Shown here: in pieces, positions 1-64,000 of the stretch
Layout: each line of letters begins with the position of its first letter
Numbering within the stretch: position 1 is the first letter of the stretch
NCBI GenBank assembly: GCA_947498155.1
Contig: CANMJD010000007.1
Coordinates: 77,703-141,702, forward strand
DNA: 64,000 nt
Source of the DNA: an uncultured Pseudoruegeria sp.
GTDB lineage: Bacteria > Pseudomonadota > Alphaproteobacteria > Rhodobacterales > Rhodobacteraceae
Reading direction: 5' to 3'
The notes under the pieces: model-generated
The model's database searches: none
What the model saw: the letters and a program-made list of their open reading frames with translations, nothing else
What the model was told of the DNA's origin: nothing
Made by a program: the position numbers and the translations under genes

Positions 1-752
1 TCTTCAAGACCGACGCGAATATGGCCGCCAGCCAGCACCGCAGCCGCCACATAGGCCATTTGATCCCGTCCTAAGGAAAAGGCAGACCAGTGCCAGTCAG
101 AGGGCACGTTGTTCACCATGGCCATAAAGGTGTTCAGATCATTCGGCGCGCCCCACGGCACGCCCATACAAAGCTGCACCAAAGCATCGGGTTTCAAAAT
201 GCCTTCGGCGACCAACTGCTTGGCAAACCACAAATGTCCGGTATCAAAAGCCTCGATTTCCGGCTTCACCCCAAGATCGGTCATCATCTGCCCCATGGCA
301 CGCAACATGCCCGGCGTGTTGGTCATCACATAATCGGCTTCGGCGAAATTCATCGTGCCGCAATCCAGTGTACAAATTTCGGGCAGGCAGTCGGCAATAT
401 GGGCCATACGCGCGGCCGCGCCGATCATGTCGGTGCCATCGTTTTGCAGCGGCAATGGGGCATCTGGCGGCCCAAAAACCATATCGCCCCCCATGCCCGC
501 CGTCAGGTTCAGGACAACATCAACATCAGCGTCCCGTATCCGCTCTGTCAGCTCCCGATAGAGCGTCAGATCCCGTGCCGGTGCGCCGGTCTCTGGGTCT
601 CGCACATGGCAATGCACAATCGCCGCCCCTGCTTTGGCAGCGGCAATGGCGCTTTGTGCAATCTGTTCGGGTGAGCGTGGCACATGGGGCGAACGATCCT
701 GCGTACTGCCGGAGCCGGTCACAGCACAGGTGATAAAGACGTCTTTGGTCAT
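1..752 (-). CDS. 3-keto-5-aminohexanoate cleavage enzyme family (BKACE/DUF849) protein, C-terminus runs off the window
   Basis: My own reverse-strand translation from ATG 752 gives MTKDVFITCAVTGSGSTQDRSPHVPRSPEQIAQSAIAAAKAGAAIVHCHVRDPETG... This shows the ITCAxTG and VHxHxRD pattern of BKACE enzymes. The frame stays open to position 1. It is absent from the ORF track because no stop lies in the window. An alternative in-frame ATG is at 764. Confidence 0.75.
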   Translation of the reverse strand, partial: MTKDVFITCAVTGSGSTQDRSPHVPRSPEQIAQSAIAAAKAGAAIVHCHVRDPETGAPARDLTLYRELTERIRDADVDVVLNLTAGMGGDMVFGPPDAPLPLQNDGTDMIGAAARMAHIADCLPEICTLDCGTMNFAEADYVMTNTPGMLRAMGQMMTDLGVKPEIEAFDTGHLWFAKQLVAEGILKPDALVQLCMGVPWGAPNDLNTFMAMVNNVPSDWHWSAFSLGRDQMAYVAAAVLAGGHIRVGLE

Positions 753-901
753 CTTGAGCGGCATGGCATTTTCCTGAAAGCAACGCGATGGTGGCGTCTG
801 CAAGTCTACAGGAGCGCAAGACAGGCCCCCGTTCAACAAATATTTCAGGGCTTTGTCCCATAGATCGCCTTTCGCACCCCCTAAAAATCGTCATTATAGC
901 C

Positions 902-916
902 CGCATAAATTATGCG
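902..916. promoter_or_regulatory. 15-bp palindrome CGCATAAATTATGCG in the divergent BKACE / hydrolase promoter region
   Basis: Perfect 7-bp arms CGCATAA/TTATGCG around one central base. It lies 42 bp upstream of ATG 958. Confidence 0.35.
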
Positions 917-957
917 CCCCGATGAGCGAACCCCGACAATCAATACAGGAACGGCCT

Positions 958-1752
958 ATGAATATTCTACAGCTGCAAGACGTCGCCCTGCACTGGCGCG
1001 AAGAGGGTGATCCAGCGGGCGCGCCGATCGTCTTTGCCAATAGCCTTGGGACAGATATGCGGATTTGGGATAAAATCTTGCCGCTGTTACCCAAGGGCCT
1101 GCGGATTATCCGCTATGATATGCGCGGCCATGGCCTGTCGTCCTGTCCTGATGGCCCCTATGCGATGGGCGCTTTGGTGCGGGATGCAGAGCAGCTTCTG
1201 GATCATTTGCAGATCAGGGATTGTATCTTTGTCGGCCTATCCATCGGCGGTATGGTGGCGCAGGGATTGGCGATAAAACGGCTGGATATGATCCGCGCGC
1301 TTGTGCTTTGCAACACTGCCGCCAAAATCGGTACTCCCGCACAGTGGCAAGAGCGAATGGACACGGTCCGCGCCGGTGGCATCGAGGCCCTTGCCGATAT
1401 CACCATGGAGCGCTGGTTTACCAAAGCCTTTCGCCAGACCCCCGAAGTGACCGGCTGGCGCAATATGGTCACGCGCACCCCGCTCGAAGGGTACCTTGGC
1501 AGCTGCGCAGCGGTTTCCGGCACCGACTACTTTACGCCAACGTCTGGTCTGCGCCTGCCGACATTGGGCCTAGCTGGCAGTGATGACAGCGCCACCCCGC
1601 CTGATCTGGTCCGCGAGACTGTTGATCTTATTCCAGGCAGCATTTTTCAATTAATCCGACGGGCGGGTCACATCCCCTGCGTCGAACAACCTGAACAATT
1701 TGCCGAATACTTAGGCGATTTTATCACGGGTACAGGCCATCTTTCCGACTAA
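958..1752 (+). CDS. pcaD: alpha/beta hydrolase, 3-oxoadipate enol-lactonase-like
   Basis: Track ORF 853-1752. The conserved part begins at ATG 958 (MNILQLQDVALHWREEGDPAGAPIVFANSLGTDMRIWD...RYDMRGHGLS). It has a GLSIGG nucleophile elbow. The gene symbol is tentative. Confidence 0.7.
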   Translation: MNILQLQDVALHWREEGDPAGAPIVFANSLGTDMRIWDKILPLLPKGLRIIRYDMRGHGLSSCPDGPYAMGALVRDAEQLLDHLQIRDCIFVGLSIGGMVAQGLAIKRLDMIRALVLCNTAAKIGTPAQWQERMDTVRAGGIEALADITMERWFTKAFRQTPEVTGWRNMVTRTPLEGYLGSCAAVSGTDYFTPTSGLRLPTLGLAGSDDSATPPDLVRETVDLIPGSIFQLIRRAGHIPCVEQPEQFAEYLGDFITGTGHLSD

Positions 1753-1843
1753 ACTGTCCATCATAAGAATGACTTCGCCCAAAAATCGTCAAGGCCGTCA
1801 GAAGTTTGCTTGACATATGGCCCAGTCTGTCGTGCGCTGGGGT

Positions 1844-3265
1844 ATGACAAAACGCCCAGATTTTTTTAATGAGATGATTGATGGCGGTTCGATCCGGCCA
1901 GCCTATCAAAAAATCACCCAATGGTTCGACAGTCAGGGCGAAGAAACGCTTGCCCTGAAAAAGGCCGAAGCAGAGACCCTGTTTCGTCGGATCGGTATCA
2001 CTTTTGCGGTTTATGACGATACCGGCAATACCGAACGCCTGATCCCGTTCGACCTGATGCCGCGCGTCTTTACCGAACGCGAATGGAGCACTCTGGAACG
2101 CGGTGTGAAACAGCGCAGCCGCGCCCTGAATGCTTTTCTGTGGGATGTGTACCACCGAGGTGAAATCGTGCGCTCTGGCCGCATTCCGGCGGATCTGGTC
2201 TATAAAAACGCCGCCTATGAACCCTGTGTTGCCGGTATCGCTCCGGCGCTGAACATCTATTCCCATATTGTCGGTACCGATCTGGTGCGCACCGGACTTG
2301 ATGAGTTCTATGTGCTCGAAGATAACTGCCGCACCCCGTCTGGCGTGTCCTACATGCTGGAAAACCGCGAGATCATGATGCGCATGTGTCCGGAGCTGTT
2401 CCGCAGCGCCCGCATCGCGCCGGTGGACGGCTACCCCGATATGCTGCGCAAAACCTTACACGAGGTCGCGCCGGTCAAATGCGATGGAGAGCCGACAGCC
2501 GTCATTCTGACGCCGGGGGCGTTTAACTCGGCTTATTATGAACATTCTTTCCTTGCTGATCAGATGGGTCTCGACCTTGTCGAGGGTCAGGATTTGTTTG
2601 TCGACGGTGATTTTGTCTACATGCGCACCACGCGCGGTCCGCAGCGGGTGGATGTGATCTATCGTCGGATTGATGACTCTTTCCTTGATCCGCTGTGCTT
2701 TCGACCGGATTCCATGTTGGGCGTACCCGGATTGATGAATGTTTACCGCTCTGGCGGCGTGCAGATTTGCTCTGCCCCCGGTGCTGGCGTGGCGGATGAC
2801 AAAGCCATCTATACCTATGTGCCCGATATGGTCCGGTTTTATCTTGGCGAAGAGCCAATCCTGAAAAACGTGCCCACCTGGCGCTGTGGCGAACAGGATT
2901 CCTACAAATATGTGATGGAAAATCTGGCGGATCTCGTGGTCAAAGAGGTCCATGGCTCCGGCGGATACGGCATGTTGGTCGGACCGGCATCGACCAAGGA
3001 TGAAATTGCCTCCTTTGCCGAGCGCATCCGCAAGAATCCGCATAATTATATCGCCCAACCTACCCTTGCGTTGTCCACCAACCCGACATTCGTCGAGAGC
3101 GGGTTAGCCCCGCGCCATGTGGATCTGCGCCCCTATTGCCTGATGGGCAAAGAGGTTCGGCTGACCCCCGGTGGCTTGACCCGCGTGGCCTTGAACGAAG
3201 GTTCATTGGTTGTGAACTCGTCGCAGGGTGGCGGCGTCAAAGACACTTGGATTGTGGCGGATTGA
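1844..3265 (+). CDS. circularly permuted type-2 ATP-grasp protein (COG2308-like)
   Basis: Track ORF 1817-3265. The family-typical N-terminus MTKRPDFFNEMIDGGSIRPAY starts at ATG 1844. A TTGACA hexamer at 1810-1815 makes the 1817 start less likely. Conserved body includes YVLEDNCRTPSGVSYMLENR. First gene of the four-gene cassette. Confidence 0.8.
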   Translation: MTKRPDFFNEMIDGGSIRPAYQKITQWFDSQGEETLALKKAEAETLFRRIGITFAVYDDTGNTERLIPFDLMPRVFTEREWSTLERGVKQRSRALNAFLWDVYHRGEIVRSGRIPADLVYKNAAYEPCVAGIAPALNIYSHIVGTDLVRTGLDEFYVLEDNCRTPSGVSYMLENREIMMRMCPELFRSARIAPVDGYPDMLRKTLHEVAPVKCDGEPTAVILTPGAFNSAYYEHSFLADQMGLDLVEGQDLFVDGDFVYMRTTRGPQRVDVIYRRIDDSFLDPLCFRPDSMLGVPGLMNVYRSGGVQICSAPGAGVADDKAIYTYVPDMVRFYLGEEPILKNVPTWRCGEQDSYKYVMENLADLVVKEVHGSGGYGMLVGPASTKDEIASFAERIRKNPHNYIAQPTLALSTNPTFVESGLAPRHVDLRPYCLMGKEVRLTPGGLTRVALNEGSLVVNSSQGGGVKDTWIVAD

Positions 3266-3266
3266 T

Positions 3267-4217
3267 ATGCTGAGTAGAACCGCAGAAAGCCTATACTGGA
3301 CCTCCCGCTATATCGAGCGCGCTGAAACCACGGCCCGCTTGCTCGAAGTTGCCTATCGCATGTCGCTCACCCCCAATAGCAGCGGTGGCCATGCCAATGA
3401 ATGGGCCTCTATTCTGGCCGCCGCCGGGGTGACCGCCACCTTTGCTGAAACCGGACAAGAGCCGGATGCCGAGAACGTCACCAAATTCATGTTGTTTGAC
3501 GATCTCAACCCGTCCAGCATCAAGAATTGCATCCGATCCGCACGGGAAAATGTCCGCAGCGCCCGCCCCGCTTTGACAAGCGAAGTTTGGGAAACCCTCA
3601 ACGGTGGTTATTTACAGTTTAACGAGCTGGAAAACGGACGTGCCTCGGCCCGAGAGCTGTTGCCGATGTGTGATTGGACCAAGAGTCAGGCCGCTGCTGT
3701 GCGCGGCAGCTTTGAATCAACGCAGTTGCGTAATGAAGGTTATGATTTCTTTAATCTGGGCTATTACATCGAGCGCGCCGACAACACTGCACGGCTTTTG
3801 GATGTAAAATACTACGTGCTGCTGCCGACCATCGATATGGTAGGGGGGGGGGTGGATCAGTATCAATGGTCCACCCTGTTGCGCGCCGTCTCGGCCCGCC
3901 GTGCCTATCATTGGACCTATAGCGGGGATTATTCTCCGGAAAAAATCGCCCATTTCCTGATCCTGAACCCGTCAACACCACGGTCGCTGCTGCATTGTAC
4001 CGAGATGATCGACTTCCACCTGAGCCGCCTTGCGCGGGCTTCCGGCAGCCGTAGTCTGGCCAATCGTCAGGCCATGACGGTCTATGGAAACCTTGTCGAA
4101 ACCGACATCAGAAGCATCGTCTCGGACGGGCTTCATGAATTTCTGACCGATTTTATCGCTGAAATCCGCAAGCTGGATGAAGCAGTAAACCGGTCCTATT
4201 TGTTCTGGGGGCAATAA
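3267..4217 (+). CDS. alpha-E domain protein (COG2307/DUF403-like)
   Basis: Track ORF 3228-4217. ATG 3267 lies 1 nt after the upstream stop. The signature is duplicated: SLYWTSRYIERAETTARLLEV and FNLGYYIERADNTARLLDV. Confidence 0.8.
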   Translation: MLSRTAESLYWTSRYIERAETTARLLEVAYRMSLTPNSSGGHANEWASILAAAGVTATFAETGQEPDAENVTKFMLFDDLNPSSIKNCIRSARENVRSARPALTSEVWETLNGGYLQFNELENGRASARELLPMCDWTKSQAAAVRGSFESTQLRNEGYDFFNLGYYIERADNTARLLDVKYYVLLPTIDMVGGGVDQYQWSTLLRAVSARRAYHWTYSGDYSPEKIAHFLILNPSTPRSLLHCTEMIDFHLSRLARASGSRSLANRQAMTVYGNLVETDIRSIVSDGLHEFLTDFIAEIRKLDEAVNRSYLFWGQ

Positions 4218-5044
4218 TGCGTCTGACCATCGAACACACCACCCGCTATTCCTATGATCAGCCGCAACGGCGGATATCCCAAAGCCTGCGCATGGTGCCT
4301 GCCTCCTTTGAGGGCCAAAGGGTACTTGACTGGGAGATCTCCTGCGAGGGCGGCACAATCGGGGCCGAATTTACCGATGGCGCTGGCGATGAGGTGAAGA
4401 CCCTAACCGTTTCCGGTCCAGTGGAGCAAATTGAAATTGTGGTGCGTGGCACCGTTGAGACCGCGGACACCACTGGCATTTTGAAAAAACACAAAGAGGT
4501 GATTCACCCGACGGTCTATCTGCGCGATACGCGCCTAACCGATCCTGATGGCGGTATCCGCGTGATTGCGGCTACTGCACGCGACTCCTACCCCGACGAC
4601 CAATTGGGGCTGGCCCATGAGCTTGCACGCCAAACCGCGGAAAGGGTTGTCTATACCCCCGGCACCACGGATCAGGACGTCACCGCCACGCAGGCGCTAG
4701 AGGCCGGGATGGGCGTCTGTCAGGATCAGGCCCATGTGTTGATCTCTCTGGCCCGCTGCGCAGGTCTGCCTGCCCGCTATGTCACCGGCTATTTGCATTC
4801 CACCAGCGATGGGGCCTCGCATGAGGCCAGCCACGCCTGGGCAGAGGTTTTTGTCAAAGACATCGGATGGGTCGGTTTTGATCCGGCCAATACCTGTTGT
4901 CCTGACGAACGGCATATTCGCCTTGGATCGGGGCTTGACGCCCTAGAGGCTGCGCCTGTACGAGGGATCAGTTTTGGCAGCGGTGAAGAGACAATGGACT
5001 TTTCGCTTTCCGTGTCTCAGACCTCTTCGCAAAGCCAACAATAA
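4217..5044 (+). CDS. transglutaminase-like cysteine protease/ligase family protein
   Basis: The ATG shares 1 nt with the upstream TAA (TAATG). The Cys-His-Asp set is intact: GMGVCQDQAH, SHAWAEVF, GFDPAN. Confidence 0.8.
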   Translation: MRLTIEHTTRYSYDQPQRRISQSLRMVPASFEGQRVLDWEISCEGGTIGAEFTDGAGDEVKTLTVSGPVEQIEIVVRGTVETADTTGILKKHKEVIHPTVYLRDTRLTDPDGGIRVIAATARDSYPDDQLGLAHELARQTAERVVYTPGTTDQDVTATQALEAGMGVCQDQAHVLISLARCAGLPARYVTGYLHSTSDGASHEASHAWAEVFVKDIGWVGFDPANTCCPDERHIRLGSGLDALEAAPVRGISFGSGEETMDFSLSVSQTSSQSQQ

Positions 5045-5065
5045 TATCGGAAAGAGCGCGCGCGC

Positions 5066-5818
5066 ATGACCTACTGCGTCGGATTAATGCTGAAAGAAGG
5101 ACTTGTTCTTCTGTCTGATACCCGCACCAATGCGGGGATCGACAATATCTCTTCTTATCGGAAAACCTTCACCTTCGAGGAACCCGGAGAGCGGGCCATT
5201 GTGATCATGACGGCGGGCAGCCTGTCTGTAACCCAGACCGTGATCGCTAAACTGCAAGAGGCCATCGAGGACCCGGACGCAACACCTGCGACCTCGGTAA
5301 TGCAGGCCAATAGCATGCTGGGCGTGGCCGAGATCGTTGGCAACATGCTTTCGAGCGTGGCACAGGAAATTCGGGCAAAGATGAACAGCATGCAGCAATC
5401 TGCCTCTGCCAGCATGATCGTGGCCGGTCAACGCAAGGGCGGCACCATGCGGCTGTTTTTGATCTACCCCGAGGGCAACTTTATCGAGGCTACCGAAGAC
5501 ACGCCTTATATCCAGATCGGCGAACATAAATACGGCAAACCGATTCTGGATCGTGTGATCACCACCGACACCCCGATCAATGAAGGCCGTCTTGCGGTTT
5601 TACTTTCGATGGACAGCACCCTGCGTTCTAACCTCTCTGTTGGCATGCCGCTGGATTTGACGGTGATCAAGGCGGATGAATGCCGGATCAACGAGCGCCA
5701 GCGCATCGAAGAGGGCGACGATGAATATCGGGCCCTTTCCGATGAATGGTCCAATGCCCTACGCGATAGTTTTACGACAATCCGCAACAAGCTGATAGAG
5801 CACGACCCAGCGCTATAG
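5066..5818 (+). CDS. Anbu-type proteasome beta-subunit homologue (Ntn hydrolase, COG3484-like)
   Basis: N-terminus MTYCVGLMLKEGLVLLSDTRTNAG, with Thr directly after the initiator Met. GGAAAGAG RBS upstream. Last gene of the cassette. Confidence 0.8.
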   Translation: MTYCVGLMLKEGLVLLSDTRTNAGIDNISSYRKTFTFEEPGERAIVIMTAGSLSVTQTVIAKLQEAIEDPDATPATSVMQANSMLGVAEIVGNMLSSVAQEIRAKMNSMQQSASASMIVAGQRKGGTMRLFLIYPEGNFIEATEDTPYIQIGEHKYGKPILDRVITTDTPINEGRLAVLLSMDSTLRSNLSVGMPLDLTVIKADECRINERQRIEEGDDEYRALSDEWSNALRDSFTTIRNKLIEHDPAL

Positions 5819-5943
5819 TTGCGATCGCCCCTCCTTTGGCCGCTGCCAGAGGCTGGCGTTGCACCTTCCCAAAGCCACTTCTGCCCCATACTGTGTAAGG
5901 GTTCTTGTTGTTTGGTATTTTTCACTCAGAAAGGTAGTCCCCT

Positions 5944-6618
5944 GTGTCCTCGATCGACTGGCTTCCAATTTTCCGGGAGTTTATCACACTCTTGGTGGTG
6001 ATCGATCCTGTGGGGACGATCCCCGTATACCTCTTTGCCGTTGCCAATGTGCCTGCGCATTTGCACCGTCGCTTTGCGTTTCGCGCTGTGAGTATTGCGA
6101 CGCTTGTTCTGTTGGCGTTTCTGGTTGGGGGGCAAGTTGTCCTTGAAACCCTTGGCTTACATCTTGGCTCTTTTCAGATAGCAGGCGGTATCATCCTGTT
6201 TTTGTTTGCGCTTTCGATGATCTTTGGCGACTCCAAGCCGCAAACCGAGATCGCAGACGCCGAGCGCGATCACCTGTCCGGTGCTGTATTTCCCTTGGCG
6301 ATGCCATCCATAGCCTCCCCGGGCGCTATGTTGGCGATTGTCATCTTGACTGAGAATAGCGCCAATAATGTCGCCGACCAGACGATTACTGCCGCGCTTT
6401 TAATACTTGTGCTGCTGTTGACCCTCGCGCTGCTGCTGGCGGCGTCCTTCATCCATCGGCTGATCGGCAATACAGGAGCCTCTGTTATTTCGCGGGTCAT
6501 GGGAATCATTTTGGCAACGATTGCAGTCGATGCAATACTTGGCGGGTTTGATACGCTCAATCTTGTGGACATTGCCCCCATTGAGACCCCAAGTGCGCTG
6601 ATCGAAACCGTAGAATAG
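5944..6618 (+). CDS. MarC family (UPF0056) integral membrane protein
   Basis: GTG start. MSSIDWLPIFREFITLLVVIDPVGTIPVYLF followed by repeated hydrophobic spans typical of the MarC family. Confidence 0.75.
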   Translation: MSSIDWLPIFREFITLLVVIDPVGTIPVYLFAVANVPAHLHRRFAFRAVSIATLVLLAFLVGGQVVLETLGLHLGSFQIAGGIILFLFALSMIFGDSKPQTEIADAERDHLSGAVFPLAMPSIASPGAMLAIVILTENSANNVADQTITAALLILVLLLTLALLLAASFIHRLIGNTGASVISRVMGIILATIAVDAILGGFDTLNLVDIAPIETPSALIETVE

Positions 6619-6625
6619 CTGGTTC

Positions 6626-6658
6626 AATGCCCCGCCAAGCGCGGGGTGGCGGGGCATT
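6626..6658. terminator. bidirectional hairpin between convergent marC-like and mscS-like genes
   Basis: Perfect 12-bp stem AATGCCCCGCCA / TGGCGGGGCATT with a 9-nt loop, followed by TTT. Confidence 0.6.
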
Positions 6659-6688
6659 TCCTAAAGCAAAATGTCGTGCTGGCCGCTG

Positions 6689-8302
6689 TTAAGCTTTGCC
6701 CTTTTCAGTCGTTTTCTCCGCAACGGGAGGGATTTTCGGGATTTCAGGGTCGCCCTCATAATGCGGCGACATGATCTGCACCCCGTTTTCGGCGAAAACA
6801 TCCAGAATGTGGCTATGCAATTCAGACAAGATTTTCTGCATATATTCACCGCGTGTGGTGAACCCGTTGACTTGATAGTTCACCGCAAAATCGCCAAGCC
6901 CTGTGCGCAGCACAAAAGGGGGCGGCGTCTTTTTGATATAGTGGGTGCGGGAAAGCGCCTCCAGCAGTAACGCCTCCACCTTTTCCTGTGGCTCATCATA
7001 GCCGATACCGACGGTCGTATGGACCATCAGGCCACGTCCATCAATCTTGGTGGAATAGTTGATCACTTCGGAATTGAGCATTTGCGCATTGGGCACCGAG
7101 ATCAATTCGTTCTTCAGCGACTTTATATAGGTCTCCATCAGTTTGATCGCGACGACATCACCGGTGTGATTGCCGACTTTAATCCGGTCACCGATATTGG
7201 CGCTGCGCCGATACAGGACAAAGAGCCCAGCCATGGCGTTTGAGACCACAGAATTAGAGCCCATGGAAACCATCAATCCAAGCAGGATCGAGACCGCCTG
7301 AAAGGCCTGCGAGGAAGAGCCCGGAATATAGGGATAGCCCAAGATCAGCGCAAAAATAACCAACAGACCGCGCAGAATGTTAAAGGTCGGCCAGATCCAA
7401 TGCGCCTCGAACCCGTCAAAAGACAGGGTACCGGCCTCGATGTTATCAAAGACATTGCGCAAAAGGCGCAGCAGGTAGCGCGTGGTAAAATAGATCACCA
7501 GAAGCGTGACGAAATTTGGTGTATATCCGACGATCGACTTCAAAAGATCAAAAATCGGGTCGCTGATATAGGTGATCAGAATGGTGGCGATCGGGCGTGT
7601 TTCCACAAAGGACAACAGCACAAAAGACACGTAGTAATACACGGCCAAAAGGATCAGGCCCAAGATAAACAGCCGGACCATGACACTGATAAACTCAGAG
7701 ATGGCGCGGCCACGGATGATCTTGCTGGTGGCGGCCTGTATCTGTTTTAGCCGTTTTTCTGTTGTACGGCGGACAAAATCAGGCGCTTTCCGGCGCAGCA
7801 ACAAAAGCACATACATTGCCGCCACAAAAAGGACCGTCCATCCGGCAATTCGCGACAGGCTTTCCATCCGCGCGTCGGTGGTGCGCGCACGGCGGAATTC
7901 TAAAATGGCTGCTTTGATCGCAAGCCCATTGATCTGGGCCAGCAGCGGCAAATCGATGAATTCCAGCTCCGCGTCTTCGGGGATGAAAAACGCGACCTGT
8001 GAGCCATTTATCTGGATGCTGTATCCAAGGGCTTTATCCTCGACAACGAGGTCAATCTGGTCTTGATCACCAGCCCGTGCGACGGCTTCGATTTGGTCAA
8101 TAATCCGGTCGGCACGTTTCTGGGCCGGATAGGACTGGGTACCCCGAACGGAAAACAAGTGCTGACCATCGATAACAACATCTCCGATGCCCCCGTTAAG
8201 CTGCCCGCTTCCATCCGGCGCTCCATCGGTCTGCGCCTGTGCAACAGCCCCAAGGGCACCCCATAACATCACTGACAAAACAGCCAAAATCCGGCGCAGC
8301 AT
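6689..8302 (-). CDS. mechanosensitive ion channel (MscS family) protein with periplasmic N-terminal domain
   Basis: Signal-like N-terminus MLRRILAVLSVMLWGALGAVAQA, several TM spans, and the MscS beta-domain motif GDRIKVGNHTGDVVAIKLMETYIKSLKNELISVPN. Confidence 0.8.
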   Translation of the reverse strand: MLRRILAVLSVMLWGALGAVAQAQTDGAPDGSGQLNGGIGDVVIDGQHLFSVRGTQSYPAQKRADRIIDQIEAVARAGDQDQIDLVVEDKALGYSIQINGSQVAFFIPEDAELEFIDLPLLAQINGLAIKAAILEFRRARTTDARMESLSRIAGWTVLFVAAMYVLLLLRRKAPDFVRRTTEKRLKQIQAATSKIIRGRAISEFISVMVRLFILGLILLAVYYYVSFVLLSFVETRPIATILITYISDPIFDLLKSIVGYTPNFVTLLVIYFTTRYLLRLLRNVFDNIEAGTLSFDGFEAHWIWPTFNILRGLLVIFALILGYPYIPGSSSQAFQAVSILLGLMVSMGSNSVVSNAMAGLFVLYRRSANIGDRIKVGNHTGDVVAIKLMETYIKSLKNELISVPNAQMLNSEVINYSTKIDGRGLMVHTTVGIGYDEPQEKVEALLLEALSRTHYIKKTPPPFVLRTGLGDFAVNYQVNGFTTRGEYMQKILSELHSHILDVFAENGVQIMSPHYEGDPEIPKIPPVAEKTTEKGKA

Positions 8303-8487
8303 CTTTGTTCCCCTAACGCTTTTGTTGGCTCACATTAGCCAAGAAGCGCGGAAGATGTCTGCAAAATAGATCAAGACAACTGCCCCATTTGCCAAACAGA
8401 CCCGCCACTATGGCGAGTCTGCCGCAGTTTTACCTGACAAAGCGCCGCTGCCACCTGATCCGCACGGCGATGACCGGAGGCTGGTCT

Positions 8488-9234
8488 TTAAGAAGGGCGC
8501 CCCAATTGCATAACGATCCGGCCTTCAGCGCCCCGCAACAACAGGCCCGCGCCGGTGATTTCATAAGAAACCACAGTGGACAGCGCCTGTTGGAAATCCT
8601 GTTCAAGTTTATCGTAGGGGGCCGGACAGGCCATTTGCGTTACCGCCGCCTGACCGAAAGCCAGCGCGCTGCCCTCTTGGGTATAGGTGCCAGAAAACCG
8701 GTTGCAGCCCGAAAAGCCGGACACATTGCCTTGCCGTTCAAAGGTCATTGTCGGGGGACGGTCCACAATCAGGATCGGCCCGCCAAACCCTGTGACGATC
8801 CATTCACCAGCCAAATCATCGTCTGTAAGGGGCATTTCCGCGCTGACCTGTTCCACCATGACATCGACGTTTTGCCCCGCCCCTCGTGTTAAGGCTGGCG
8901 TCATGGTGGTGGTGCGATAGAGTGTTTTACCTTCAACGATAATCTCCGCCTGCACCGCATAGGTCATACGCGCGTCGATCAGGGCATCGTCATAGACAAG
9001 TTCATAGGCAATCGGCACCTGCCCTGTCAGCGCAATTCGTTTGGCGGCAAGCTGGGTGGCGGCCACATCCATTTTGGAAACATCCATCAGCCTCACGTCA
9101 ATGACAGCCGTGGGCGGCAAGGCCATACGGTCCTTTTTGAGGATGGACCCGCTTAGGGTCTGATCAGCGGCAAACACCGGCAGCGCCCCGAGTGCTGTCA
9201 GTGCACAAGCGCCAAGAATCGCTGTAATCCGCAT
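8488..9234 (-). CDS. secreted YbaY-like / META (HslJ-like) domain protein
   Basis: Signal peptide MRITAILGACALTALGALPVFA. C-terminal META-type motif FSGCNRFSGTYTQEGSALAFGQAAVTQMAC. Confidence 0.65.
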   Translation of the reverse strand: MRITAILGACALTALGALPVFAADQTLSGSILKKDRMALPPTAVIDVRLMDVSKMDVAATQLAAKRIALTGQVPIAYELVYDDALIDARMTYAVQAEIIVEGKTLYRTTTMTPALTRGAGQNVDVMVEQVSAEMPLTDDDLAGEWIVTGFGGPILIVDRPPTMTFERQGNVSGFSGCNRFSGTYTQEGSALAFGQAAVTQMACPAPYDKLEQDFQQALSTVVSYEITGAGLLLRGAEGRIVMQLGRPS

Positions 9235-9322
9235 GGTGATATTCCTTTTCGGTTTCTTAAGGTTGCGCCCGTCGCAAAGCCTGAGCCCCTAACCTAGGTA
9301 TCTTCCCTGGCGTCTGACAAGC

Positions 9323-10204
9323 TCACCCTTGCAACTTCTCGCTGATATAGGCGGCAAAACGCGCGGCGGCGACAGGCAGGTAGCGCCCTTCTTGTTGGCA
9401 CAGCACGACCTGAACCGTGGGAAACTGCTTCAACATCGCCTGCTGTGCCCCGCTGGCCGCATCCGGTGATGCCTCGAGATCAAGGGCAGGCCAGAACTGC
9501 AAACTGGGGCGGCCCGAGGCCCGGTTCGGGCGTACGAAGCTTTCTGAAACCTGTCCGATAGGCAGGTCGAGCCGTTTATCCTTAAGCTGGATATCCAGCC
9601 ATGCGCGCAAACCGGTGCCGATGGGGGGCAAAATCACGTCATATTCAAATAGATCCGCGCTGCGCAACGTCGCCTGCTGGCCCGCCTCTTGGGGAACAAC
9701 AGCAACCAGCGGCACGTGATCCACGGCCAACGTGGTGATGCCGGTCCGGTAGAGCGGCTGCAAAATCAGCGCAAGGTCAATGCGCCCCTGCACGAGGTCA
9801 GTGGCAAAACCGTCCGATCCACCGCGCGAGACTTCGAAAGTGACTTTCGGGTGACGGTGGCGAAATTGGTTAATCGCCGATTGCAGGAACCCATCTGCCA
9901 ATTCTGCACTCACCCCGATCCGGATATGCCCGATTCTTACGCCGCGTAATTCCGAAACTGTTTCCGAAGCGGCGCGCAATTCATCAAGATGCGTAATAAA
10001 GCATCGATAGTAGATCTCGCCAATTGTAGACAATCGTACACCGTCCGAGAGCCGATCAAACAAAGCATCCCCGATCTCCTCCTCCAGCGCTTTGATCTGT
10101 CGGGTCAGAGAAGATGGGGAAATTGCCAATAACTCCGATGCCTTACGGAAAGAACCCTCCTGCACGACAGTGCGCATCGCGGTGTATATCTGGACGTGAC
10201 GCAT
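9323..10204 (-). CDS. LysR family transcriptional regulator
   Basis: Track ORF 9323-10276. The LTTR wHTH begins at ATG 10204: MRHVQIYTAMRTVVQEGSFRKASELLAISPSSLTRQIKALEEEIG. Confidence 0.85.
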   Translation of the reverse strand: MRHVQIYTAMRTVVQEGSFRKASELLAISPSSLTRQIKALEEEIGDALFDRLSDGVRLSTIGEIYYRCFITHLDELRAASETVSELRGVRIGHIRIGVSAELADGFLQSAINQFRHRHPKVTFEVSRGGSDGFATDLVQGRIDLALILQPLYRTGITTLAVDHVPLVAVVPQEAGQQATLRSADLFEYDVILPPIGTGLRAWLDIQLKDKRLDLPIGQVSESFVRPNRASGRPSLQFWPALDLEASPDAASGAQQAMLKQFPTVQVVLCQQEGRYLPVAAARFAAYISEKLQG

Positions 10205-10219
10205 CCGGAAAATCCCATG

Positions 10220-10240
10220 GTGTTGCAAATACTGCAACAC
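10220..10240. promoter_or_regulatory. LTTR-type dyad GTGTTGCA-N5-TGCAACAC (contains T-N11-A)
   Basis: Perfect 8-bp inverted repeat 16 bp upstream of the LysR start and about 100 bp upstream of urtA. Confidence 0.5.
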
Positions 10241-10343
10241 TACGTGCCATATTTTTAGGCTGACAGCAACGCCCACTTATCGAAATGTTCCCCCGTCGCT
10301 GCCTCACAGCAGCCGAACGAATAAACAAAGGGACTTCGAAACC

Positions 10344-11621
10344 ATGATGAACAAACTTCTCGCTACTGCTGCTGTTGCGACCGTAATGGGCTCTGCCGCC
10401 TATGCTGAATGTGCTGACCCGATCAAAGTTGGCGTCTTGCACTCACTGTCCGGCACCATGGCGATCTCTGAAACCACCCTCAAAGACACGATCGAAATGC
10501 TGGTCGACACTCAGAATGCTGCCGGCGGCGTCTTGGGCTGTGAACTGGAAGCCGTTGTTGTTGACCCTGCGTCCGACTGGCCCCTGTTTGCTGAAAAAGC
10601 CCGCGAGCTTCTGAGCGTCCACGAAGTTGACGTGATCTTCGGCAACTGGACTTCCGTGTCTCGTAAATCGGTTCTGCCAGTCATCGAAGAGCTGAACGGC
10701 ATGCTGTTCTACCCTGTTCAGTACGAAGGCGAAGAAAGCTCCAAAAACGTCTTTTACACAGGTGCTGCCCCCAACCAGCAGGCCATCCCTGCAACAGATT
10801 ACTTCCTTGAAGAGCTGGGCGTAGAGAAATTCGCGCTGCTGGGCACAGACTATGTCTACCCCCGCACAACCAACAAAATCCTTGAGCAGTACCTGAAAGA
10901 CCAAGGCATTGCCGAAGAAGATATCTTTGTAAACTACACACCTTTCGGTCACTCCGACTGGTCCAAAATTGTTGCTGACGTTGTTGCACTGGGTGAAGAC
11001 GGCAAAAAAGTCGGCGTGATCTCCACCATCAACGGCGACGCAAACATCGGCTTCTACAAAGAGCTGGCCGCTCTGGGTGTATCTGCGGATGATATCCCTG
11101 TGGTTGCCTTCTCCGTGGGTGAAGAAGAGCTTTCCGGTCTGGACACAACCAACCTTGTGGGCCATCTGGCGGCTTGGAACTACTTCCAGTCTGCCGAAGG
11201 TGAAGCCAACGAAGCATTCATCGCCGCTTGGAAAGAGCGCATGGGCGAAGAGCGTGTGACCAACGACCCAATGGAAGCCCACTACATCGGCTTTAACATG
11301 TGGGTGAATGCGGTAACCGATGCGGGTACAACCGATGTCGACGCAGTTCGCACAGCGATGTACGGCCAGACCTTCCCGAACCTGACAGGCGGCACAGCTG
11401 AAATGCTGGTCAACCACCACCTGTCCAAGCCGGTTCTGATTGGTGAAATCCAGGACGACGGTCAGTTCGACATCATCTCCCAGACTACAGAAGTACCGGG
11501 CGATGCATGGACAGACTTCCTGCCAGAAAGCGCTGTTCTGAAATCTGACTGGAAAGACCTCGGTTGCGGCATGTACAACACCGAGACTGAATCCTGCGTT
11601 CAGCTGAAATCCAACTACTAA
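10344..11621 (+). CDS. urtA: urea ABC transporter substrate-binding protein
   Basis: Signal peptide followed by IKVGVLHSLSGTMAISETTLKD...AGGVLG, which is UrtA-type. It heads a five-gene urt operon. Confidence 0.9.
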   Translation: MMNKLLATAAVATVMGSAAYAECADPIKVGVLHSLSGTMAISETTLKDTIEMLVDTQNAAGGVLGCELEAVVVDPASDWPLFAEKARELLSVHEVDVIFGNWTSVSRKSVLPVIEELNGMLFYPVQYEGEESSKNVFYTGAAPNQQAIPATDYFLEELGVEKFALLGTDYVYPRTTNKILEQYLKDQGIAEEDIFVNYTPFGHSDWSKIVADVVALGEDGKKVGVISTINGDANIGFYKELAALGVSADDIPVVAFSVGEEELSGLDTTNLVGHLAAWNYFQSAEGEANEAFIAAWKERMGEERVTNDPMEAHYIGFNMWVNAVTDAGTTDVDAVRTAMYGQTFPNLTGGTAEMLVNHHLSKPVLIGEIQDDGQFDIISQTTEVPGDAWTDFLPESAVLKSDWKDLGCGMYNTETESCVQLKSNY

Positions 11622-11646
11622 TCGTCGATTGTTCTAATCGATACGC

Positions 11647-11673
11647 GAAGGGGGCTACGGCCCCCTTCACTTT
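11647..11673 (+). terminator. intra-operon hairpin after urtA (partial terminator/attenuator)
   Basis: GAAGGGGGC-tacg-GCCCCCTTC, a 9-bp stem, followed by ACTTT. Confidence 0.55.
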
Positions 11674-11691
11674 CCGCGGGCAGGAAATACC

Positions 11692-13650
11692 ATGACAAAT
11701 CGACTGACAACACTCTGTATGGCGATTGCCATGCTGCTGACGGGTCTGTGCGCCGCCATTGCACAAGACCGTGACATCCCCTCCATTTTGCAAGAACACG
11801 CCGCGATCATCGCCAAAGGCTCCCGCAAGACCATAGAGCCCGCGATCGTCGATCTGCGCGACAGCGGGCAGGTTGACGCCCAAATGGTGCTCGAGGCATG
11901 GCAGGCCAAGGAACTTTGGCAGCGCAAGGCAGATGGTCAGTTTTTCACCACCACCAAAAACGAAGACAATAGCTATACGCTCTTTGATGTGATCACCGGT
12001 TCAGAGGTCGGCACGGCAGATAAAAAAGAGCTCAAGCAAATTAAACCGAATTCCGGTATCCGCGGCATGATCGGCGCGGCATTGGTCCAGTTCCAGCTGA
12101 TGGATGCGGACCCTGCCAAACGCCTTGATGCGCTGACCGCGATTGACCGAGACCCCAATCCGACCCATTTGCCCGCCCTGCGCGCTGCCATCGACGCCGA
12201 ACCTGACGCCGACATCAAAGAAACCAAAATCCGGCTGGAACGGCTTTTGACGATTGCCTATGGCGCGGATGAGGCAGAACGTGTTGCTGCAATCGAAAGC
12301 TTTTCCGACGCGCTCAGCGTGGATGTGCGCGCGAAGCTCAACCCGATCCTTGCCACCACCCGTGTTGCCACGGCCACCAAATCCACGGCCAATATCGCCG
12401 CACAACTGACCCCCGGCACGGACCTCAGCAAAGAAGACGCCTATGCGCTGCTGGTTGCAGCCGACCTTGCCCCTGCCGCACCGACACAGGATGAAATCCG
12501 TCTTGCCTTAGGCGATAACATCATCGACGGCCGCGTTGGCGGGCAACCGATTGCCACGCTGAACACCATCGAGGGGCGCGAATTCGCATATGAGGCGCTG
12601 GCCGATGATGGCCTTGTACCGCCGCTCGTCACCGCAGATGAGATGCAATGGGCGATCGAGGATCACCTGTTCTATGACGTCTATGATGAGCCCTCCAAAG
12701 CCGTCACCGATGCCGCCGAAACCACCTTGCAAAGCATCAACACCCGCGTTGGCTTTAATCAGGCGCTGGACCTCGGACTGGACGGGCTATCACTGGCTTC
12801 GATCTACTTTCTGGCCGCCATCGGTCTGGCCATCACCTTTGGTGTGATGGGTGTGATCAACATGGCCCATGGTGAATTCATTATGATGGGCGCTTACACC
12901 GGCTATGTGGTGCAACAGTTTATCACCGACTACACGCTCTCGATCATCGTCGCACTGCCTCTGGCCTTTGGTGTGACTTTTGCCGCCGGTGTAGCGATGG
13001 AACGTCTGGTGATCCGCCACCTGTATCACCGTCCGCTGGAAACCCTGCTGGCCACCTTCGGGATTTCGGTCGCCCTGCAACAGATCGCCAAAAACATCTT
13101 CGGCACACAGGCCCGCCCGCTGACAAGCCCCGCTTGGCTGGACGGTGCATGGGTGCTCAATGACGTGGTATCGATCAGCTACATCCGCATCGCCATCTTT
13201 GTACTGGCGCTGATCTTTTTGACCCTGCTGCTGTTCATCCTCAATAAAACCCGCCTCGGACTCGAAGTCCGCGCGGTCACCCAAAACCCCCGCATGGCGG
13301 CCTCAATGGGCATTAACCCCGATAAGATCAACATGCTGACCTTCGGCCTTGGCTCCGGTATCGCCGGTATCGCCGGTGTCGCCATTGGGCTCTTTGCCAA
13401 AGTCACCTCGGAATTGGGCAGCGACTATATCGTGCAAAGCTTCATGACCGTGGTTGTCGGAGGCGTCGGCAATATCTGGGGCACCCTCGCTGGTGCAACA
13501 ATGATCGGCGGGCTGCAAAAAGGGATCGAGTTCCTGAACCCCTCCAACACCCTTGCCGCCCAAACCTATATGATCATCTTCATCATCATCTTCATCCAGT
13601 TCCGGCCCCGAGGCATTATCGCCCTCAAGGGCCGCGCGGCCGGAGATTGA
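11692..13650 (+). CDS. urtB: urea ABC transporter permease with about 360-residue N-terminal periplasmic extension
   Basis: The C-terminal half is a LivH-type permease (IYFLAAIGLAITFGVMGVINMAHGEF...). The N-terminus has a signal peptide followed by a soluble region. Confidence 0.85.
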   Translation: MTNRLTTLCMAIAMLLTGLCAAIAQDRDIPSILQEHAAIIAKGSRKTIEPAIVDLRDSGQVDAQMVLEAWQAKELWQRKADGQFFTTTKNEDNSYTLFDVITGSEVGTADKKELKQIKPNSGIRGMIGAALVQFQLMDADPAKRLDALTAIDRDPNPTHLPALRAAIDAEPDADIKETKIRLERLLTIAYGADEAERVAAIESFSDALSVDVRAKLNPILATTRVATATKSTANIAAQLTPGTDLSKEDAYALLVAADLAPAAPTQDEIRLALGDNIIDGRVGGQPIATLNTIEGREFAYEALADDGLVPPLVTADEMQWAIEDHLFYDVYDEPSKAVTDAAETTLQSINTRVGFNQALDLGLDGLSLASIYFLAAIGLAITFGVMGVINMAHGEFIMMGAYTGYVVQQFITDYTLSIIVALPLAFGVTFAAGVAMERLVIRHLYHRPLETLLATFGISVALQQIAKNIFGTQARPLTSPAWLDGAWVLNDVVSISYIRIAIFVLALIFLTLLLFILNKTRLGLEVRAVTQNPRMAASMGINPDKINMLTFGLGSGIAGIAGVAIGLFAKVTSELGSDYIVQSFMTVVVGGVGNIWGTLAGATMIGGLQKGIEFLNPSNTLAAQTYMIIFIIIFIQFRPRGIIALKGRAAGD

Positions 13651-13667
13651 TCCCATGATCCTTACAC

Positions 13668-13720
13668 AACTTTGTTCCAGAAATATCCCGGGGGGATACG
13701 GGGGGCTGGCCCCCCGAGCC
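13668..13720 (+). repeat. REP-like intergenic repeat, copy a
   Basis: AACTTTGTTCCAGAAATATCCCGGGGGGATACGGGGGGCTGGCCCCCCGAGCC. It shares its head and its G/C hairpin with copies at 32072, 44622 and 61271. Confidence 0.7.
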
Positions 13721-13740
13721 TTCCAGAAAGCACTGCAGTC

Positions 13741-14976
13741 ATGAACCGCTCCTTTTTTGCCAAAAACCCGTCTGTGCTGATCTTTATCGGCTGTCTGGCG
13801 CTCTTCACCCTTGGGGTGACCCTGCTGTCCGAAGCCTTCGGCACCGGTGTTATCTCTACCAGTTTTGTCAAAACACTGGGCAAAACCCTGTGCCTTTGCC
13901 TGATCGCCATCGCCATGGATCTGGTCTGGGGCTATTGCGGTATCCTGTCCCTTGGACACTTCGCCTTCTTCGGGCTGGGGGGCTATATGATTGGCATGTG
14001 GTTGATGTATGCGCGCACCGCGCAAATCGTCACCACCTCTATGGCCGAAGCCGATATTCCACCCACCGCCCAAGAGGTCACTGATGCCATCGGCAACCAG
14101 ATCTTCGGCGTGGTCGGGGGCAGTGATTTCCCGCTGATCTGGAGCTTTGCCGACAGCCTGACCATTCAGCTGGCCTTTGTGGTGCTGGTGCCCGGTGCCT
14201 TGGCGCTGGTCTTTGGCTGGCTTGCCTTCCGCTCGCGGGTGACCGGTGTTTATTTGTCGATCCTGACCCAAGCCATGACGCTGGCCCTGTCGCTCTATCT
14301 GTTTCAGAACGACTCCGGGCTACGCGGCAACAACGGCCTTTCGGGCCTGCAAAACATCCCCGGCGCCGAGGATATCCCGCAATCGGTGATCTCGCTCTAT
14401 TTCTTCTGGGCCTCTGCCCTTGCGCTGATGCTTGGCTATCTGCTGGCCGCTTGGGTGGTCTCGGGCAAATTCGGTTCTGTCATCCGTGGCATCCGCGACG
14501 ACGAAGCCCGCGTACGCTTTCTGGGCTATTCGGTCGAAGGCTATAAGCTCTTTGTCTTTACCCTGACAGCCGTTATCGCCGCCATCGCCGGAGCGCTGTA
14601 TTACCCGCAGGCCGGCATCATCAATCCGGCGGAAATCGCCCCGATTGCCTCGATCTATCTGGCGGTCTGGGTCGCCATCGGCGGGCGCGGCCGCATCTAT
14701 GGTGCGGTGATCGGTGCGGCGGTTGTTTCCCTGCTGTCCAGCTGGTTCACCGGCGGGCAGGTTCCCAGCATCAACCTCGGTTTTTATACCATTAACTGGG
14801 TCGATTGGTGGCTGGTGCTGCTGGGCTTCTCTTTTGTGCTGGTCACGCTCTTTGCTCCCCAAGGCATTGGCGGTCTGTTTGACCAACTGGTCCGTAACCG
14901 TGCCACCCCCCAACGCGGCGGTGCGCCCCTTGGCCCCGATGCCAGCGCCCTACAAGAAAAGGAGGCGGATAAATGA
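13741..14976 (+). CDS. urtC: urea ABC transporter permease
   Basis: Track ORF 13672-14976 would translate the repeat element. ATG 13741 (MNRSFFAKNPS) is more likely. LivM-type permease body. Confidence 0.85.
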   Translation: MNRSFFAKNPSVLIFIGCLALFTLGVTLLSEAFGTGVISTSFVKTLGKTLCLCLIAIAMDLVWGYCGILSLGHFAFFGLGGYMIGMWLMYARTAQIVTTSMAEADIPPTAQEVTDAIGNQIFGVVGGSDFPLIWSFADSLTIQLAFVVLVPGALALVFGWLAFRSRVTGVYLSILTQAMTLALSLYLFQNDSGLRGNNGLSGLQNIPGAEDIPQSVISLYFFWASALALMLGYLLAAWVVSGKFGSVIRGIRDDEARVRFLGYSVEGYKLFVFTLTAVIAAIAGALYYPQAGIINPAEIAPIASIYLAVWVAIGGRGRIYGAVIGAAVVSLLSSWFTGGQVPSINLGFYTINWVDWWLVLLGFSFVLVTLFAPQGIGGLFDQLVRNRATPQRGGAPLGPDASALQEKEADK

Positions 14977-15713
14977 GCACGCTTCTCGAAGTCTCTGGTG
15001 TCTCTGTGTCCTTTGACGGCTTTAAAGCCATCAACAACCTGTCCTTTCAGATCGGGTCTGCCGAACTGCGGGCGGTGATCGGGCCAAATGGAGCTGGCAA
15101 AACCACCTTTATGGATATCGTCACCGGCAAAACCCGCCCCGATGAGGGACGGGTGATCTGGGGCGAGAAATCCATGAACCTGTTAAAAATGAGCGAAGCC
15201 AAAATCGCGCAGGCTGGGGTGGGACGTAAATTCCAGCGCCCCACCGTGTTCGAGGACCAAAGCGTCTTTGACAATCTGCTGATGGCACTGAAAAAAGATC
15301 GCGGACCGGTTGAGGTGCTGTTTTACAAACGCAGCGGTGAGGACATTACCCGCGTTGAAGAAATGGCCAGCCAGATCGGGCTGCAAGAGCAATTGCACCG
15401 GACCTCGGGCGAGCTGTCCCATGGTCAGAAACAATGGCTTGAGATTGGCATGTTGCTGGCACAGGAACCGCGCCTTTTGCTGGTGGATGAACCTGCTGCC
15501 GGTATGACACTGGCAGAACGCGAACATACCACCGACCTTTTGCGCGAAGCGGCCAAAACCCGCGCCGTTGTTGTGGTTGAACACGATATGGAATTTGTGC
15601 GCCGGTTGAACTGCAAAGTCACCGTGCTGCACGAAGGCTCAGTTCTGGCTGAAGGCTCTATCGATCATGTCACCAAAGATCCGCAAGTGATCGAAGTATA
15701 TCTGGGACGCTAA
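14973..15713 (+). CDS. urtD: urea ABC transporter ATP-binding protein
   Basis: ATGA overlap with urtC. Walker A GPNGAGKTT and ABC signature LSHGQKQWLEI. Confidence 0.9.
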   Translation: MSTLLEVSGVSVSFDGFKAINNLSFQIGSAELRAVIGPNGAGKTTFMDIVTGKTRPDEGRVIWGEKSMNLLKMSEAKIAQAGVGRKFQRPTVFEDQSVFDNLLMALKKDRGPVEVLFYKRSGEDITRVEEMASQIGLQEQLHRTSGELSHGQKQWLEIGMLLAQEPRLLLVDEPAAGMTLAEREHTTDLLREAAKTRAVVVVEHDMEFVRRLNCKVTVLHEGSVLAEGSIDHVTKDPQVIEVYLGR

Positions 15714-15716
15714 AAC

Positions 15717-16412
15717 ATGCTGCAAACCAAAGATCTTACCCTGCATTATTCGGGCTCCCAAATCCTGTATGGCATCGACGTCACCGCCGAAGTCGGTCAG
15801 GTCACCTGTGTCATGGGCACAAACGGGGTGGGCAAAACCAGCCTGCTCAAGGCGCTGTCAGGCACCCATCACCGTACTGGCGGACAATATTTGCTGGATG
15901 GTGAGGACATCGCCAAACCCCCAGCCCACGTCCTTGCCCACAAGGGCGTCGCCTATGTGCCCCAGGGGCGCGATGTATTTCCGCTGATGACGGTGCGTGA
16001 AAATCTGGAAACCGGCTTTGCCTGTCTGCCGCGCTCCGAACATTTGGTTCCGGATCAAATCTTTGAACTGTTTCCGGTGCTCAAGGAAATGGAGGGCCGT
16101 CGCGGCGGTGACCTTTCCGGCGGGCAGCAACAACAGCTTGCCATTGGCCGCGCCCTGATTGCGCAGCCCAAACTGCTACTGCTGGATGAACCCACCGAAG
16201 GCATCCAGCCCAATATCATCCAGCAAATCGGGCGCGTGATCGAATTTCTGCGCGACGAAGGCAAAATGGCCATCATCCTTGTCGAGCAATATTTTGAATT
16301 CGCCTACGGGCTGGCGGATGAATTCTTTGTTCTGACCCGTGGCGAAGTCTCTTTGTCAGGCGCTAAGAGTGAACTGGCCAAATCCGACGTCATGGCCTCG
16401 GTTTCGGTTTAA
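15717..16412 (+). CDS. urtE: urea ABC transporter ATP-binding protein
   Basis: Walker A GTNGVGKTS, signature LSGGQQQQLAI, Walker B LLLLDEP. Confidence 0.9.
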   Translation: MLQTKDLTLHYSGSQILYGIDVTAEVGQVTCVMGTNGVGKTSLLKALSGTHHRTGGQYLLDGEDIAKPPAHVLAHKGVAYVPQGRDVFPLMTVRENLETGFACLPRSEHLVPDQIFELFPVLKEMEGRRGGDLSGGQQQQLAIGRALIAQPKLLLLDEPTEGIQPNIIQQIGRVIEFLRDEGKMAIILVEQYFEFAYGLADEFFVLTRGEVSLSGAKSELAKSDVMASVSV

Positions 16413-16488
16413 TAACGCCGCGCTGTTTTTCGCTGGAAATGCCTTGGGTGATCGACAATAGTCCGCGAGGACTTGAAAGGATTACCTC

Positions 16489-17904
16489 ATGGCATTTCTC
16501 GCGGCACTTTCCGACCTCATGGACAAGAATGGCGTCCTAACCGGTGCGGATGCCTTGCCCTACGGGGCCGACTGGACCGGCAAATTTGCCACCACGCCTC
16601 TGGCGGTGGCCCGACCGCGCAATACCGCCGAGGTTTCCGCCATCGTAAAGCTCGCAGCCGCGCATAAGGTCGCCATTGTGCCCCTGTCAGGACGCAGCGG
16701 GTTGGTCGGCGGAGGCGCTGCCGAAGGCGCGCTGGTCCTGTCGCTGGATCGCATGAATGCAATCCGCGAAATCCGCACTACCGCAAGGCTGGCGGTGGTC
16801 GAAGCGGGTGTCATCATGTCCAACCTGCACAAGGCCGCCCATGCGCAGGATCTATCTTTTCCGATGACTTTCGGCGCCAAGGACAGCGCAATGATTGGCG
16901 GGATGCTTTCGACAAATGCCGGCGGCTCAAACGTGCTGCGCTATGGCAATACCCGCGCCTTGGTTATGGGGGTAGAGGTGGTGATGCCGGACGGTGAAAT
17001 CCTTGATGTCATGAGCGAGTTGCACAAGGATAACTCCGGCTATGATCTGAAGGATCTGTTCATCGGGGCCGAGGGCACGCTGGGTATTATCACCGCCGCC
17101 GTGGTCAAACTTGTCGCCCGCCCCAAGGCCTTCGCCACCGCCTTTGTCGCGCTGCCCGATCTGTCGGATGCTTTGACGCTGCTGAATGCCGTTCAAGCGC
17201 GCACCGGTAATGCGGTCGAAGCCTTCGAATTCATGACCGCCGGGTACATTGATCTTTATCGCAAACTCTTCCCCGATGCGCAGATGCCGTTTGCGGACAC
17301 TCATCCCGTTCAAATCCTGATCGAGGTAGGGGCGACGTCCGAAACCGATGCCCTCGCCGATGAAGATGGCAGCCTCCCGATTGTAAACACCCTGCAGGAC
17401 GTCATGGCTGAAATGCTTGAGGATGACCGGCTGGCAGATGCGGTCGTTGCCCAAACCGATGAGCAGCGCATTGCGCTTTGGAAAATCCGCGAATCTGCTG
17501 CCGAGCTGGCCTTTCATCGTCGTCCCTTTGTCGACAGCGATATTTCTGTACCCCTGGATCAGGTCGTGGAGTTCATTACGCGTTTTAACGCACGGATCAA
17601 GGATTTGGACGCTGGGGCGGAGGATCTGATTGTTAGTCATTTGGGCGATGGCAATATCCACCACACGCTTTGGCCGTCACGCGATGATCCGCAACTGATG
17701 GATGATATCCGCACGCTGGTCGAAGACATCGTTGCCGATTTGCGTGGCAGCTTTTCGGCTGAACATGGCATTGGCCTGAACAAACGCAATACAATGGCGC
17801 GACGCAAAGACCCGACGGCTTTGAACGTCATGCGCAAGATAAAGACAGCGCTCGACCCCGAGAACATCATGAACCCCGGAAAGGTGCTGCCACCCGAGGT
17901 TTAA
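16489..17904 (+). CDS. FAD-binding oxidoreductase (GlcD / D-2-hydroxyacid dehydrogenase-like)
   Basis: PCMH-type FAD-binding N-terminus (PRNTAEVSAIVKLAAAHKVAIVPLSGRSGLVGGG). C-terminus ends in FSAEHGIGLNK. Confidence 0.8.
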   Translation: MAFLAALSDLMDKNGVLTGADALPYGADWTGKFATTPLAVARPRNTAEVSAIVKLAAAHKVAIVPLSGRSGLVGGGAAEGALVLSLDRMNAIREIRTTARLAVVEAGVIMSNLHKAAHAQDLSFPMTFGAKDSAMIGGMLSTNAGGSNVLRYGNTRALVMGVEVVMPDGEILDVMSELHKDNSGYDLKDLFIGAEGTLGIITAAVVKLVARPKAFATAFVALPDLSDALTLLNAVQARTGNAVEAFEFMTAGYIDLYRKLFPDAQMPFADTHPVQILIEVGATSETDALADEDGSLPIVNTLQDVMAEMLEDDRLADAVVAQTDEQRIALWKIRESAAELAFHRRPFVDSDISVPLDQVVEFITRFNARIKDLDAGAEDLIVSHLGDGNIHHTLWPSRDDPQLMDDIRTLVEDIVADLRGSFSAEHGIGLNKRNTMARRKDPTALNVMRKIKTALDPENIMNPGKVLPPEV

Positions 17905-18590
17905 ATGTAAGAAGTCGTGAGCGTACCAAGTCCCTCAATGCGGATCCGGCAGCTTTGGCCGCGTGCAATGGGCCCAACGCCAGCAGGCGTACCGGTGTAA
18001 ATCAAATCCCCCGCCGCAAGGGTTATCAGGCCGGACAAATGCGCGATGATATCGGCAACCGGCCAGATCATTTCCGATAGATCGCCCTCTTGCTTGAGCA
18101 CGCCGTCAACTTCGGCGGTGATCCGGCCCTGTGCTGGGTGGCCGATCTCGGTCACCGGATGCAGCGGCCCACAGGCGGCGGATTGATCAAACCCTTTGCC
18201 CATATCCCAGGGGCGGCGCTTTTCTTTGCCAGCCGCCTGAAGATCGCGGCGCGTCAGATCATTACCAACACCGTAGCCCCAGACCGACTTTAGAGCCTGA
18301 TCGGCGGCAATATCCGCCCCGCCCGCGCCAAGGGCAACAACCAGTTCAGCCTCGTGATGCAGGTTTTGTGTGGCCATCGGATAGGGTAAAACCGCCCCGT
18401 CATCGACCACAGCGTCTGCCGGTTTGAAAAAGAAAAACGGTGGTTCGCGATTGGGATCATCGCCCATTTCGCGCGCATGTTCTGCATAGTTGCGCCCGAC
18501 GCAAAAAATCCGGCGCACGGCAAAACGCTGTGTTGAGCCCGCAACCGCCACCGACGGGATCACCGGTGGAGAAAGTACAAAATCCGCCAT
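17901..18590 (-). CDS. fumarylacetoacetate hydrolase (FAH) family protein
   Basis: RIFCVGRNYAEHAREMG...FFFKP is typical of small FAH-family isomerases/hydrolases. Confidence 0.8.
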   Translation of the reverse strand: MADFVLSPPVIPSVAVAGSTQRFAVRRIFCVGRNYAEHAREMGDDPNREPPFFFFKPADAVVDDGAVLPYPMATQNLHHEAELVVALGAGGADIAADQALKSVWGYGVGNDLTRRDLQAAGKEKRRPWDMGKGFDQSAACGPLHPVTEIGHPAQGRITAEVDGVLKQEGDLSEMIWPVADIIAHLSGLITLAAGDLIYTGTPAGVGPIARGQSCRIRIEGLGTLTTSYI

Positions 18591-18620
18591 GGCAGGGTGC
18601 TCCTGATAGGTCCCGTCTGA

Positions 18621-20036
18621 TTAGGGGCCAACCACCAGACAGGGTGCATTACGTGATTGCAATCGGGCGCAGGCCAGCTGCGCTTGCTGTTGAGAGAGAT
18701 TCTTGAAATGCGCCTCAAAGCCCCTGCGCGACTTTACAATCGTACGTTGGGAACCATCCAGCGCGGTGATCTCGTTCAGAGCCGTCTTCAAGAGTATTTT
18801 CTCGGCCTCATATTGCGAATTATAGGTACCCACCTGAACGCCGTAGATTTTGTCGTTCTCAAGGGATGCGCGGGTGATGACCTTTTGTGAATCATCAAAC
18901 AAGCGCCCTTCGGGCTGGACAGAGGCCAGCGTCAATTCTTCGGGCCGCACAACCGCACCATCCGCAATCGAAGGCGGGCGCACCTCGGGGTCAGTGGCGT
19001 TATTCAGACGCGATTCTTCATAGGCGGCTTCTTGAGCAGCACGGACGGCGCGCTGGATATCATCTTCGAGCGCCAGCATCACAGCAGAAGTTGTGGCCGG
19101 TCGAGGGGTTGGCCGCAGGCTTTTAGACACTGCGGTAATCTTGCGTGTGGTCAGACCGGCAGCATCCGCGAGCGCATAATTCGGCGCACCCGGCTTGCGG
19201 ACCGGCGAGTTGTTTGGCGTTTTGCGGAAACCGATATCCAGAAGCTCGGCGATGCGGGCGTTGCGGGTCGCGGTGGAGCGTCCGCCAAAGACCGTCGCAA
19301 TCACCCGCTTGTTGCCACGTTCAGCAGAGGCCACAAGGTTGAACCCTGCTGCACGGGTATAGCCGGTCTTGATCCCGTCGGCCCCGCGATAGGCATTCAG
19401 CAGACGGCGATTGGTGTTGTTCACGGTTTTGATCCCCGCATCAGTGGAGCGACGGGAGAACAGATTGTAATACTGCGGATAATCGTAAAACAGACGACGG
19501 CCCAGAATGGTCATGTCATTGGCGGTGGACAGATGGCCCTCTTCGGTCAGGCCATGGGCGTTCTTAAAGGTGGTGCGGGTCATGCCAAGCGCTTTGGCGG
19601 TGCGGTTCATCCGGCGGGCAAAAGCGGCCTCGCTGCCTTCGATTGCCTCACCCAAAGCGGTGGCCGCATCATTTGCGGACTTAACCGACGCCGCCCGCAC
19701 GAGATAGCGCAACTGGATTTTCTGCCCCGACCGCAAACCAAGCTTGGAGGGCGGTTCAGAGGCCGCCTTGGAAGAGATGCGCACCACCGTATCCATGGTG
19801 ATCTCGCCATTCTTTACGGCTTCGAAAACCACATAAAGCGTCATCATCTTGGTCAGCGATGCCGGATGCAGCCGTGTGTTAGCATTTTTGGCCTGAATAA
19901 CCTTGCCGGATTTTGCATCCATGATCACCTCTGCGTAGGGTGCGGCCAAAGCCGACAGCGGGGCCAAAGCCACCACGCACAATAACGCAATCGGAATCGA
20001 TAGTTTACGGACGTACTGCCCCAGACGTTGTTTCAC
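18621..20036 (-). CDS. D-alanyl-D-alanine carboxypeptidase (S11, PBP5/6-like) with C-terminal SPOR domain
   Basis: Motifs SLTK, SAND and KTG are present. The C-terminal YGVQVGTYNSQYEAEKIL...FEAHFKNLSQQQAQLACARL is SPOR-like. I prefer the GTG start at 20036, which is preceded by AAGAGG; the track start is 20102. Confidence 0.8.
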   Translation of the reverse strand: MKQRLGQYVRKLSIPIALLCVVALAPLSALAAPYAEVIMDAKSGKVIQAKNANTRLHPASLTKMMTLYVVFEAVKNGEITMDTVVRISSKAASEPPSKLGLRSGQKIQLRYLVRAASVKSANDAATALGEAIEGSEAAFARRMNRTAKALGMTRTTFKNAHGLTEEGHLSTANDMTILGRRLFYDYPQYYNLFSRRSTDAGIKTVNNTNRRLLNAYRGADGIKTGYTRAAGFNLVASAERGNKRVIATVFGGRSTATRNARIAELLDIGFRKTPNNSPVRKPGAPNYALADAAGLTTRKITAVSKSLRPTPRPATTSAVMLALEDDIQRAVRAAQEAAYEESRLNNATDPEVRPPSIADGAVVRPEELTLASVQPEGRLFDDSQKVITRASLENDKIYGVQVGTYNSQYEAEKILLKTALNEITALDGSQRTIVKSRRGFEAHFKNLSQQQAQLACARLQSRNAPCLVVGP

Positions 20037-20252
20037 GTCGCTTGCCTCTTGCTGCCTCGGATACCGCCGTGTTTTCACGATCAGTTTTGTTATATCGCCC
20101 ACCGTAACACAGGCATTGGAATCCGAAAACTGATTTGTTTATAGGGCGGTGCCGGTAAGGTTGAATGTCGATTGCGACATGTGGTGGGCAGGCAAAGGGC
20201 TATCCCCCAGATGTGGAAAATAGCCCGTCGGATAGCCTGTTGCCGACATGCG

Positions 20253-20960
20253 TCACTCTTGTGAAAAATTGCCAAGCATCGAAACAAGCGCCGCCAGATC
20301 GCGGCACTCTCGATACCGCGCGTGGGTTGTCGGTGCGGTATCCTGTTCAAGCGGTCCGGTCAGATCATGCGGAATATAGACCCCGAATGCACCCGCCTGC
20401 AGCGCCGGAATCACATCCGATCGCAGGGAATTCCCCGCCATCAAAGCCGCCGAAATGCTGCCCCCATGGCGCTGGAAAACATCGGCGTAAATCTGGGGTG
20501 TTTTATGCGAGACAATTTCTACCGCGTCAAAATAATCACCCAAACCAGACTGCGCCAGTTTACGTTCCTGATCCAACAAATCGCCCTTTGTTATCAGGAC
20601 AAGGCGGTAGGTTTCGGCCAGCGTCGCAACGCTTTTCTGCACTGTGGGCAGCAAATGGATCGGGTGTTGTAGCATGTCCTGACCGGCCGCGATCAGCTCG
20701 CGGATGACGGCACCGGAAACGCGGTTTTCAGTGACCTCCAGCGCGGTTTCAATCATCGACAGCACAAAGCCCTTGATACCAAACCCGTACTGCCCGAGAT
20801 TGCGCCGCTCCGCTGCCAAAAGCCGGCTCTGCAATTCCTCGGGCGACACGTAATCAGACAGCAACGCGGCGAATCGGTCTTGGGTCAGTCGAAAAAACGT
20901 CTCGTTCTGCCAAAGCGTATCGTCCGCATCCAAACCGATGGTCTTCAGATTCTCATACAT
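20253..20960 (-). CDS. HAD family hydrolase
   Basis: Track ORF runs to 20990. ATG 20960 gives [17 protein letters not shown], which carries the DxD motif. Confidence 0.75.
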
Positions 20961-21084
20961 CTTTAACTGTTTGCCCCCAAAGCTGGGCACACCCTCTTTT
21001 CACTGCCGTAGAAGCCTCTATATACTCCATGCAGAAGCCACAACGGATGACACTTTGCTGCTGGACCCAAAAACAACGCCTCAT

Positions 21085-21408
21085 ATGATGTCCGATAAGG
21101 ATGACAATGACGATGGCGACACAAGTCTGCTGACAAAAACGCGGACCAAAACCGCGCGTCCGCCGCTGTATAAAGTCATGCTGTTGAATGACGATTACAC
21201 GCCGATGGAATTTGTTGTGCATGTGCTTGAACGCTTCTTTGGACTGAACCATCAGCAATCCTTTGAGATCATGCTGACCGTGCATAAAAAAGGGCTGGCG
21301 GTGGTTGGGGTGTTTTCCCATGAAATCGCAGAGACCAAAGTCACGCAGGTGATGGACTTTGCCCGTCGCCACCAGCATCCGTTGCAATGCACCATGGAAA
21401 AGGAATAA
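21085..21408 (+). CDS. clpS: ATP-dependent Clp protease adaptor ClpS
   Basis: Track ORF 20938-21408 overlaps the divergent HAD gene. ATG 21085 is the likely start. Core sequence [25 protein letters not shown]. Confidence 0.85.
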
Positions 21409-21429
21409 CGGGCAGCAGCCCGTATCCCC

Positions 21430-22428
21430 ATGGCCCGCTCCCCCCGCCTTTCGCTCACCCTTGGCAATGGTGACGTCATTCTGCCCCCTGAGGGTAAGAT
21501 TTTGCTGCTGCGTCCCGGTGGCACCGAAGATCTCTCTGCCTTGCCCAAAGAGCGGGTCGAGATCGTGCAAGGGTTTTATCCGGATGACGCTGCCCTGACC
21601 GCACAAGGGTTCACGGTTGTGGAAACCCCCGCCACAGAGTACGCGGCGGCGGTTGTCTACCTGCCCCGCGCCAAAGCCGAAGCACAGGAGCTAATCGCGC
21701 AGGCTTCTGCCTGTACCCAAGGCGGGTTGGTTCTGGTTGACGGGCAAAAAACCGACGGCGTCGATAGCCTGATCAAAGCGGTCAAAAAGAAAACTGACAG
21801 CCCTGTTGGCGTTTTTGCCAAAGCTCACGGAAAGCTGTTCTGGTTTACTGGCGGTGACTTTGCTGACTGGCGCGTGGCAACGGTGAAATCGCCCGAAGGT
21901 TTTGAAACCGTGGCCGGTATCTTTTCAGCCGACAAGATCGATCGCGGCTCTGCCCTCTTGGCCAAAACCCTGCCGCAGTCCCTGTCGGGGCGCGTTGCAG
22001 ACCTTGGTGCAGGCTGGGGATATTTGTCCCGTGCGATCTTGCAATCTCCCAAGGTCAGCCATCTGACCCTGATTGAGGCAGAGCGCCGCGCACTGGACTG
22101 CGCCCGCCAGAATATCACTGATGAACGGGCCGAATTTATCTGGGGCGATGCCACGGATATCAAACTGCCTGCCTTTGATACCATCGTAAGCAATCCGCCG
22201 TTTCATACCTCGCGCATGGGCGAACCCGCCCTTGGACAGGCGTTTATAACCTCTGCTGCAGGTCTGCTGAAACCCAATGGTGACCTCTGGATCGTGGCCA
22301 ACCGCCACCTGCCCTATGAGGCCACGCTATCGGCGCTGTTCCGCGAAGTGACGGAACTGGGCGGTGACAGCGGGTTCAAAACCCTGTATGCGCGGTATCC
22401 GAAGAAATCTCGCACGCTGCGCCGCTAG
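21430..22428 (+). CDS. class I SAM-dependent rRNA (guanine-N2) methyltransferase-like protein (RsmC/RsmD type)
   Basis: VADLGAGWGYLS SAM motif and IVSNPPFH catalytic motif. Confidence 0.7.
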   Translation: MARSPRLSLTLGNGDVILPPEGKILLLRPGGTEDLSALPKERVEIVQGFYPDDAALTAQGFTVVETPATEYAAAVVYLPRAKAEAQELIAQASACTQGGLVLVDGQKTDGVDSLIKAVKKKTDSPVGVFAKAHGKLFWFTGGDFADWRVATVKSPEGFETVAGIFSADKIDRGSALLAKTLPQSLSGRVADLGAGWGYLSRAILQSPKVSHLTLIEAERRALDCARQNITDERAEFIWGDATDIKLPAFDTIVSNPPFHTSRMGEPALGQAFITSAAGLLKPNGDLWIVANRHLPYEATLSALFREVTELGGDSGFKTLYARYPKKSRTLRR

Positions 22429-22468
22429 ATACCGGCGCTGCCAACTGAACCTTTTAGGATCATTCAAG

Positions 22469-23275
22469 ATGTCTTTTTCAATCAATGGAAAAACTGCGAT
22501 TGTCACCGGTGCCGCCAATGGAATTGGGCTGGCCATTGCACGGCATTTTGCCGATCAAGGGGCAAATGTCATGTTTGCCGATGTGGACGAAGCGCGGCTG
22601 AAGGATGAAATCGGCGAACAGGCCGAGGATGGCAATATCCGTTATTTTGCCGGTGATTTGCGCGAAAAACTGACATTGGCTAATCTGCTTTCGGCGACGC
22701 TTGATGCTTTTGACCGCGTGGATATTCTGGTGAACGCCTCCCGTCAGGTCTGCCGTTCTGTCCCGCTGAGCGCCAGCGATGACGCGGTAGAGGCTCTGTT
22801 GCATCAGAACCTGATGACCTCTTTGCGCCTGTCGCAACTGGTCGCGCGCCGGATGATCCAACAGGCCGAAGATGACGACATCAATACCGGGATGATCGGC
22901 TCTATCATCAATCTGACCTCGATTGCCGCGCGCCGTACCCATCCGGAACTTATGGCCTATTCGATTAGCTGTGCCGCACTAGATCAGATGACACGCTCGC
23001 TTGGCGCGGCCCTTGCTCATGATCGTGTCCGAGTGAACGGCGTGGCTTTCGGTAGTGTGATGAGCGCCAGCTTGCAGTCGGTTCTGAAAGATCACCCCGA
23101 ATATCGGGAATCCATTCTAGCCGCGACCCCGCTGGACCGCATTGCCTCGGCCTCAGAAGTGGCTGAAGCCGTGCAGTTTCTTGCCGCCCCTGCGTCGGAT
23201 TTTATGACCGGCCAGATTATCACCGTCGACGGGGGGCGCAGCTTGCTCGACCCTGTTGCAACTGCCGCGCATTGA
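22469..23275 (+). CDS. SDR family oxidoreductase with non-canonical YxxxC active-site motif
   Basis: ATG 22469 (track start 22364). TGAANGIGLA cofactor motif. The catalytic region reads AYSISCAAL where SDRs normally have YxxxK. Confidence 0.75.
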   Translation: MSFSINGKTAIVTGAANGIGLAIARHFADQGANVMFADVDEARLKDEIGEQAEDGNIRYFAGDLREKLTLANLLSATLDAFDRVDILVNASRQVCRSVPLSASDDAVEALLHQNLMTSLRLSQLVARRMIQQAEDDDINTGMIGSIINLTSIAARRTHPELMAYSISCAALDQMTRSLGAALAHDRVRVNGVAFGSVMSASLQSVLKDHPEYRESILAATPLDRIASASEVAEAVQFLAAPASDFMTGQIITVDGGRSLLDPVATAAH

Positions 23276-23689
23276 TTACTCTGGTGCTGCGGTGACCGGC
23301 GCGCTGGCATCCAGCGGATATTGCGCCTCGCATGAGGCAATCTTTTGATTGGTTTCCTTGACCAGCGTCGTACGCTGTTTCTGGAGGGAGGCCAGCTTGC
23401 GCTTTTCAGCCTCAAGATCGATGGCCACCGGTTTGCTGACAGGGCGGGTCTGGGTTCTGGTGCAGGTCCGCACGTTGCCCCAGGGATCATAACACCAATC
23501 CAGCGCCGTGGTGTAGCGCACATCCGTCACATAGCCAAAGCCACGCTGGATATTGCCCTGAGTATCCAGAATAAGCCCTTCAACAGTTTGCAAATTCTGC
23601 GCGGCAAGGTTCAGGCAGCGCTCGCGCGGGGTAGAGCACCCGGCCAACAGGACCACCAGACCGGAAAAAATCATCAAGGTTGCTTTCAT
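23276..23689 (-). CDS. hypothetical lipoprotein
   Basis: MKATLMIFSGLVVLLAGC lipobox. I recognise no family. The stop abuts the SDR stop. Confidence 0.55.
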   Translation of the reverse strand: MKATLMIFSGLVVLLAGCSTPRERCLNLAAQNLQTVEGLILDTQGNIQRGFGYVTDVRYTTALDWCYDPWGNVRTCTRTQTRPVSKPVAIDLEAEKRKLASLQKQRTTLVKETNQKIASCEAQYPLDASAPVTAAPE

Positions 23690-23805
23690 ATCGCTAGGCT
23701 AATCCAAGGGTGGATGCGTTACAAACCCCAAACGCTCCCTTTCGCCCACTGGCGCATGGATTAAAAAAACGCTAAGGCGGAAAAAACCAGAAAACAGGAC
23801 CGCAC

Positions 23806-24699
23806 ATGACCGACCCGTTTGATGACCGCAAACCCCGTGCTGCCGCTTGGTTTAAAGAGCTGCGCGACCAGATCGTAGCGCGCTTTGAAAGCCTCGAGGA
23901 CAGCCAGACCCAAGGCCCCTTTGCCACGCAAGAGGCCGGCCGGTTTGAAATCAGCGAGACCAAACGCACCGCCGATGACGGTAGTGATGCGGGCGGCGGA
24001 TTGATGTCGGTGATGCGCGGCGGGCGGGTTTTCGAAAAGGTCGGCGTCAATATTTCAACGGTATACGGGACTTTGGGCGAACGCGCACAGGCGGCCATGG
24101 CCGCCCGAAAAGACTTGCCCGGCCTTAAGCAGGATCCGCGTTTCTGGGCCTCGGGGATTTCGTTGGTGGCGCATATGCAAAACCCCCATACCCCTGCTGT
24201 TCACATGAATACACGCATGTTCTGGACGCCGCACGGTTGGTGGTTCGGAGGCGGATCGGACCTCAATCCCTGTCTGGAATATGAAGAAGATACAGTGGCA
24301 TTTCACAACACGCTGAAATCTTACTGCGATGGTCATGATGCCGCCTATTATCCGCGCTTCAAGGACTGGGCCGATCGCTATTTCTACATCCCGCACCGGC
24401 ATCGCGCCCGTGGGGTTGGTGGTATCTTTTATGATGACCTGAATACCGGCGATTGGGAGGCGGATTTTGCCCTTACCCAGGATGTGGGACGCGCCTTTCT
24501 GCCTGCCTTTCTGCCAACGGTGGAACGCAACCGTGATAAAGCATTTGGCGCGGCAGAAAAGGACGCCCAACTTGTGCATCGTGGACTCTATGCCGAATAT
24601 AATCTGGTCTATGACCGGGGGACGAAGTTCGGGCTTGAGACTGGCCATGATGCCAATGCGGTATTGATGAGCCTGCCGCCACTGGCCAAATGGGTATAA
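23806..24699 (+). CDS. hemF: oxygen-dependent coproporphyrinogen III oxidase
   Basis: GGGLMSVMRGGRVFEKVGVNIS...HMQNPHTPAVHMNTRMF...WWFGGGSDLNP. Confidence 0.9.
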   Translation: MTDPFDDRKPRAAAWFKELRDQIVARFESLEDSQTQGPFATQEAGRFEISETKRTADDGSDAGGGLMSVMRGGRVFEKVGVNISTVYGTLGERAQAAMAARKDLPGLKQDPRFWASGISLVAHMQNPHTPAVHMNTRMFWTPHGWWFGGGSDLNPCLEYEEDTVAFHNTLKSYCDGHDAAYYPRFKDWADRYFYIPHRHRARGVGGIFYDDLNTGDWEADFALTQDVGRAFLPAFLPTVERNRDKAFGAAEKDAQLVHRGLYAEYNLVYDRGTKFGLETGHDANAVLMSLPPLAKWV

Positions 24700-24741
24700 G
24701 GCTTTAACTGTTACTGGATTTTGCCCTAACAGGCCCTGCGT

Positions 24742-25776
24742 CTATCCCATCGCAGCTTGCATCGCAAAGGCTTTGGGAGTCGCGCCGGTCCAGCGTTTAA
24801 AGGCCGTGGTAAAGGCCGCCTGATCGGAATAATCAAGCACATAAGCCACTTCGGAAATCGGCAGCCCGTCGCACAGGTAACGGCGGGCCAAATCTTCGCG
24901 CAGACGGTCCACGATTTCGCGAAACGACACGCCGCTGTCGCTGAGACGGCGGGCGAAGGTGCGGCGACTCATGCCTAGGTTCGCTGCGATTTCATCGGCA
25001 GAGGGCAACCGTCCGGGCAAGCCGTCAAGCAGCAGTTTTTCGATTTTGCCCCGCAACCCCTGATCTGATATCGGGGCTTGGGCGAGCAACAGCTCTCCGT
25101 AGTTGACCAGATGATCGCGCAGCGCCGGATCATAGGTCGGAATGACAAGGTTCAAGGTCGAAGGCGCCATCTGGATTTCATCAAGCGGGGCATCAAAGAC
25201 CACCGGACAGCCCAGCAGTTTCTTTAGCACTTCGCTATGGGCCGGTGCCGGATGTTTGAACCGCACCTCCAGCGGATAGAATGAAACACCGGTGATACGC
25301 CGCATGACCGCAATTGCAGAGGCCAACGAAAATTCCCGATACGCCCCGTTCTGATTCAGCTCTTCGACCTCGCAGCGCATCTGAAAAGCGGCCGTTGTGC
25401 TAGATGTTTGCAGCCAGAACACCGTTGTCGGATTGGTTAAAACATAATAGCGCGAGGCAGCTTCGATCGCGCTTTTAAGATCCCGGCTGTATTTCGCGAT
25501 ATAATTGGTCAATGTGCTGACCGACTGAAGTGACAACCCGGCCAAAGCGCCAAAGGCCTCATGACCCGACATTTTGCTCGCCCGTTCGCAAAAGGCCGCC
25601 TCTAGCCCGATATCGATCTGACCATCCCGCTGCTCTAGCAGCGCGGGGTCGATCCCGAGCTGCTCCAGAATGATGCCAGACGCCCGTCGGTTGCTGGATA
25701 GCCGATCTAATGTCGCGGCCATATGGGCCAGTCGCTGAATGGGGACAGAGGGAAGAGTTGACATAAACGGAACCAC
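24742..25776 (-). CDS. AraC family transcriptional regulator
   Basis: C-terminal AraC HTH: SRRTFARRLSDSGVSFREIV...YSDQAAFTTAFKRWTGATPKAF. GTG start at 25776 or ATG at 25764. Confidence 0.8.
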   Translation of the reverse strand: MVPFMSTLPSVPIQRLAHMAATLDRLSSNRRASGIILEQLGIDPALLEQRDGQIDIGLEAAFCERASKMSGHEAFGALAGLSLQSVSTLTNYIAKYSRDLKSAIEAASRYYVLTNPTTVFWLQTSSTTAAFQMRCEVEELNQNGAYREFSLASAIAVMRRITGVSFYPLEVRFKHPAPAHSEVLKKLLGCPVVFDAPLDEIQMAPSTLNLVIPTYDPALRDHLVNYGELLLAQAPISDQGLRGKIEKLLLDGLPGRLPSADEIAANLGMSRRTFARRLSDSGVSFREIVDRLREDLARRYLCDGLPISEVAYVLDYSDQAAFTTAFKRWTGATPKAFAMQAAMG

Positions 25777-25917
25777 TTAAAACTAAATGCTTAATCTTGA
25801 CGCCTTAGGCATCGAAAAAGCAAGAAGGTTTGAAAATGATAACGTTAACAAAACTATATCGATATCAAAAATCCACAGGCCGGTCGGTTTTTACTGGGGT
25901 TTTGGGTTGAAGCAGGG

Positions 25918-26718
25918 TCAATCGAACTGGATGTCGGACTTTGGGCCCACATCAAGCCGCAGGATATGATCGGCCTTATCGGTGTCATACAGCTGTCGAA
26001 CCAACGGGTCATGCCCCGGGATGATCAATTGCTTATCTGACGCCAAAGCCTCTAGTCGATAAAACCCGTCCAGCATGTCCTGCAAATCAACCACAATTGG
26101 AAAAGGTTTGCGCAGCCAGAGGTTTTCATAAAAATGCGCCGCATCCGAAGCCAGAACCATCCAACCCGCCTGTGTGCGCACCCGCACCGCCTGCAACCCG
26201 CGCGAGTGCCCGCCGATCCGGTGTACAGTTACCCCGTCGGCAACCTCTCCGTCGCCATCAAAAAAGACGACCTTGCCGGAATACAACCGCTTGACCGCTT
26301 CGCAAATGTGATCGGCAGTAAAGGGCATTTTTAGCGTATCGTGGCACATACAAGGACCGGTGGCATAGGCCATCTCGGTTTCCTGCAGATAGAGCGTTGC
26401 ATTGGGAAACAGATGCAGCCCACCCGCATGGTCGTAATGCAGATGGGTGACAATGACCTTGGTGATGTCGTCCGGTGTCAGGCCAAGGGGCCGCAGGGAT
26501 TCCACCGGGTCCATACGGATCGGACGATCCCGCGCGGTGGCTTCGGCCATGTCATAGCCTGTGTCCACCAGAATGACTTCAGGCCCGCGCCGCAAGACCC
26601 ACATGAAATAGTCCATCGCATGGGCAGCGTCATGGTTGTCATCAAAGATAAAGCTATCGCCGCGCGTACGGGCATTGCGATCTGCGTATTTAACCGCGTG
26701 GATTTCCCAGGTGCTCAT
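25918..26718 (-). CDS. MBL-fold hydrolase, N-acyl-homoserine-lactonase-like
   Basis: THLHYDHAGG metal motif and overall resemblance to AiiB/AttM-type lactonases. Confidence 0.65.
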   Translation of the reverse strand: MSTWEIHAVKYADRNARTRGDSFIFDDNHDAAHAMDYFMWVLRRGPEVILVDTGYDMAEATARDRPIRMDPVESLRPLGLTPDDITKVIVTHLHYDHAGGLHLFPNATLYLQETEMAYATGPCMCHDTLKMPFTADHICEAVKRLYSGKVVFFDGDGEVADGVTVHRIGGHSRGLQAVRVRTQAGWMVLASDAAHFYENLWLRKPFPIVVDLQDMLDGFYRLEALASDKQLIIPGHDPLVRQLYDTDKADHILRLDVGPKSDIQFD

Positions 26719-27002
26719 CGGATGACCTCATCAAATGTTTGGATGATCTTATCGGCAACCATATCGCCAACCGCTGCGTCAAACGACTTAAAATGTGCCG
26801 ACTGCAAATGCAGATCAAAAGCCGCGCGATCTGTATAGATTTCATACAGGAAAACCACATCATCCGAAGCCCCGCGCAGCACATCAAACTGCAAACAGCC
26901 GCTTTCCTCGCGCAGGGACGTTCTGGCATTTTCGACCATTAAGGGCAGAAAAGCCGCGTGTTGGCCGGATTTTAGCGTGAAGTGAACCGTTACTGCGTAC
27001 AT
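26715..27002 (-). CDS. antibiotic-biosynthesis-monooxygenase (ABM)-fold / quinol monooxygenase-like protein
   Basis: MYAVTVHFTLKSG...LQFDVLRG...VVFLYEIYTDRAAFDLHLQSAHFKSF. ATGA overlap with the lactonase-like gene. Confidence 0.7.
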   Translation of the reverse strand: MYAVTVHFTLKSGQHAAFLPLMVENARTSLREESGCLQFDVLRGASDDVVFLYEIYTDRAAFDLHLQSAHFKSFDAAVGDMVADKIIQTFDEVIR

Positions 27003-27115
27003 GGCTGCCTGCCCTCTTTTTGAATGCACAATCGTGCGGTGTTACGCCTGTGGGCGATCCAGAACCGCGCCTACGCCTTTTGCTGGCTTGAGCGGCAATG
27101 ACATTCGCCTTGCTT

Positions 27116-27143
27116 TTAATGCATGCATTAATGTATACATTAA
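27116..27143. promoter_or_regulatory. two overlapping perfect 16-bp palindromes (candidate GntR-type operator)
   Basis: TTAATGCATGCATTAA (27116-27131) and TTAATGTATACATTAA (27128-27143) share a TTAA. A further AATGTATTAC lies at about 27157. All sit in an AT-rich divergent promoter region. Confidence 0.55.
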
Positions 27144-27220
27144 AAAGAGCGCTAGTAAATGTATTACTGCGTGTATTATATGAAAATGGCAAGCAACGCC
27201 CGCAAAAGGACCAATCGACC

Positions 27221-28333
27221 ATGACCCAGAATTTTGAAATTGCCGTATTCGAAGGGGATGGCATTGGCCCGGAAATCACCGCCCCGACAGTCGAAATCCT
27301 GAAAAAACTGGCAGCGCAATCCGGCGGCTACACTCTTTCCTTTACCGATGCGCCTGCGGGTGCGGCCCATTACGCCAAAACCGGTGAATCGCTGCCCAAA
27401 ACATCCTTGGATGCGGCCCGCGCAGCGGATGCGATCCTGCTGTCGGCCATGGGGCTGCCTGATGTGCGCTATCCCGACGGAACAGAGATTTCGCCACAAA
27501 TTGAGCTGCGCAAAATCCTTGATCTGTTCGCCGGGGTGCGTCCGGTGACCGTGCGTGCTGGCCAGATGGGGCCACTGACCCTACCCGAAGGGCGCGACAT
27601 TGATTTTGTCCTGATCCGCGAAAGCACAGAGGGTCTGTTCTACAGTCAGGGCGCTGGCGAAGTCACCGAGGATGAAGCCCGCGAAACCCTGCGCATCACC
27701 CGGAAAACATCCGAAAAACTGTTCAAATTTGCGTTTAACCTTGCGCAAAACCGCAAAGACCAAGGCCGCAGCAAAGGCGAAGTCACCTGTGTTGACAAGG
27801 CCAACGTCTTTCGCGCTTTTGCTTTCTTCCGTGCGCTGTTTGATGCCGAAGCAAAGAAACACCCTGAGCTGACCGCCAACCATGCCTATGTCGATGCCAC
27901 CGCCCTGTGGATGGTGCAAAAACCATGGGATTTCGATGTGATGGTTACCGAGAACATGTTTGGTGACATTCTGTCCGATCTGGGGGCCGGATTGATGGGT
28001 GGCCTTGGGCTTGCCCCTTCTGCCGACATTGGCGAAGACCACGCCGTCTTCCAACCGTGCCATGGATCGGCCCCTGACATTGCAGGCCAAGGGCTGGCCA
28101 ATCCTTTTGCGATGATCCTGTCAGCGGCGATGATGCTGGACTGGCTCGGTACCACCCATAACAATGCCGCCCTGCTGGCCGATGGCAAACGCCTGCGCGA
28201 AGCCGTCGAGGGGATTGTCTCCTCTGGCACAGGCCTGACCCGCGATCTTGGCGGCTCTGCTGGCACGGCGGATGCGGCAAAATCTGTTGAGGCGGCCCTG
28301 TTTACCCCCGCAAGCACCGCAGCGGCCTCATGA
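27221..28333 (+). CDS. isocitrate/isopropylmalate dehydrogenase family protein (tartrate-dehydrogenase-like)
   Basis: ATG 27221 (track start 27098). FEIAVFEGDGIGPEI motif, then NMFGDILSDL and the rest of the family body. Confidence 0.8.
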   Translation: MTQNFEIAVFEGDGIGPEITAPTVEILKKLAAQSGGYTLSFTDAPAGAAHYAKTGESLPKTSLDAARAADAILLSAMGLPDVRYPDGTEISPQIELRKILDLFAGVRPVTVRAGQMGPLTLPEGRDIDFVLIRESTEGLFYSQGAGEVTEDEARETLRITRKTSEKLFKFAFNLAQNRKDQGRSKGEVTCVDKANVFRAFAFFRALFDAEAKKHPELTANHAYVDATALWMVQKPWDFDVMVTENMFGDILSDLGAGLMGGLGLAPSADIGEDHAVFQPCHGSAPDIAGQGLANPFAMILSAAMMLDWLGTTHNNAALLADGKRLREAVEGIVSSGTGLTRDLGGSAGTADAAKSVEAALFTPASTAAAS

Positions 28334-29355
28334 GCAGCCCAGAGCTGATCCGTGTTTGCTGTGTTGGGGCTGGCTATTTTAGCCAGTTCCACTACGGCAG
28401 CTGGGGCCGTATGGCAGGCGTTGATCTGCGTGCTTCGTGCAACCGCGACATCTCTAAGGCCAAAGCCACCGGCCTGACCGCCTATGATGATCTGGAACAG
28501 ATGTTAGCCGCAGAGACACCCGACCTGCTGGACATCATTCTGCCGCCCATCGCCCATGCCAGCACCATCCGCTTGGCAATCCGCCATGGCGTTAAAACCT
28601 TGATCTGCCAGAAACCCTTTTGCAATGACTTGGCCGAAGCCCGCCAAATTTGTGACGAAGCCGCCGCAGCAGGCGTCACCATCGTGGTGCATGAAAACTT
28701 CCGCTTTCAACCTTGGTATCGCGCAATCAAATCCGCCCTTGATGACGGGGCCATCGGCACTGTGCAGCAAGTGACCTTTCGCCTGCGCCCGGGGGACGGC
28801 CAAGGCCCTGACGCCTATATGGACCGCCAGCCTTACTTTCAGCAGATGGAACGGTTTCTGGTCCATGAAACCGCTGTTCACTGGGTCGATACCTTCCGCT
28901 ATTTGCTGGGCAACCCAAGTGCCGTCTATGCCGATCTGCGCCGGATCAATCCGGTGATCGCCGGCGAGGACGCCGGATATATCCTGTTTGATCATGCTGA
29001 TGGCGCGCGCGCTTTGTTTGATGGCAACCGCCATCTGGATCATGCGGCCGACAACCACCGCCGCACCATGGGTGAGGCCCTGTTTGAAGGCACAAAAGGC
29101 ACGCTGGAACTGATGGGCGATGGCTCTGTCTGGCGGCGCGCCTTCGGAGAAACGGACAAAAATCAAATCCTCGCACCGGATTCCCATGACGGATTTGGCG
29201 GTGATTGTGTGCATGCCTTGCAAAAACACGTCATTTCGGGCCTTCTTCAAGGCACACCCCTTGAAAACGAGGCCGCAGACTATCTAAAGGTCATCGAGAT
29301 AGAAGACGCCATCTACGACGCCGCCCAAAGCGGGCAAAAAATAAGACTGGAATAG
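28330..29355 (+). CDS. Gfo/Idh/MocA family oxidoreductase
   Basis: ATGA overlap with the upstream gene. Rossmann N-terminus IRVCCVGAGYFSQFH. Confidence 0.75.
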   Translation: MSSPELIRVCCVGAGYFSQFHYGSWGRMAGVDLRASCNRDISKAKATGLTAYDDLEQMLAAETPDLLDIILPPIAHASTIRLAIRHGVKTLICQKPFCNDLAEARQICDEAAAAGVTIVVHENFRFQPWYRAIKSALDDGAIGTVQQVTFRLRPGDGQGPDAYMDRQPYFQQMERFLVHETAVHWVDTFRYLLGNPSAVYADLRRINPVIAGEDAGYILFDHADGARALFDGNRHLDHAADNHRRTMGEALFEGTKGTLELMGDGSVWRRAFGETDKNQILAPDSHDGFGGDCVHALQKHVISGLLQGTPLENEAADYLKVIEIEDAIYDAAQSGQKIRLE

Positions 29356-29357
29356 AT

Positions 29358-30035
29358 TTGACAGACCCCGCTGAGAAACCGCAGTCAAATACGCAACGGG
29401 CCATTCAGGCCATGCGTCACATGATTTTTTCCGGTGAATTGACGGCAGGGTCTGATCATCTTGAAAGCGAGCTTGCGGACCGGTTGAACATGTCTCGCAC
29501 ACCGGTGCGCGAAGCGGCCCTGACGCTAGAAAGCCAGGGCTTGCTGGAAATGCGCCCCCGAAAAGGCGTGCGCATCTTGTCGGTCTCTCCGGATGATATG
29601 CGCGACATCTACGATGTGCTGACCGAACTTGAAGGGCTCTCCGCCCGCCGCGCTGCCAGCTTTGACTATTCCAACAAAGAACTGGAAAAACTCGCCACAG
29701 CCATTTCGGAAATGGAAGCCGCAATCGCGCAAGAGGATCGTGAAATATGGGCCGAGGCCGATGACCGCTTTCACGCCGAACTGGTCCATTTAGGTAAAAA
29801 CTCGCGGATCGAAATGATCGTCGCCATGATGAGCGATCAGGTCCGCCGCGCCCGCTCCATCACGCTGTTCATGCGGCCCCTGCCGACGCAATCCAACGAA
29901 GATCACCGCAACGTCTTTGAGGCCATCCGCTCTGGCAACGCCGATCTTGCCGACAGGCTGCACCGCGCCCACCGTGAACGGGCCCGCGATGTGATCCTAT
30001 CCCTGTTGGAGCGCCACCGGCTCAACCATATTTAA
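29358..30035 (+). CDS. GntR family (FadR/FCD subfamily) transcriptional regulator
   Basis: TTG start 2 nt after the upstream stop. wHTH region LADRLNMSRTPVREAALTLESQGLLEMRPRKG. Confidence 0.8.
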   Translation: MTDPAEKPQSNTQRAIQAMRHMIFSGELTAGSDHLESELADRLNMSRTPVREAALTLESQGLLEMRPRKGVRILSVSPDDMRDIYDVLTELEGLSARRAASFDYSNKELEKLATAISEMEAAIAQEDREIWAEADDRFHAELVHLGKNSRIEMIVAMMSDQVRRARSITLFMRPLPTQSNEDHRNVFEAIRSGNADLADRLHRAHRERARDVILSLLERHRLNHI

Positions 30036-30988
30036 CCGCGTTTGGGCACAACCTCATAGCCCGCTTCCTCTGGCTCATCATCGACCATTTGCGCCGGAAA
30101 CCCTGGCGCCTCCACCTGCAAGCCGGTGCTCTCTTCAAGGCGTTTGATGATATTTGGCGACAATTCGCGCGTGCCAAAGCGGGCAATCCCGTCCTTGAAA
30201 ATGTCGATCAGCAGCGGGTTAAGCTCCAGTGGCACCGCAGAGCGGTTCGCGACCTCCTGAAACAGCCCGATGTCCTTGAGCACCAAATCCATGGTGAAAC
30301 TGATATCGCGAGAACCATTCAGGATCACCTGGCTTTCAGTTTCATGCACAAAGGAATTGCCCGAAGAGATCCGGATCGCCTCATAGGCGGTGGCCAGATC
30401 CATCCCAGCGGCTTTGGACACCATCAGCGCCTCCGCACAAGAGACCAGATTGGCCGTCGCAAGGTAATTGGTCACCACCTTCAAAATGCTGGCCGACCCG
30501 ATATCACCGGTGTGTAACACCCGCCGCCCCATCGTCGTCAGCAGCGGCAGAATGCGGTCAAAAGTGTCGCGCGCACATCCGGCGAAAATGGCGATATTGC
30601 CGGTATCGGCCCGATGACACCCGCCCGACACCGGACAATCCACCGCCGCCCCGCCTTTGGCGGTTACCATCGCCCCAAGCCGTTTAACCTCGGCCTCATC
30701 GGTGGTCGACATTTCCATCCAGATTTTACCGGGCCCAATCGCTGATAACAGCCCGTTTTCGCCTTCTACGACCTCTGCAGAGGCCTGCGGGCTGGGCAGG
30801 CAGGTAATCACCGCATCGCAGTTTTCCATCAATTCCGCCGGGGTTTGCGCCGCCCATCCGCCCTGCGCAACCGCCGCGGCAACTTTAGCTGGATCAAGGT
30901 CCAACACCCCAATCTTATACCCGTTGCGCAGCAAACTGCCCGAAAGCTTGCCCCCGACATTCCCCAAACCGATAAATCCGATATTCAC
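30032..30988 (-). CDS. NAD(P)-dependent beta-hydroxyacid dehydrogenase (3-hydroxyisobutyrate dehydrogenase family)
   Basis: MNIGFIGLGNVGGKL dinucleotide fold. Confidence 0.8.
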   Translation of the reverse strand: MNIGFIGLGNVGGKLSGSLLRNGYKIGVLDLDPAKVAAAVAQGGWAAQTPAELMENCDAVITCLPSPQASAEVVEGENGLLSAIGPGKIWMEMSTTDEAEVKRLGAMVTAKGGAAVDCPVSGGCHRADTGNIAIFAGCARDTFDRILPLLTTMGRRVLHTGDIGSASILKVVTNYLATANLVSCAEALMVSKAAGMDLATAYEAIRISSGNSFVHETESQVILNGSRDISFTMDLVLKDIGLFQEVANRSAVPLELNPLLIDIFKDGIARFGTRELSPNIIKRLEESTGLQVEAPGFPAQMVDDEPEEAGYEVVPKRG

Positions 30989-31161
30989 ATTGTCCCCCGT
31001 TTCATCTGCGCTTTGATCACCCGATGCTGACCTGCGTCAAAAACGACGTCTGTCCTATTCGCGACCCGCCCCTCTCTGCATTGGCGCACCATTGCTGCGC
31101 AGTTCCGGCCATTGCCGCCCCCTGCTCCGAGTTCTATCTTTGACTTGAAAAGGAGGCCCCT

Positions 31162-32073
31162 ATGTCTATCCGCCCTGTCAAATCGATCTCTCACGCTGTG
31201 CCAACGATGGAAGGTGCTGGCGTCAAACTCCATCGCGCATTCGGCTTCGAAGACCCGACAATGCTCGATCCGTTTTTGCTGTTTGACGACTTCCGCAATG
31301 ATCGCCCCGAGGATTTCCTCAAAGGCTTCCCTTGGCATCCCCATCGCGGCATCGAAACCATTACCTATGTGCTGAACGGCACCGTTGAACATGGCGATTC
31401 ACTGGGCAATGAAGGCACGCTGTCTGCAGGTGATGTGCAATGGATGACGGCGGGTTCCGGCATCCTGCATCAGGAAATGCCCAAAGGAAACGACAAGGGC
31501 CAGATGCACGGCTTTCAACTTTGGGCCAATCTGCCCGCCAGCCTAAAGATGACGACACCGCGCTATCAGGATGTCGGCGGAGGCGAAATTCCGGAAATTA
31601 TCGATGATGACGGCACCCGCGTCAAAGTCATCGTCGGGCGCTTCTGGGGCAAAACCGGCCCCGTTGATGGCATTTCAGCCGATCCGCAATATCTCGACAT
31701 CTTTGTACCTGCCGGGGTGAAAAAGACCTTCAAGATCGATACCTACCGCAATGCCTTTGCCTATATCTTTGACGGCAGCGCCCGCTTCGCCGATGCCTCT
31801 AAACCGCGCGGAGTGTTGCTCGAAAAAGAAGTCCGGGGCGAAGAGCTGAACATCCGCGACCTATCGGGCGACCGTACTTTGGTGCAATTCTCCACCGGAG
31901 ATGAAATCACCGTTCAGGCGGGCGATACGGGGGTGCGCTTTCTGCTGATTTCCGGTGCGCCGATTCAAGAACCGGTGGCTTGGCACGGCCCGATTGTAAT
32001 GAATACCCGCGAAGAGCTGATGACTGCCTTTGCCGAACTGCGCAACGGCACGTTTATCAAACCGGCGCATTAA
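31162..32073 (+). CDS. pirin family protein
   Basis: AAAGGAGG RBS. HPHRGIETITYVLNG cupin metal motif. Confidence 0.85.
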   Translation: MSIRPVKSISHAVPTMEGAGVKLHRAFGFEDPTMLDPFLLFDDFRNDRPEDFLKGFPWHPHRGIETITYVLNGTVEHGDSLGNEGTLSAGDVQWMTAGSGILHQEMPKGNDKGQMHGFQLWANLPASLKMTTPRYQDVGGGEIPEIIDDDGTRVKVIVGRFWGKTGPVDGISADPQYLDIFVPAGVKKTFKIDTYRNAFAYIFDGSARFADASKPRGVLLEKEVRGEELNIRDLSGDRTLVQFSTGDEITVQAGDTGVRFLLISGAPIQEPVAWHGPIVMNTREELMTAFAELRNGTFIKPAH

Positions 32074-32135
32074 CTTTGTTCCGATAAATATCCCGGGGGA
32101 ATCGCCAAGGGCGATGGGGGCAGCGCCCCCGCCCC
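32072..32135 (+). repeat. REP-like intergenic repeat, copy b
   Basis: AACTTTGTTCCGATAAATATCCCGGGGGA..., then hairpins ATCGCC-aag-GGCGAT and GGGGG-cagcg-CCCCC. Confidence 0.7.
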
Positions 32136-32722
32136 TAAGATTTCAGAATGCGCCGCACCATATTTTCATAAATCCGGCTTAGCTTTTCCGCCTCAAAATC
32201 CGAATGTGTCATGCGCCACGTTTCCACGCCGGACAGAAGCGTCAGGATCGCCGCAGAGATCAACCCAACGTCCGGCACATGAAACACACCGGCCTCCCGC
32301 CCTTTTTCCAGAATGCCCTGTAACACGGCCTCATAGGCGGTGACATATGCCGCAATCTGCGCGGCATGCTCTGGCGTCAGCGCCCGTGCTTCATTGCGCA
32401 ACAATTGATCGGCAACGGCGTGGTCATGATGAAACGCAATGTGAAACTGCACGAAGGCTTTCATCGCCGCATTGGGGCTGGTTGCAACATCCAATTCGGG
32501 CAGAGCCGCAGCCCGCATCTTAAGGAAATCGAGCATCAACCCGAACAGCAGGCTTTGCTTGTCCTTTGTATGTAAATAAATCGCGCCCGCCTGCACCCCG
32601 ACGTCCGAGGCCAGTTGCCGCATCGAAACAGCGTCATACCCCTGCTCTGAAAACAGTAAAAGCGCAGAGGCTTTGATTTTTGCGCCGGTATCTTCGGCGC
32701 TGGTTCCGGTTTTACGTGCCAT
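32135..32722 (-). CDS. TetR family transcriptional regulator
   Basis: ATG 32722 (track start 32800). HTH region FSEQGYDAVSMRQLASDVGVQAGAIYLH. Confidence 0.8.
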   Translation of the reverse strand: MARKTGTSAEDTGAKIKASALLLFSEQGYDAVSMRQLASDVGVQAGAIYLHTKDKQSLLFGLMLDFLKMRAAALPELDVATSPNAAMKAFVQFHIAFHHDHAVADQLLRNEARALTPEHAAQIAAYVTAYEAVLQGILEKGREAGVFHVPDVGLISAAILTLLSGVETWRMTHSDFEAEKLSRIYENMVRRILKS

Positions 32723-32829
32723 GCCCCACATTGGAACTGAACACCCGTTCTTGCAAGCCTTCTCTTGCGGGAAAAGCCGCCGCCGCCTAAGACAGATCAA
32801 CCTATTCTTTAATTTCTTTCGGATTGCGT

Positions 32830-33069
32830 ATGCCCCGACTGGCTATTGCCCTGTTGCTCACAACCCTGACCAGCGCCTGTCTGGAACAGCCGGATCTGTC
32901 GGCCACACCGCCGCCCGCGCCGGACGACGAATTTCCGGTGCTGGCGCCGCTTGATACCCTGCAGTTGCCCGATGCAGATACCGCGCGCGCCGATGCTGTG
33001 TACAACGATCTGAACGCCCGTGGAGCCGCCCTTAGAAACCGCGCCACCGCCCTGCGGACTGCGCCGTAA
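32830..33069 (+). CDS. small hypothetical lipoprotein
   Basis: MPRLAIALLLTTLTSAC lipobox. No strong RBS. Confidence 0.4.
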   Translation: MPRLAIALLLTTLTSACLEQPDLSATPPPAPDDEFPVLAPLDTLQLPDADTARADAVYNDLNARGAALRNRATALRTAP

Positions 33070-33183
33070 ACGACCCCTTTGCTGCCCGTGGCACAGTGGC
33101 GGCAAAATCACCCGCCCCGACATTGCAAGGCCCATGGAATCCAGATAACAGGCGGGCAACCTAACAAGCTAACGGAGAACATC

Positions 33184-34470
33184 ATGACCCAACCCCTGCG
33201 CCTTGGCATCGCCGGACTGGGCACCGTTGGCATCGGCGTCATCAAAATTGTCCGCCAGAAGGCCAATCTTCTGGCCAGCCGCAGCGGCCGTCCGATTGAA
33301 ATCACCGCCATCTCTGCCCGCGACCGCAGCAAAGATCGGGGGGTGAACCTCGCTGATTATGCATGGGAAGACGATCCGGTTAAACTGGCGCAACGCGATG
33401 ATGTGGATGTCTTTGTCGAATTGATGGGCGGCAGCACCGGCCCGGCCAAGGATTCGATTGAAGCCGCGATTGCAGCCGGCAAAGACGTTGTTACCGCCAA
33501 TAAGGCGCTTTTGGCAGTGCACGGACAGGCATTGGCCGAAGCCGCCGAAGCCGAAGATCATGTTATTCGCTTTGAAGCCGCCGTTGCCGGTGGCATTCCG
33601 GTTGTGAAATCCCTGACCGAAGGGCTTGCGGGCAATGACATCGAGCGTGTTGTCGGGGTGATGAACGGCACCTGTAACTACATCCTGACGCGGATGGAAA
33701 ATGCCGGTCTGCCTTATGACGCCGTCTTTGAAGAAGCAAACCAGCTTGGCTATCTTGAGGCCGACCCGACCCTGGATGTCGGGGGTATTGATGCCGGTCA
33801 CAAATTGGCGCTCTTGGCGTCCATCGCCTATGGCACCAAGGTCAATTTTGACGGGGTGCATCTGGAAGGCATCCAGCGCGTTACCATCGAAGATATCGAA
33901 CAGGCCGCTGACATGGGCTTTCGGGTCAAGCTATTGGGCGTGGCCCAGATGACCGGGCGCGGCCTTGTGCAGCGGATGACCCCCTGTCTGGTGCCTGCGA
34001 GTTCTCCGTTTGGGCAGCTGCAGAACGCCACAAACATGGTGATGATCGAAGGCGACAACGTCGGTCAGATCGTGCTGCGCGGTGCGGGAGCGGGCGAAGG
34101 CCCGACAGCCTCTGCGGTGATGGGCGATGTGATCGATATTGCCCGTGGTACACGGGTGTCGACCTTTGGCCAGCCGGCCAGCAGCCTGCGGGACGTAAAA
34201 TCCGCCGCTGTCTCCAGTCCGGCCGCCTATTACTTGCGTCTTGCGCTTGAAGATAAACCAGGGGCTTTGGCCAAAATCGCCACGATTCTGGGAGAATCCG
34301 GTATTTCCATCGACCGGATGCGCCAATACGGCCATGACAATACCAGCGCGCCCGTGATCATCGTCACCCATAAAACCGACAGGCAATCACTGGATAATGC
34401 GCTTGCCGGGTTCCAAAATATAGACGTTCTTACAACGGAACCTGTCGCAATTCGTATAGAAACTCTTTGA
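33184..34470 (+). CDS. hom: homoserine dehydrogenase
   Basis: ATG 33184 preceded by ACGGAGA. LRLGIAGLGTVGIGV Rossmann fold, with a C-terminal ACT-like region. Confidence 0.9.
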   Translation: MTQPLRLGIAGLGTVGIGVIKIVRQKANLLASRSGRPIEITAISARDRSKDRGVNLADYAWEDDPVKLAQRDDVDVFVELMGGSTGPAKDSIEAAIAAGKDVVTANKALLAVHGQALAEAAEAEDHVIRFEAAVAGGIPVVKSLTEGLAGNDIERVVGVMNGTCNYILTRMENAGLPYDAVFEEANQLGYLEADPTLDVGGIDAGHKLALLASIAYGTKVNFDGVHLEGIQRVTIEDIEQAADMGFRVKLLGVAQMTGRGLVQRMTPCLVPASSPFGQLQNATNMVMIEGDNVGQIVLRGAGAGEGPTASAVMGDVIDIARGTRVSTFGQPASSLRDVKSAAVSSPAAYYLRLALEDKPGALAKIATILGESGISIDRMRQYGHDNTSAPVIIVTHKTDRQSLDNALAGFQNIDVLTTEPVAIRIETL

Positions 34471-34478
34471 TAACTTGT

Positions 34479-34500
34479 CCGCAGGGTATCCGCAGGGTAA
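34479..34500 (+). promoter_or_regulatory. tandem 11-bp direct repeat CCGCAGGGTAT/CCGCAGGGTAA upstream of glpX
   Basis: Two adjacent copies identical at 10 of 11 positions, 37-58 bp upstream of the glpX ATG. Confidence 0.35.
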
Positions 34501-34536
34501 ACCGGCGGTGGCCCAATTTAACTTGCAGGACTTTTT

Positions 34537-35499
34537 ATGACTGACCCTATCGAATTCTCCGACCGTATGTTGTCGCTCGGCTTAGCGCGCGTTTCTGAAG
34601 CAGCGGCCATTGCTTCCGCCAATCTTGTCGGGCGCGGCGATGAAAAAGCCGCCGACCAAGCGGCGGTAAACGCTATGCGTGACCAACTCAACATGCTCGA
34701 CATCAACGGCGTTGTCGTCATCGGCGAAGGTGAACGCGACGAAGCCCCGATGCTGTTTATTGGCGAAGAGGTCGGCACCGGTTCCGGCCCCGCCGTGGAC
34801 ATCGCCCTTGATCCGCTGGAAGGCACCACGCTGACCGCCAAAGACATGCCGAATGCGCTCACTGTGATCGCCATGGCCCCGCGCGGCACACTGTTGCATG
34901 CGCCGGATGTTTATATGGACAAGCTGGCCATTGGCCCTGGCTATGCCAAGGATCTGGTCTCGCTGGATATGTCTCCCGCAGAGCGCGTCAACACCCTTGC
35001 CAAAGCCAAAGGCTGCGGTCCCGAAGGCATCACGGTCTGTATTCTGGAGCGCCCGCGCCACGAAGACCTGATCGACGAAGTCCGTTCCACCGGTGCGGCG
35101 ATCCGCCTGATCACCGATGGCGACGTCGCCGGCGTGATCCACTGCGCCGAAGCCGAGATTACTGGCATCGACATGTATATGGGCTCCGGTGGCGCGCCCG
35201 AAGGCGTGCTGGCAGCATCGGCTCTGAAATGCATGGGCGGTCAGATGTGGGGCAAACTGTTGTTCCGCAATGACGACGAACGCGGCCGCGCCGCAAAGGC
35301 CGGTATCACCGATCTGGATCGCATCTATTCGCGCGATGATCTGGTGACACAGGATGTGATCTTTGCCGCCACTGGCGTGACCGATGGCTCCATTCTGGCC
35401 GGAATCAAGCGTGAACCCAATGCGTTGACCACAGAAACCATCCTGATGCGGTCCAAAACCGGTTCCGTGCGCCGGATGATCTATCGTAACCCTGTTTGA
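34537..35499 (+). CDS. glpX: class II fructose-1,6-bisphosphatase
   Basis: [18 protein letters not shown]...[14 protein letters not shown]...DPLEGT is typical GlpX. Confidence 0.9.
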
Positions 35500-36062
35500 T
35501 GACACGTACCGGATTGCTGCTCATTGATTTTCAGACCGGCTTTCAATCGCCGGTCTGGGGGCAGCGCAACAATCCGGACGCCGAAAACAATGCTGCGCGC
35601 CTGCTGGGCGCGTGGCGCGACACGGGCCGCGACATTTTTCATGTCCGCCATATTAGCACTACCCCCGACAGCCCCTTGCATCCCGATCAAAATGGCACGA
35701 ATTTCATCCCGATGCTGGCGCCACAGGGGCCGGAACCGGTCTTTGAAAAGCAGGTGAACGCCGCTTTTATCGGCACCGATCTGGAGCAGCATCTGCGCCG
35801 TACAGGCATCACCGATCTGGTGATCTGCGGGCTGACCACGCCTCATTGTGTGTCGACCACCTGCCGCATGGCCGCCAATCTGGGATTTACCGTGACCCTT
35901 GCCCATGACGCCTGCGCGGCCTTTAGCGGCAATGCCGATACCGGCTGGGCGAACCTGGCGCCGATGGCGGCGGAAGATATTCACAATACGGCCATTTCCC
36001 ATTTGCATGGTGAATTCGTCACCGCCCGCAAAACCGCCGACATTCTACAGGATCAACCATGA
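35499..36062 (+). CDS. isochorismatase-family cysteine hydrolase
   Basis: TGATG overlap with glp[13 protein letters not shown] catalytic Cys motif. Confidence 0.8.
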
Positions 36063-37798
36063 GCTTTCTGGGTGTTAAGACCTCTCTCAGCAATCGAAGC
36101 TGGCGCGGGCTGGATGTGGAACAAGAACGTCAGGCCGAGGCGATCCATCAGGCCACCGATCTGCCGATCCCGCTGACCCGTACCCTTGCGCGGCTGGCGG
36201 TGCCCACCGAAGAGGCGCAGCCCTATCTAACGCCCTCCTTGCGTGATCTGCTGCCTGATCCGCGCAGCCTGAAGGATATGCAAAAGGCCGCTGCCCGCTT
36301 TTTGCAAGCGGTCAAAACCAAGCAACGCATCGCCGTGTTTGCCGATTACGACGTGGATGGCGGCAGTTCTGCGGCGCTGCTGATCACATGGCTGCGCGAT
36401 ATGAACCGAACCGCGACACTTTATATTCCCGACCGGATCGACGAAGGATATGGCCCGAATGAACCGGCGATGGCCGAGCTTGCCGCCAACCATGATCTGA
36501 TTATCTGTGTGGATTGCGGCACGCTGTCCCATGATGCGATTGCAGCGGCCAAAGGCGCGGATGTGATCATTCTGGACCACCACCTTGGCGGCGAAACCCT
36601 GCCGGACTGCCATGCAGTCGTGAACCCGAACCGGCAGGATGAAACCGGCGATCTGGCGCATCTCTGTGCGGCGGCTGTGGTGTTCCTGATGCTGGTCGAA
36701 GCCAACCGCCAAATGCGCGATGACGGTGCCAAGGGGCCGGGTTTGATGGCCTATCTCGACCTTGTGGCGCTGGCAACCGTGGCCGATGTTGCGCCGCTGA
36801 TTGGGGTGAACCGCGCCCTTGTACGCCAAGGGCTAACGGTCATGGCGCGTCGTCAACGGGTCGGGCTTGTGGCCCTGTCGGATACGGCGCGCATGGATAG
36901 CGCCCCGACGCCCTATCACCTTGGCTTTTTGTTGGGACCGCGTGTCAACGCCGGCGGACGGATTGGCAAGGCCGATCTGGGTGCACGGCTTCTGGCAACG
37001 GACAACCTTCAAGAGGCCAAAGCCATGGCCGACCGACTGGATGAGTTGAACACCGAACGCCGCGACATCGAAGCAACCGTGCGCGCACAAGCCATGGAAC
37101 AGGCCGAAGCCCGCGGCTTTGATGCGCCACTAGTCTGGGCCGCCCAAGAGGGCTGGCACCCCGGTGTCGTCGGCATTGTCGCCAGCCGGTTGAAAGAAAC
37201 CACCAACCGTCCTGCCATTGTCATCGGTTTTGAAGACGGCATCGGCAAAGGCTCTGGCCGCTCGGTTAGTGGCATTGATCTGGGGGCGGCGATTCAGCGG
37301 CTGGCCAGCGAGGGGCTGCTGATCAAAGGCGGCGGGCACAAAATGGCCGCCGGTCTGACCGTGGCCGAGGACAAGCTTGACGCCGCGATGGAGAGGCTCG
37401 CCGCCCTACTTGCGAAACAAGGCGCGGCGGACATCGGCCCTGCCGATCTGAAACTGGACGGCATGTTGATGTGCGCCGCCGCGACGCCGGAACTGGTTGC
37501 CCAGATCGAAACCGCCGGTCCCTTTGGCGCGGGCGCCCCTGCCCCGCGCTATGCGTTTGCCGACCAGATGATCCATTTCGCCAAACGGGTGGGTGAAAAA
37601 CACCTGAAAATCACTTTTTCCGACGGGATTGGCCCCCGGCTTGAAGCGATTTCCTTTGGCGCATTTGATGGCCCTCTTGGCCCGGCGCTGGAAAATCACG
37701 GCGGCGCTCGGTTTCATCTGGCCGGACGGCTGGAGATCAACACATGGGGCGGTCGGCAAAAAGTGCAGCTGCGCCTTGAGGATGCCGCCCCCGTTTAG
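36059..37798 (+). CDS. recJ: single-stranded-DNA-specific exonuclease RecJ
   Basis: ATGA overlap with the upstream gene. DHH motifs [14 protein letters not shown] and ILDHH. Confidence 0.9.
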
Positions 37799-37839
37799 CC
37801 AGCGATCGAAAGTTTTTTCACATTCTCGCAAGAATCAGC

Positions 37840-37868
37840 TTGCGGAGTCCGCGCGGGTTTCCTAAATA
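37840..37868 (+). promoter_or_regulatory. putative promoter of tRNA-Glu copy 1 (TTGCGG-N17-TAAATA)
   Basis: Alpha-type -35/-10 hexamers with 17-nt spacing, about 19 nt before the tRNA. The same layout is seen at copy 2. Confidence 0.5.
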
Positions 37869-37886
37869 CCGCCGCACAGCAAGGCT

Positions 37887-37961
37887 GCTCCGTTCGTCTA
37901 TCGGTTAGGACGTCAGGTTTTCAACCTGAAAAGAGGGGTTCGATTCCCCTACGGAGTACCA
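37887..37961 (+). tRNA. tRNA-Glu (anticodon UUC)
   Basis: 75 nt: GCTCCGT acceptor stem, TTCGTCTATCGGTTAGGAC D arm, anticodon loop TTTTCAA, GGTTCGATTCC T arm, and an encoded CCA. Confidence 0.95.
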
Positions 37962-38011
37962 TGCTGGCTATTCCCCCACATCGATGATTCCGGCGCATAG
38001 GCCAGACTGGT

Positions 38012-38740
38012 TTAGAACGCCCATCCTGCGCTTATGCCCCAGAGTATCGGAAGCAACAGCGCCGTGGCCAAAGCGTTCATCCCCATGGCCAGCCCCGAAA
38101 ACGCTGCGGCTGTTTCGTCATCTTGCAGCAAACGGGCGGTGCCGATGCCGTGACTGACTGTCCCGATCGCAACGCCGGTGGCGCGCGATTCCGTCACCCC
38201 GACTAGGCGCAGCACCGCTGGCCCGAACATCGCCCCGATAATGCCCGTGCCCAGCACCATGGCCGCTGTCAAAGATGGAACACCGCCGATCTCCTCGGCG
38301 ATGCCCATGGCCACGGGCGCAGTCACCGATTTTGGTGCCAAAGAGGCCAAAACCGACCCCGTTCCGCCAAAAACCCATGCCAGCCCTACCCCAGTGACCA
38401 CCGCAACAATCCCGCCGCAGAGCAGGCTGACCCCAAGCGCCACTGCCGATCCCTTGACCAGATGGAACTGTTTATAAAGCGGAATTGCCAAGGCCACCGT
38501 CGCCGGACCCAGCAGGAAATGCACAAACTGCGCGCCCTCGAAATAGGTGGCATAGCTGGTTTGTGTCACCATCAGCAACGTCACGACCGCGATTACCGCC
38601 AGCAAGACCGGATTGAAAACCGGCAGACGTCCGCTGCGCTGATACACCCAGTTGGCCGCCTGAAAGGCAATCAGTGTTAAGGTCAGATGAAACAGCGGGG
38701 ACGCGCTCAGATAGACCCATGTATCCTGCAGGCTATTCAT
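38012..38740 (-). CDS. lrgB: LrgB family membrane protein
   Basis: ATG 38740 preceded by GGGGGA (track start 38755). Polytopic, with GIAEEIGG...SLTAA LrgB-type motifs. Confidence 0.8.
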   Translation of the reverse strand: MNSLQDTWVYLSASPLFHLTLTLIAFQAANWVYQRSGRLPVFNPVLLAVIAVVTLLMVTQTSYATYFEGAQFVHFLLGPATVALAIPLYKQFHLVKGSAVALGVSLLCGGIVAVVTGVGLAWVFGGTGSVLASLAPKSVTAPVAMGIAEEIGGVPSLTAAMVLGTGIIGAMFGPAVLRLVGVTESRATGVAIGTVSHGIGTARLLQDDETAAAFSGLAMGMNALATALLLPILWGISAGWAF

Positions 38741-39083
38741 GGTCTTTTCCCCCACCGCTCAGCTTTTTCATCAGCCAGCCGGTCAGTGCGATGGTGATCA
38801 AAGTACCCGCCACCAGCGAAAACCCGATAGGGAGCAAATCCTGCCCCAGCAGTTTGAAATGCACCATGACACCGGCGCCGGCGGGAACAAATAAAAGCGA
38901 CATGTTCTGCATCAGCCCGCGTCCAACCGCGTCGATCTCTGGTGGAATGCCGCGTTTCAGGGAGAAAAACAGAAACAGGATCACCATGCCAAGTACCGGC
39001 CCCGGAACAGGCAGCCCCGTCCCTTTGGCACAGAGTTCGCCAACCAGTTGGCAGGTAAAAATCAGCGTGAGCGCTTTGAGCAC
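38733..39083 (-). CDS. lrgA: CidA/LrgA family holin-like membrane protein
   Basis: GTG 39083 preceded by AGGAGG (track start 39140). LKALTLIFTCQLVGE...LPVPGPVLGM. Confidence 0.8.
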   Translation of the reverse strand: MLKALTLIFTCQLVGELCAKGTGLPVPGPVLGMVILFLFFSLKRGIPPEIDAVGRGLMQNMSLLFVPAGAGVMVHFKLLGQDLLPIGFSLVAGTLITIALTGWLMKKLSGGGKDHE

Positions 39084-39252
39084 ATGGCCTCCTATTCGGC
39101 AGGGGTCTCTTGGATCGACCCTTAGGTGATCGCTTTGCAAAATTGTTTATATAAATCGTAGCTTTCTAGGCTTTGAGTGGCGTATTCTAACAATAACGGC
39201 ATATGGGATTCCACATGCAACAGGATTCGATATTTAAAAAGGTTACCACGGC

Positions 39253-40422
39253 ATGAGCATTCGGAAATTCTCGGTACTGGCAAGTGCTTCACTCTGCGCG
39301 TTTTTATTGGCGGCCTGCAACGAAGAGGAAGACCCCACTGCCACAGCCCAAACCGCCGTTAAGGTTTCTGTGGCAGCCGTTTCCGAAGAGGACATCACCA
39401 GCGAGACCTCGTTTATTGGCAAGGGCGAAGCCATCGACAGCGTGGAAATCATCGCGCGGGTCCAAGGGTTTTTAGAAGAAAAAGTGATCGAAGACGGCGC
39501 TGTTGTGCAGGAAGGGGATTTGCTCTTTCGGATCGAGAGCAGCGCCTATGACGCCACGCTTTCGGCCCGTCAGGCCGATCTGGCAAGTGCCGAAGCCAAT
39601 GTAGAGCTGGCCGAGATCGAATTGGACCGCAAGACCCAACTGGTCGCGCGCGACACCGCACCGGAAAGCGAACTTGATGTTGCCAAAGCCAACGCCAAAG
39701 TAGCTGAGTCCGCCGTACTGGCCGCAAATGCCGCCATCGAAGAGGCACAGCTGAACGTCGACTATACAGAGGTGTATGCCCCCTTTGAGGGACGCATTGG
39801 CCGGATCGGCGCCAGTGTCGGCGATCTGGTCGGCCCGTCTTCGGGCACGCTTGTGACCGTTGTGCGCCAGAGCCCGATTTATGTCAGCTTTTCCTTGAAT
39901 GAAAAACAACTCGTCAACGTACTTGAAAATCTTGATGCCAGTATCGGTGAGCTAAGCGAGCCAACAAAATCACCGGACGTCTATTTGATCCTGCCGAACG
40001 GCCAAAAACTCGACGAGGTCGGCAAGATTGTGTTTGCCGATAACCGCATTGATCCGACAACGGGAACGATCTCGATCCGGGCAGAGTTTGCAAATGAGGC
40101 TGGGCTGATTGTCGACGGGCAATTCCTAACCGTGGATATTCTTGCCTCTGAACCGGAATCCCAACTTCTGATTCCGCAGGCGGCTGTGCAGCGCGACCAA
40201 AAAGGCGATTTTGCGCTGGTCGTGAACACCGAAGGCGTTGTGGAGCAGCGCTATATCACCCTGAACGGCCAACATGAAATCAGCTATATCGTGGCGGACG
40301 GCATCCAGATCGGGGAAAACGTGATTGTCGAAGGCCTGCAACGTGTGCGCCCCGGCGTGACGGTTGACGCCGTGCCAGCGGCGACAGCCCCCGCCGACGT
40401 CGCCCCTGCAGAAGAGGGCTGA
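39253..40422 (+). CDS. efflux RND transporter periplasmic adaptor subunit (lipoprotein)
   Basis: Lipobox FLLAAC, coiled-coil hairpin region, and the [13 protein letters not shown] motif. Confidence 0.85.
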
Positions 40423-40426
40423 GCAC

Positions 40427-43400
40427 ATGCTTTCAACGGTCTTTATTTCCCGCCCCAAGCTGGCGCTGGTCATTTCGCTGGTGCTGACGATCATGGGCAC
40501 CATTGCCTATTCGGTCCTGCCGGTTGAGCAATTCCCCGACATCACCCCGCCCGTAGTCGGGGTGTCGGCCAATTATACAGGCGCCTCTGCCGATACAGTC
40601 GAAGGCTCTGTCGCTGCCCCCATTGAGGCACAGGTCAACGGCGTTGATGATATGATCTACATGTCATCCACCAGTTCAGACAGTGGCAGCTATTCCCTGA
40701 ATGTAACCTTTGAGGTTGGCACCGATCCCGATATCGCCTCTGTGAATGTGCAAAACCGCGTTGCGCAGGCGATGGCAGGCTTGCCCGCAGAGGTCACCCA
40801 ATCCGGTGTTGTCACTCAAAAATCTTCGACCAACATGTTGCTGTCGATGGTGTTGCTCTCGCCGAACGGCAGCTATGACGAAGTCTTTTTGTCCAACTAT
40901 GCTTCGATCAACATCAAGGATGCATTGGCCCGCGTCGAAGGCGTCGGCAAAGCCGATGTGATGACCGATTTTTCCTATGCCATGCGCGTATGGCTTGATC
41001 CGGACCGGATGGCCAGTCTGGGAATGTCCGTTGGGGATATCATTGCCGCCGTGCGGGAACAAAATCTTGAGGTCTCTGCCGGTCAGATTGGCGCTCCGCC
41101 GGTATCAGAAGATCTGCAATTTCAATATACAATCAAGGCGCAAGGGCGGCTGCAAGCTGTCGAAGAATTCGAGGGCATCGTGCTGCGCACCGGTGATGAC
41201 GGCGCGATTGTGACGCTTGGCGATGTCGCTGAAATCGAACTCGGGGCCAGCAGTTATGCGGCCAATGGTCGTTTTTCCGGTGAACCGGCGACGGTTCTGG
41301 CGGTCTATCAGGCCCCCGGAGCAAACGCGCTGGCGGTGTCGGATGCGGTGGAGGCAGAGATCGACCGCCTATCCAAAGCCTTTCCCGACGATATGGAATA
41401 CCAGATCCCGTTCAACACCACGGATTATGTCGAGCAATCGCTGAATGACGTGGTCGAAACCCTGATGATCACCTTTGCGCTGGTGATGACCGTGGTGCTG
41501 ATTTTCCTAGGCAACCTGCGCGCAACCTTTGTGCCAATGGTCGCTATTCCGGTATCCTTGATCGGGACCTTTGCGTTCCTGCTGGCCTTCGGGATGTCGC
41601 TGAACACGATTTCGCTCTTTGCGCTGGTGCTGGCCATCGGGATTGTGGTGGATGATGCGATTATCGTCGTTGAAAACGTCGAACGTATCATGGCCGAAGA
41701 AGGCCTTTCGCCCCCCGAAGCAACCCGCAAAGCTATGGCGCAAATCACCGGACCGGTGATTGCGACAACGCTTGTTCTTCTGGCGGTTTTCGTTCCTGTT
41801 ACCTTTATGCCTGGCATTACCGGGCGGCTGTTTTCGCAGTTTGCGATCACCATTTCGGTGGCCGTGGTTATCTCTTCGATCAACGCGCTGACCCTGTCGC
41901 CCGCGCTTTGCGCTCTGCTTCTGCGTAACCGCACCGGAGAGCCGAAAGGCGTGCTGGCACTGTTTGAAAAAACCATCGGCGGATTGCGCGATGGGTATGT
42001 CGGGATTGTGCGACGCTTTGTGCGTGTCGCCAGCCTGAGTATTGTGGTTTTGATCGGTATCTTTATTGCTGGTGGTGGCCTGTTGAAAGTCACCCCCGCC
42101 GGTTTCCTGCCCACCGAGGACAACGGCTATCTGTTTGTCGATGTGCAATTGCCCGACGCGGCCTCTTTGTCGCGGACTGGCGTTGTCACAGAGCGGGTCT
42201 CTGACCAGATCCTTGAGATTCCCGGCGTGCTGGACACGGTGGTCGTGAACGGTTTCAGCATGCTGAACGGCCTCGGCTCAAACGGTGCGATGTTGATTGT
42301 AAGCCTTGCACCATGGGATGAACGGACGACCCCAGAGCTAAGCGCGCAGGGCATTCTGGGGCAAGTTCTGGCAATCGGTCAACAAGAGGCGGCGGCAAGC
42401 GTGATTGCCTTTAATCCACCGCCAATTCCAGGCTTGGGCACCAGTGCGGGCGTCGAGATGATGGTGCAACAAACCGCTGGCGGGACGCCCCAGGATTTGG
42501 CTTCGGCCCTTGGCGGGCTGGTCTATGCGGTCAACCAACGCGACGGGATCGGCAGCAGCTACACCACTTTCCGCGCAAATGTGCCGCAGGTATTTGTTGA
42601 TCTGGACCGCGAAAAAGCCAAGTCGCTTCAGGTACCGGTCTCAGAAGTGTTCCAGACCATGCAGACCTATCTTGGTTCCTATTACGTTAACGACTTTAAC
42701 CTGTTTGGTCGGGTGTATCGGGTGATGATGCAGGCGGATTCTACCTACCGCGATCAGGTAGAAGATATCTCCCGCCTCTATGCCCGCTCTTCTACCGGTG
42801 CCATGGTGCCGCTGGGCACGTTGATGGATGTCGAAAACGTTCTGGGGCCCACGGTGTTGACCCGCTATAACATGTTCCGCGCTGCCACTGTGACAGGCAT
42901 CCCTGCGGCGGGCGGATCAACGGGCGATGTGATCAAGATTATGGAAGAAGAGGCCGCCACTGCGCTGCCCGCGGGGTATGCCTATGAATGGACGGGAACC
43001 GCGCAACAACAACAGGATTCCGCTGGCATGGTTCAGGTGATCTTGGTGCTGGCGGTGGTCTTTGGTTATCTGTTCCTTGTTGGCCAATATGAAAGTTGGT
43101 CGATGCCGGTGGCGATTTTGCTCTCGGTTACTGTGGCGCTCTTCGGCGCGATTCTGACGATTTTTATCACCGGCACCGATATGAACCTCTATTCGCAAAT
43201 CGGGATGATCATGTTGATCGGGATGGGGGCGAAAAACGCCATTCTGATCGTTGAATTCGCTGTGGAACAGCGCGAATCCGGCCTGTCGATCCGCGAAGCC
43301 GCTGTGACGGCGGCCCATATGCGGTTCCGCGCGGTGATGATGACGGCGATGTCCTTCTTGCTCGGGGTGGTGCCGCTTTTGCTGGCCTCCGGCGCCGGTG

Positions 43401-43588
43401 CCGCAAGCCAACGGGCCATCGGTTATGCGGTCTTTGGCGGTATGCTGATGGCAACCGTTGTCGGGGTCATCCTGATCCCGGTGCTCTATGTGGTGTTGCA
43501 AACCCTTCGGGAACGTTTGAAGGGCGAATATAACGGCGCGGATACGCCCTTACAAAAGCCCGCAACCGCTGAGGCACCTGCCGATTAA
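40427..43588 (+). CDS. efflux RND transporter permease (AcrB/HAE1-like)
   Basis: ATG 40427 (track start 40364 overlaps the adaptor gene). [20 protein letters not shown]... More than 1000 aa with a 12-TM architecture. Confidence 0.9.
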
Positions 43589-43625
43589 GGCAAGACCATT
43601 AAAAACGCATTCAAATTGTGATATA

Positions 43626-43651
43626 AAAGGGGCGCTGCAAAGCGCCCTTTT
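43626..43651 (+). terminator. rho-independent terminator after the RND pump
   Basis: AAAGGGGCGCT-gcaa-AGCGCCCTTTT followed by GCCGTTT. Confidence 0.7.
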
Positions 43652-43742
43652 GCCGTTTGGAGCACTGGAAAGACCAAACAGAACCGGTGTGCAATCCGCA
43701 TTTGGCCCTTTGACTTACAGCCACAACAAGGGACAAATTATT

Positions 43743-44582
43743 ATGAAAACGCTATATTCTACATTGCTCGCCGGATGCCTTTTTCCATTGTCAGCATCTG
43801 CTGAAACACCCGAAGAACGCGGCGCCTATCTTGTAGAGGGCATCGCAGGTTGCGGCAATTGCCATACCCCAATGGGGCCGGAAGGCCCGATCCGGGAACA
43901 AGCCCTTTCAGGTCGGCTGGTTGAGAAAAACGACGCCTTCACCGCCATCGCTCCCAATATCACCCCGGCCTCCGCCATCGCCGACTGGAGCGATGCCGAG
44001 TTGGCCCGCGCCATTCGCGAAGGCATTCGCCCCGACGGCTCGCTGATCGGGCCACCAATGCCCTTTGCGATGTATCGCGGCCTTTCCGACAGTGATCTGA
44101 GCGCGATTGTCGCCTATCTGCGCATCCTACCCGCGATCGAGAGTGACCTGCCGACCTCGACCTACAACATCCCCCTGCCACCGGCCTATGGCCCGCCCAT
44201 CGACACCGTAGCCGATGTTGCCAAAGCCGAAACCGTCGAATACGGGGCCTATCTTGCCGGTCCTGTGGCCCATTGCATGGAATGCCACACCCCAATGGGG
44301 CCCATGGGCCCGATGATCGACACAGACCTCGGCCGCGGCGGATTTGAATTTCACGGTCCCTGGGGCACATCGGTGGCCAGCAACCTGACCACCCATGCGG
44401 ATGGGTTGGCAAGCTATAGCGACGATGAGATCAAAGCGATGATCACCATGGGAAAACAACCCGATGGCACCCCGATGATGCCTCCCATGCCCTATGGCTA
44501 TCTCGCACAGATGGACAGCACCGATCTGAACGCAATCGTGCTCTATCTGCGTAGCCTGCCCGCGTTGCCGGATGCGGGCTAA
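43743..44582 (+). CDS. dihaem c-type cytochrome
   Basis: ATG 43743 followed by a signal peptide. Two CxxCH motifs: CGNCH and CMECH. Confidence 0.8.
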   Translation: MKTLYSTLLAGCLFPLSASAETPEERGAYLVEGIAGCGNCHTPMGPEGPIREQALSGRLVEKNDAFTAIAPNITPASAIADWSDAELARAIREGIRPDGSLIGPPMPFAMYRGLSDSDLSAIVAYLRILPAIESDLPTSTYNIPLPPAYGPPIDTVADVAKAETVEYGAYLAGPVAHCMECHTPMGPMGPMIDTDLGRGGFEFHGPWGTSVASNLTTHADGLASYSDDEIKAMITMGKQPDGTPMMPPMPYGYLAQMDSTDLNAIVLYLRSLPALPDAG

Positions 44583-44621
44583 CACAAAAAAGGACGCGGA
44601 GATCCCCTGCGCGTCCAACTT

Positions 44622-44678
44622 CACTTTGTTCTTAAAATATCCCGGGGTCCGGGGCAGCGCCCCGGCCTTGCCCGGCGC
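44622..44678 (+). repeat. REP-like intergenic repeat, copy c
   Basis: CACTTTGTTCTTAAAATATCCCGGGG... followed by hairpin CCGGGGC-agc-GCCCCGG. Confidence 0.7.
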
Positions 44679-44990
44679 TTAGTGGGTCCAAACGCCCCGC
44701 CGGTTGGTGGCGAAGTTTTCGCCATAACCACCGGGACGGATATTCGGCTTGCGCTTATGCGGCTCGGTGACAGTGAACTCCAGCCCCTTTTCGGTGGCAT
44801 ATTCAACAGCGGCCTCTTTGCTCTCAAAGCGCAGCTTCACCTGACTTTGGGTATCGTCGCTGCTGGTCCAGCCCATCAAAGGATCAACCGAGCGCGCCGA
44901 GGCAGGTGCATATTCCAGAACCCAACTATGGGTCTTGGCTTGGCCGGATTGCATGGCATTGCGGGACGGTTGATAAATACGGGCAGGCAT
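44679..44990 (-). CDS. ETC complex I NDUFS4-like (PF04800-type) small protein
   Basis: [27 protein letters not shown]...[10 protein letters not shown]...[16 protein letters not shown]. Confidence 0.75.
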
Positions 44991-45072
44991 AAGGCGTTCC
45001 TAACTTGATCCCTGCGGTTATCCTGAATCTCTGCGCCCAGATCAAGATGCCATTTACACGCAGGGGGCCGAA

Positions 45073-46425
45073 TTATACGGGTGCTGGCCAGATCGCCTGA
45101 TCCTGCCCCAGAGGCCGCGCCCCGCGATCATAGTGCATTGGCGCGCCCATCAGGCGCAGCGCAGGCCGCAGGCGTTTGGCCTTGCCCCAGACCGTAGTTT
45201 CCACCTCTGCCGCATAATCCTGTGCCACGGCTTTGCCGATCTCCGTCGCTTCCCTTGCCGGGGATCGCCTCATCAATGCCTCCGCCGTGGCGGCTAGCGA
45301 CAGGCGCGCGGTGGCCACAGGGGTGCCAAGGGCCGCATCCCGCAAAGCTGTGGCCACAGTGGCAGCCATCAAATAACCGGTGGCAAAGTCCAGCGCCTGC
45401 ACCGGCAGGGGCGTCGGGCGATCGGTTCCAGCCCACTCCTGTCCGGCGGCGGCAATGCCGCTGCTCATCTGCACCAACGAGTCAAAACCGCGACGGTCGC
45501 GCCAGGGTCCTTGCCAACCATAGGCATTCAGGGTGACTTCGATCAGATCAGGGGCCACAGAACGCCGCCAGTGATCGCCAAGCCCCAGCACATCCAAAGC
45601 ATCGGCGCGATAGCCATGCACAAGAACATCCGCCTGCGACAGCAAGGCGGCAAATCTTGCCTGTCCGGCGGGCGCGCGTAAATCCAGCCGCGCGCAGCGC
45701 TTTCCAAGGGTCACTTCGGGCGCTAGAGAGGCCTCTTCCCAATCCGGTGGATCAAGGCGCAGCACATCAGCGCCGAAGCCTGCCAGAAAGCGGGTCGCAA
45801 CCGGACCGGCCAAAATCCGGGTCAAATCAAGCACGCGCAATCCGGCCAAAGGGCGGTCTGCTCTCCCGCCAAAATCCCGCAATCGCAGGGCGCGTGGTAT
45901 ATCTCTCTGCACCAAAGGGGATTCGGTCAGCAAAGCGCCCTGCGGATGCTCGTGCCATGCCGTACGGCTGCGCATTTCTGCCGCCACACCGCCTTCGGCG
46001 ACAACCGCGGTTTCCAAATCGGTGGCGCGCCAGTTTGCCACCTCTTGTCGTACCGCTTCTGGGGCGGCGGCGCAGCCCAAAACCCGCAAAGTCGCCGCGC
46101 GGTGGTTGGCGGCGTTGGTGTGCAGACGAATCCAGCCATCCGAGGCCTGATAGTCGCCCGCAATATCATCCCAGGCCGGCGGCATATTCCAGCCTTGCGG
46201 CGCAATGGAATAGCCCGCCCAGAGCGACGCCAACCGCCGATCCACACGGACGTCCGCCAAATCATTACGTTGCCCCAAGGCTTGGGATGCCTCAGCAATC
46301 GCTAGTCCCGCCAGCCCCATGGCGTCTGCAAGAAAATCGGTCACCCCAAAACAAGAGGCAAGCTGCGCGTCGCCGTCGATCTGCAAAGGGCCGGTGACCC
46401 CGATTTCTTTTTTCAAATGGTCCAT
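45073..46425 (-). CDS. family III CoA-transferase (CaiB/BaiF-like) with unusual domain order
   Basis: ATG 46425 (track start 46443). The [14 protein letters not shown] motif sits at about residue 196 rather than near the N-terminus. Catalytic-type [11 protein letters not shown] is present. Confidence 0.7.
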
Positions 46426-46465
46426 GGCGAACCTATACCGCAAAACACTGCTGATTTTCCATCAC

Positions 46466-46496
46466 CCTGACAGGCTGCTGTCAGGAGAATGTCAGG
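46466..46496. promoter_or_regulatory. three CTGTCAG-type repeats (one inverted, two direct at 11-bp spacing), Pho-box-like
   Basis: CCTGACAG-gctg-CTGTCAGG-agaa-TGTCAGG in the divergent CoA-transferase/uvrB intergenic region. Confidence 0.4.
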
Positions 46497-46555
46497 GAAG
46501 GGTTGAACCTGAACAAAAAGGGATCAAGTTATCAGGTCTGAAAAGGAATCGCCCC

Positions 46556-48736
46556 ATGGATAATCCCTTGCCCAATCTGCCCGACGTTTCGGCGCATAAA
46601 GCCCGCCTGAAAATGGAGGGCGGGCGCAGATTTGTGCTCAATACCGACTTTGATCCGGCAGGCGATCAGCCCACCGCTATCGCAGAACTGTCAGGCGGTA
46701 TTCTGGACGGCGAACGGGATCAGGTTCTGCTTGGCGCGACCGGCACCGGTAAAACATTTACCATGGCGAAAATCATCGAAGAGACCCAGCGCCCGGCGAT
46801 TATTCTTGCGCCGAACAAAACCTTGGCCGCCCAGCTTTACGGCGAATTCAAAGGCTTCTTTCCCGAGAATGCGGTGGAGTATTTCGTATCCTTTTACGAC
46901 TACTACCAGCCCGAAGCCTATGTGGCCCGCACCGATACGTTTATCGAAAAAGACAGCGCCATCAACGAGCAGATCGACCGGATGCGCCATTCGGCCACCC
47001 GCGCCCTTCTAGAGCGCGATGACGTGATCATCATTGCCTCTGTGTCCTGTATTTATGGTATCGGATCGCCGGAAACCTATACCGAAATGACGCAGGATTT
47101 GCTGACCGGCGAGGAATATGACCAACGCGAGGTGATGAAGGGTTTTGTTGCCCAGCAATACCGGCGCAATGACAATGCCTTTTCGCGCGGTTCCTTTCGG
47201 GTACGTGGCGATAGCATCGAAATCTGGCCATCGCATCTGGAGGATCGCGGCTGGCGCTTTTCCTTCTTTGGCGAAGAACTGGAAAAAATCACCGAATTTG
47301 ACACGCTGACCGGCGAACGCACCGCGACGCTGGATAAGGTCCGGGTCTATGCGAATTCGCATTATGTGACCCCGCGCCCGACCCTTGTGCAGGCGATCAA
47401 GAACATCAAAAACGAATTGACCGTGCGGTTGAAGCAGTTTGAAGACGACGGCAAGCTACTCGAAGCCCAGCGAATCGAACAGCGCACCAAATTCGACCTG
47501 GAGATGATGGAGGCACAGGGCTATTGCAACGGGATCGAGAATTATTCCCGCTATCTGACCGGACGCGCCCCCGGAGAGCCGCCCCCCACGCTGTTTGAAT
47601 ATATCCCTGACAATGCGATTGTTTTCGCCGATGAAAGCCATGTCTCCGTGCCTCAGATCGGCGGCATGTATAAGGGCGATCACCGACGCAAATTCACCTT
47701 GGCAGAACACGGGTTCCGCTTGCCCTCCTGTATGGATAACCGCCCGCTAAAATTCGAGGAATGGGATGCGATGCGCCCGCAGTCGATCTTTGTTTCGGCC
47801 ACACCATGTGCGTGGGAGTTGGAACAGGCCGGCGGGGTTTTCACCGAACAGGTGATCCGGCCGACTGGGCTATTGGATCCACAAGTGGAAATCCGTCCCG
47901 TGGGCATGCAGGTTGATGATCTGCTGGATGAAATCCGCAAGGTCACCGCCGCGGGGATGCGCACGCTGGTAACCACGTTGACCAAACGCATGGCCGAAGA
48001 CCTGACCGAATACCTGCACGAACAGGGTATCAAAGTGCGTTATATGCACAGCGATATCGACACGCTGGAGCGGATAGAAATCCTGCGCGATTTGCGGCTG
48101 GGGGCCTTTGATGTGCTGATCGGGATCAACCTGCTGCGCGAAGGGTTGGACATTCCCGAATGCGGGTTGGTGGCCATTCTGGACGCCGACAAAGAGGGTT
48201 TTTTGCGTTCTGAAACCTCCCTCGTGCAAACCATTGGCCGTGCGGCGCGAAATGCCGAGGGGCGGGTGATCATGTATGCCGACCGGATCACCGGCAGCAT
48301 GGAGCGGGCCTTGGCCGAAACCGACCGGCGACGGGAAAAACAGATCGCTTATAATATTGAGCACAACATCACACCGGCGACGGTAAAAAAGAACGTCGAG
48401 GATGTCTTGGCGGGGCTCTATAAGGGCGATGTGGATATGAACCGCGTCACCGCCACCATCGACAAACCGATGCACGGCGCCAACCTGATGGCGCATCTCG
48501 AAGGTCTGCGTACCGATATGCGCAAAGCCGCCGAGAATCTGGAGTTCGAAGAAGCCGCCCGCCTGCGCGACGAAGTCAAACGGCTGGAGGCGGTGGATTT
48601 GGCGGTGTCAGACGATCCGCTGGCACGACAGTCCGCCATTGATGCGGCAAGCGATGCGGCGGTGAAAACACGCGGGCGTTCAACGGCGGGTAAACCCGGT
48701 CAGCGCGGTGGAAATGTGAAACGCAAACGGGGGTAG
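46556..48736 (+). CDS. uvrB: excinuclease ABC subunit B
   Basis: ATG 46556 (track start 46319 overlaps the divergent gene). GATGTGKTF Walker A, helicase motifs, and the C-terminal UVR domain [14 protein letters not shown]. Confidence 0.95.
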
Positions 48737-48865
48737 GATACTGACGTGTGCCGTCTGGCCCGACCCTCCCTTCGAGAGAGCGCATACGCCCTCACCCAGG
48801 ATCAGACGTTTGCTTTACGTCGCACTGCCTAGGTAACGCCTTGGCGGGATAGAAGGAGTAAATTA

Positions 48866-49330
48866 ATGGAAACAGCCTTAAACTCGCTGGTAACGACCAA
48901 TATTTTATTACTTTTCATTGCGGTTCTACTCACCGCCCATGTTTTCGGGCGGTATTGGACCACAGTTAAAAAACAAGACCTCAGGGATGAAAGCGACCCT
49001 CTGGCTGGCCCTGAGAAAAATCCGGTCCTTCAGCGCGCCCAATACATTGGTGACTTGTTGCAGCAGGGCGATGATTCAGAGATAGTTCTTTTTGTCATGG
49101 CAGAGCATGCCCTAGCACTGAAAATCGAGGAAATCGAAGAGGCGCTTGTTGAAGGTGATGACGACCGGCTCAGGCAGTTGCTCCGTACGGACCTCGAGGA
49201 TTATGAAGATCGCGAAGGGATTTATGACCCCATATGGGAGATTTTTCGCAAAGGTGGTCGTAAAGTGAAACCTATGAAGGAAACACTCTTACAGAAGCTG
49301 AATGCATTGTTTGGGCTTGGAGGAAAGTAG
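48866..49330 (+). CDS. hypothetical membrane-anchored acidic protein (orphan, AT-richer than its surroundings)
   Basis: AAGGAG RBS 8 nt upstream. One N-terminal TM span (NILLLFIAVLLTAHVF) followed by a charged helical region. I recognise no family. Confidence 0.55.
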   Translation: METALNSLVTTNILLLFIAVLLTAHVFGRYWTTVKKQDLRDESDPLAGPEKNPVLQRAQYIGDLLQQGDDSEIVLFVMAEHALALKIEEIEEALVEGDDDRLRQLLRTDLEDYEDREGIYDPIWEIFRKGGRKVKPMKETLLQKLNALFGLGGK

Positions 49331-49380
49331 ATGTTCTATCTGGTCGTTCCCCGAAATCACCCTATCTTAGGACTGCAATA

Positions 49381-50094
49381 ATGCTCGAAGTCTGCGTCGA
49401 TACCATCGCCAGCGCCAAGGCCGCCGTACGCGGCGGGGCGGGGCGGATAGAGCTTTGCGCGGCCCTCTCAGAGGGCGGGCTTACCCCCTCGGCGGGATTG
49501 ATGCAGGCGGCGGCTGCCTTGCCAGTGCCGGTTTTTGCCATGATCCGGCCTCGCAACGGGTTGTTTGATTTCTCATCCGCCGAAATGCAGATCATGCTTG
49601 AAGACATCGCCGCCGCAAAGGCAGCGGGATTGGACGGTGTTGTCCTAGGGGTGCAAGACACTGACGGCGGGCTGCATATGGCGCATATGGCGCGTCTGAT
49701 GCAGGCCGCTTCAGGGCTGGGCACCACCCTGCATCGGGTGATCGATGTTGTGCCGGACCCACTGTTGGCGATTGATCAGGCAGTAGAATTGGGCATGGAT
49801 CGTGTGCTGACTTCGGGTGGTGCGGCGCGCGCCACCGACGGGCTGGACCTGATCGCACAAATGGTCACTCGCGCCGCCGGACGGCTTTCAATCATGCCCG
49901 GCAGCGGGGTAACGGCGGAAAATGTGACCGAGGTCCTGAAAAGCACCGGCGCAACCGAGGCCCATGCCTCTTGTGCGCGCCCTGTAAAGGGCGATCCGGC
50001 GTTTTCGAATTTCGATCCAGCGGGCGGGCGCAAGGAAACATCTGACGTCGTGGTAAACGAAATGGTCCAAGCGATAGCAGGTGCTTTCGCCTAA
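49381..50094 (+). CDS. cutC: copper homeostasis protein CutC
   Basis: MLEVCVDTIASAKAAVRGGAGRIELCAALSEGGLTPS. Confidence 0.85.
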   Translation: MLEVCVDTIASAKAAVRGGAGRIELCAALSEGGLTPSAGLMQAAAALPVPVFAMIRPRNGLFDFSSAEMQIMLEDIAAAKAAGLDGVVLGVQDTDGGLHMAHMARLMQAASGLGTTLHRVIDVVPDPLLAIDQAVELGMDRVLTSGGAARATDGLDLIAQMVTRAAGRLSIMPGSGVTAENVTEVLKSTGATEAHASCARPVKGDPAFSNFDPAGGRKETSDVVVNEMVQAIAGAFA

Positions 50095-50116
50095 CCCCCA
50101 CAGCCGACATCGTGGA

Positions 50117-50476
50117 CTACTTCAACCAGTCCGACACAATGCCAATGGATTTAACCACCGTATTTGTGTCTTCGGCGATCTCGTAAATCTCATCATCCAA
50201 GCGTATGTATCTATTTCCTTTCCCCGGCGCGGGGAACTTCCATTTATCAAGATCGGTAATGTCATCCCAATCCAGATCGGACGGCAGCTTTTCTCCGCGG
50301 GTATAGCGTTTGATTTGTCCGGGTGGGATGGCTTTGGCTTTCCCGTTCGTTTGGCGTTTAACCTGCCCCGAAGGCACTTTCTTTTTGCCGTTGCCTTTTT
50401 TATCGGCCAACGCGCCACTGCCGAGCAATAGCGAGGTGCTAAATACACCGGCCAACATCCGTCGTCTAGAAATCAT
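50117..50476 (-). CDS. secreted hypothetical protein, possibly RcnB-like
   Basis: AAGGAGA RBS. Signal peptide MISRRRMLAGVFSTSLLLGSGALA, a Lys-rich linker, then YTRGEKLPSDLDWDDI...GNRYIRLDDEIYEI, which resembles RcnB-type periplasmic proteins. Confidence 0.5.
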   Translation of the reverse strand: MISRRRMLAGVFSTSLLLGSGALADKKGNGKKKVPSGQVKRQTNGKAKAIPPGQIKRYTRGEKLPSDLDWDDITDLDKWKFPAPGKGNRYIRLDDEIYEIAEDTNTVVKSIGIVSDWLK

Positions 50477-50553
50477 AACTGGTCTCCTTTTCCTGGAGGT
50501 CCAGTCAACAGCAGCGCCGTTGCGGAGTCAAACAGAGGACGCAGAAGGGCCAG

Positions 50554-51117
50554 TTAACGCTTCTTCACAAATTCCGTGAGGATCACTATGCGCTGGCCCT
50601 CGACACGGCCTTCGATATGGCCTGCATTGTCAGCAACAAGCCCGATGCCTCGCACCGCAGTGCCCCGTTTGGCGGTAAAGCCTGCGCCCTTGACCGGCAG
50701 GTCTTTGATCAAGGTGACCGTATCCCCTGCCGAAAGCACGGCACCATTGCTGTCGCGATGCACCACAGCGGGCACTGTCGCACCGGCCTGCGCCCAGACC
50801 AGACGGTCCTCTTCCAGATAGAGCATATCAAGCAAGTCACGCGCCCAATCCTGTGCCTTCAGCCGGTCCAGCATCCGCCACGAGAGCACCTGCACCGGTG
50901 CGTGTTCGCTCCACATCGACGAAGACAGCCCGCGCCAGTGGTTGGGATCGGCTTCGGTGCCGTCCAGTTGATCAACGCAGGTTGCACAGAGCAACGCCGC
51001 CTGTTCAGCGGTGCCATCGGCATCCGGCCCAACCCCATAGGCGCGTAAGGTATCAGTGCTGCCACACAGCTCGCAAACGCCATCGGCGCGAACGGTGAGA
51101 GTATCAATCAAGGACAT
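50554..51117 (-). CDS. phnA: PhnA-family zinc-ribbon protein (long form)
   Basis: ATG 51117 (track start 51198). CELCGS...CATC zinc ribbon and the C-terminal PhnA domain DSNGAVLSAGDTVTLIKDLPVKGAGFTAKRGT. Confidence 0.75.
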   Translation of the reverse strand: MSLIDTLTVRADGVCELCGSTDTLRAYGVGPDADGTAEQAALLCATCVDQLDGTEADPNHWRGLSSSMWSEHAPVQVLSWRMLDRLKAQDWARDLLDMLYLEEDRLVWAQAGATVPAVVHRDSNGAVLSAGDTVTLIKDLPVKGAGFTAKRGTAVRGIGLVADNAGHIEGRVEGQRIVILTEFVKKR

Positions 51118-51258
51118 AAGCAGGGCTCCGGTTACTGGGTCTTCCCCGTAAACCGAACGTCGTTGGCGGAAAAGCAAAATAGGACGACCCACCGGCATAA
51201 AGCGGATTTTTGCGATGCATATTTGTCAGGGAGGAGTATTCGGCGAGGAATAACAGCA

Positions 51259-51333
51259 TGGTACTCCGTAGGGGAATCGAACCCCTCTTTTCAGGTTGAA
51301 AACCTGACGTCCTAACCGATAGACGAACGGAGC
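51259..51333 (-). tRNA. tRNA-Glu (anticodon UUC), identical inverted copy
   Basis: Its reverse complement is identical at 75 of 75 positions to 37887-37961 by manual alignment. Confidence 0.95.
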
Positions 51334-51351
51334 AGCCTTGCTGTGAAGCGC

Positions 51352-51380
51352 CTTTTAGGGAAAGCCTGCACCAGACGCAA
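51352..51380 (-). promoter_or_regulatory. putative promoter of tRNA-Glu copy 2 (TTGCGT-N17-TAAAAG)
   Basis: Same hexamer layout and spacing as at copy 1, and the same CACAGCAAGGCT leader. Confidence 0.5.
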
Positions 51381-51462
51381 GTGGGTCGGGCGCAGTTTTT
51401 CACCTAATCATAATAAAAAGAATCTGCGTCCTGCACCGCTGTCAGAATTGGCAACGGTACTG

Positions 51463-51621
51463 TCAGGGGCGCAGCTCTGCCATCGCCTGATGCGCGGCCT
51501 CGGGACAGGAAGCCACTCTTAAGGCCGAGCAGTCCGCCGTCGTTTCGGCGTCGGCGGCGGCCAGATAGGTCAACACCAACAGCCCCACCAGAGTGATTAC
51601 AACACGATGACTGGGTTTCAT
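51463..51621 (-). CDS. possible small secreted peptide
   Basis: MKPSHRVVITLVGLLVLTYLAAADA signal-like N-terminus followed by a two-Cys tail. Weak RBS. Low confidence. Confidence 0.25.
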   Translation of the reverse strand: MKPSHRVVITLVGLLVLTYLAAADAETTADCSALRVASCPEAAHQAMAELRP

Positions 51622-51703
51622 TTCACGTCTCACTAACTTAATCGATTTTTGCACAATGTCTTATGACTATTCGATTTTGCGTGATCTGAACGTTAGTCAG
51701 ACG

Positions 51704-52846
51704 CTAGCCAACCTGCCGTCCCCGTGACCAGACGCCATGGATGAGCGGCACGTCACCACTTATGCGAAAGCGCACAAGATCGGCCCGCAATCCTTCGGCG
51801 ATCTGACCCCGATCCTGCAAGGCCACGGCCTTGGCTGGCGCTGCGGTCACGGTGGCAATGGCACGAGGCATATCGCCCCAAATCTCTCCCAGCCGGATCG
51901 CGGCGAGAAACAGCGACGCAGGCACATAATCAGACGACAGGATATCCAAAAGCCCCAAACCGGCCAGTGTTTCGGCGGCGACATTGCCCGAATGCGATCC
52001 CCCGCGGATCAAATTGGGAGCGCCCATCATCACCGCAATCCCCTGTGCGCGACAGGCTTCTGCTGCCTCTACTGTTGTCGGGAATTCGGCAAGGCGAATG
52101 CCATAGTCGGCCGATGTGTTTACATGTGCCGTGGTGGTATCATCATGGCTTGCCAGCACCGCGCCGAAACGTTGGGCCTCTGTGACGGCGACCTTTTCAT
52201 GGGCCTCGCCATAACGCGCCCGCAGATCATAGAGGTTCTGGATATGGGCCTCAAAATCAGCGGTCGACATCGGGTTTTTCCCCATCACATAGCGCTCGAA
52301 TTTCTCAAGATCGCGGAACTGGCGCTGACCGGGGGTGTGATCCATGATGCTGACGATGCCAACCCGATCTTCGGGTGTAAACGCGGCCAGTTCCTCGGCC
52401 AGCGTTTCAGAGCAAACTTCGGCGCGCAAATGCAGAAAATGGCTGATCTTGAGGGCGTCATTCTCGCGCAGGGCCCAGAGCTCACTGGCCAGTTGACGAG
52501 CATATTGGCCATAACGCGATTTGCCCGACAGGATGGACCCCACCCGCATCGCATCAAAAACCGTGGTGATCCCCGTGCCCGCCAGCTCGGCATCATGGGC
52601 CACAATCGCTGCGGCATGAGGCCAGTCGACCTTGGGACGCGGCTGGATATGGCGTTCCAGATTATCGGTATGCAGTTCAATCAGCCCCGGGCAGATGTAA
52701 TCGCCCTCGCAATCGATGGCGCCTTTCGGGACGGCTGCCCCCGAATTGATCGCGGTGATGAAACCATCCTCTATTTGCAGACCTCCCGTCACAGTTTCGC
52801 GGGGCAGGATAAGCTTGGCGTTGGCGAGCGTAATACTATGTGTCAT
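51704..52846 (-). CDS. phnM: alpha-D-ribose 1-methylphosphonate 5-triphosphate diphosphatase
   Basis: ATG 52846 (track start 52870). PGLIELHTDNLERH and HDDTT amidohydrolase motifs of PhnM. Confidence 0.85.
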   Translation of the reverse strand: MTHSITLANAKLILPRETVTGGLQIEDGFITAINSGAAVPKGAIDCEGDYICPGLIELHTDNLERHIQPRPKVDWPHAAAIVAHDAELAGTGITTVFDAMRVGSILSGKSRYGQYARQLASELWALRENDALKISHFLHLRAEVCSETLAEELAAFTPEDRVGIVSIMDHTPGQRQFRDLEKFERYVMGKNPMSTADFEAHIQNLYDLRARYGEAHEKVAVTEAQRFGAVLASHDDTTTAHVNTSADYGIRLAEFPTTVEAAEACRAQGIAVMMGAPNLIRGGSHSGNVAAETLAGLGLLDILSSDYVPASLFLAAIRLGEIWGDMPRAIATVTAAPAKAVALQDRGQIAEGLRADLVRFRISGDVPLIHGVWSRGRQVG

Positions 52847-52896
52847 TGCTGTGTCACGTTTCTTTGGCAAAGGAGCGGCAAAAGGAAGAGGCCGTT

Positions 52897-53583
52897 ATGC
52901 AATATCGTCGATATGCGATTTACTACACGCCGGACGCAGGTCCATTGGCGCAATTCGGGGCGAGCTGGCTGGGCTGGGATCCGGTGGCGGGGCAAACTGT
53001 ACCGCACCCACCGACTTTGGGCCTGCCTCATTCGGTTAAAACGCTGACCGATGTGCCGCGCAAATACGGTCTGCATGGCACGCTTAAGCCGCCGTTTTTC
53101 ATGGCCGAAGGGCAGGATGTCGACGGATTGCACGGGGCGATTTCCACCCTTGCGCTGGATGCTGCACCGGTCTGGATTGATGCGCTGAAGCTGCAGCGTC
53201 TGGGGGGCTTTGTCGCCCTTGTGCCGGTTGGCGATCAAAGCGATCTGGTCAATCTGGCGGCCCGCATCGTCATGGAGCTTGACGCGTTTCGCGCCCCGCC
53301 AAGTGACGCAGAACTGGCCCGTCGCCGCAAAAACCCGCTGTCGCCCGCCCAAGAGGACATGCTGGCGCAGTGGGGCTATCCCTATGTGCTGGACGAATTC
53401 CGCTTTCATCTGACCTTGACCGGCGCGCTGCAAGAAGCCGAGGCAGAGGCTGTTCTGGCGGCCTTGCACCCGATTGTCGACCCGCTGTTGCCGGTGCCGT
53501 TTCTGATCACTTCCCTGACCCTGTTGGGCGAGGATGAAGACGGGATGTTTCACGAAATCCAACGCTACGCCCTTACCGGATAA
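52897..53583 (+). CDS. DUF1045 / 2H-phosphoesterase-like phosphonate metabolism protein
   Basis: ATG 52897 preceded by GGAAGAGG. MQYRRYAIYYTPDAGPLAQFGASWLGWD...LHGTLKPPF...FHLTLT (two H-x-T-type motifs). Confidence 0.75.
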   Translation: MQYRRYAIYYTPDAGPLAQFGASWLGWDPVAGQTVPHPPTLGLPHSVKTLTDVPRKYGLHGTLKPPFFMAEGQDVDGLHGAISTLALDAAPVWIDALKLQRLGGFVALVPVGDQSDLVNLAARIVMELDAFRAPPSDAELARRRKNPLSPAQEDMLAQWGYPYVLDEFRFHLTLTGALQEAEAEAVLAALHPIVDPLLPVPFLITSLTLLGEDEDGMFHEIQRYALTG

Positions 53584-54113
53584 AGGATCGAGATCGCCTC
53601 GGATACCGTTTGCGGCAGGGGCGAGTCATTCTCGATCTGGTGGACGTGGCGCAGCCCGTCGGGCAATGGCGCTGCCGCGCGGGTCAGCCGTTTGGCAATC
53701 TGGTCGCTATCTTCACGCCCGCGTGCCTGCAGCCTTAGGGCCAGCGTTTCCGGACGTGCAGTCAGGTTCAGCACAATCAGCGTTTCAAACCGCGCCTGCG
53801 CCACCGATAGCATCGCCCGAGAGAGGTTCACCAGACAATCCTGCCCGCCTGACAAGCGTGCCGCGATGGATGCAGGAATGCCATAACTCAGCCCATGAGC
53901 CTGCCAGTGCAGGGCAAATTCCCCCTGCGCAACCCGCGCGGTAAATTCGGCCTCGCTGACCCCTTCAAAGGCCTCTCCCCCTGACGAACTGGGTCGCGAG
54001 ATAACCCGGCGCACCAGATGCAAGTCGGGCCGCGCTTCTTTCATCGCTTCCATAACGCTGTCCTTGCCCACCCCAGAGGGTCCGACAACGGCGATCAGCC
54101 GACCTTCTGTCAT
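53565..54113 (-). CDS. phnN: ribose 1,5-bisphosphokinase
   Basis: VVGPSGVGKDS P-loop, guanylate-kinase-like, within the phn operon. Confidence 0.85.
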   Translation of the reverse strand: MTEGRLIAVVGPSGVGKDSVMEAMKEARPDLHLVRRVISRPSSSGGEAFEGVSEAEFTARVAQGEFALHWQAHGLSYGIPASIAARLSGGQDCLVNLSRAMLSVAQARFETLIVLNLTARPETLALRLQARGREDSDQIAKRLTRAAAPLPDGLRHVHQIENDSPLPQTVSEAISILYPVRA

Positions 54114-54793
54114 TGCAGCGCCTGCGCCGATTGGCCGATTTCAATGCTGCGATCACAAACCCGATCCCGCGCATCCAGATCGTGGAAAATCCCGACAATG
54201 GCCGCGCCGCGCGCTTTGGCATCGGTGATCAGCGACAGCACCACTTCGCGGTTGGCCGCATCAAGGCTGGCCGTGGGTTCGTCCAGCAACAAAACCGGAT
54301 AAGGGTGGATGAAACCGCGGGCAATATTGACCCGCTGTTGCTCGCCGCCGGAAAAAGTCGTGGGCGACAGCGACCAGAGCCGTTGCGGAATATTTAGACG
54401 GTTCAGCAGGATTTTGGCCTGTTCGCGGGCCTGCGCCCCATCCTGGCCAAGCGCCAGCAAGGGTTCGGCCACCACATCCACCGTCGAGACCCGAGGCACC
54501 ACCCGCAGAAACTGGCTAACATAACCCAGCCGGTCGCGGCGCAGGGCCAGAATGTCACGCGGCTCGGCAGAGGCCACATCCACACCAGCCACCATAATGC
54601 GGCCCGCGTTCGTCAGGTAATTGCCGTAAATCATCCGCATCAGAGTGGATTTTCCCGCTCCGGACGCGCCGGTCAGAGCCACGCATTCACCGGCCGCGAC
54701 CGACAAATTCGCTTCTTGCATCACCGAAATTTCGGCCCCGCCCTGATTGTGCAAGGTGAACTGTTTGCTGACCTGTTCGATCTCTATCATCAT
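54110..54793 (-). CDS. phnL: C-P lyase system ATP-binding protein PhnL
   Basis: GASGAGKST Walker A, FSGGEQQRVNI signature, and its position after phnK. Confidence 0.85.
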   Translation of the reverse strand: MMIEIEQVSKQFTLHNQGGAEISVMQEANLSVAAGECVALTGASGAGKSTLMRMIYGNYLTNAGRIMVAGVDVASAEPRDILALRRDRLGYVSQFLRVVPRVSTVDVVAEPLLALGQDGAQAREQAKILLNRLNIPQRLWSLSPTTFSGGEQQRVNIARGFIHPYPVLLLDEPTASLDAANREVVLSLITDAKARGAAIVGIFHDLDARDRVCDRSIEIGQSAQALQ

Positions 54794-54801
54794 CGCGTTC
54801 C

Positions 54802-55572
54802 TTATACCTGCAACACGCTGGAAACGAGCAACTGCGTATAGGCATGTTGCGGATCATCCAGCACTTGGTCGGTCAAACCGGCCTCGACCACATGGCCGTC
54901 CTTCATCACCATCAGCCGGTCCGCCAACAGCCGCACCACGGCCAGATCATGGGTGACGATAATCGCCGACAGCCCCATTTCGCGCACCAAGCCACGCAGT
55001 AGATCCAAAAGCCGCGCCTGCACACTGACGTCGAGCCCGCCGGTGGGTTCATCCATGAAAACCAAACGCGGACCGGTCACCAGATTGCGCGCGATCTGCA
55101 GCCGCTGTTGCATCCCGCCGGAAAAGGCCGACGGGCGATCATCGACGCGGCTTTCGTCAATTTCAACACGTCCCAGCCAGTCCACTGCGGTTTCACGGAT
55201 GTCCCCGTAATGGCGCGCGCCGACCGCCATCAGCCGTTCGCCAACATTGCCGCCCGCTGACACCGACATGCGCAGCCCGTCGCGGGCGTGCTGATGCACA
55301 AAAGCCCAATCGGTGCGCGACAGCATCCGGCGTTCGGGCTCTGACATGGTGACCGTATCGACCAGGCCGTTAACCCGCGTATCAAATTTCACCGCCCCGC
55401 GATCTGGCGGCAAGTGACCCGCCAGACAATTCAGCAACGTTGACTTGCCCGAGCCGGATTCCCCGACAATGCCCATGACCTCGCCCGGATAGAGATCAAA
55501 GCTCACGTTCTCACAGCCCACACGAGCGCCGTAGAATTTGGCGATATCGTTGACTTGCAGCAAAGGCGTCAT
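54802..55572 (-). CDS. phnK: C-P lyase system ATP-binding protein PhnK
   Basis: ATG 55572 gives an ATGA overlap with phnJ (track start 55638). GESGSGKST Walker A and FSGGMQQRLQI signature. Confidence 0.85.
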   Translation of the reverse strand: MTPLLQVNDIAKFYGARVGCENVSFDLYPGEVMGIVGESGSGKSTLLNCLAGHLPPDRGAVKFDTRVNGLVDTVTMSEPERRMLSRTDWAFVHQHARDGLRMSVSAGGNVGERLMAVGARHYGDIRETAVDWLGRVEIDESRVDDRPSAFSGGMQQRLQIARNLVTGPRLVFMDEPTGGLDVSVQARLLDLLRGLVREMGLSAIIVTHDLAVVRLLADRLMVMKDGHVVEAGLTDQVLDDPQHAYTQLLVSSVLQV

Positions 55573-56441
55573 AATGCGGCCTCCGGTTGGGGGGCGGCCA
55601 GCGCCCCGAGATGACCGGCATCGCGCCGTTTCATACAATAATCGGTATCAGAGCAGACAAACATGCGCCCGCCCTGATCATCCAGAATGACCTCATCCAG
55701 ATACGAGCTTTCCGAGGCGCAAAGATCACAGGCATGATCGGCTTTGCTGGCTTCAAACGGATAGTCTTCGAAATCAAGGCTGACCACCTGAGTATAGGGC
55801 GGCAGGGCATATATCCGTTGTTCGCGCCCCGCGCCGAACAATTGAATTGCCGCCATTTCCAGTTTCGGATTGTCAAATTTCGGAATCGGTGACGGGTCCA
55901 TCACATAGCGCCCTTCGACCTTGACCGGATAGGCATAGGCCGTGGCAATCGCACCGTTCTGGCTGATGTCTTCATAGAGCTTCACATGCATCAAGCCGTA
56001 TTCTTCCAGACTGTGCATCTTGCGGGTTTCTGTTTCGCGGGGTTCCAGAAACCGCAGAGGCTCGGGAATCGGCACCTGATAGACGATGATCTGATCTTCA
56101 GTCAGGGCGGCCTCGGGGATGCGGTGGCGGGTCTGGATTACCGAGGCTTCTTCGGTGTGTTCAGTCGTAGCCACGCGGGCGGTGCGTTCAAAGAACTTGC
56201 GGATCGAGACAGCGTTGGTCGTGTCATCCGCCCCCTGATCGATGACTTTGAACCGGTCCTGCGGCACCATAATCGCGGCGGACACCTGTACCCCGCCGGT
56301 ACCCCAGCCATAGGGCATGGGCATTTCGCGGCTGGCAAAAGGCACCTGATAGCCCGGAATCGCCAGCCCTTTCAGAATGGCGCGACGGATCATGCGTTTG
56401 GTTTGCTCGTCCAGATAGGCAAAATTGTAATCGTCCATCAC
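55569..56441 (-). CDS. phnJ: alpha-D-ribose 1-methylphosphonate 5-phosphate C-P lyase
   Basis: FAYLDEQTKRMIRRAILKGLAIPGYQVPF and the C-terminal four-Cys cluster CDLC...CSDTDYC. Confidence 0.95.
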   Translation of the reverse strand: MMDDYNFAYLDEQTKRMIRRAILKGLAIPGYQVPFASREMPMPYGWGTGGVQVSAAIMVPQDRFKVIDQGADDTTNAVSIRKFFERTARVATTEHTEEASVIQTRHRIPEAALTEDQIIVYQVPIPEPLRFLEPRETETRKMHSLEEYGLMHVKLYEDISQNGAIATAYAYPVKVEGRYVMDPSPIPKFDNPKLEMAAIQLFGAGREQRIYALPPYTQVVSLDFEDYPFEASKADHACDLCASESSYLDEVILDDQGGRMFVCSDTDYCMKRRDAGHLGALAAPQPEAAL

Positions 56442-57535
56442 TCTGCGGCCTCCTGCCGTCTTGGGGCGCTTTCAGCCGCCGCGCGCATTTTGCGCACAAG
56501 TTCAAGCTCAGCTTGGAAATCGACGTAATGGGGCAATTTGATATGCTCCAGAAACCCCGTCGCCTGAATATTGTCGGAATGATACAGCACGAATTCCTCG
56601 TCCTGTGCAGGCGCACCCAGATCATCCTCGCCCAGTTCTTTCCAGCGCAGCGCGCGATCCACCAAGGCCATAGAAATCGATTTGCGTTCGTTCTGGCCAA
56701 AGACCAGCCCATAGCCACGGGTAAACTGAGGTGGCTCGGTTTTGGAGCCTTTGAACTGGTTGACGGTTTCGCATTCGGTCAGGGTCATTTCGCCGATTTC
56801 AATGGCAAAGCCCAATTCGGGAATGTCCATTTCCACCGCAACCACGCCGATGCGTAATTCGCCGACAAAGGCGTGGTTGCGCGCATAGCCGCGTTGGGTC
56901 GAATAGGCCATACCAAGCAAAAACCCCTCATCCCCGCGCGTCAGGTTCTGCAAGCGCAGCGCGCGATTGGCCGGAAGCTCCAGCGGTTGGCGGGTCAGAT
57001 CGGGGGGCGTTTCAGTTGCGTTATCAACCTCTTGCTGGATCAGCCCTTCGGTATTGAGAAATTCGGTAATATGGGGCACCGGCCCGTCCTGCGCCTCGCC
57101 TCTTGCGACAGCCTCAGGCTCTTGGCCCTCGGCGGCAAGCTTAAAGTCCAGCAACCGATGGGTGTAGTCAAAAGTTGGCCCCAAGACCTGCCCGCCCGGC
57201 GCATCCTTAAAGGTGGCCGACACACGGCGTTCACAGGACATCGCGCCAGTGTCCACCGGTACTGACACGCCGAACCGTGGCAAGGTCGTGCGATAGGCGC
57301 GGATCAGAAAGATTGCCTCGATCATATCGCCGCGCGCCTGTTTGATCGCCAGCGCGGCCAGATCGGGATCATAAAGCGAGCCTTCAGCCATCACGCGTGT
57401 GACCGCAAGGCTGAGCTGTTCACGGATTTGCGCCACCGAAAGCGCATCCACCGCCAGATCGCCGCGCCGCTCTTCGGCCAGCCACGCATGGGCGTTATCA
57501 ATCGCGCGCTCTCCGCCTTTGACTGCTACATACAT
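56438..57535 (-). CDS. phnI: C-P lyase core complex subunit PhnI
   Basis: MYVAVKGGERAIDNAHAWL... and its position between phnH and phnJ with overlapping stop/start codons. Confidence 0.9.
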   Translation of the reverse strand: MYVAVKGGERAIDNAHAWLAEERRGDLAVDALSVAQIREQLSLAVTRVMAEGSLYDPDLAALAIKQARGDMIEAIFLIRAYRTTLPRFGVSVPVDTGAMSCERRVSATFKDAPGGQVLGPTFDYTHRLLDFKLAAEGQEPEAVARGEAQDGPVPHITEFLNTEGLIQQEVDNATETPPDLTRQPLELPANRALRLQNLTRGDEGFLLGMAYSTQRGYARNHAFVGELRIGVVAVEMDIPELGFAIEIGEMTLTECETVNQFKGSKTEPPQFTRGYGLVFGQNERKSISMALVDRALRWKELGEDDLGAPAQDEEFVLYHSDNIQATGFLEHIKLPHYVDFQAELELVRKMRAAAESAPRRQEAAE

Positions 57536-58119
57536 GGGAGGGATACCTTTGTTGTGCGCGGCAGGGCTGCCAGTTGTGATCCGCAGCTGAAAAAGAAATC
57601 CAGCCCCAGCGGGAAGATGGTTCCGTTCTGCTGAAACCCTGCGATCTCTGGCAGGTGAAACGGCTGGACTGTTTTGATACCGGGGCCGCGTAGCGCCACA
57701 GCCATACCGTCATTGGCGGCCTTACTCTCAACAATCAGCGTCGCCGAGCGATCTGGATACTCCGCATCCCCCACAGCATATTGAGACAGGGGCATCAGCG
57801 CCTGCCAATCGCCAAGCGCAAAGTCACAGGCCGCTGCCCCAACCAGTTGCGCTCCGGTGTGAAACCGGACCCAGTCCTGCACCGCTTCACTGTCATAACC
57901 CGGTGCCAGATACAGGCCGGTTTCCGGATCACAGAGCGTCAGGATCACACAGGCCGCCGCTACCGACAGCGGGGCGGGTGCGGTTGCACCGATCAGGTCC
58001 TGGGACACGCCGGGGCGCGCCATTGCCGTCATGATCGCGCGAAAGGCAGTTGCCGATTGCACCGGCGCATCATCAAATCCACCCTGCAACGCATGGGGCT
58101 CACTCAAAGGGCTCTGCAT
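57526..58119 (-). CDS. phnH: C-P lyase core complex subunit PhnH
   Basis: QSATAFRAIMTAMARPG motif and its operon position. Confidence 0.85.
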   Translation of the reverse strand: MQSPLSEPHALQGGFDDAPVQSATAFRAIMTAMARPGVSQDLIGATAPAPLSVAAACVILTLCDPETGLYLAPGYDSEAVQDWVRFHTGAQLVGAAACDFALGDWQALMPLSQYAVGDAEYPDRSATLIVESKAANDGMAVALRGPGIKTVQPFHLPEIAGFQQNGTIFPLGLDFFFSCGSQLAALPRTTKVSLPCM

Positions 58120-58122
58120 GGC

Positions 58123-58566
58123 TCAATCCTCTCCGCGTACAAGTGTAAAAAAATCCACCTTGGTCGCAGCCGCCTTGGCTGCGCGCGCCGCTTTGGCGGC
58201 TTGGGCCGAGGTGGCCAGAGGCAAGAGCAGCGCCTCGTAAACATGGTCTGCCGCAGCGGTTTGCATCATCGCATCCACCAGCGCGGCCTGCGCGGCATGG
58301 GTTTTGTCGCGCCCTTGCACATAGCCATGGCCGACCGTTTCATCCGCCAGCTGAACCGCGCAACGGGTGACGGTCATCTCTCCAAGGTTAAACGCTGCGC
58401 CGGTTGCGCCCATCCGGCCCTGAGTCATTACCCCACCAATTTCAGCGCGGCGCAGAAAGTGGTGCTGAGGCACCCCCTTAAGCGATGCGAATAGGGTCGC
58501 GACCTGCGGCGCAGCACTGCGCGCCAACAAGCCCAACCAGTCTTTACGTTCGTTTCTTAAATCCAT
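58123..58566 (-). CDS. phnG: C-P lyase core complex subunit PhnG
   Basis: First gene of the phnGHIJKLN unit. RKDWLGLLARS...GEMTVTRCAV. Confidence 0.85.
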   Translation of the reverse strand: MDLRNERKDWLGLLARSAAPQVATLFASLKGVPQHHFLRRAEIGGVMTQGRMGATGAAFNLGEMTVTRCAVQLADETVGHGYVQGRDKTHAAQAALVDAMMQTAAADHVYEALLLPLATSAQAAKAARAAKAAATKVDFFTLVRGED

Positions 58567-58567
58567 C

Positions 58568-58611
58568 TAGACACCTTGCTGAGTTGTCTACTACACTATA
58601 CAACTAGACAA
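58568..58611. promoter_or_regulatory. candidate PhnF (HutC-type) operator: TAGACA / TTGTCTA / TAGACAA repeats
   Basis: TAGACA at 58568-58573. Perfect inverted repeat TTGTCTA (58584-58590) and TAGACAA (58605-58611) in the phnG-phnF divergent region. Confidence 0.5.
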
Positions 58612-58667
58612 ATCATAGGCGAATTGATCTTCCCCGTTAACCCCCCTGTTCATGAAGTTTTCGTAAC

Positions 58668-59384
58668 ATGCCGCGCACCGCCATCTGGAAATCCATCGCC
58701 GACAGCCTGCGGGCTGAAATTGCCAACAACCATTACGGGCCAGGGGACAAGCTCCCGACAGAGGCCGCATTGGCGGCGCGTTTCGGGGTCAACCGGCATA
58801 CGGTCCGGCGCGCCATAGGCGATCTTGCCGAGACCGGTCTGGTCTTCTCCCGCCGCGGGACGGGAGTGTTTGTGGCCGCCCATCCTACCGAATATCCCAT
58901 CGGCAAGCGGGTGCGCTTTCACCAGAACCTGCGCGCAGCCGGGCGTATGCCTGCCAAAGAAATCCTGTCGCTTGAAACCCGCAGCGCCGACAGCGCAGAA
59001 AGCACGGCCCTTCATCTGCCCAAAGGGGCAATGGTGCATGTCTATGAGGGCCTGTCGCTGGCCGATGGCCAACCCATTGCGGTTTTCCGCAGCGTCTTTT
59101 GCGCCCAAAGATTTCCCGACCTGCTCACCGATCTGCGCGCCAGCCACTCCGTCACCCATGCCCTGAAAGCTGGTGGGCTGTCTGACTATACCCGCGCTCA
59201 AACCCGCCTGACCGCCAAACGGGCCACCGCAACCCAAGCCCTGCACCTGCGAATCACCGAGGGCGCACCGATCCTGCGCACTGTCGCCATTAATGCCGAT
59301 CTTAAGGGACAGCCGGTTGAATATGGCCACACATGGTTTGCCGGTGATCTGGTGACCCTGACAATCGGCGAAGAACAGGTCTGA
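58668..59384 (+). CDS. phnF: phosphonate metabolism transcriptional regulator (GntR/HutC family)
   Basis: WKSIADSLRAEIANNHYGPGDKLPTEAALAARFGVNRHTVRRAI, with a UTRA-like C-terminus. Confidence 0.85.
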   Translation: MPRTAIWKSIADSLRAEIANNHYGPGDKLPTEAALAARFGVNRHTVRRAIGDLAETGLVFSRRGTGVFVAAHPTEYPIGKRVRFHQNLRAAGRMPAKEILSLETRSADSAESTALHLPKGAMVHVYEGLSLADGQPIAVFRSVFCAQRFPDLLTDLRASHSVTHALKAGGLSDYTRAQTRLTAKRATATQALHLRITEGAPILRTVAINADLKGQPVEYGHTWFAGDLVTLTIGEEQV

Positions 59385-59459
59385 AACCGCCGCCTCTGTC
59401 ACGGTTTCGATACAGTTCAGCGCTATCCAATAGGAAATTTGAACACGCAGAGATTTCAC

Positions 59460-60641
59460 ATGACGCCGAGCTTCCCCCCCATCCGCATGACAGGTGCGAT
59501 GACCCTTCGCGACGGAGAACTCCAGCACCGATCGCTTGCCATCGCCAACGGGCGGATCACCAAAGGCCCACTGCCAGAAGTGGATTTGACCGGCTACCTG
59601 ATCCTGCCCGGCATTATCGATCTGCATGGCGATGCCTTTGAACGCCATATCGCCCCGCGCCCCTCTGCGCCGTTTCCGCTGCACTCTGCCCTTAAGGCAA
59701 CCGATACCGACGCAGCCAGCAACGGCATCACCACCGCATGGATGGCCCAAAGCTGGAGCTGGGAGGGCAAGATGCGCAGTCCCGAGGCTTGTGTGGCGCT
59801 GCTGACGGCGCTGGAGACATACCGCGCCCAAGCCGCCACCGATCTGCGTGTTCAAATCCGCTGTGAAACCCATACAGTTGAAACACGTGAACATCTGTTG
59901 GCCACGATCCAAAAACACAGTGTCGATTATGTGGTCTTTAACAACCATCTGGACGAGGCCCTGACCTTGTCCTTGTCAAACCCCCATGAAATCGCCCTCT
60001 GGGCCGAGAAATCAGGGCGTTCTGCCGAGGAACACATGCGCCTTGTCCAAACCGCTTGCGATCAGGCACAGGATGTGCCGCGCTACCTCTGTGCGCTGGC
60101 CGAAACCTTTGACACGCTGGGCGTCACCTATGGTTCCCATGATGATCCTGACGGTGAAACCCGCGAAGCCTATTCGATGATCGGGGCCAAAATCTGCGAA
60201 TTTCCCACCACGCGATCCGCTGCCGCCCTGGCGCGGGCCGTGGGCGATCCGGTGCTGATGGGGGCGCCCAATGTGGTGCGCGGCGGATCGCAATCGGGCA
60301 ACATCGCCGCCATCACCCTGATCGAAGAAGGGCTCTGTGATGCACTGGTCTCCGATTATTATTATCCGGCACTGGCCCAAGCCGCCCTGCATCTGGTGCA
60401 AACCGGCATTCTGGATCTGCCGCAAGCCTGGGCGATGATCTCGTCCAAGCCGGCAGAGATCCTTGGCCTGCCGGACCGGGGTCTTATCGACTATGGCAAA
60501 CGCGCCGATCTGACCATTCTCAACGCTACAACCCACCAGATAGAAGCCACCATCGCCAATGGTCGCCTCAGCCATCTGACCGGAGAAGCCGCCAACCGGT
60601 TCCTCTGCGCGGGCACAGAAAACCGGTTCGCGGCAGAATAG
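59460..60641 (+). CDS. phnM: second PhnM-like amidohydrolase
   Basis: ATG 59460 (track TTG start 59439). PGIIDLHGDAFERHI and SHDDPD parallel the motifs of the first PhnM. Confidence 0.75.
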   Translation: MTPSFPPIRMTGAMTLRDGELQHRSLAIANGRITKGPLPEVDLTGYLILPGIIDLHGDAFERHIAPRPSAPFPLHSALKATDTDAASNGITTAWMAQSWSWEGKMRSPEACVALLTALETYRAQAATDLRVQIRCETHTVETREHLLATIQKHSVDYVVFNNHLDEALTLSLSNPHEIALWAEKSGRSAEEHMRLVQTACDQAQDVPRYLCALAETFDTLGVTYGSHDDPDGETREAYSMIGAKICEFPTTRSAAALARAVGDPVLMGAPNVVRGGSQSGNIAAITLIEEGLCDALVSDYYYPALAQAALHLVQTGILDLPQAWAMISSKPAEILGLPDRGLIDYGKRADLTILNATTHQIEATIANGRLSHLTGEAANRFLCAGTENRFAAE

Positions 60642-60643
60642 CC

Positions 60644-61258
60644 CTATTCGTATTTTGCCAAAAACGCGGCAGCGGGCAGGTTGCGAAAATCCGCAAGCCC
60701 CTGCTGGAGCGCCGCATGGGACCAATCCCACCACGCCAAGGCAATAAGCCGCGCGGCAATATCAGGGCTGAACCGCTGGCGCATCGGTGTGGCAGGCACA
60801 CCGGCCACAATATGATAATCCGGTACATCCTTGGTCACGATCGCCCCCGAAGCCACAATAGCCCCATGCCCGATCCGCACCTCCGGTTTGATCTGCGCGC
60901 CATGCCCGATCCAAGTGTCATGGCCGATCTGCACCCGGCGCGCGCGGCGACGTTCAAAAAATCCGGCATCATCCGCCACCCCGTCGAAATAATCCGACGA
61001 CCGGTAATGGAAATGATGCAATGACGCCTGCCCCATCGGATGATCCGTCGCCCCGATCCGCACAGCGCTGGCGATATTGGCAAATTTCCCTACCGTCGCA
61101 TTGGCAATATCGGTAAAGCGGTCGCAATAGGAATAATCCCCAAAACTCGTGTAGGCGATCCGGCTGCCCTGCCCGATCTCGCAATACCGCCCGAATTCGG
61201 ACTGTGTAATCGTGCAATCCGAATGCACATAAGGCTCTGTCGCCGTTAAACGCGCCAT
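60644..61258 (-). CDS. hexapeptide-repeat acyltransferase associated with phosphonate metabolism
   Basis: ATG 61258 (track start 61318 translates the repeat element). Left-handed beta-helix repeats (IGHGAQIKPEVRIGHGAIVASGAIV). Confidence 0.75.
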   Translation of the reverse strand: MARLTATEPYVHSDCTITQSEFGRYCEIGQGSRIAYTSFGDYSYCDRFTDIANATVGKFANIASAVRIGATDHPMGQASLHHFHYRSSDYFDGVADDAGFFERRRARRVQIGHDTWIGHGAQIKPEVRIGHGAIVASGAIVTKDVPDYHIVAGVPATPMRQRFSPDIAARLIALAWWDWSHAALQQGLADFRNLPAAAFLAKYE

Positions 61259-61270
61259 GCCAATCCCTTT

Positions 61271-61327
61271 CATTTTGACAAAAATATCCTCGCCGAAGGC
61301 ATCAGAGTCAGGGGCCACTGGCCCCTG
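61271..61327 (+). repeat. REP-like intergenic repeat, degenerate copy d
   Basis: CATTTTGACAAAAATATCCTCGCCGAAGGC... followed by hairpin GGGGCC-act-GGCCCC. Confidence 0.5.
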
Positions 61328-61339
61328 CCCTTTGTTGCC

Positions 61340-62647
61340 TCAATGCCCGCTTTGCGTACCTTGAATTAGCTTGCGCCGCAGCCAGCCGGAAAGGCTGTCC
61401 ATGATCATCACCATCAGGATGATCAACACGATGTAATAGGTGACCTCTTCCCAATCCTTCTGGGTGATCATCGCTTGCGTCAGCAACAAACCGATCCCGC
61501 CGCCGGTGATTGCCCCAATGATTGTGGCAGAGCGGGTGTTGGATTCCAGATAGTACAGGATCTGGCTCAGTAGCACCGGTGTGATCTGCGGGATCACCCC
61601 GAAGCGGTAGCGCTGTACAGGCTTTGCACCGGTGGACTGAATGCCTTCGATCTGCTTTTCATCCACGTTCTCCAATGCCTCAGAGAACATCTTACCGAAA
61701 CTCCCGGTGTCGGTGATCAGGATCGCCAGCGCACCGGTCAAGGGTCCCGGCCCGAAAGCGCGGGCCAGTATCACCGTCCAGATCAACGCATCCACCCCGC
61801 GCACAAAGTCAAACACCCGGCGCGTGGCAAAGCGTACAGCTTTTAATGGAGCAAAGTTCTTTGCCGCGAGAAACGCCATCGGCAACGCCAGCATCGCAGC
61901 CCCCATCGTGCCCAGAAACGCCATCAGGATTGTTTCCCCCATAGCCCAGGCCACATCGGCGTGCCGCCACATTTTGTTGGACCAGAAATCTTCCCAAATC
62001 TGGGCATGCTCTCCGCCCAATGCACGGGCCATGACCTCTGTGGTGGGCAGGCCGTGATAGGGGCTGTCCAGCGTGAAAAAGAACAGCTCCCAGCCGTAAA
62101 AATACCGAAACACTTCGGCGCGGTTCCGGGTGACGGTCAACCGACCGGCATCGGTGGTAATGGCCAACCGGTTCTTTGAAACATTAATCCAGTCCGGCAC
62201 ATCGCCTGCGGGTAAAACCGCGTTCACCCCAGAGCGATCCGGTGCGGCCGTAACCAACCCATAGCCGGGAATGTCATAGCGCACTTCTTGCGGCGAAAAG
62301 ATCACCTGCTGGCCTTCGCGCAACTCAATCACCGTGGTGTCGCCCAGCGTCACCCAATCCGGTGCCGTGCCTTGCGGGTAGCGGCCCTTTTTCTCACCCT
62401 CAATGGCGATGGTGATTTCTCCGTTGCGGTTATCCCGCGCCACGTGGGTTTTATAGCTATAGGTATCGGCCACCAAAGACGTGGCATTATCCCAATCCGC
62501 CCGCTCGCTCAGGCCCGCAATATCGAACGCAAAGAATATCACCGTCAGATAGGCCAGCATCACCGCAGGCACGCCAAAACTGAACAAGCGTTTCTTGGTG
62601 AAATTCTGGCTGGCGACGTGCTTTAGGTCTTGGACATGGCTGCTCAT
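61340..62647 (-). CDS. phnE: phosphonate ABC transporter permease (long form)
   Basis: The C-terminal half is PhnE-type (FGKMFSEALENVDEKQIEGIQSTGA). It also has an extension of about 170 residues after the first TM span. Confidence 0.85.
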   Translation of the reverse strand: MSSHVQDLKHVASQNFTKKRLFSFGVPAVMLAYLTVIFFAFDIAGLSERADWDNATSLVADTYSYKTHVARDNRNGEITIAIEGEKKGRYPQGTAPDWVTLGDTTVIELREGQQVIFSPQEVRYDIPGYGLVTAAPDRSGVNAVLPAGDVPDWINVSKNRLAITTDAGRLTVTRNRAEVFRYFYGWELFFFTLDSPYHGLPTTEVMARALGGEHAQIWEDFWSNKMWRHADVAWAMGETILMAFLGTMGAAMLALPMAFLAAKNFAPLKAVRFATRRVFDFVRGVDALIWTVILARAFGPGPLTGALAILITDTGSFGKMFSEALENVDEKQIEGIQSTGAKPVQRYRFGVIPQITPVLLSQILYYLESNTRSATIIGAITGGGIGLLLTQAMITQKDWEEVTYYIVLIILMVMIMDSLSGWLRRKLIQGTQSGH

Positions 62648-63513
62648 GAGACCGCTCCATGGGTCAATCGGTTGCGGAAATGGCTGGAAATCTGATCAGT
62701 GATGACGATGGCGGCGAACAACAGCAGAAAGATCGCAGCGGCGTCGTCATATTGCCCTTTGCCCCAGGACATGGCGTTCTTCAGCTCATAGCCGATACCG
62801 CCCGCCCCGACAAAACCAAGAATGGCCGAAGCGCGGATATTGATCTCAAACCGCAGCAAAGCATAGCTCAGGTAATTCGGCGCGACCTGCGGGATCACCC
62901 CCAGCCACATACGCTGCCCCCAAGTGGCCCCGACACTTTCCAAACCCTCCAGCGGCTTAAGGCTGGCGTTTTCGTTCACTTCTGAAAACAGCTTGCCCAG
63001 CGCCCCAACCGTGTGCAGCGCAATTGCGATCATCGCCGGCACCGGCCCGCCACCGAGCACAAAGATCAAGATCAGGGCGATCACGATCTCGGGCACGGCG
63101 CGCAGAATATCCAGACAGCGCCGAAACAGCGGGATCAAACGCGGCCAACGCGCCAAACCACGGGTCGAGAGCAACGATAAAACAATCGCAAACAGCGCGC
63201 CCAGCAGGGTCGCCGCTCCGGCAATATTGATCGTTTCCACAAGCGAGGGAAAATAGGTCACCAGATTGGCGGGCAATGCGCCGATTTTCTCCCAGGCCTC
63301 GCTTAACACTTCGGCGGGAAAATCAAAAACATGGGGCAAGCCGTCCCAGAAGCCGCCGGCATTGCGACGATCCGCGGTCTGAAAGCCGCTGACCATCAGG
63401 GCCACAAACAGGATCAGAAGGATGCCATTATACAACCGCTTACGGCGGGTCAGGTTCATATAATCCGCGCGCAGATCGGGGCTCATCCCCTGCGGCGCCG
63501 TTGCGTCTGTCAT
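62644..63513 (-). CDS. phnE: phosphonate ABC transporter permease
   Basis: LGKLFSEVNENASLKPLEGLESVGA motif. ATGA overlap with the downstream phnE. Confidence 0.85.
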   Translation of the reverse strand: MTDATAPQGMSPDLRADYMNLTRRKRLYNGILLILFVALMVSGFQTADRRNAGGFWDGLPHVFDFPAEVLSEAWEKIGALPANLVTYFPSLVETINIAGAATLLGALFAIVLSLLSTRGLARWPRLIPLFRRCLDILRAVPEIVIALILIFVLGGGPVPAMIAIALHTVGALGKLFSEVNENASLKPLEGLESVGATWGQRMWLGVIPQVAPNYLSYALLRFEINIRASAILGFVGAGGIGYELKNAMSWGKGQYDDAAAIFLLLFAAIVITDQISSHFRNRLTHGAVS

Positions 63514-63545
63514 GCTGCTTGTCCCTTAATATCTTGCAAATGCGC

Positions 63546-63583
63546 AAAAAAAGACGGACCCCGATCCTGTAAACCGGGGCCCG
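63546..63583 (-). terminator. hairpin plus T7 run after phnD (intra-operon attenuator/terminator)
   Basis: On the minus strand: CGGGCCCCG...CGGGGTCCG stem of 9 bp with one mismatch, followed by TCTTTTTTT. Confidence 0.55.
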
Positions 63584-63599
63584 CCGCTGATGTTGAAAA

Positions 63600-64000
63600 T
63601 TAGTTGGATTTCAATTTCCGCGCTTCGATGATCACCTCATAGGCGTCGTGGGTGATCGGATCAAAGCTGCGTGCTTCGCCCGAGGCCACACCGTAAAAGC
63701 AATCGGCATCTTTTTCGTCCAGCGTATCCACCAGCGCGGTCATTTTGGCTTTGACTTCGGCAGGCAAGGATTTGCGCAGCACAACCGGACCTTCGGGGAT
63801 GGTTTTGGACTGCCAGATTTGAACCATGTCGTTCATGTCCACCAGACCGGCATCCACAGCACGGCGCAGCGCGCCGGAATTATAACCGTCTTCCCAGTTG
63901 CCCAGACCATCGGCCCAGGTCACACCGGCGTCGATGTCGCCATTGGCAACCGCCACGATGGTTTGCTCATGACCACCGGTGAACTTGACTTCACCGAAAT
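63600..64000 (-). CDS. phnD: phosphonate ABC transporter substrate-binding protein, N-terminus outside the window
   Basis: The frame stays open to the window edge (the track shows only an internal Met at 63956). ...GGHEQTIVAVANGDIDAGVTWADG... is PhnD-like. Confidence 0.8.
   Translation of the reverse strand, partial: FGEVKFTGGHEQTIVAVANGDIDAGVTWADGLGNWEDGYNSGALRRAVDAGLVDMNDMVQIWQSKTIPEGPVVLRKSLPAEVKAKMTALVDTLDEKDADCFYGVASGEARSFDPITHDAYEVIIEARKLKSN

Follow-up and report, generated by a model that had tools for sequence, protein, structure and literature searches.

What do a cpATP-grasp protein, an Alpha-E protein, a transglutaminase-like protein and the proteasome-like protein Anbu accomplish when their genes lie side by side? 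We addressed this question for one such cassette in the window, that is, the entire 64,000-nt stretch of DNA from an uncultured Pseudoruegeria sp. that was analyzed. This type of cassette has been described before and is very common, and the present copy is a textbook one without unusual features, no more tractable than the cassettes in Pseudomonas or Yersinia. While the sequence-only reading was right to call the system mechanistically uncharacterized, as no substrate, product, phenotype or function of the Anbu operon is reported for any organism in the searchable literature to mid-2026, it overstated the novelty. Its background was accurate: the neighborhood was described in 2008-2009, Anbu structures were solved in 2017-18 (5lox, 5loy, 5nyf/g/j and 5nyw), and the papers report no substrate or role (PMC3235984, PMC5666114, PMC6376114). 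The locus comprises the following features.

1753..1843, + strand: upstream intergenic region, 91 nt, a candidate promoter/leader (from its sequence and alignment with loci L081 and L082)
1844..3265, + strand: cpATP-grasp gene (COG2308-type, 473 aa), assigned by Pfam and PDB 3n6x
3267..4217, + strand: Alpha-E gene (COG2307 / DUF403, 316 aa), assigned by Pfam PF04168
4217..5044, + strand: transglutaminase-like (papain-fold) gene, 275 aa, assigned by Pfam Transglut_core and Bact_transglu_N
5066..5818, + strand: Anbu gene (ancestral beta subunit, COG3484), Anbu-1 type, 250 aa, assigned by solved Anbu chains

The four same-strand genes are packed exactly as had been read from the letters. The TGA stop of the cpATP-grasp gene (3263-3265) is separated by 1 nt from the ATG of the Alpha-E gene (3267), the stop of which overlaps the start of the transglutaminase-like gene by 1 nt at 4217, within the motif TAATG (4215-4219), and the TAA stop of the latter (5042-5044) lies 21 nt upstream of the Anbu ATG (5066). 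In this last gap, GGAAAGAG (5049-5056), 9 nt before the Anbu ATG, is a plausible, if weak, candidate Shine-Dalgarno sequence. Scanning the gaps between the four genes revealed no promoter- or terminator-like sites, and sites elsewhere were no commoner than in shuffled sequence. As for the first gene, we place its start at 1844 rather than at the in-frame ATG at 1817, because the nearest relative lacks the latter and keeps TATGACAAAACG. Consistent with this start, the alignment with PDB 3n6x begins at residue 8 of the protein.

The four family assignments are borne out by Pfam profile matches that clear the curated cut-offs and lie far beyond chance expectation, as well as by solved structures. 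The first protein, a predicted ATP-dependent carboxylate-amine ligase, matches the full CP_ATPgrasp_2 model (positions 1-374/374; 7.3e-164; 545.6 bits versus a cut-off of 32) and CP_ATPgrasp_1 (3.2e-142), and aligns with PDB 3n6x over residues 8-473 (2.6e-193). Alpha-E matches PF04168 over model positions 1-294/294 (8.6e-94; 315 bits versus a cut-off of 20.8). Its sequence has no match in the PDB, and its AlphaFold2 model, which is all-helical (pLDDT 87.4, pTM 0.87), has no neighbor among PDB folds (best E-value 0.64, TM-score at most 0.27). The protein is an internal duplication, the halves of which align with each other at E 5e-10, with one Glu-Arg motif per half (E17-R18 and E169-R170) that is invariant in sets of 49 and 70 orthologues. 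The third protein matches Transglut_core (9.8e-24; 84.2 bits versus a cut-off of 23) and Bact_transglu_N (1.9e-18; 67.4 bits versus a cut-off of 27), and PDB entries 3isr (2.2e-9) and 6g49 (1.6e-6). Its Cys-His-Asp triad, which had been picked out from the motifs GVCQDQAH (Cys168), SHAWAEV (His206) and GFDPAN (Asp222), is present, and across 73 sequences each of the three residues is conserved to at least 97%.

The fourth protein is an Ntn hydrolase that matches solved Anbu chains (5loy 3e-72, 5nyj 1.2e-65, 5nyf 4.3e-65, 5nyw 8.5e-63 and 5lox 3.1e-59) and the Pfam Proteasome profile (30.8 bits versus a cut-off of 22.4). It begins with MTYCVG and has SDTRTNAG at residues 17-24, so that a threonine directly follows the initiator methionine, with no propeptide. 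That this threonine is the candidate nucleophile, as had been proposed, agrees with the conservation of T2, D18, K33 and G51, each at least 97% in 81 sequences. Loss of catalytic residues, one of the points on which the sequence-only reading had said it could fail, is not seen in either hydrolase (73-81 orthologues). In mature numbering, the S1 pocket (T20/Y30/T48/L52/T55) matches the Anbu-1 pattern T20/F30/T48/L52/S55; the Anbu-2 pattern I20/A29/R46/R50/T53 is not matched. The C-terminal tail is about nine residues longer than in most relatives. Taken together, the locus almost certainly encodes cpATP-grasp, Alpha-E, a Cys-His-Asp transglutaminase-like protein and Anbu, in the published order with full-length domains and intact catalytic residues, and, judged from its sequence, is very probably a canonical Anbu-1 operon, preserved intact in a Rhodobacterales genome.

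Is this arrangement kept in other genomes or peculiar to this one? A genome scan yielded 80 loci, with orthologue sets of 73-81 sequences, and of the 74 loci in which colinearity was testable, 69 (93%) keep the whole four-gene set in colinear order on a single strand. Their neighbors do not stay the same: none of the 80 loci has the pcaD-like and MarC genes that flank the cassette here, which recur only in the nearest relative (the nearest named one is a Pseudoruegeria sp. MAG), and the same cassette stands between unrelated flanks in Acidiferrobacterales and Sphingosinicella. Co-conservation, the absence of which had been offered as a possible refutation, is therefore upheld, and since the genes stay colinear while their surroundings change, they are probably linked functionally. 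Here, a complete urea ABC transporter is encoded 4.5 kb downstream, and in the nearest relative it adjoins the cassette, with no bearing on function; among the 80 other loci, only 2 have a urea transporter gene within 7 kb. The claim of tight coupling fits the first three genes best. In related loci, the median gap between the ATP-grasp and Alpha-E genes is 4 nt, and Alpha-E overlaps the transglutaminase-like gene in 59/68 loci, whereas the gap before Anbu is looser (median 36 nt) and sometimes interrupted, with inserts of 0.8-2.2 kb in 7 loci and Anbu standing alone in 5. Consequently, Anbu appears to be an accessory to a three-gene core.

The upstream region gives few regulatory clues. It shares two blocks with the nearest relative, GCTTGAC (1808-1814) and TCGTGCGCTG (1830-1839), and contains TTGACA at 1810-1815, while no sigma-70 consensus pair and no Rfam match were found in 1753..1843. 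Elsewhere, the Anbu operon was the most upregulated gene set in nitrogen-limited P. putida (PMC3235984), an Anbu-less cluster of the same three genes in Burkholderia is NtrC/sigma-54 dependent (PMC5491218), and predicted sigma-54 regulons are enriched for COG3484 (PMC12316311). Here, no sigma-54 -24/-12 site was found upstream of the cassette, and in Rhodobacterales relatives such sites precede 19/68 loci against a background of 21%, which is no enrichment. The link to nitrogen limitation is thus borrowed from other lineages.

What, then, might the four proteins do? We commit, tentatively and with a probability of roughly 0.35-0.4, to a mechanism in which a ligation and two amide hydrolases act on a peptide or protein substrate. 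The first three genes would form a self-contained core, in which ATP-grasp and its obligate partner Alpha-E spend ATP on converting a carboxylate into an acyl-phosphate and couple it to an amine, so that a cytoplasmic peptide or protein acquires an amide or isopeptide bond. The transglutaminase-like enzyme, through its cysteine, and Anbu, through a Thr1 exposed by methionine removal in a multi-subunit open ring, would then cleave amide or peptide bonds of the modified substrate, either trimming or removing the added group or degrading the marked polypeptide. The setting would most likely be a shortage of nutrients, above all of nitrogen, in which peptides or proteins are turned over. The chemistry reported for Thr1 of Anbu and for ATP-grasp in other species, given below, favors this mechanism, as does the induction by nitrogen limitation; against it speak the lack of a detected complex among the Yersinia proteins, the inactivity of Anbu on generic substrates and the lack of sigma-54 enrichment in this lineage. 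What we infer is that the enzymes share one substrate, in which order they act and what Alpha-E does.

A somewhat less likely account is that no protein is tagged: ATP-grasp and Alpha-E would make a gamma-glutamyl-type, glutathione-like or oligopeptide metabolite, or capture an amine as an amide, and the transglutaminase-like enzyme and Anbu would be amidases that process or recycle the product. The closest solved relative, 3n6x, was deposited as a "putative glutathionylspermidine synthase," and the cpATP-grasp protein is conserved in a way typical of an invariant small substrate (about 73% identity versus about 50% for Alpha-E and the transglutaminase-like protein; 237/473 positions at least 97% conserved in related loci; 69-78% identity in 68 of 69 four-gene related loci and 40% in L035). 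Such conservation fits an invariant small molecule as well as a protein. A tag gene would not fit into the gaps of 1, -1 and 21 nt, the first three genes are widespread without Anbu (PMC3235984; Burkholderia cluster, PMC5491218), some Ntn hydrolases cleave nonpeptide amides (PMC6376114), and a peptide-synthesis system was proposed by Iyer et al. 2009, as cited in PMC5666114. However, the proteasome-like channel, S1 pocket, 12-site ring and binding of peptide-mimetic proteasome inhibitors at Thr1 of Anbu argue for polypeptide substrates; in the P. aeruginosa protein (Pa-Anbu), epoxomicin and MG132 modify Thr1 but leave a T1A mutant unmodified (PMC5666114). When given ATP, the ATP-grasp protein of Yersinia liberates orthophosphate, and neither glutamate, glutamine nor Anbu stimulates it (PMC6376114). 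Rv2411c and Rv2567, which we take to be the M. tuberculosis homologues of the cpATP-grasp protein, made no GABA-trehalose, in one metabolite assay that bears on that single compound only.

A further account, in our view unlikely, is a pupylation- or ubiquitylation-like system in which ATP-grasp and Alpha-E would attach a tag to target proteins, a deamidase or isopeptidase activity of the transglutaminase-like enzyme would activate the tag or take it off, and Anbu would break down whatever carries it. It would explain why a ligase, an isopeptidase-type cysteine enzyme and a proteasome homologue are combined in one conserved unit. As relayed in PMC6376114, Iyer 2009 put forward a tagging function, and Valas and Bourne 2008 suggested that tagged substrates are degraded. 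The induction of the Anbu operon by nitrogen limitation (PMC3235984) also has a parallel in the mycobacterial Pup-proteasome system, which recycles amino acids. Yet there is no tag-sized ORF in or beside the cassette and no AAA+ unfoldase nearby, and the Alpha-E C terminus has no conserved Gln/Glu, its last two residues varying after a conserved YLFG that is itself not kept across the wider family. Moreover, no interactions between the operon proteins and no stable complex of the four Yersinia proteins were detected (PMC6376114), and the first three genes dispense with Anbu in many lineages.

Less probable again is nitrogen scavenging without tagging, an idea suggested in PMC6376114, in which Anbu would degrade proteins nonspecifically when nitrogen is short, the transglutaminase-like enzyme would deamidate Gln side chains to yield ammonia, and ATP-grasp would have a separate assimilatory or regulatory role. 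While nitrogen-limitation induction and NtrC dependence in other proteobacteria favor it (PMC3235984, PMC5491218, PMC12316311), it leaves unexplained the near-obligatory ATP-grasp/Alpha-E pairing and the Alpha-E/transglutaminase-like overlap, the nitrogen-type promoter is not detected here, urea transporter genes are rarely close by, and Anbu from several species showed no activity against casein, many AMC peptides or a peptide library (PMC5666114, PMC6376114). That four unrelated genes merely sit side by side, for which nothing speaks but the lack of a demonstrated complex (PMC6376114), is effectively ruled out by the colinear co-conservation amid changing flanks in several orders, by reading frames that overlap or nearly abut, and by co-regulation in other species (PMC3235984, PMC5491218).

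Compared with known systems, what the cassette described here adds is small: the Alpha-E duplication and its fold without a PDB neighbor, a coupling that is tighter among the first three genes than with Anbu, and the lack of a sigma-54 promoter and of a tag-sized ORF. It shares families, order, strand and the absence of an AAA+ partner with the Anbu operons of P. aeruginosa, P. putida, Yersinia bercovieri and Hyphomicrobium sp. MC1 (COG2308-COG2307-COG1305-COG3484, found in proteobacteria and cyanobacteria), and its Anbu has the published Met-Thr start without propeptide, Thr1, Asp17, Lys32, Gly50 and the Anbu-1 S1 pocket. Nothing of substance differs, S1 residues 30/55 being Tyr/Thr here and Phe/Ser there, although, in contrast to the nitrogen-regulated Pseudomonas and Burkholderia loci, a sigma-54-type promoter is not detectable upstream. 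Anbu-less clusters, such as Burkholderia cenocepacia BCAM1233-1236 and, presumably, M. tuberculosis Rv2411c-Rv2409c, have the same first three genes in the same tight order; some may add a large transglutaminase-domain protein, whereas here Anbu follows after 21 nt. With the 20S proteasome and HslVU, Anbu shares the Ntn-hydrolase beta-subunit fold and the Thr1/Asp17/Lys33 catalytic set (PMC5666114), but an alpha subunit, HslU or any other AAA+ gene, and a propeptide are all missing from the cassette, the NCBIfam archaeal beta-subunit model gives Anbu 23 bits against a cut-off of 224, and published Anbu assemblies are, unlike those proteases, open split rings inactive on standard substrates. 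Finally, while the cassette differs from the Pup-proteasome (PafA, Dop, Pup, PrcAB) in having an ATP-grasp rather than a glutamine-synthetase-like ligase, and in lacking a small tag gene, an unfoldase and a conserved Alpha-E C-terminal Gln/Glu, it resembles that system in concept, with an ATP-dependent carboxylate-amine ligase and an amidase beside a proteasome-family hydrolase and, possibly, a role in starvation.

The four genes are the known "Anbu operon" and keep its published gene order on one strand:

1844-3265, + strand, circularly permuted ATP-grasp protein (ORF list, raw sequence, Pfam)
3267-4217, + strand, Alpha-E protein (ORF list, raw sequence, Pfam)
4217-5044, + strand, transglutaminase-like protein (ORF list, raw sequence, Pfam)
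5066-5818, + strand, Anbu (ORF list, raw sequence, Pfam, solved Anbu chains)

The ORF list and the raw sequence bear out the gene coordinates and tight junctions described in the sequence-only reading. The TGA stop of the first gene (3263-3265) is followed after a 1-nt gap by the ATG at 3267, the second and third genes overlap by 1 nt in a TAATG at 4215-4219, and the TAA stop of the third (5042-5044) lies 21 nt ahead of the Anbu ATG at 5066, with GGAAAGAG at 5049-5056 in this last gap. With gaps of 1, -1 and 21 nt, the intergenic space amounts to 22 nt in total, and a sequence scan found no terminator-like site between the four genes. An in-frame ATG at 1817 could lengthen the first gene, but it is absent from the nearest relative (L081, a locus outside the 80 of our genome scan), whereas ATG 1844 and the codons downstream are conserved there and the alignment to PDB entry 3n6x begins at residue 8. 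We therefore place the start at 1844. The motifs picked out earlier were all found: the last protein contains MTYCVG and SDTRTNAG, and the third contains GVCQDQAH, SHAWAEV and GFDPAN.

The family assignments also held, with profile matches for all four proteins far above the curated Pfam cut-offs and solved Anbu chains matched at 3e-72 to 3e-59. The ATP-grasp protein matches CP_ATPgrasp_2 at 7.3e-164 (545.6 bits against a cut-off of 32) over positions 1-374 of the 374-position model, and CP_ATPgrasp_1 at 3.2e-142, while 3n6x is a solved member matching it at 2.6e-193. It is a CP_ATPgrasp_1/2 protein of the COG2308 family, matching both the profile and the solved member over the full length. 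The only activity shown for the carboxylate-amine ligase role of this family is the release of phosphate from ATP by the Yersinia orthologue (PMC6376114).

As for Alpha-E (PF04168, COG2307), it gives a full-length Pfam match at 8.6e-94 (315 bits against a cut-off of 20.8) and belongs to a large family, with 8767 clusters at 50% identity matching at an E-value of at most 1e-3. The protein is an internal tandem duplication in which residues 15-88 align to residues 170-248 (E 5e-10), and a YxERAxxTARLL motif occurs in both halves. The Glu-Arg motifs E17-R18 and E169-R170 are invariant in the alignments and kept in at least 97% of orthologues. Its AlphaFold2 model is all-helical and confident (pLDDT 87.4, pTM 0.87). 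A PDB search by sequence returned no solved structure, and Foldseek found no fold neighbours in the PDB, the best E-value being 0.64 and the TM-score at most 0.27. That Alpha-E is a duplicated fold whose structural relatives include no solved one is a small addition made by the present analysis; this very large family is without an experimental structure. Three further ideas about this protein were rejected. It does not qualify as a Pup-like tag, since its final residue is variable (Q, V, R, L, K and others) rather than a conserved Gln or Glu. Its C-terminal YLFG is clade-restricted and not conserved across 111 diverse family representatives, which speaks against an HbYX-type docking tail as a feature of the family. 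Fusions to the ATP-grasp protein, which would have been a sign of a physical complex, are absent from the top 150 representatives, all of about 300-380 aa, but may occur lower in the ranking.

The third protein matches Transglut_core at 9.8e-24 (84.2 bits against a cut-off of 23) and Bact_transglu_N at 1.9e-18 in Pfam. In the solved-structure search it is matched weakly by 3isr and 6g49, both of which are named only putatively in the PDB. The Cys, His and Asp singled out from the sequence correspond to Cys168, His206 and Asp222, a triad kept in at least 97% of 73 sequences, and the protein belongs to the transglutaminase-like superfamily (COG1305), with a papain-like core and Cys-His-Asp triad. 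Its reaction may be transamidation, deamidation or peptide cleavage.

The fourth protein matches the Pfam Proteasome family at 2.9e-7 and, far more strongly, the solved Anbu chains 5loy (3e-72), 5nyj (1.2e-65), 5nyf (4.3e-65), 5nyw (8.5e-63) and 5lox (3.1e-59), in alignments spanning residues 1-240. Its relatives number at least 8000 in a database clustered at 90% identity, and the closest among the matches listed are 93%, 83% (a Pseudoruegeria sp. MAG) and 80% (P. aquimaris) identical, so that the window falls within Rhodobacterales. The N terminus, MTYCVG, carries a Thr directly behind the initiator Met with no propeptide, and the proposal that this exposed Thr is the nucleophile agrees with the conservation of T2, which occurs in 13 of 13 sequences and, in a set of 81, in at least 97%. 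Equally conserved (at least 97%) are D18, K33 and G51 in precursor numbering, which correspond to the proteasome-type set of Asp17, Lys32/33 and oxyanion Gly defined for Anbu in PMC5666114. In mature numbering, with the initiator Met removed, the S1 pocket reads T20/Y30/T48/L52/T55. According to Fuchs et al. 2017 (PMC5666114), Anbu-1 has T20/F30/T48/L52/S55 and the basic Anbu-2 has I20/A29/R46/R50/T53, and by these residues the protein is classed as Anbu-1 type with two conservative substitutions, and not as Anbu-2. At the level of sequence, the alignment of residues 205-240 with the C-terminal portions of 5loy and 5nyj is gap-free, and the Anbu-specific C-terminal helical extension (H5) may be present. 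For other Anbu proteins an open split-ring (lock-washer) dodecamer has been described by crystallography, SAXS and EM (PMC5666114, PMC6376114, PMC8665760).

Conservation across genomes, on which the idea of a cassette depends, proved extensive. A genome scan recovered 80 loci, mostly from Rhodobacterales, plus Thalassospira, a Lysobacterales MAG and others, and these were compared with the window's proteins by tblastn; 74 of them have enough upstream sequence to test. All four genes are colinear on one strand in 69 of these 74 (93%), and likewise in L081-L084. An Acidiferrobacterales MAG and Sphingosinicella carry the same cassette between unrelated flanks. In the remaining five (L022, L034, L046, L054 and L074, with Anbu at about 7001-7720) Anbu stands alone, none of its three usual partners being found in the 7 kb upstream. 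The junctions differ in tightness: the gap from the ATP-grasp to the Alpha-E gene has a median of 4 nt, the Alpha-E and transglutaminase-like genes overlap in 59 of 68 loci, and the gap before Anbu has a median of 36 nt, with just 8 of 70 loci at 25 nt or less. Inserts of 0.8-2.2 kb occupy this last junction in seven loci, and in L045, L051 and L066 unrelated or opposite-strand genes separate the two genes. Together, these junction statistics, inserts and solitary Anbu loci indicate that the first three genes form a tighter unit to which Anbu is appended as a fourth, in agreement with the published occurrence of the other cassette genes in genomes without Anbu (PMC3235984, PMC5491218).

In Tabrizicola/Pseudotabrizicola-like genomes, inspection of the loci revealed that the transglutaminase-like gene is followed, ahead of Anbu, by a fifth ORF of about 200-220 aa:

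L010, 6279-6908, same strand as the cassette, fifth ORF
L021, 6279-6872, same strand as the cassette, fifth ORF
L031, 6242-6907, same strand as the cassette, fifth ORF

A similar 0.9-kb gap is present in L038. The product begins MALAYDFDIF (MALNYDFDMF in L021), has a hydrophobic C-terminal stretch and gives no Pfam match at E-values up to 0.1; the operon may thus have gained an additional component in this lineage.

The surroundings of the cassette comprise the following features:

853-1752, + strand, PcaD-type 3-oxoadipate enol-lactonase (TIGR02427, 307 bits against a cut-off of 255.85)
5944-6618, + strand, MarC/NAAT-family transporter, the downstream neighbour
10344-16412, + strand, urtABCDE, a urea ABC transporter operon with no gene missing (each of the five products scores above the cut-off of its NCBIfam model; those for UrtB-UrtE are equivalogs, that for UrtA is typed "exception")
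37887-37961, + strand, tRNA-Glu(UUC)
51259-51333, - strand, tRNA-Glu(UUC), inverted with respect to the first, with an identical Rfam score, about 13 kb away

Neither immediate flank, pcaD-type or MarC/NAAT, is present in any of the 80 scanned loci. The transporter is also absent at this position in L081 and so looks like a local insertion or loss; otherwise L081 has the same flanking gene order through the first two urea transporter genes, where its locus stops. In the window, urtABCDE lies 4.5 kb downstream of the cassette, past the MarC, MscS-like, YscW/META and divergent LysR genes. As a general link this proximity is too weak, with urtA found within 7 kb in only 2 of the 80 other loci (L045 and L060). 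The 64-kb window contains no paralogues of the four genes, and a GC content of 52-58% throughout led us to reject a compositional anomaly or recent transfer. The tRNA-Glu(UUC) pair could be a duplicate bracketing an invertible or inserted segment.

Upstream of the cassette, the blocks GCTTGAC (1808-1814) and TCGTGCGCTG (1830-1839) are identical in the nearest relative and common only to it, no 7- or 8-mer being shared by 30% or more of the loci. The window reads TTGACA at 1810-1815, with no recognisable -10 element at the right spacing; if this serves as a -35 box, transcription would begin very near ATG 1844. The cluster without Anbu in Burkholderia is NtrC/sigma-54 dependent (PMC5491218), and predicted sigma-54 regulons show an enrichment of COG3484 (PMC12316311). 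The sigma-54/NtrC-type promoter expected from Pseudomonas and Burkholderia was rejected here, no -24/-12 match being found before 1844, and upstream of 68 related loci weak sigma-54 matches show no enrichment (28% versus 21% background). Rfam yielded no riboswitch or leader RNA at 1500-6200 with E-values up to 1.

The background given in the sequence-only reading, namely a described neighbourhood, a predicted tagging and proteolysis system, Anbu structures and no demonstrated role, matches the literature of 2008-2021. The association of Anbu with COG2307, COG2308 and COG1305 goes back to Valas and Bourne 2008 (PMC3235984), who also noted that the Anbu operon is the most upregulated gene set in nitrogen-limited P. 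putida. Fuchs et al. 2017 (PMC5666114) solved Pa-Anbu and showed that epoxomicin and MG132 react with its Thr1. Piasecka et al. 2018 (PMC6376114) detected neither peptidase activity nor a stable complex among the four Yersinia proteins, and Anbu was still without known function in Fuchs et al. 2021 (PMC8665760). The literature searchable to mid-2026 holds no newer functional data on the operon. Two 2026 preprints, on S. pneumoniae Rrp and M. tuberculosis Rv1722, were discarded as a source of function, with Anbu or Rv2411c/Rv2567 appearing in them only as relatives or negative controls.

The reading we prefer, at a probability of roughly 35-40%, is that the ATP-grasp protein and Alpha-E would use ATP to form an amide bond on a peptide or protein in the cytoplasm, that the transglutaminase-like enzyme (Cys-His-Asp) and Anbu (a Thr1 hydrolase) would then cleave amide bonds of the modified substrate, and that the setting would be starvation-linked turnover. 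Its main rival, a small-metabolite pathway, is only somewhat less probable in our view: the extreme conservation of the ATP-grasp protein, with 237 of 473 positions conserved in at least 97% of orthologues, and the wide occurrence of the first three genes without Anbu argue for it, but the active-site channel of Anbu is of the peptide type and binds peptide-mimetic inhibitors. A peptide-ligation or tagging system was predicted by Iyer et al. 2009, as cited in PMC5666114 and PMC6376114. We regard a full pupylation-type tagging system as unlikely; the cassette contains no tag-sized ORF and no space for one. It is, to our mind, likewise unlikely that the cassette encodes an entire, biochemically uncharacterised route for modifying and degrading proteins, as a third bacterial counterpart to ubiquitylation and pupylation. 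In such a route the ATP-grasp/Alpha-E pair would, during starvation, attach single amino acids or peptides to target proteins, the mark would be edited or removed by the transglutaminase-like enzyme, and Anbu, inactive on unmodified substrates, would degrade marked proteins only. Tag-free nitrogen scavenging we consider less likely still.

The cassette had been put forward as the window's best candidate for an uncharacterised system. That interpretation is supported. The locus is an intact and ordinary copy of a cassette that is already known and very common, and the question of its function is no more tractable here than elsewhere, nothing unusual in the genes, fusions, regulators or neighbours at the locus hinting at a substrate. 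It can serve as a clean reference example. The tighter coupling of the first three genes, the duplicated fold of Alpha-E, and the lack of a tag ORF or conserved terminal Gln/Glu may help in designing experiments in a tractable host. The Anbu operon is among the more widespread conserved bacterial cassettes still without a function, and with Anbu at the base of proteasome evolution, finding its substrate would matter for bacterial proteolysis and starvation physiology.

How does the cassette compare with known systems? The 20S proteasome and HslVU have an alpha subunit or an HslU/AAA+ partner, whereas neither an alpha subunit nor HslU is present among the ten neighbour genes to 20102 (only the pcaD-like one being upstream), and the only ATP-binding proteins among the neighbours at 853-20102 are the ABC-transporter subunits UrtD and UrtE. 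Nor is the fourth protein a 20S subunit, as it scores 23.2 bits against the archaeal proteasome beta model TIGR03634 (NCBIfam), whose cut-off is 224. A Pup-like system has a small tag gene or a conserved C-terminal Gln/Glu on a partner, and the cassette has neither. The locus agrees with the Anbu operon, in which no AAA+ unfoldase is encoded alongside: of the genes called at 853-20102, none finds its best family match among AAA+ unfoldases.
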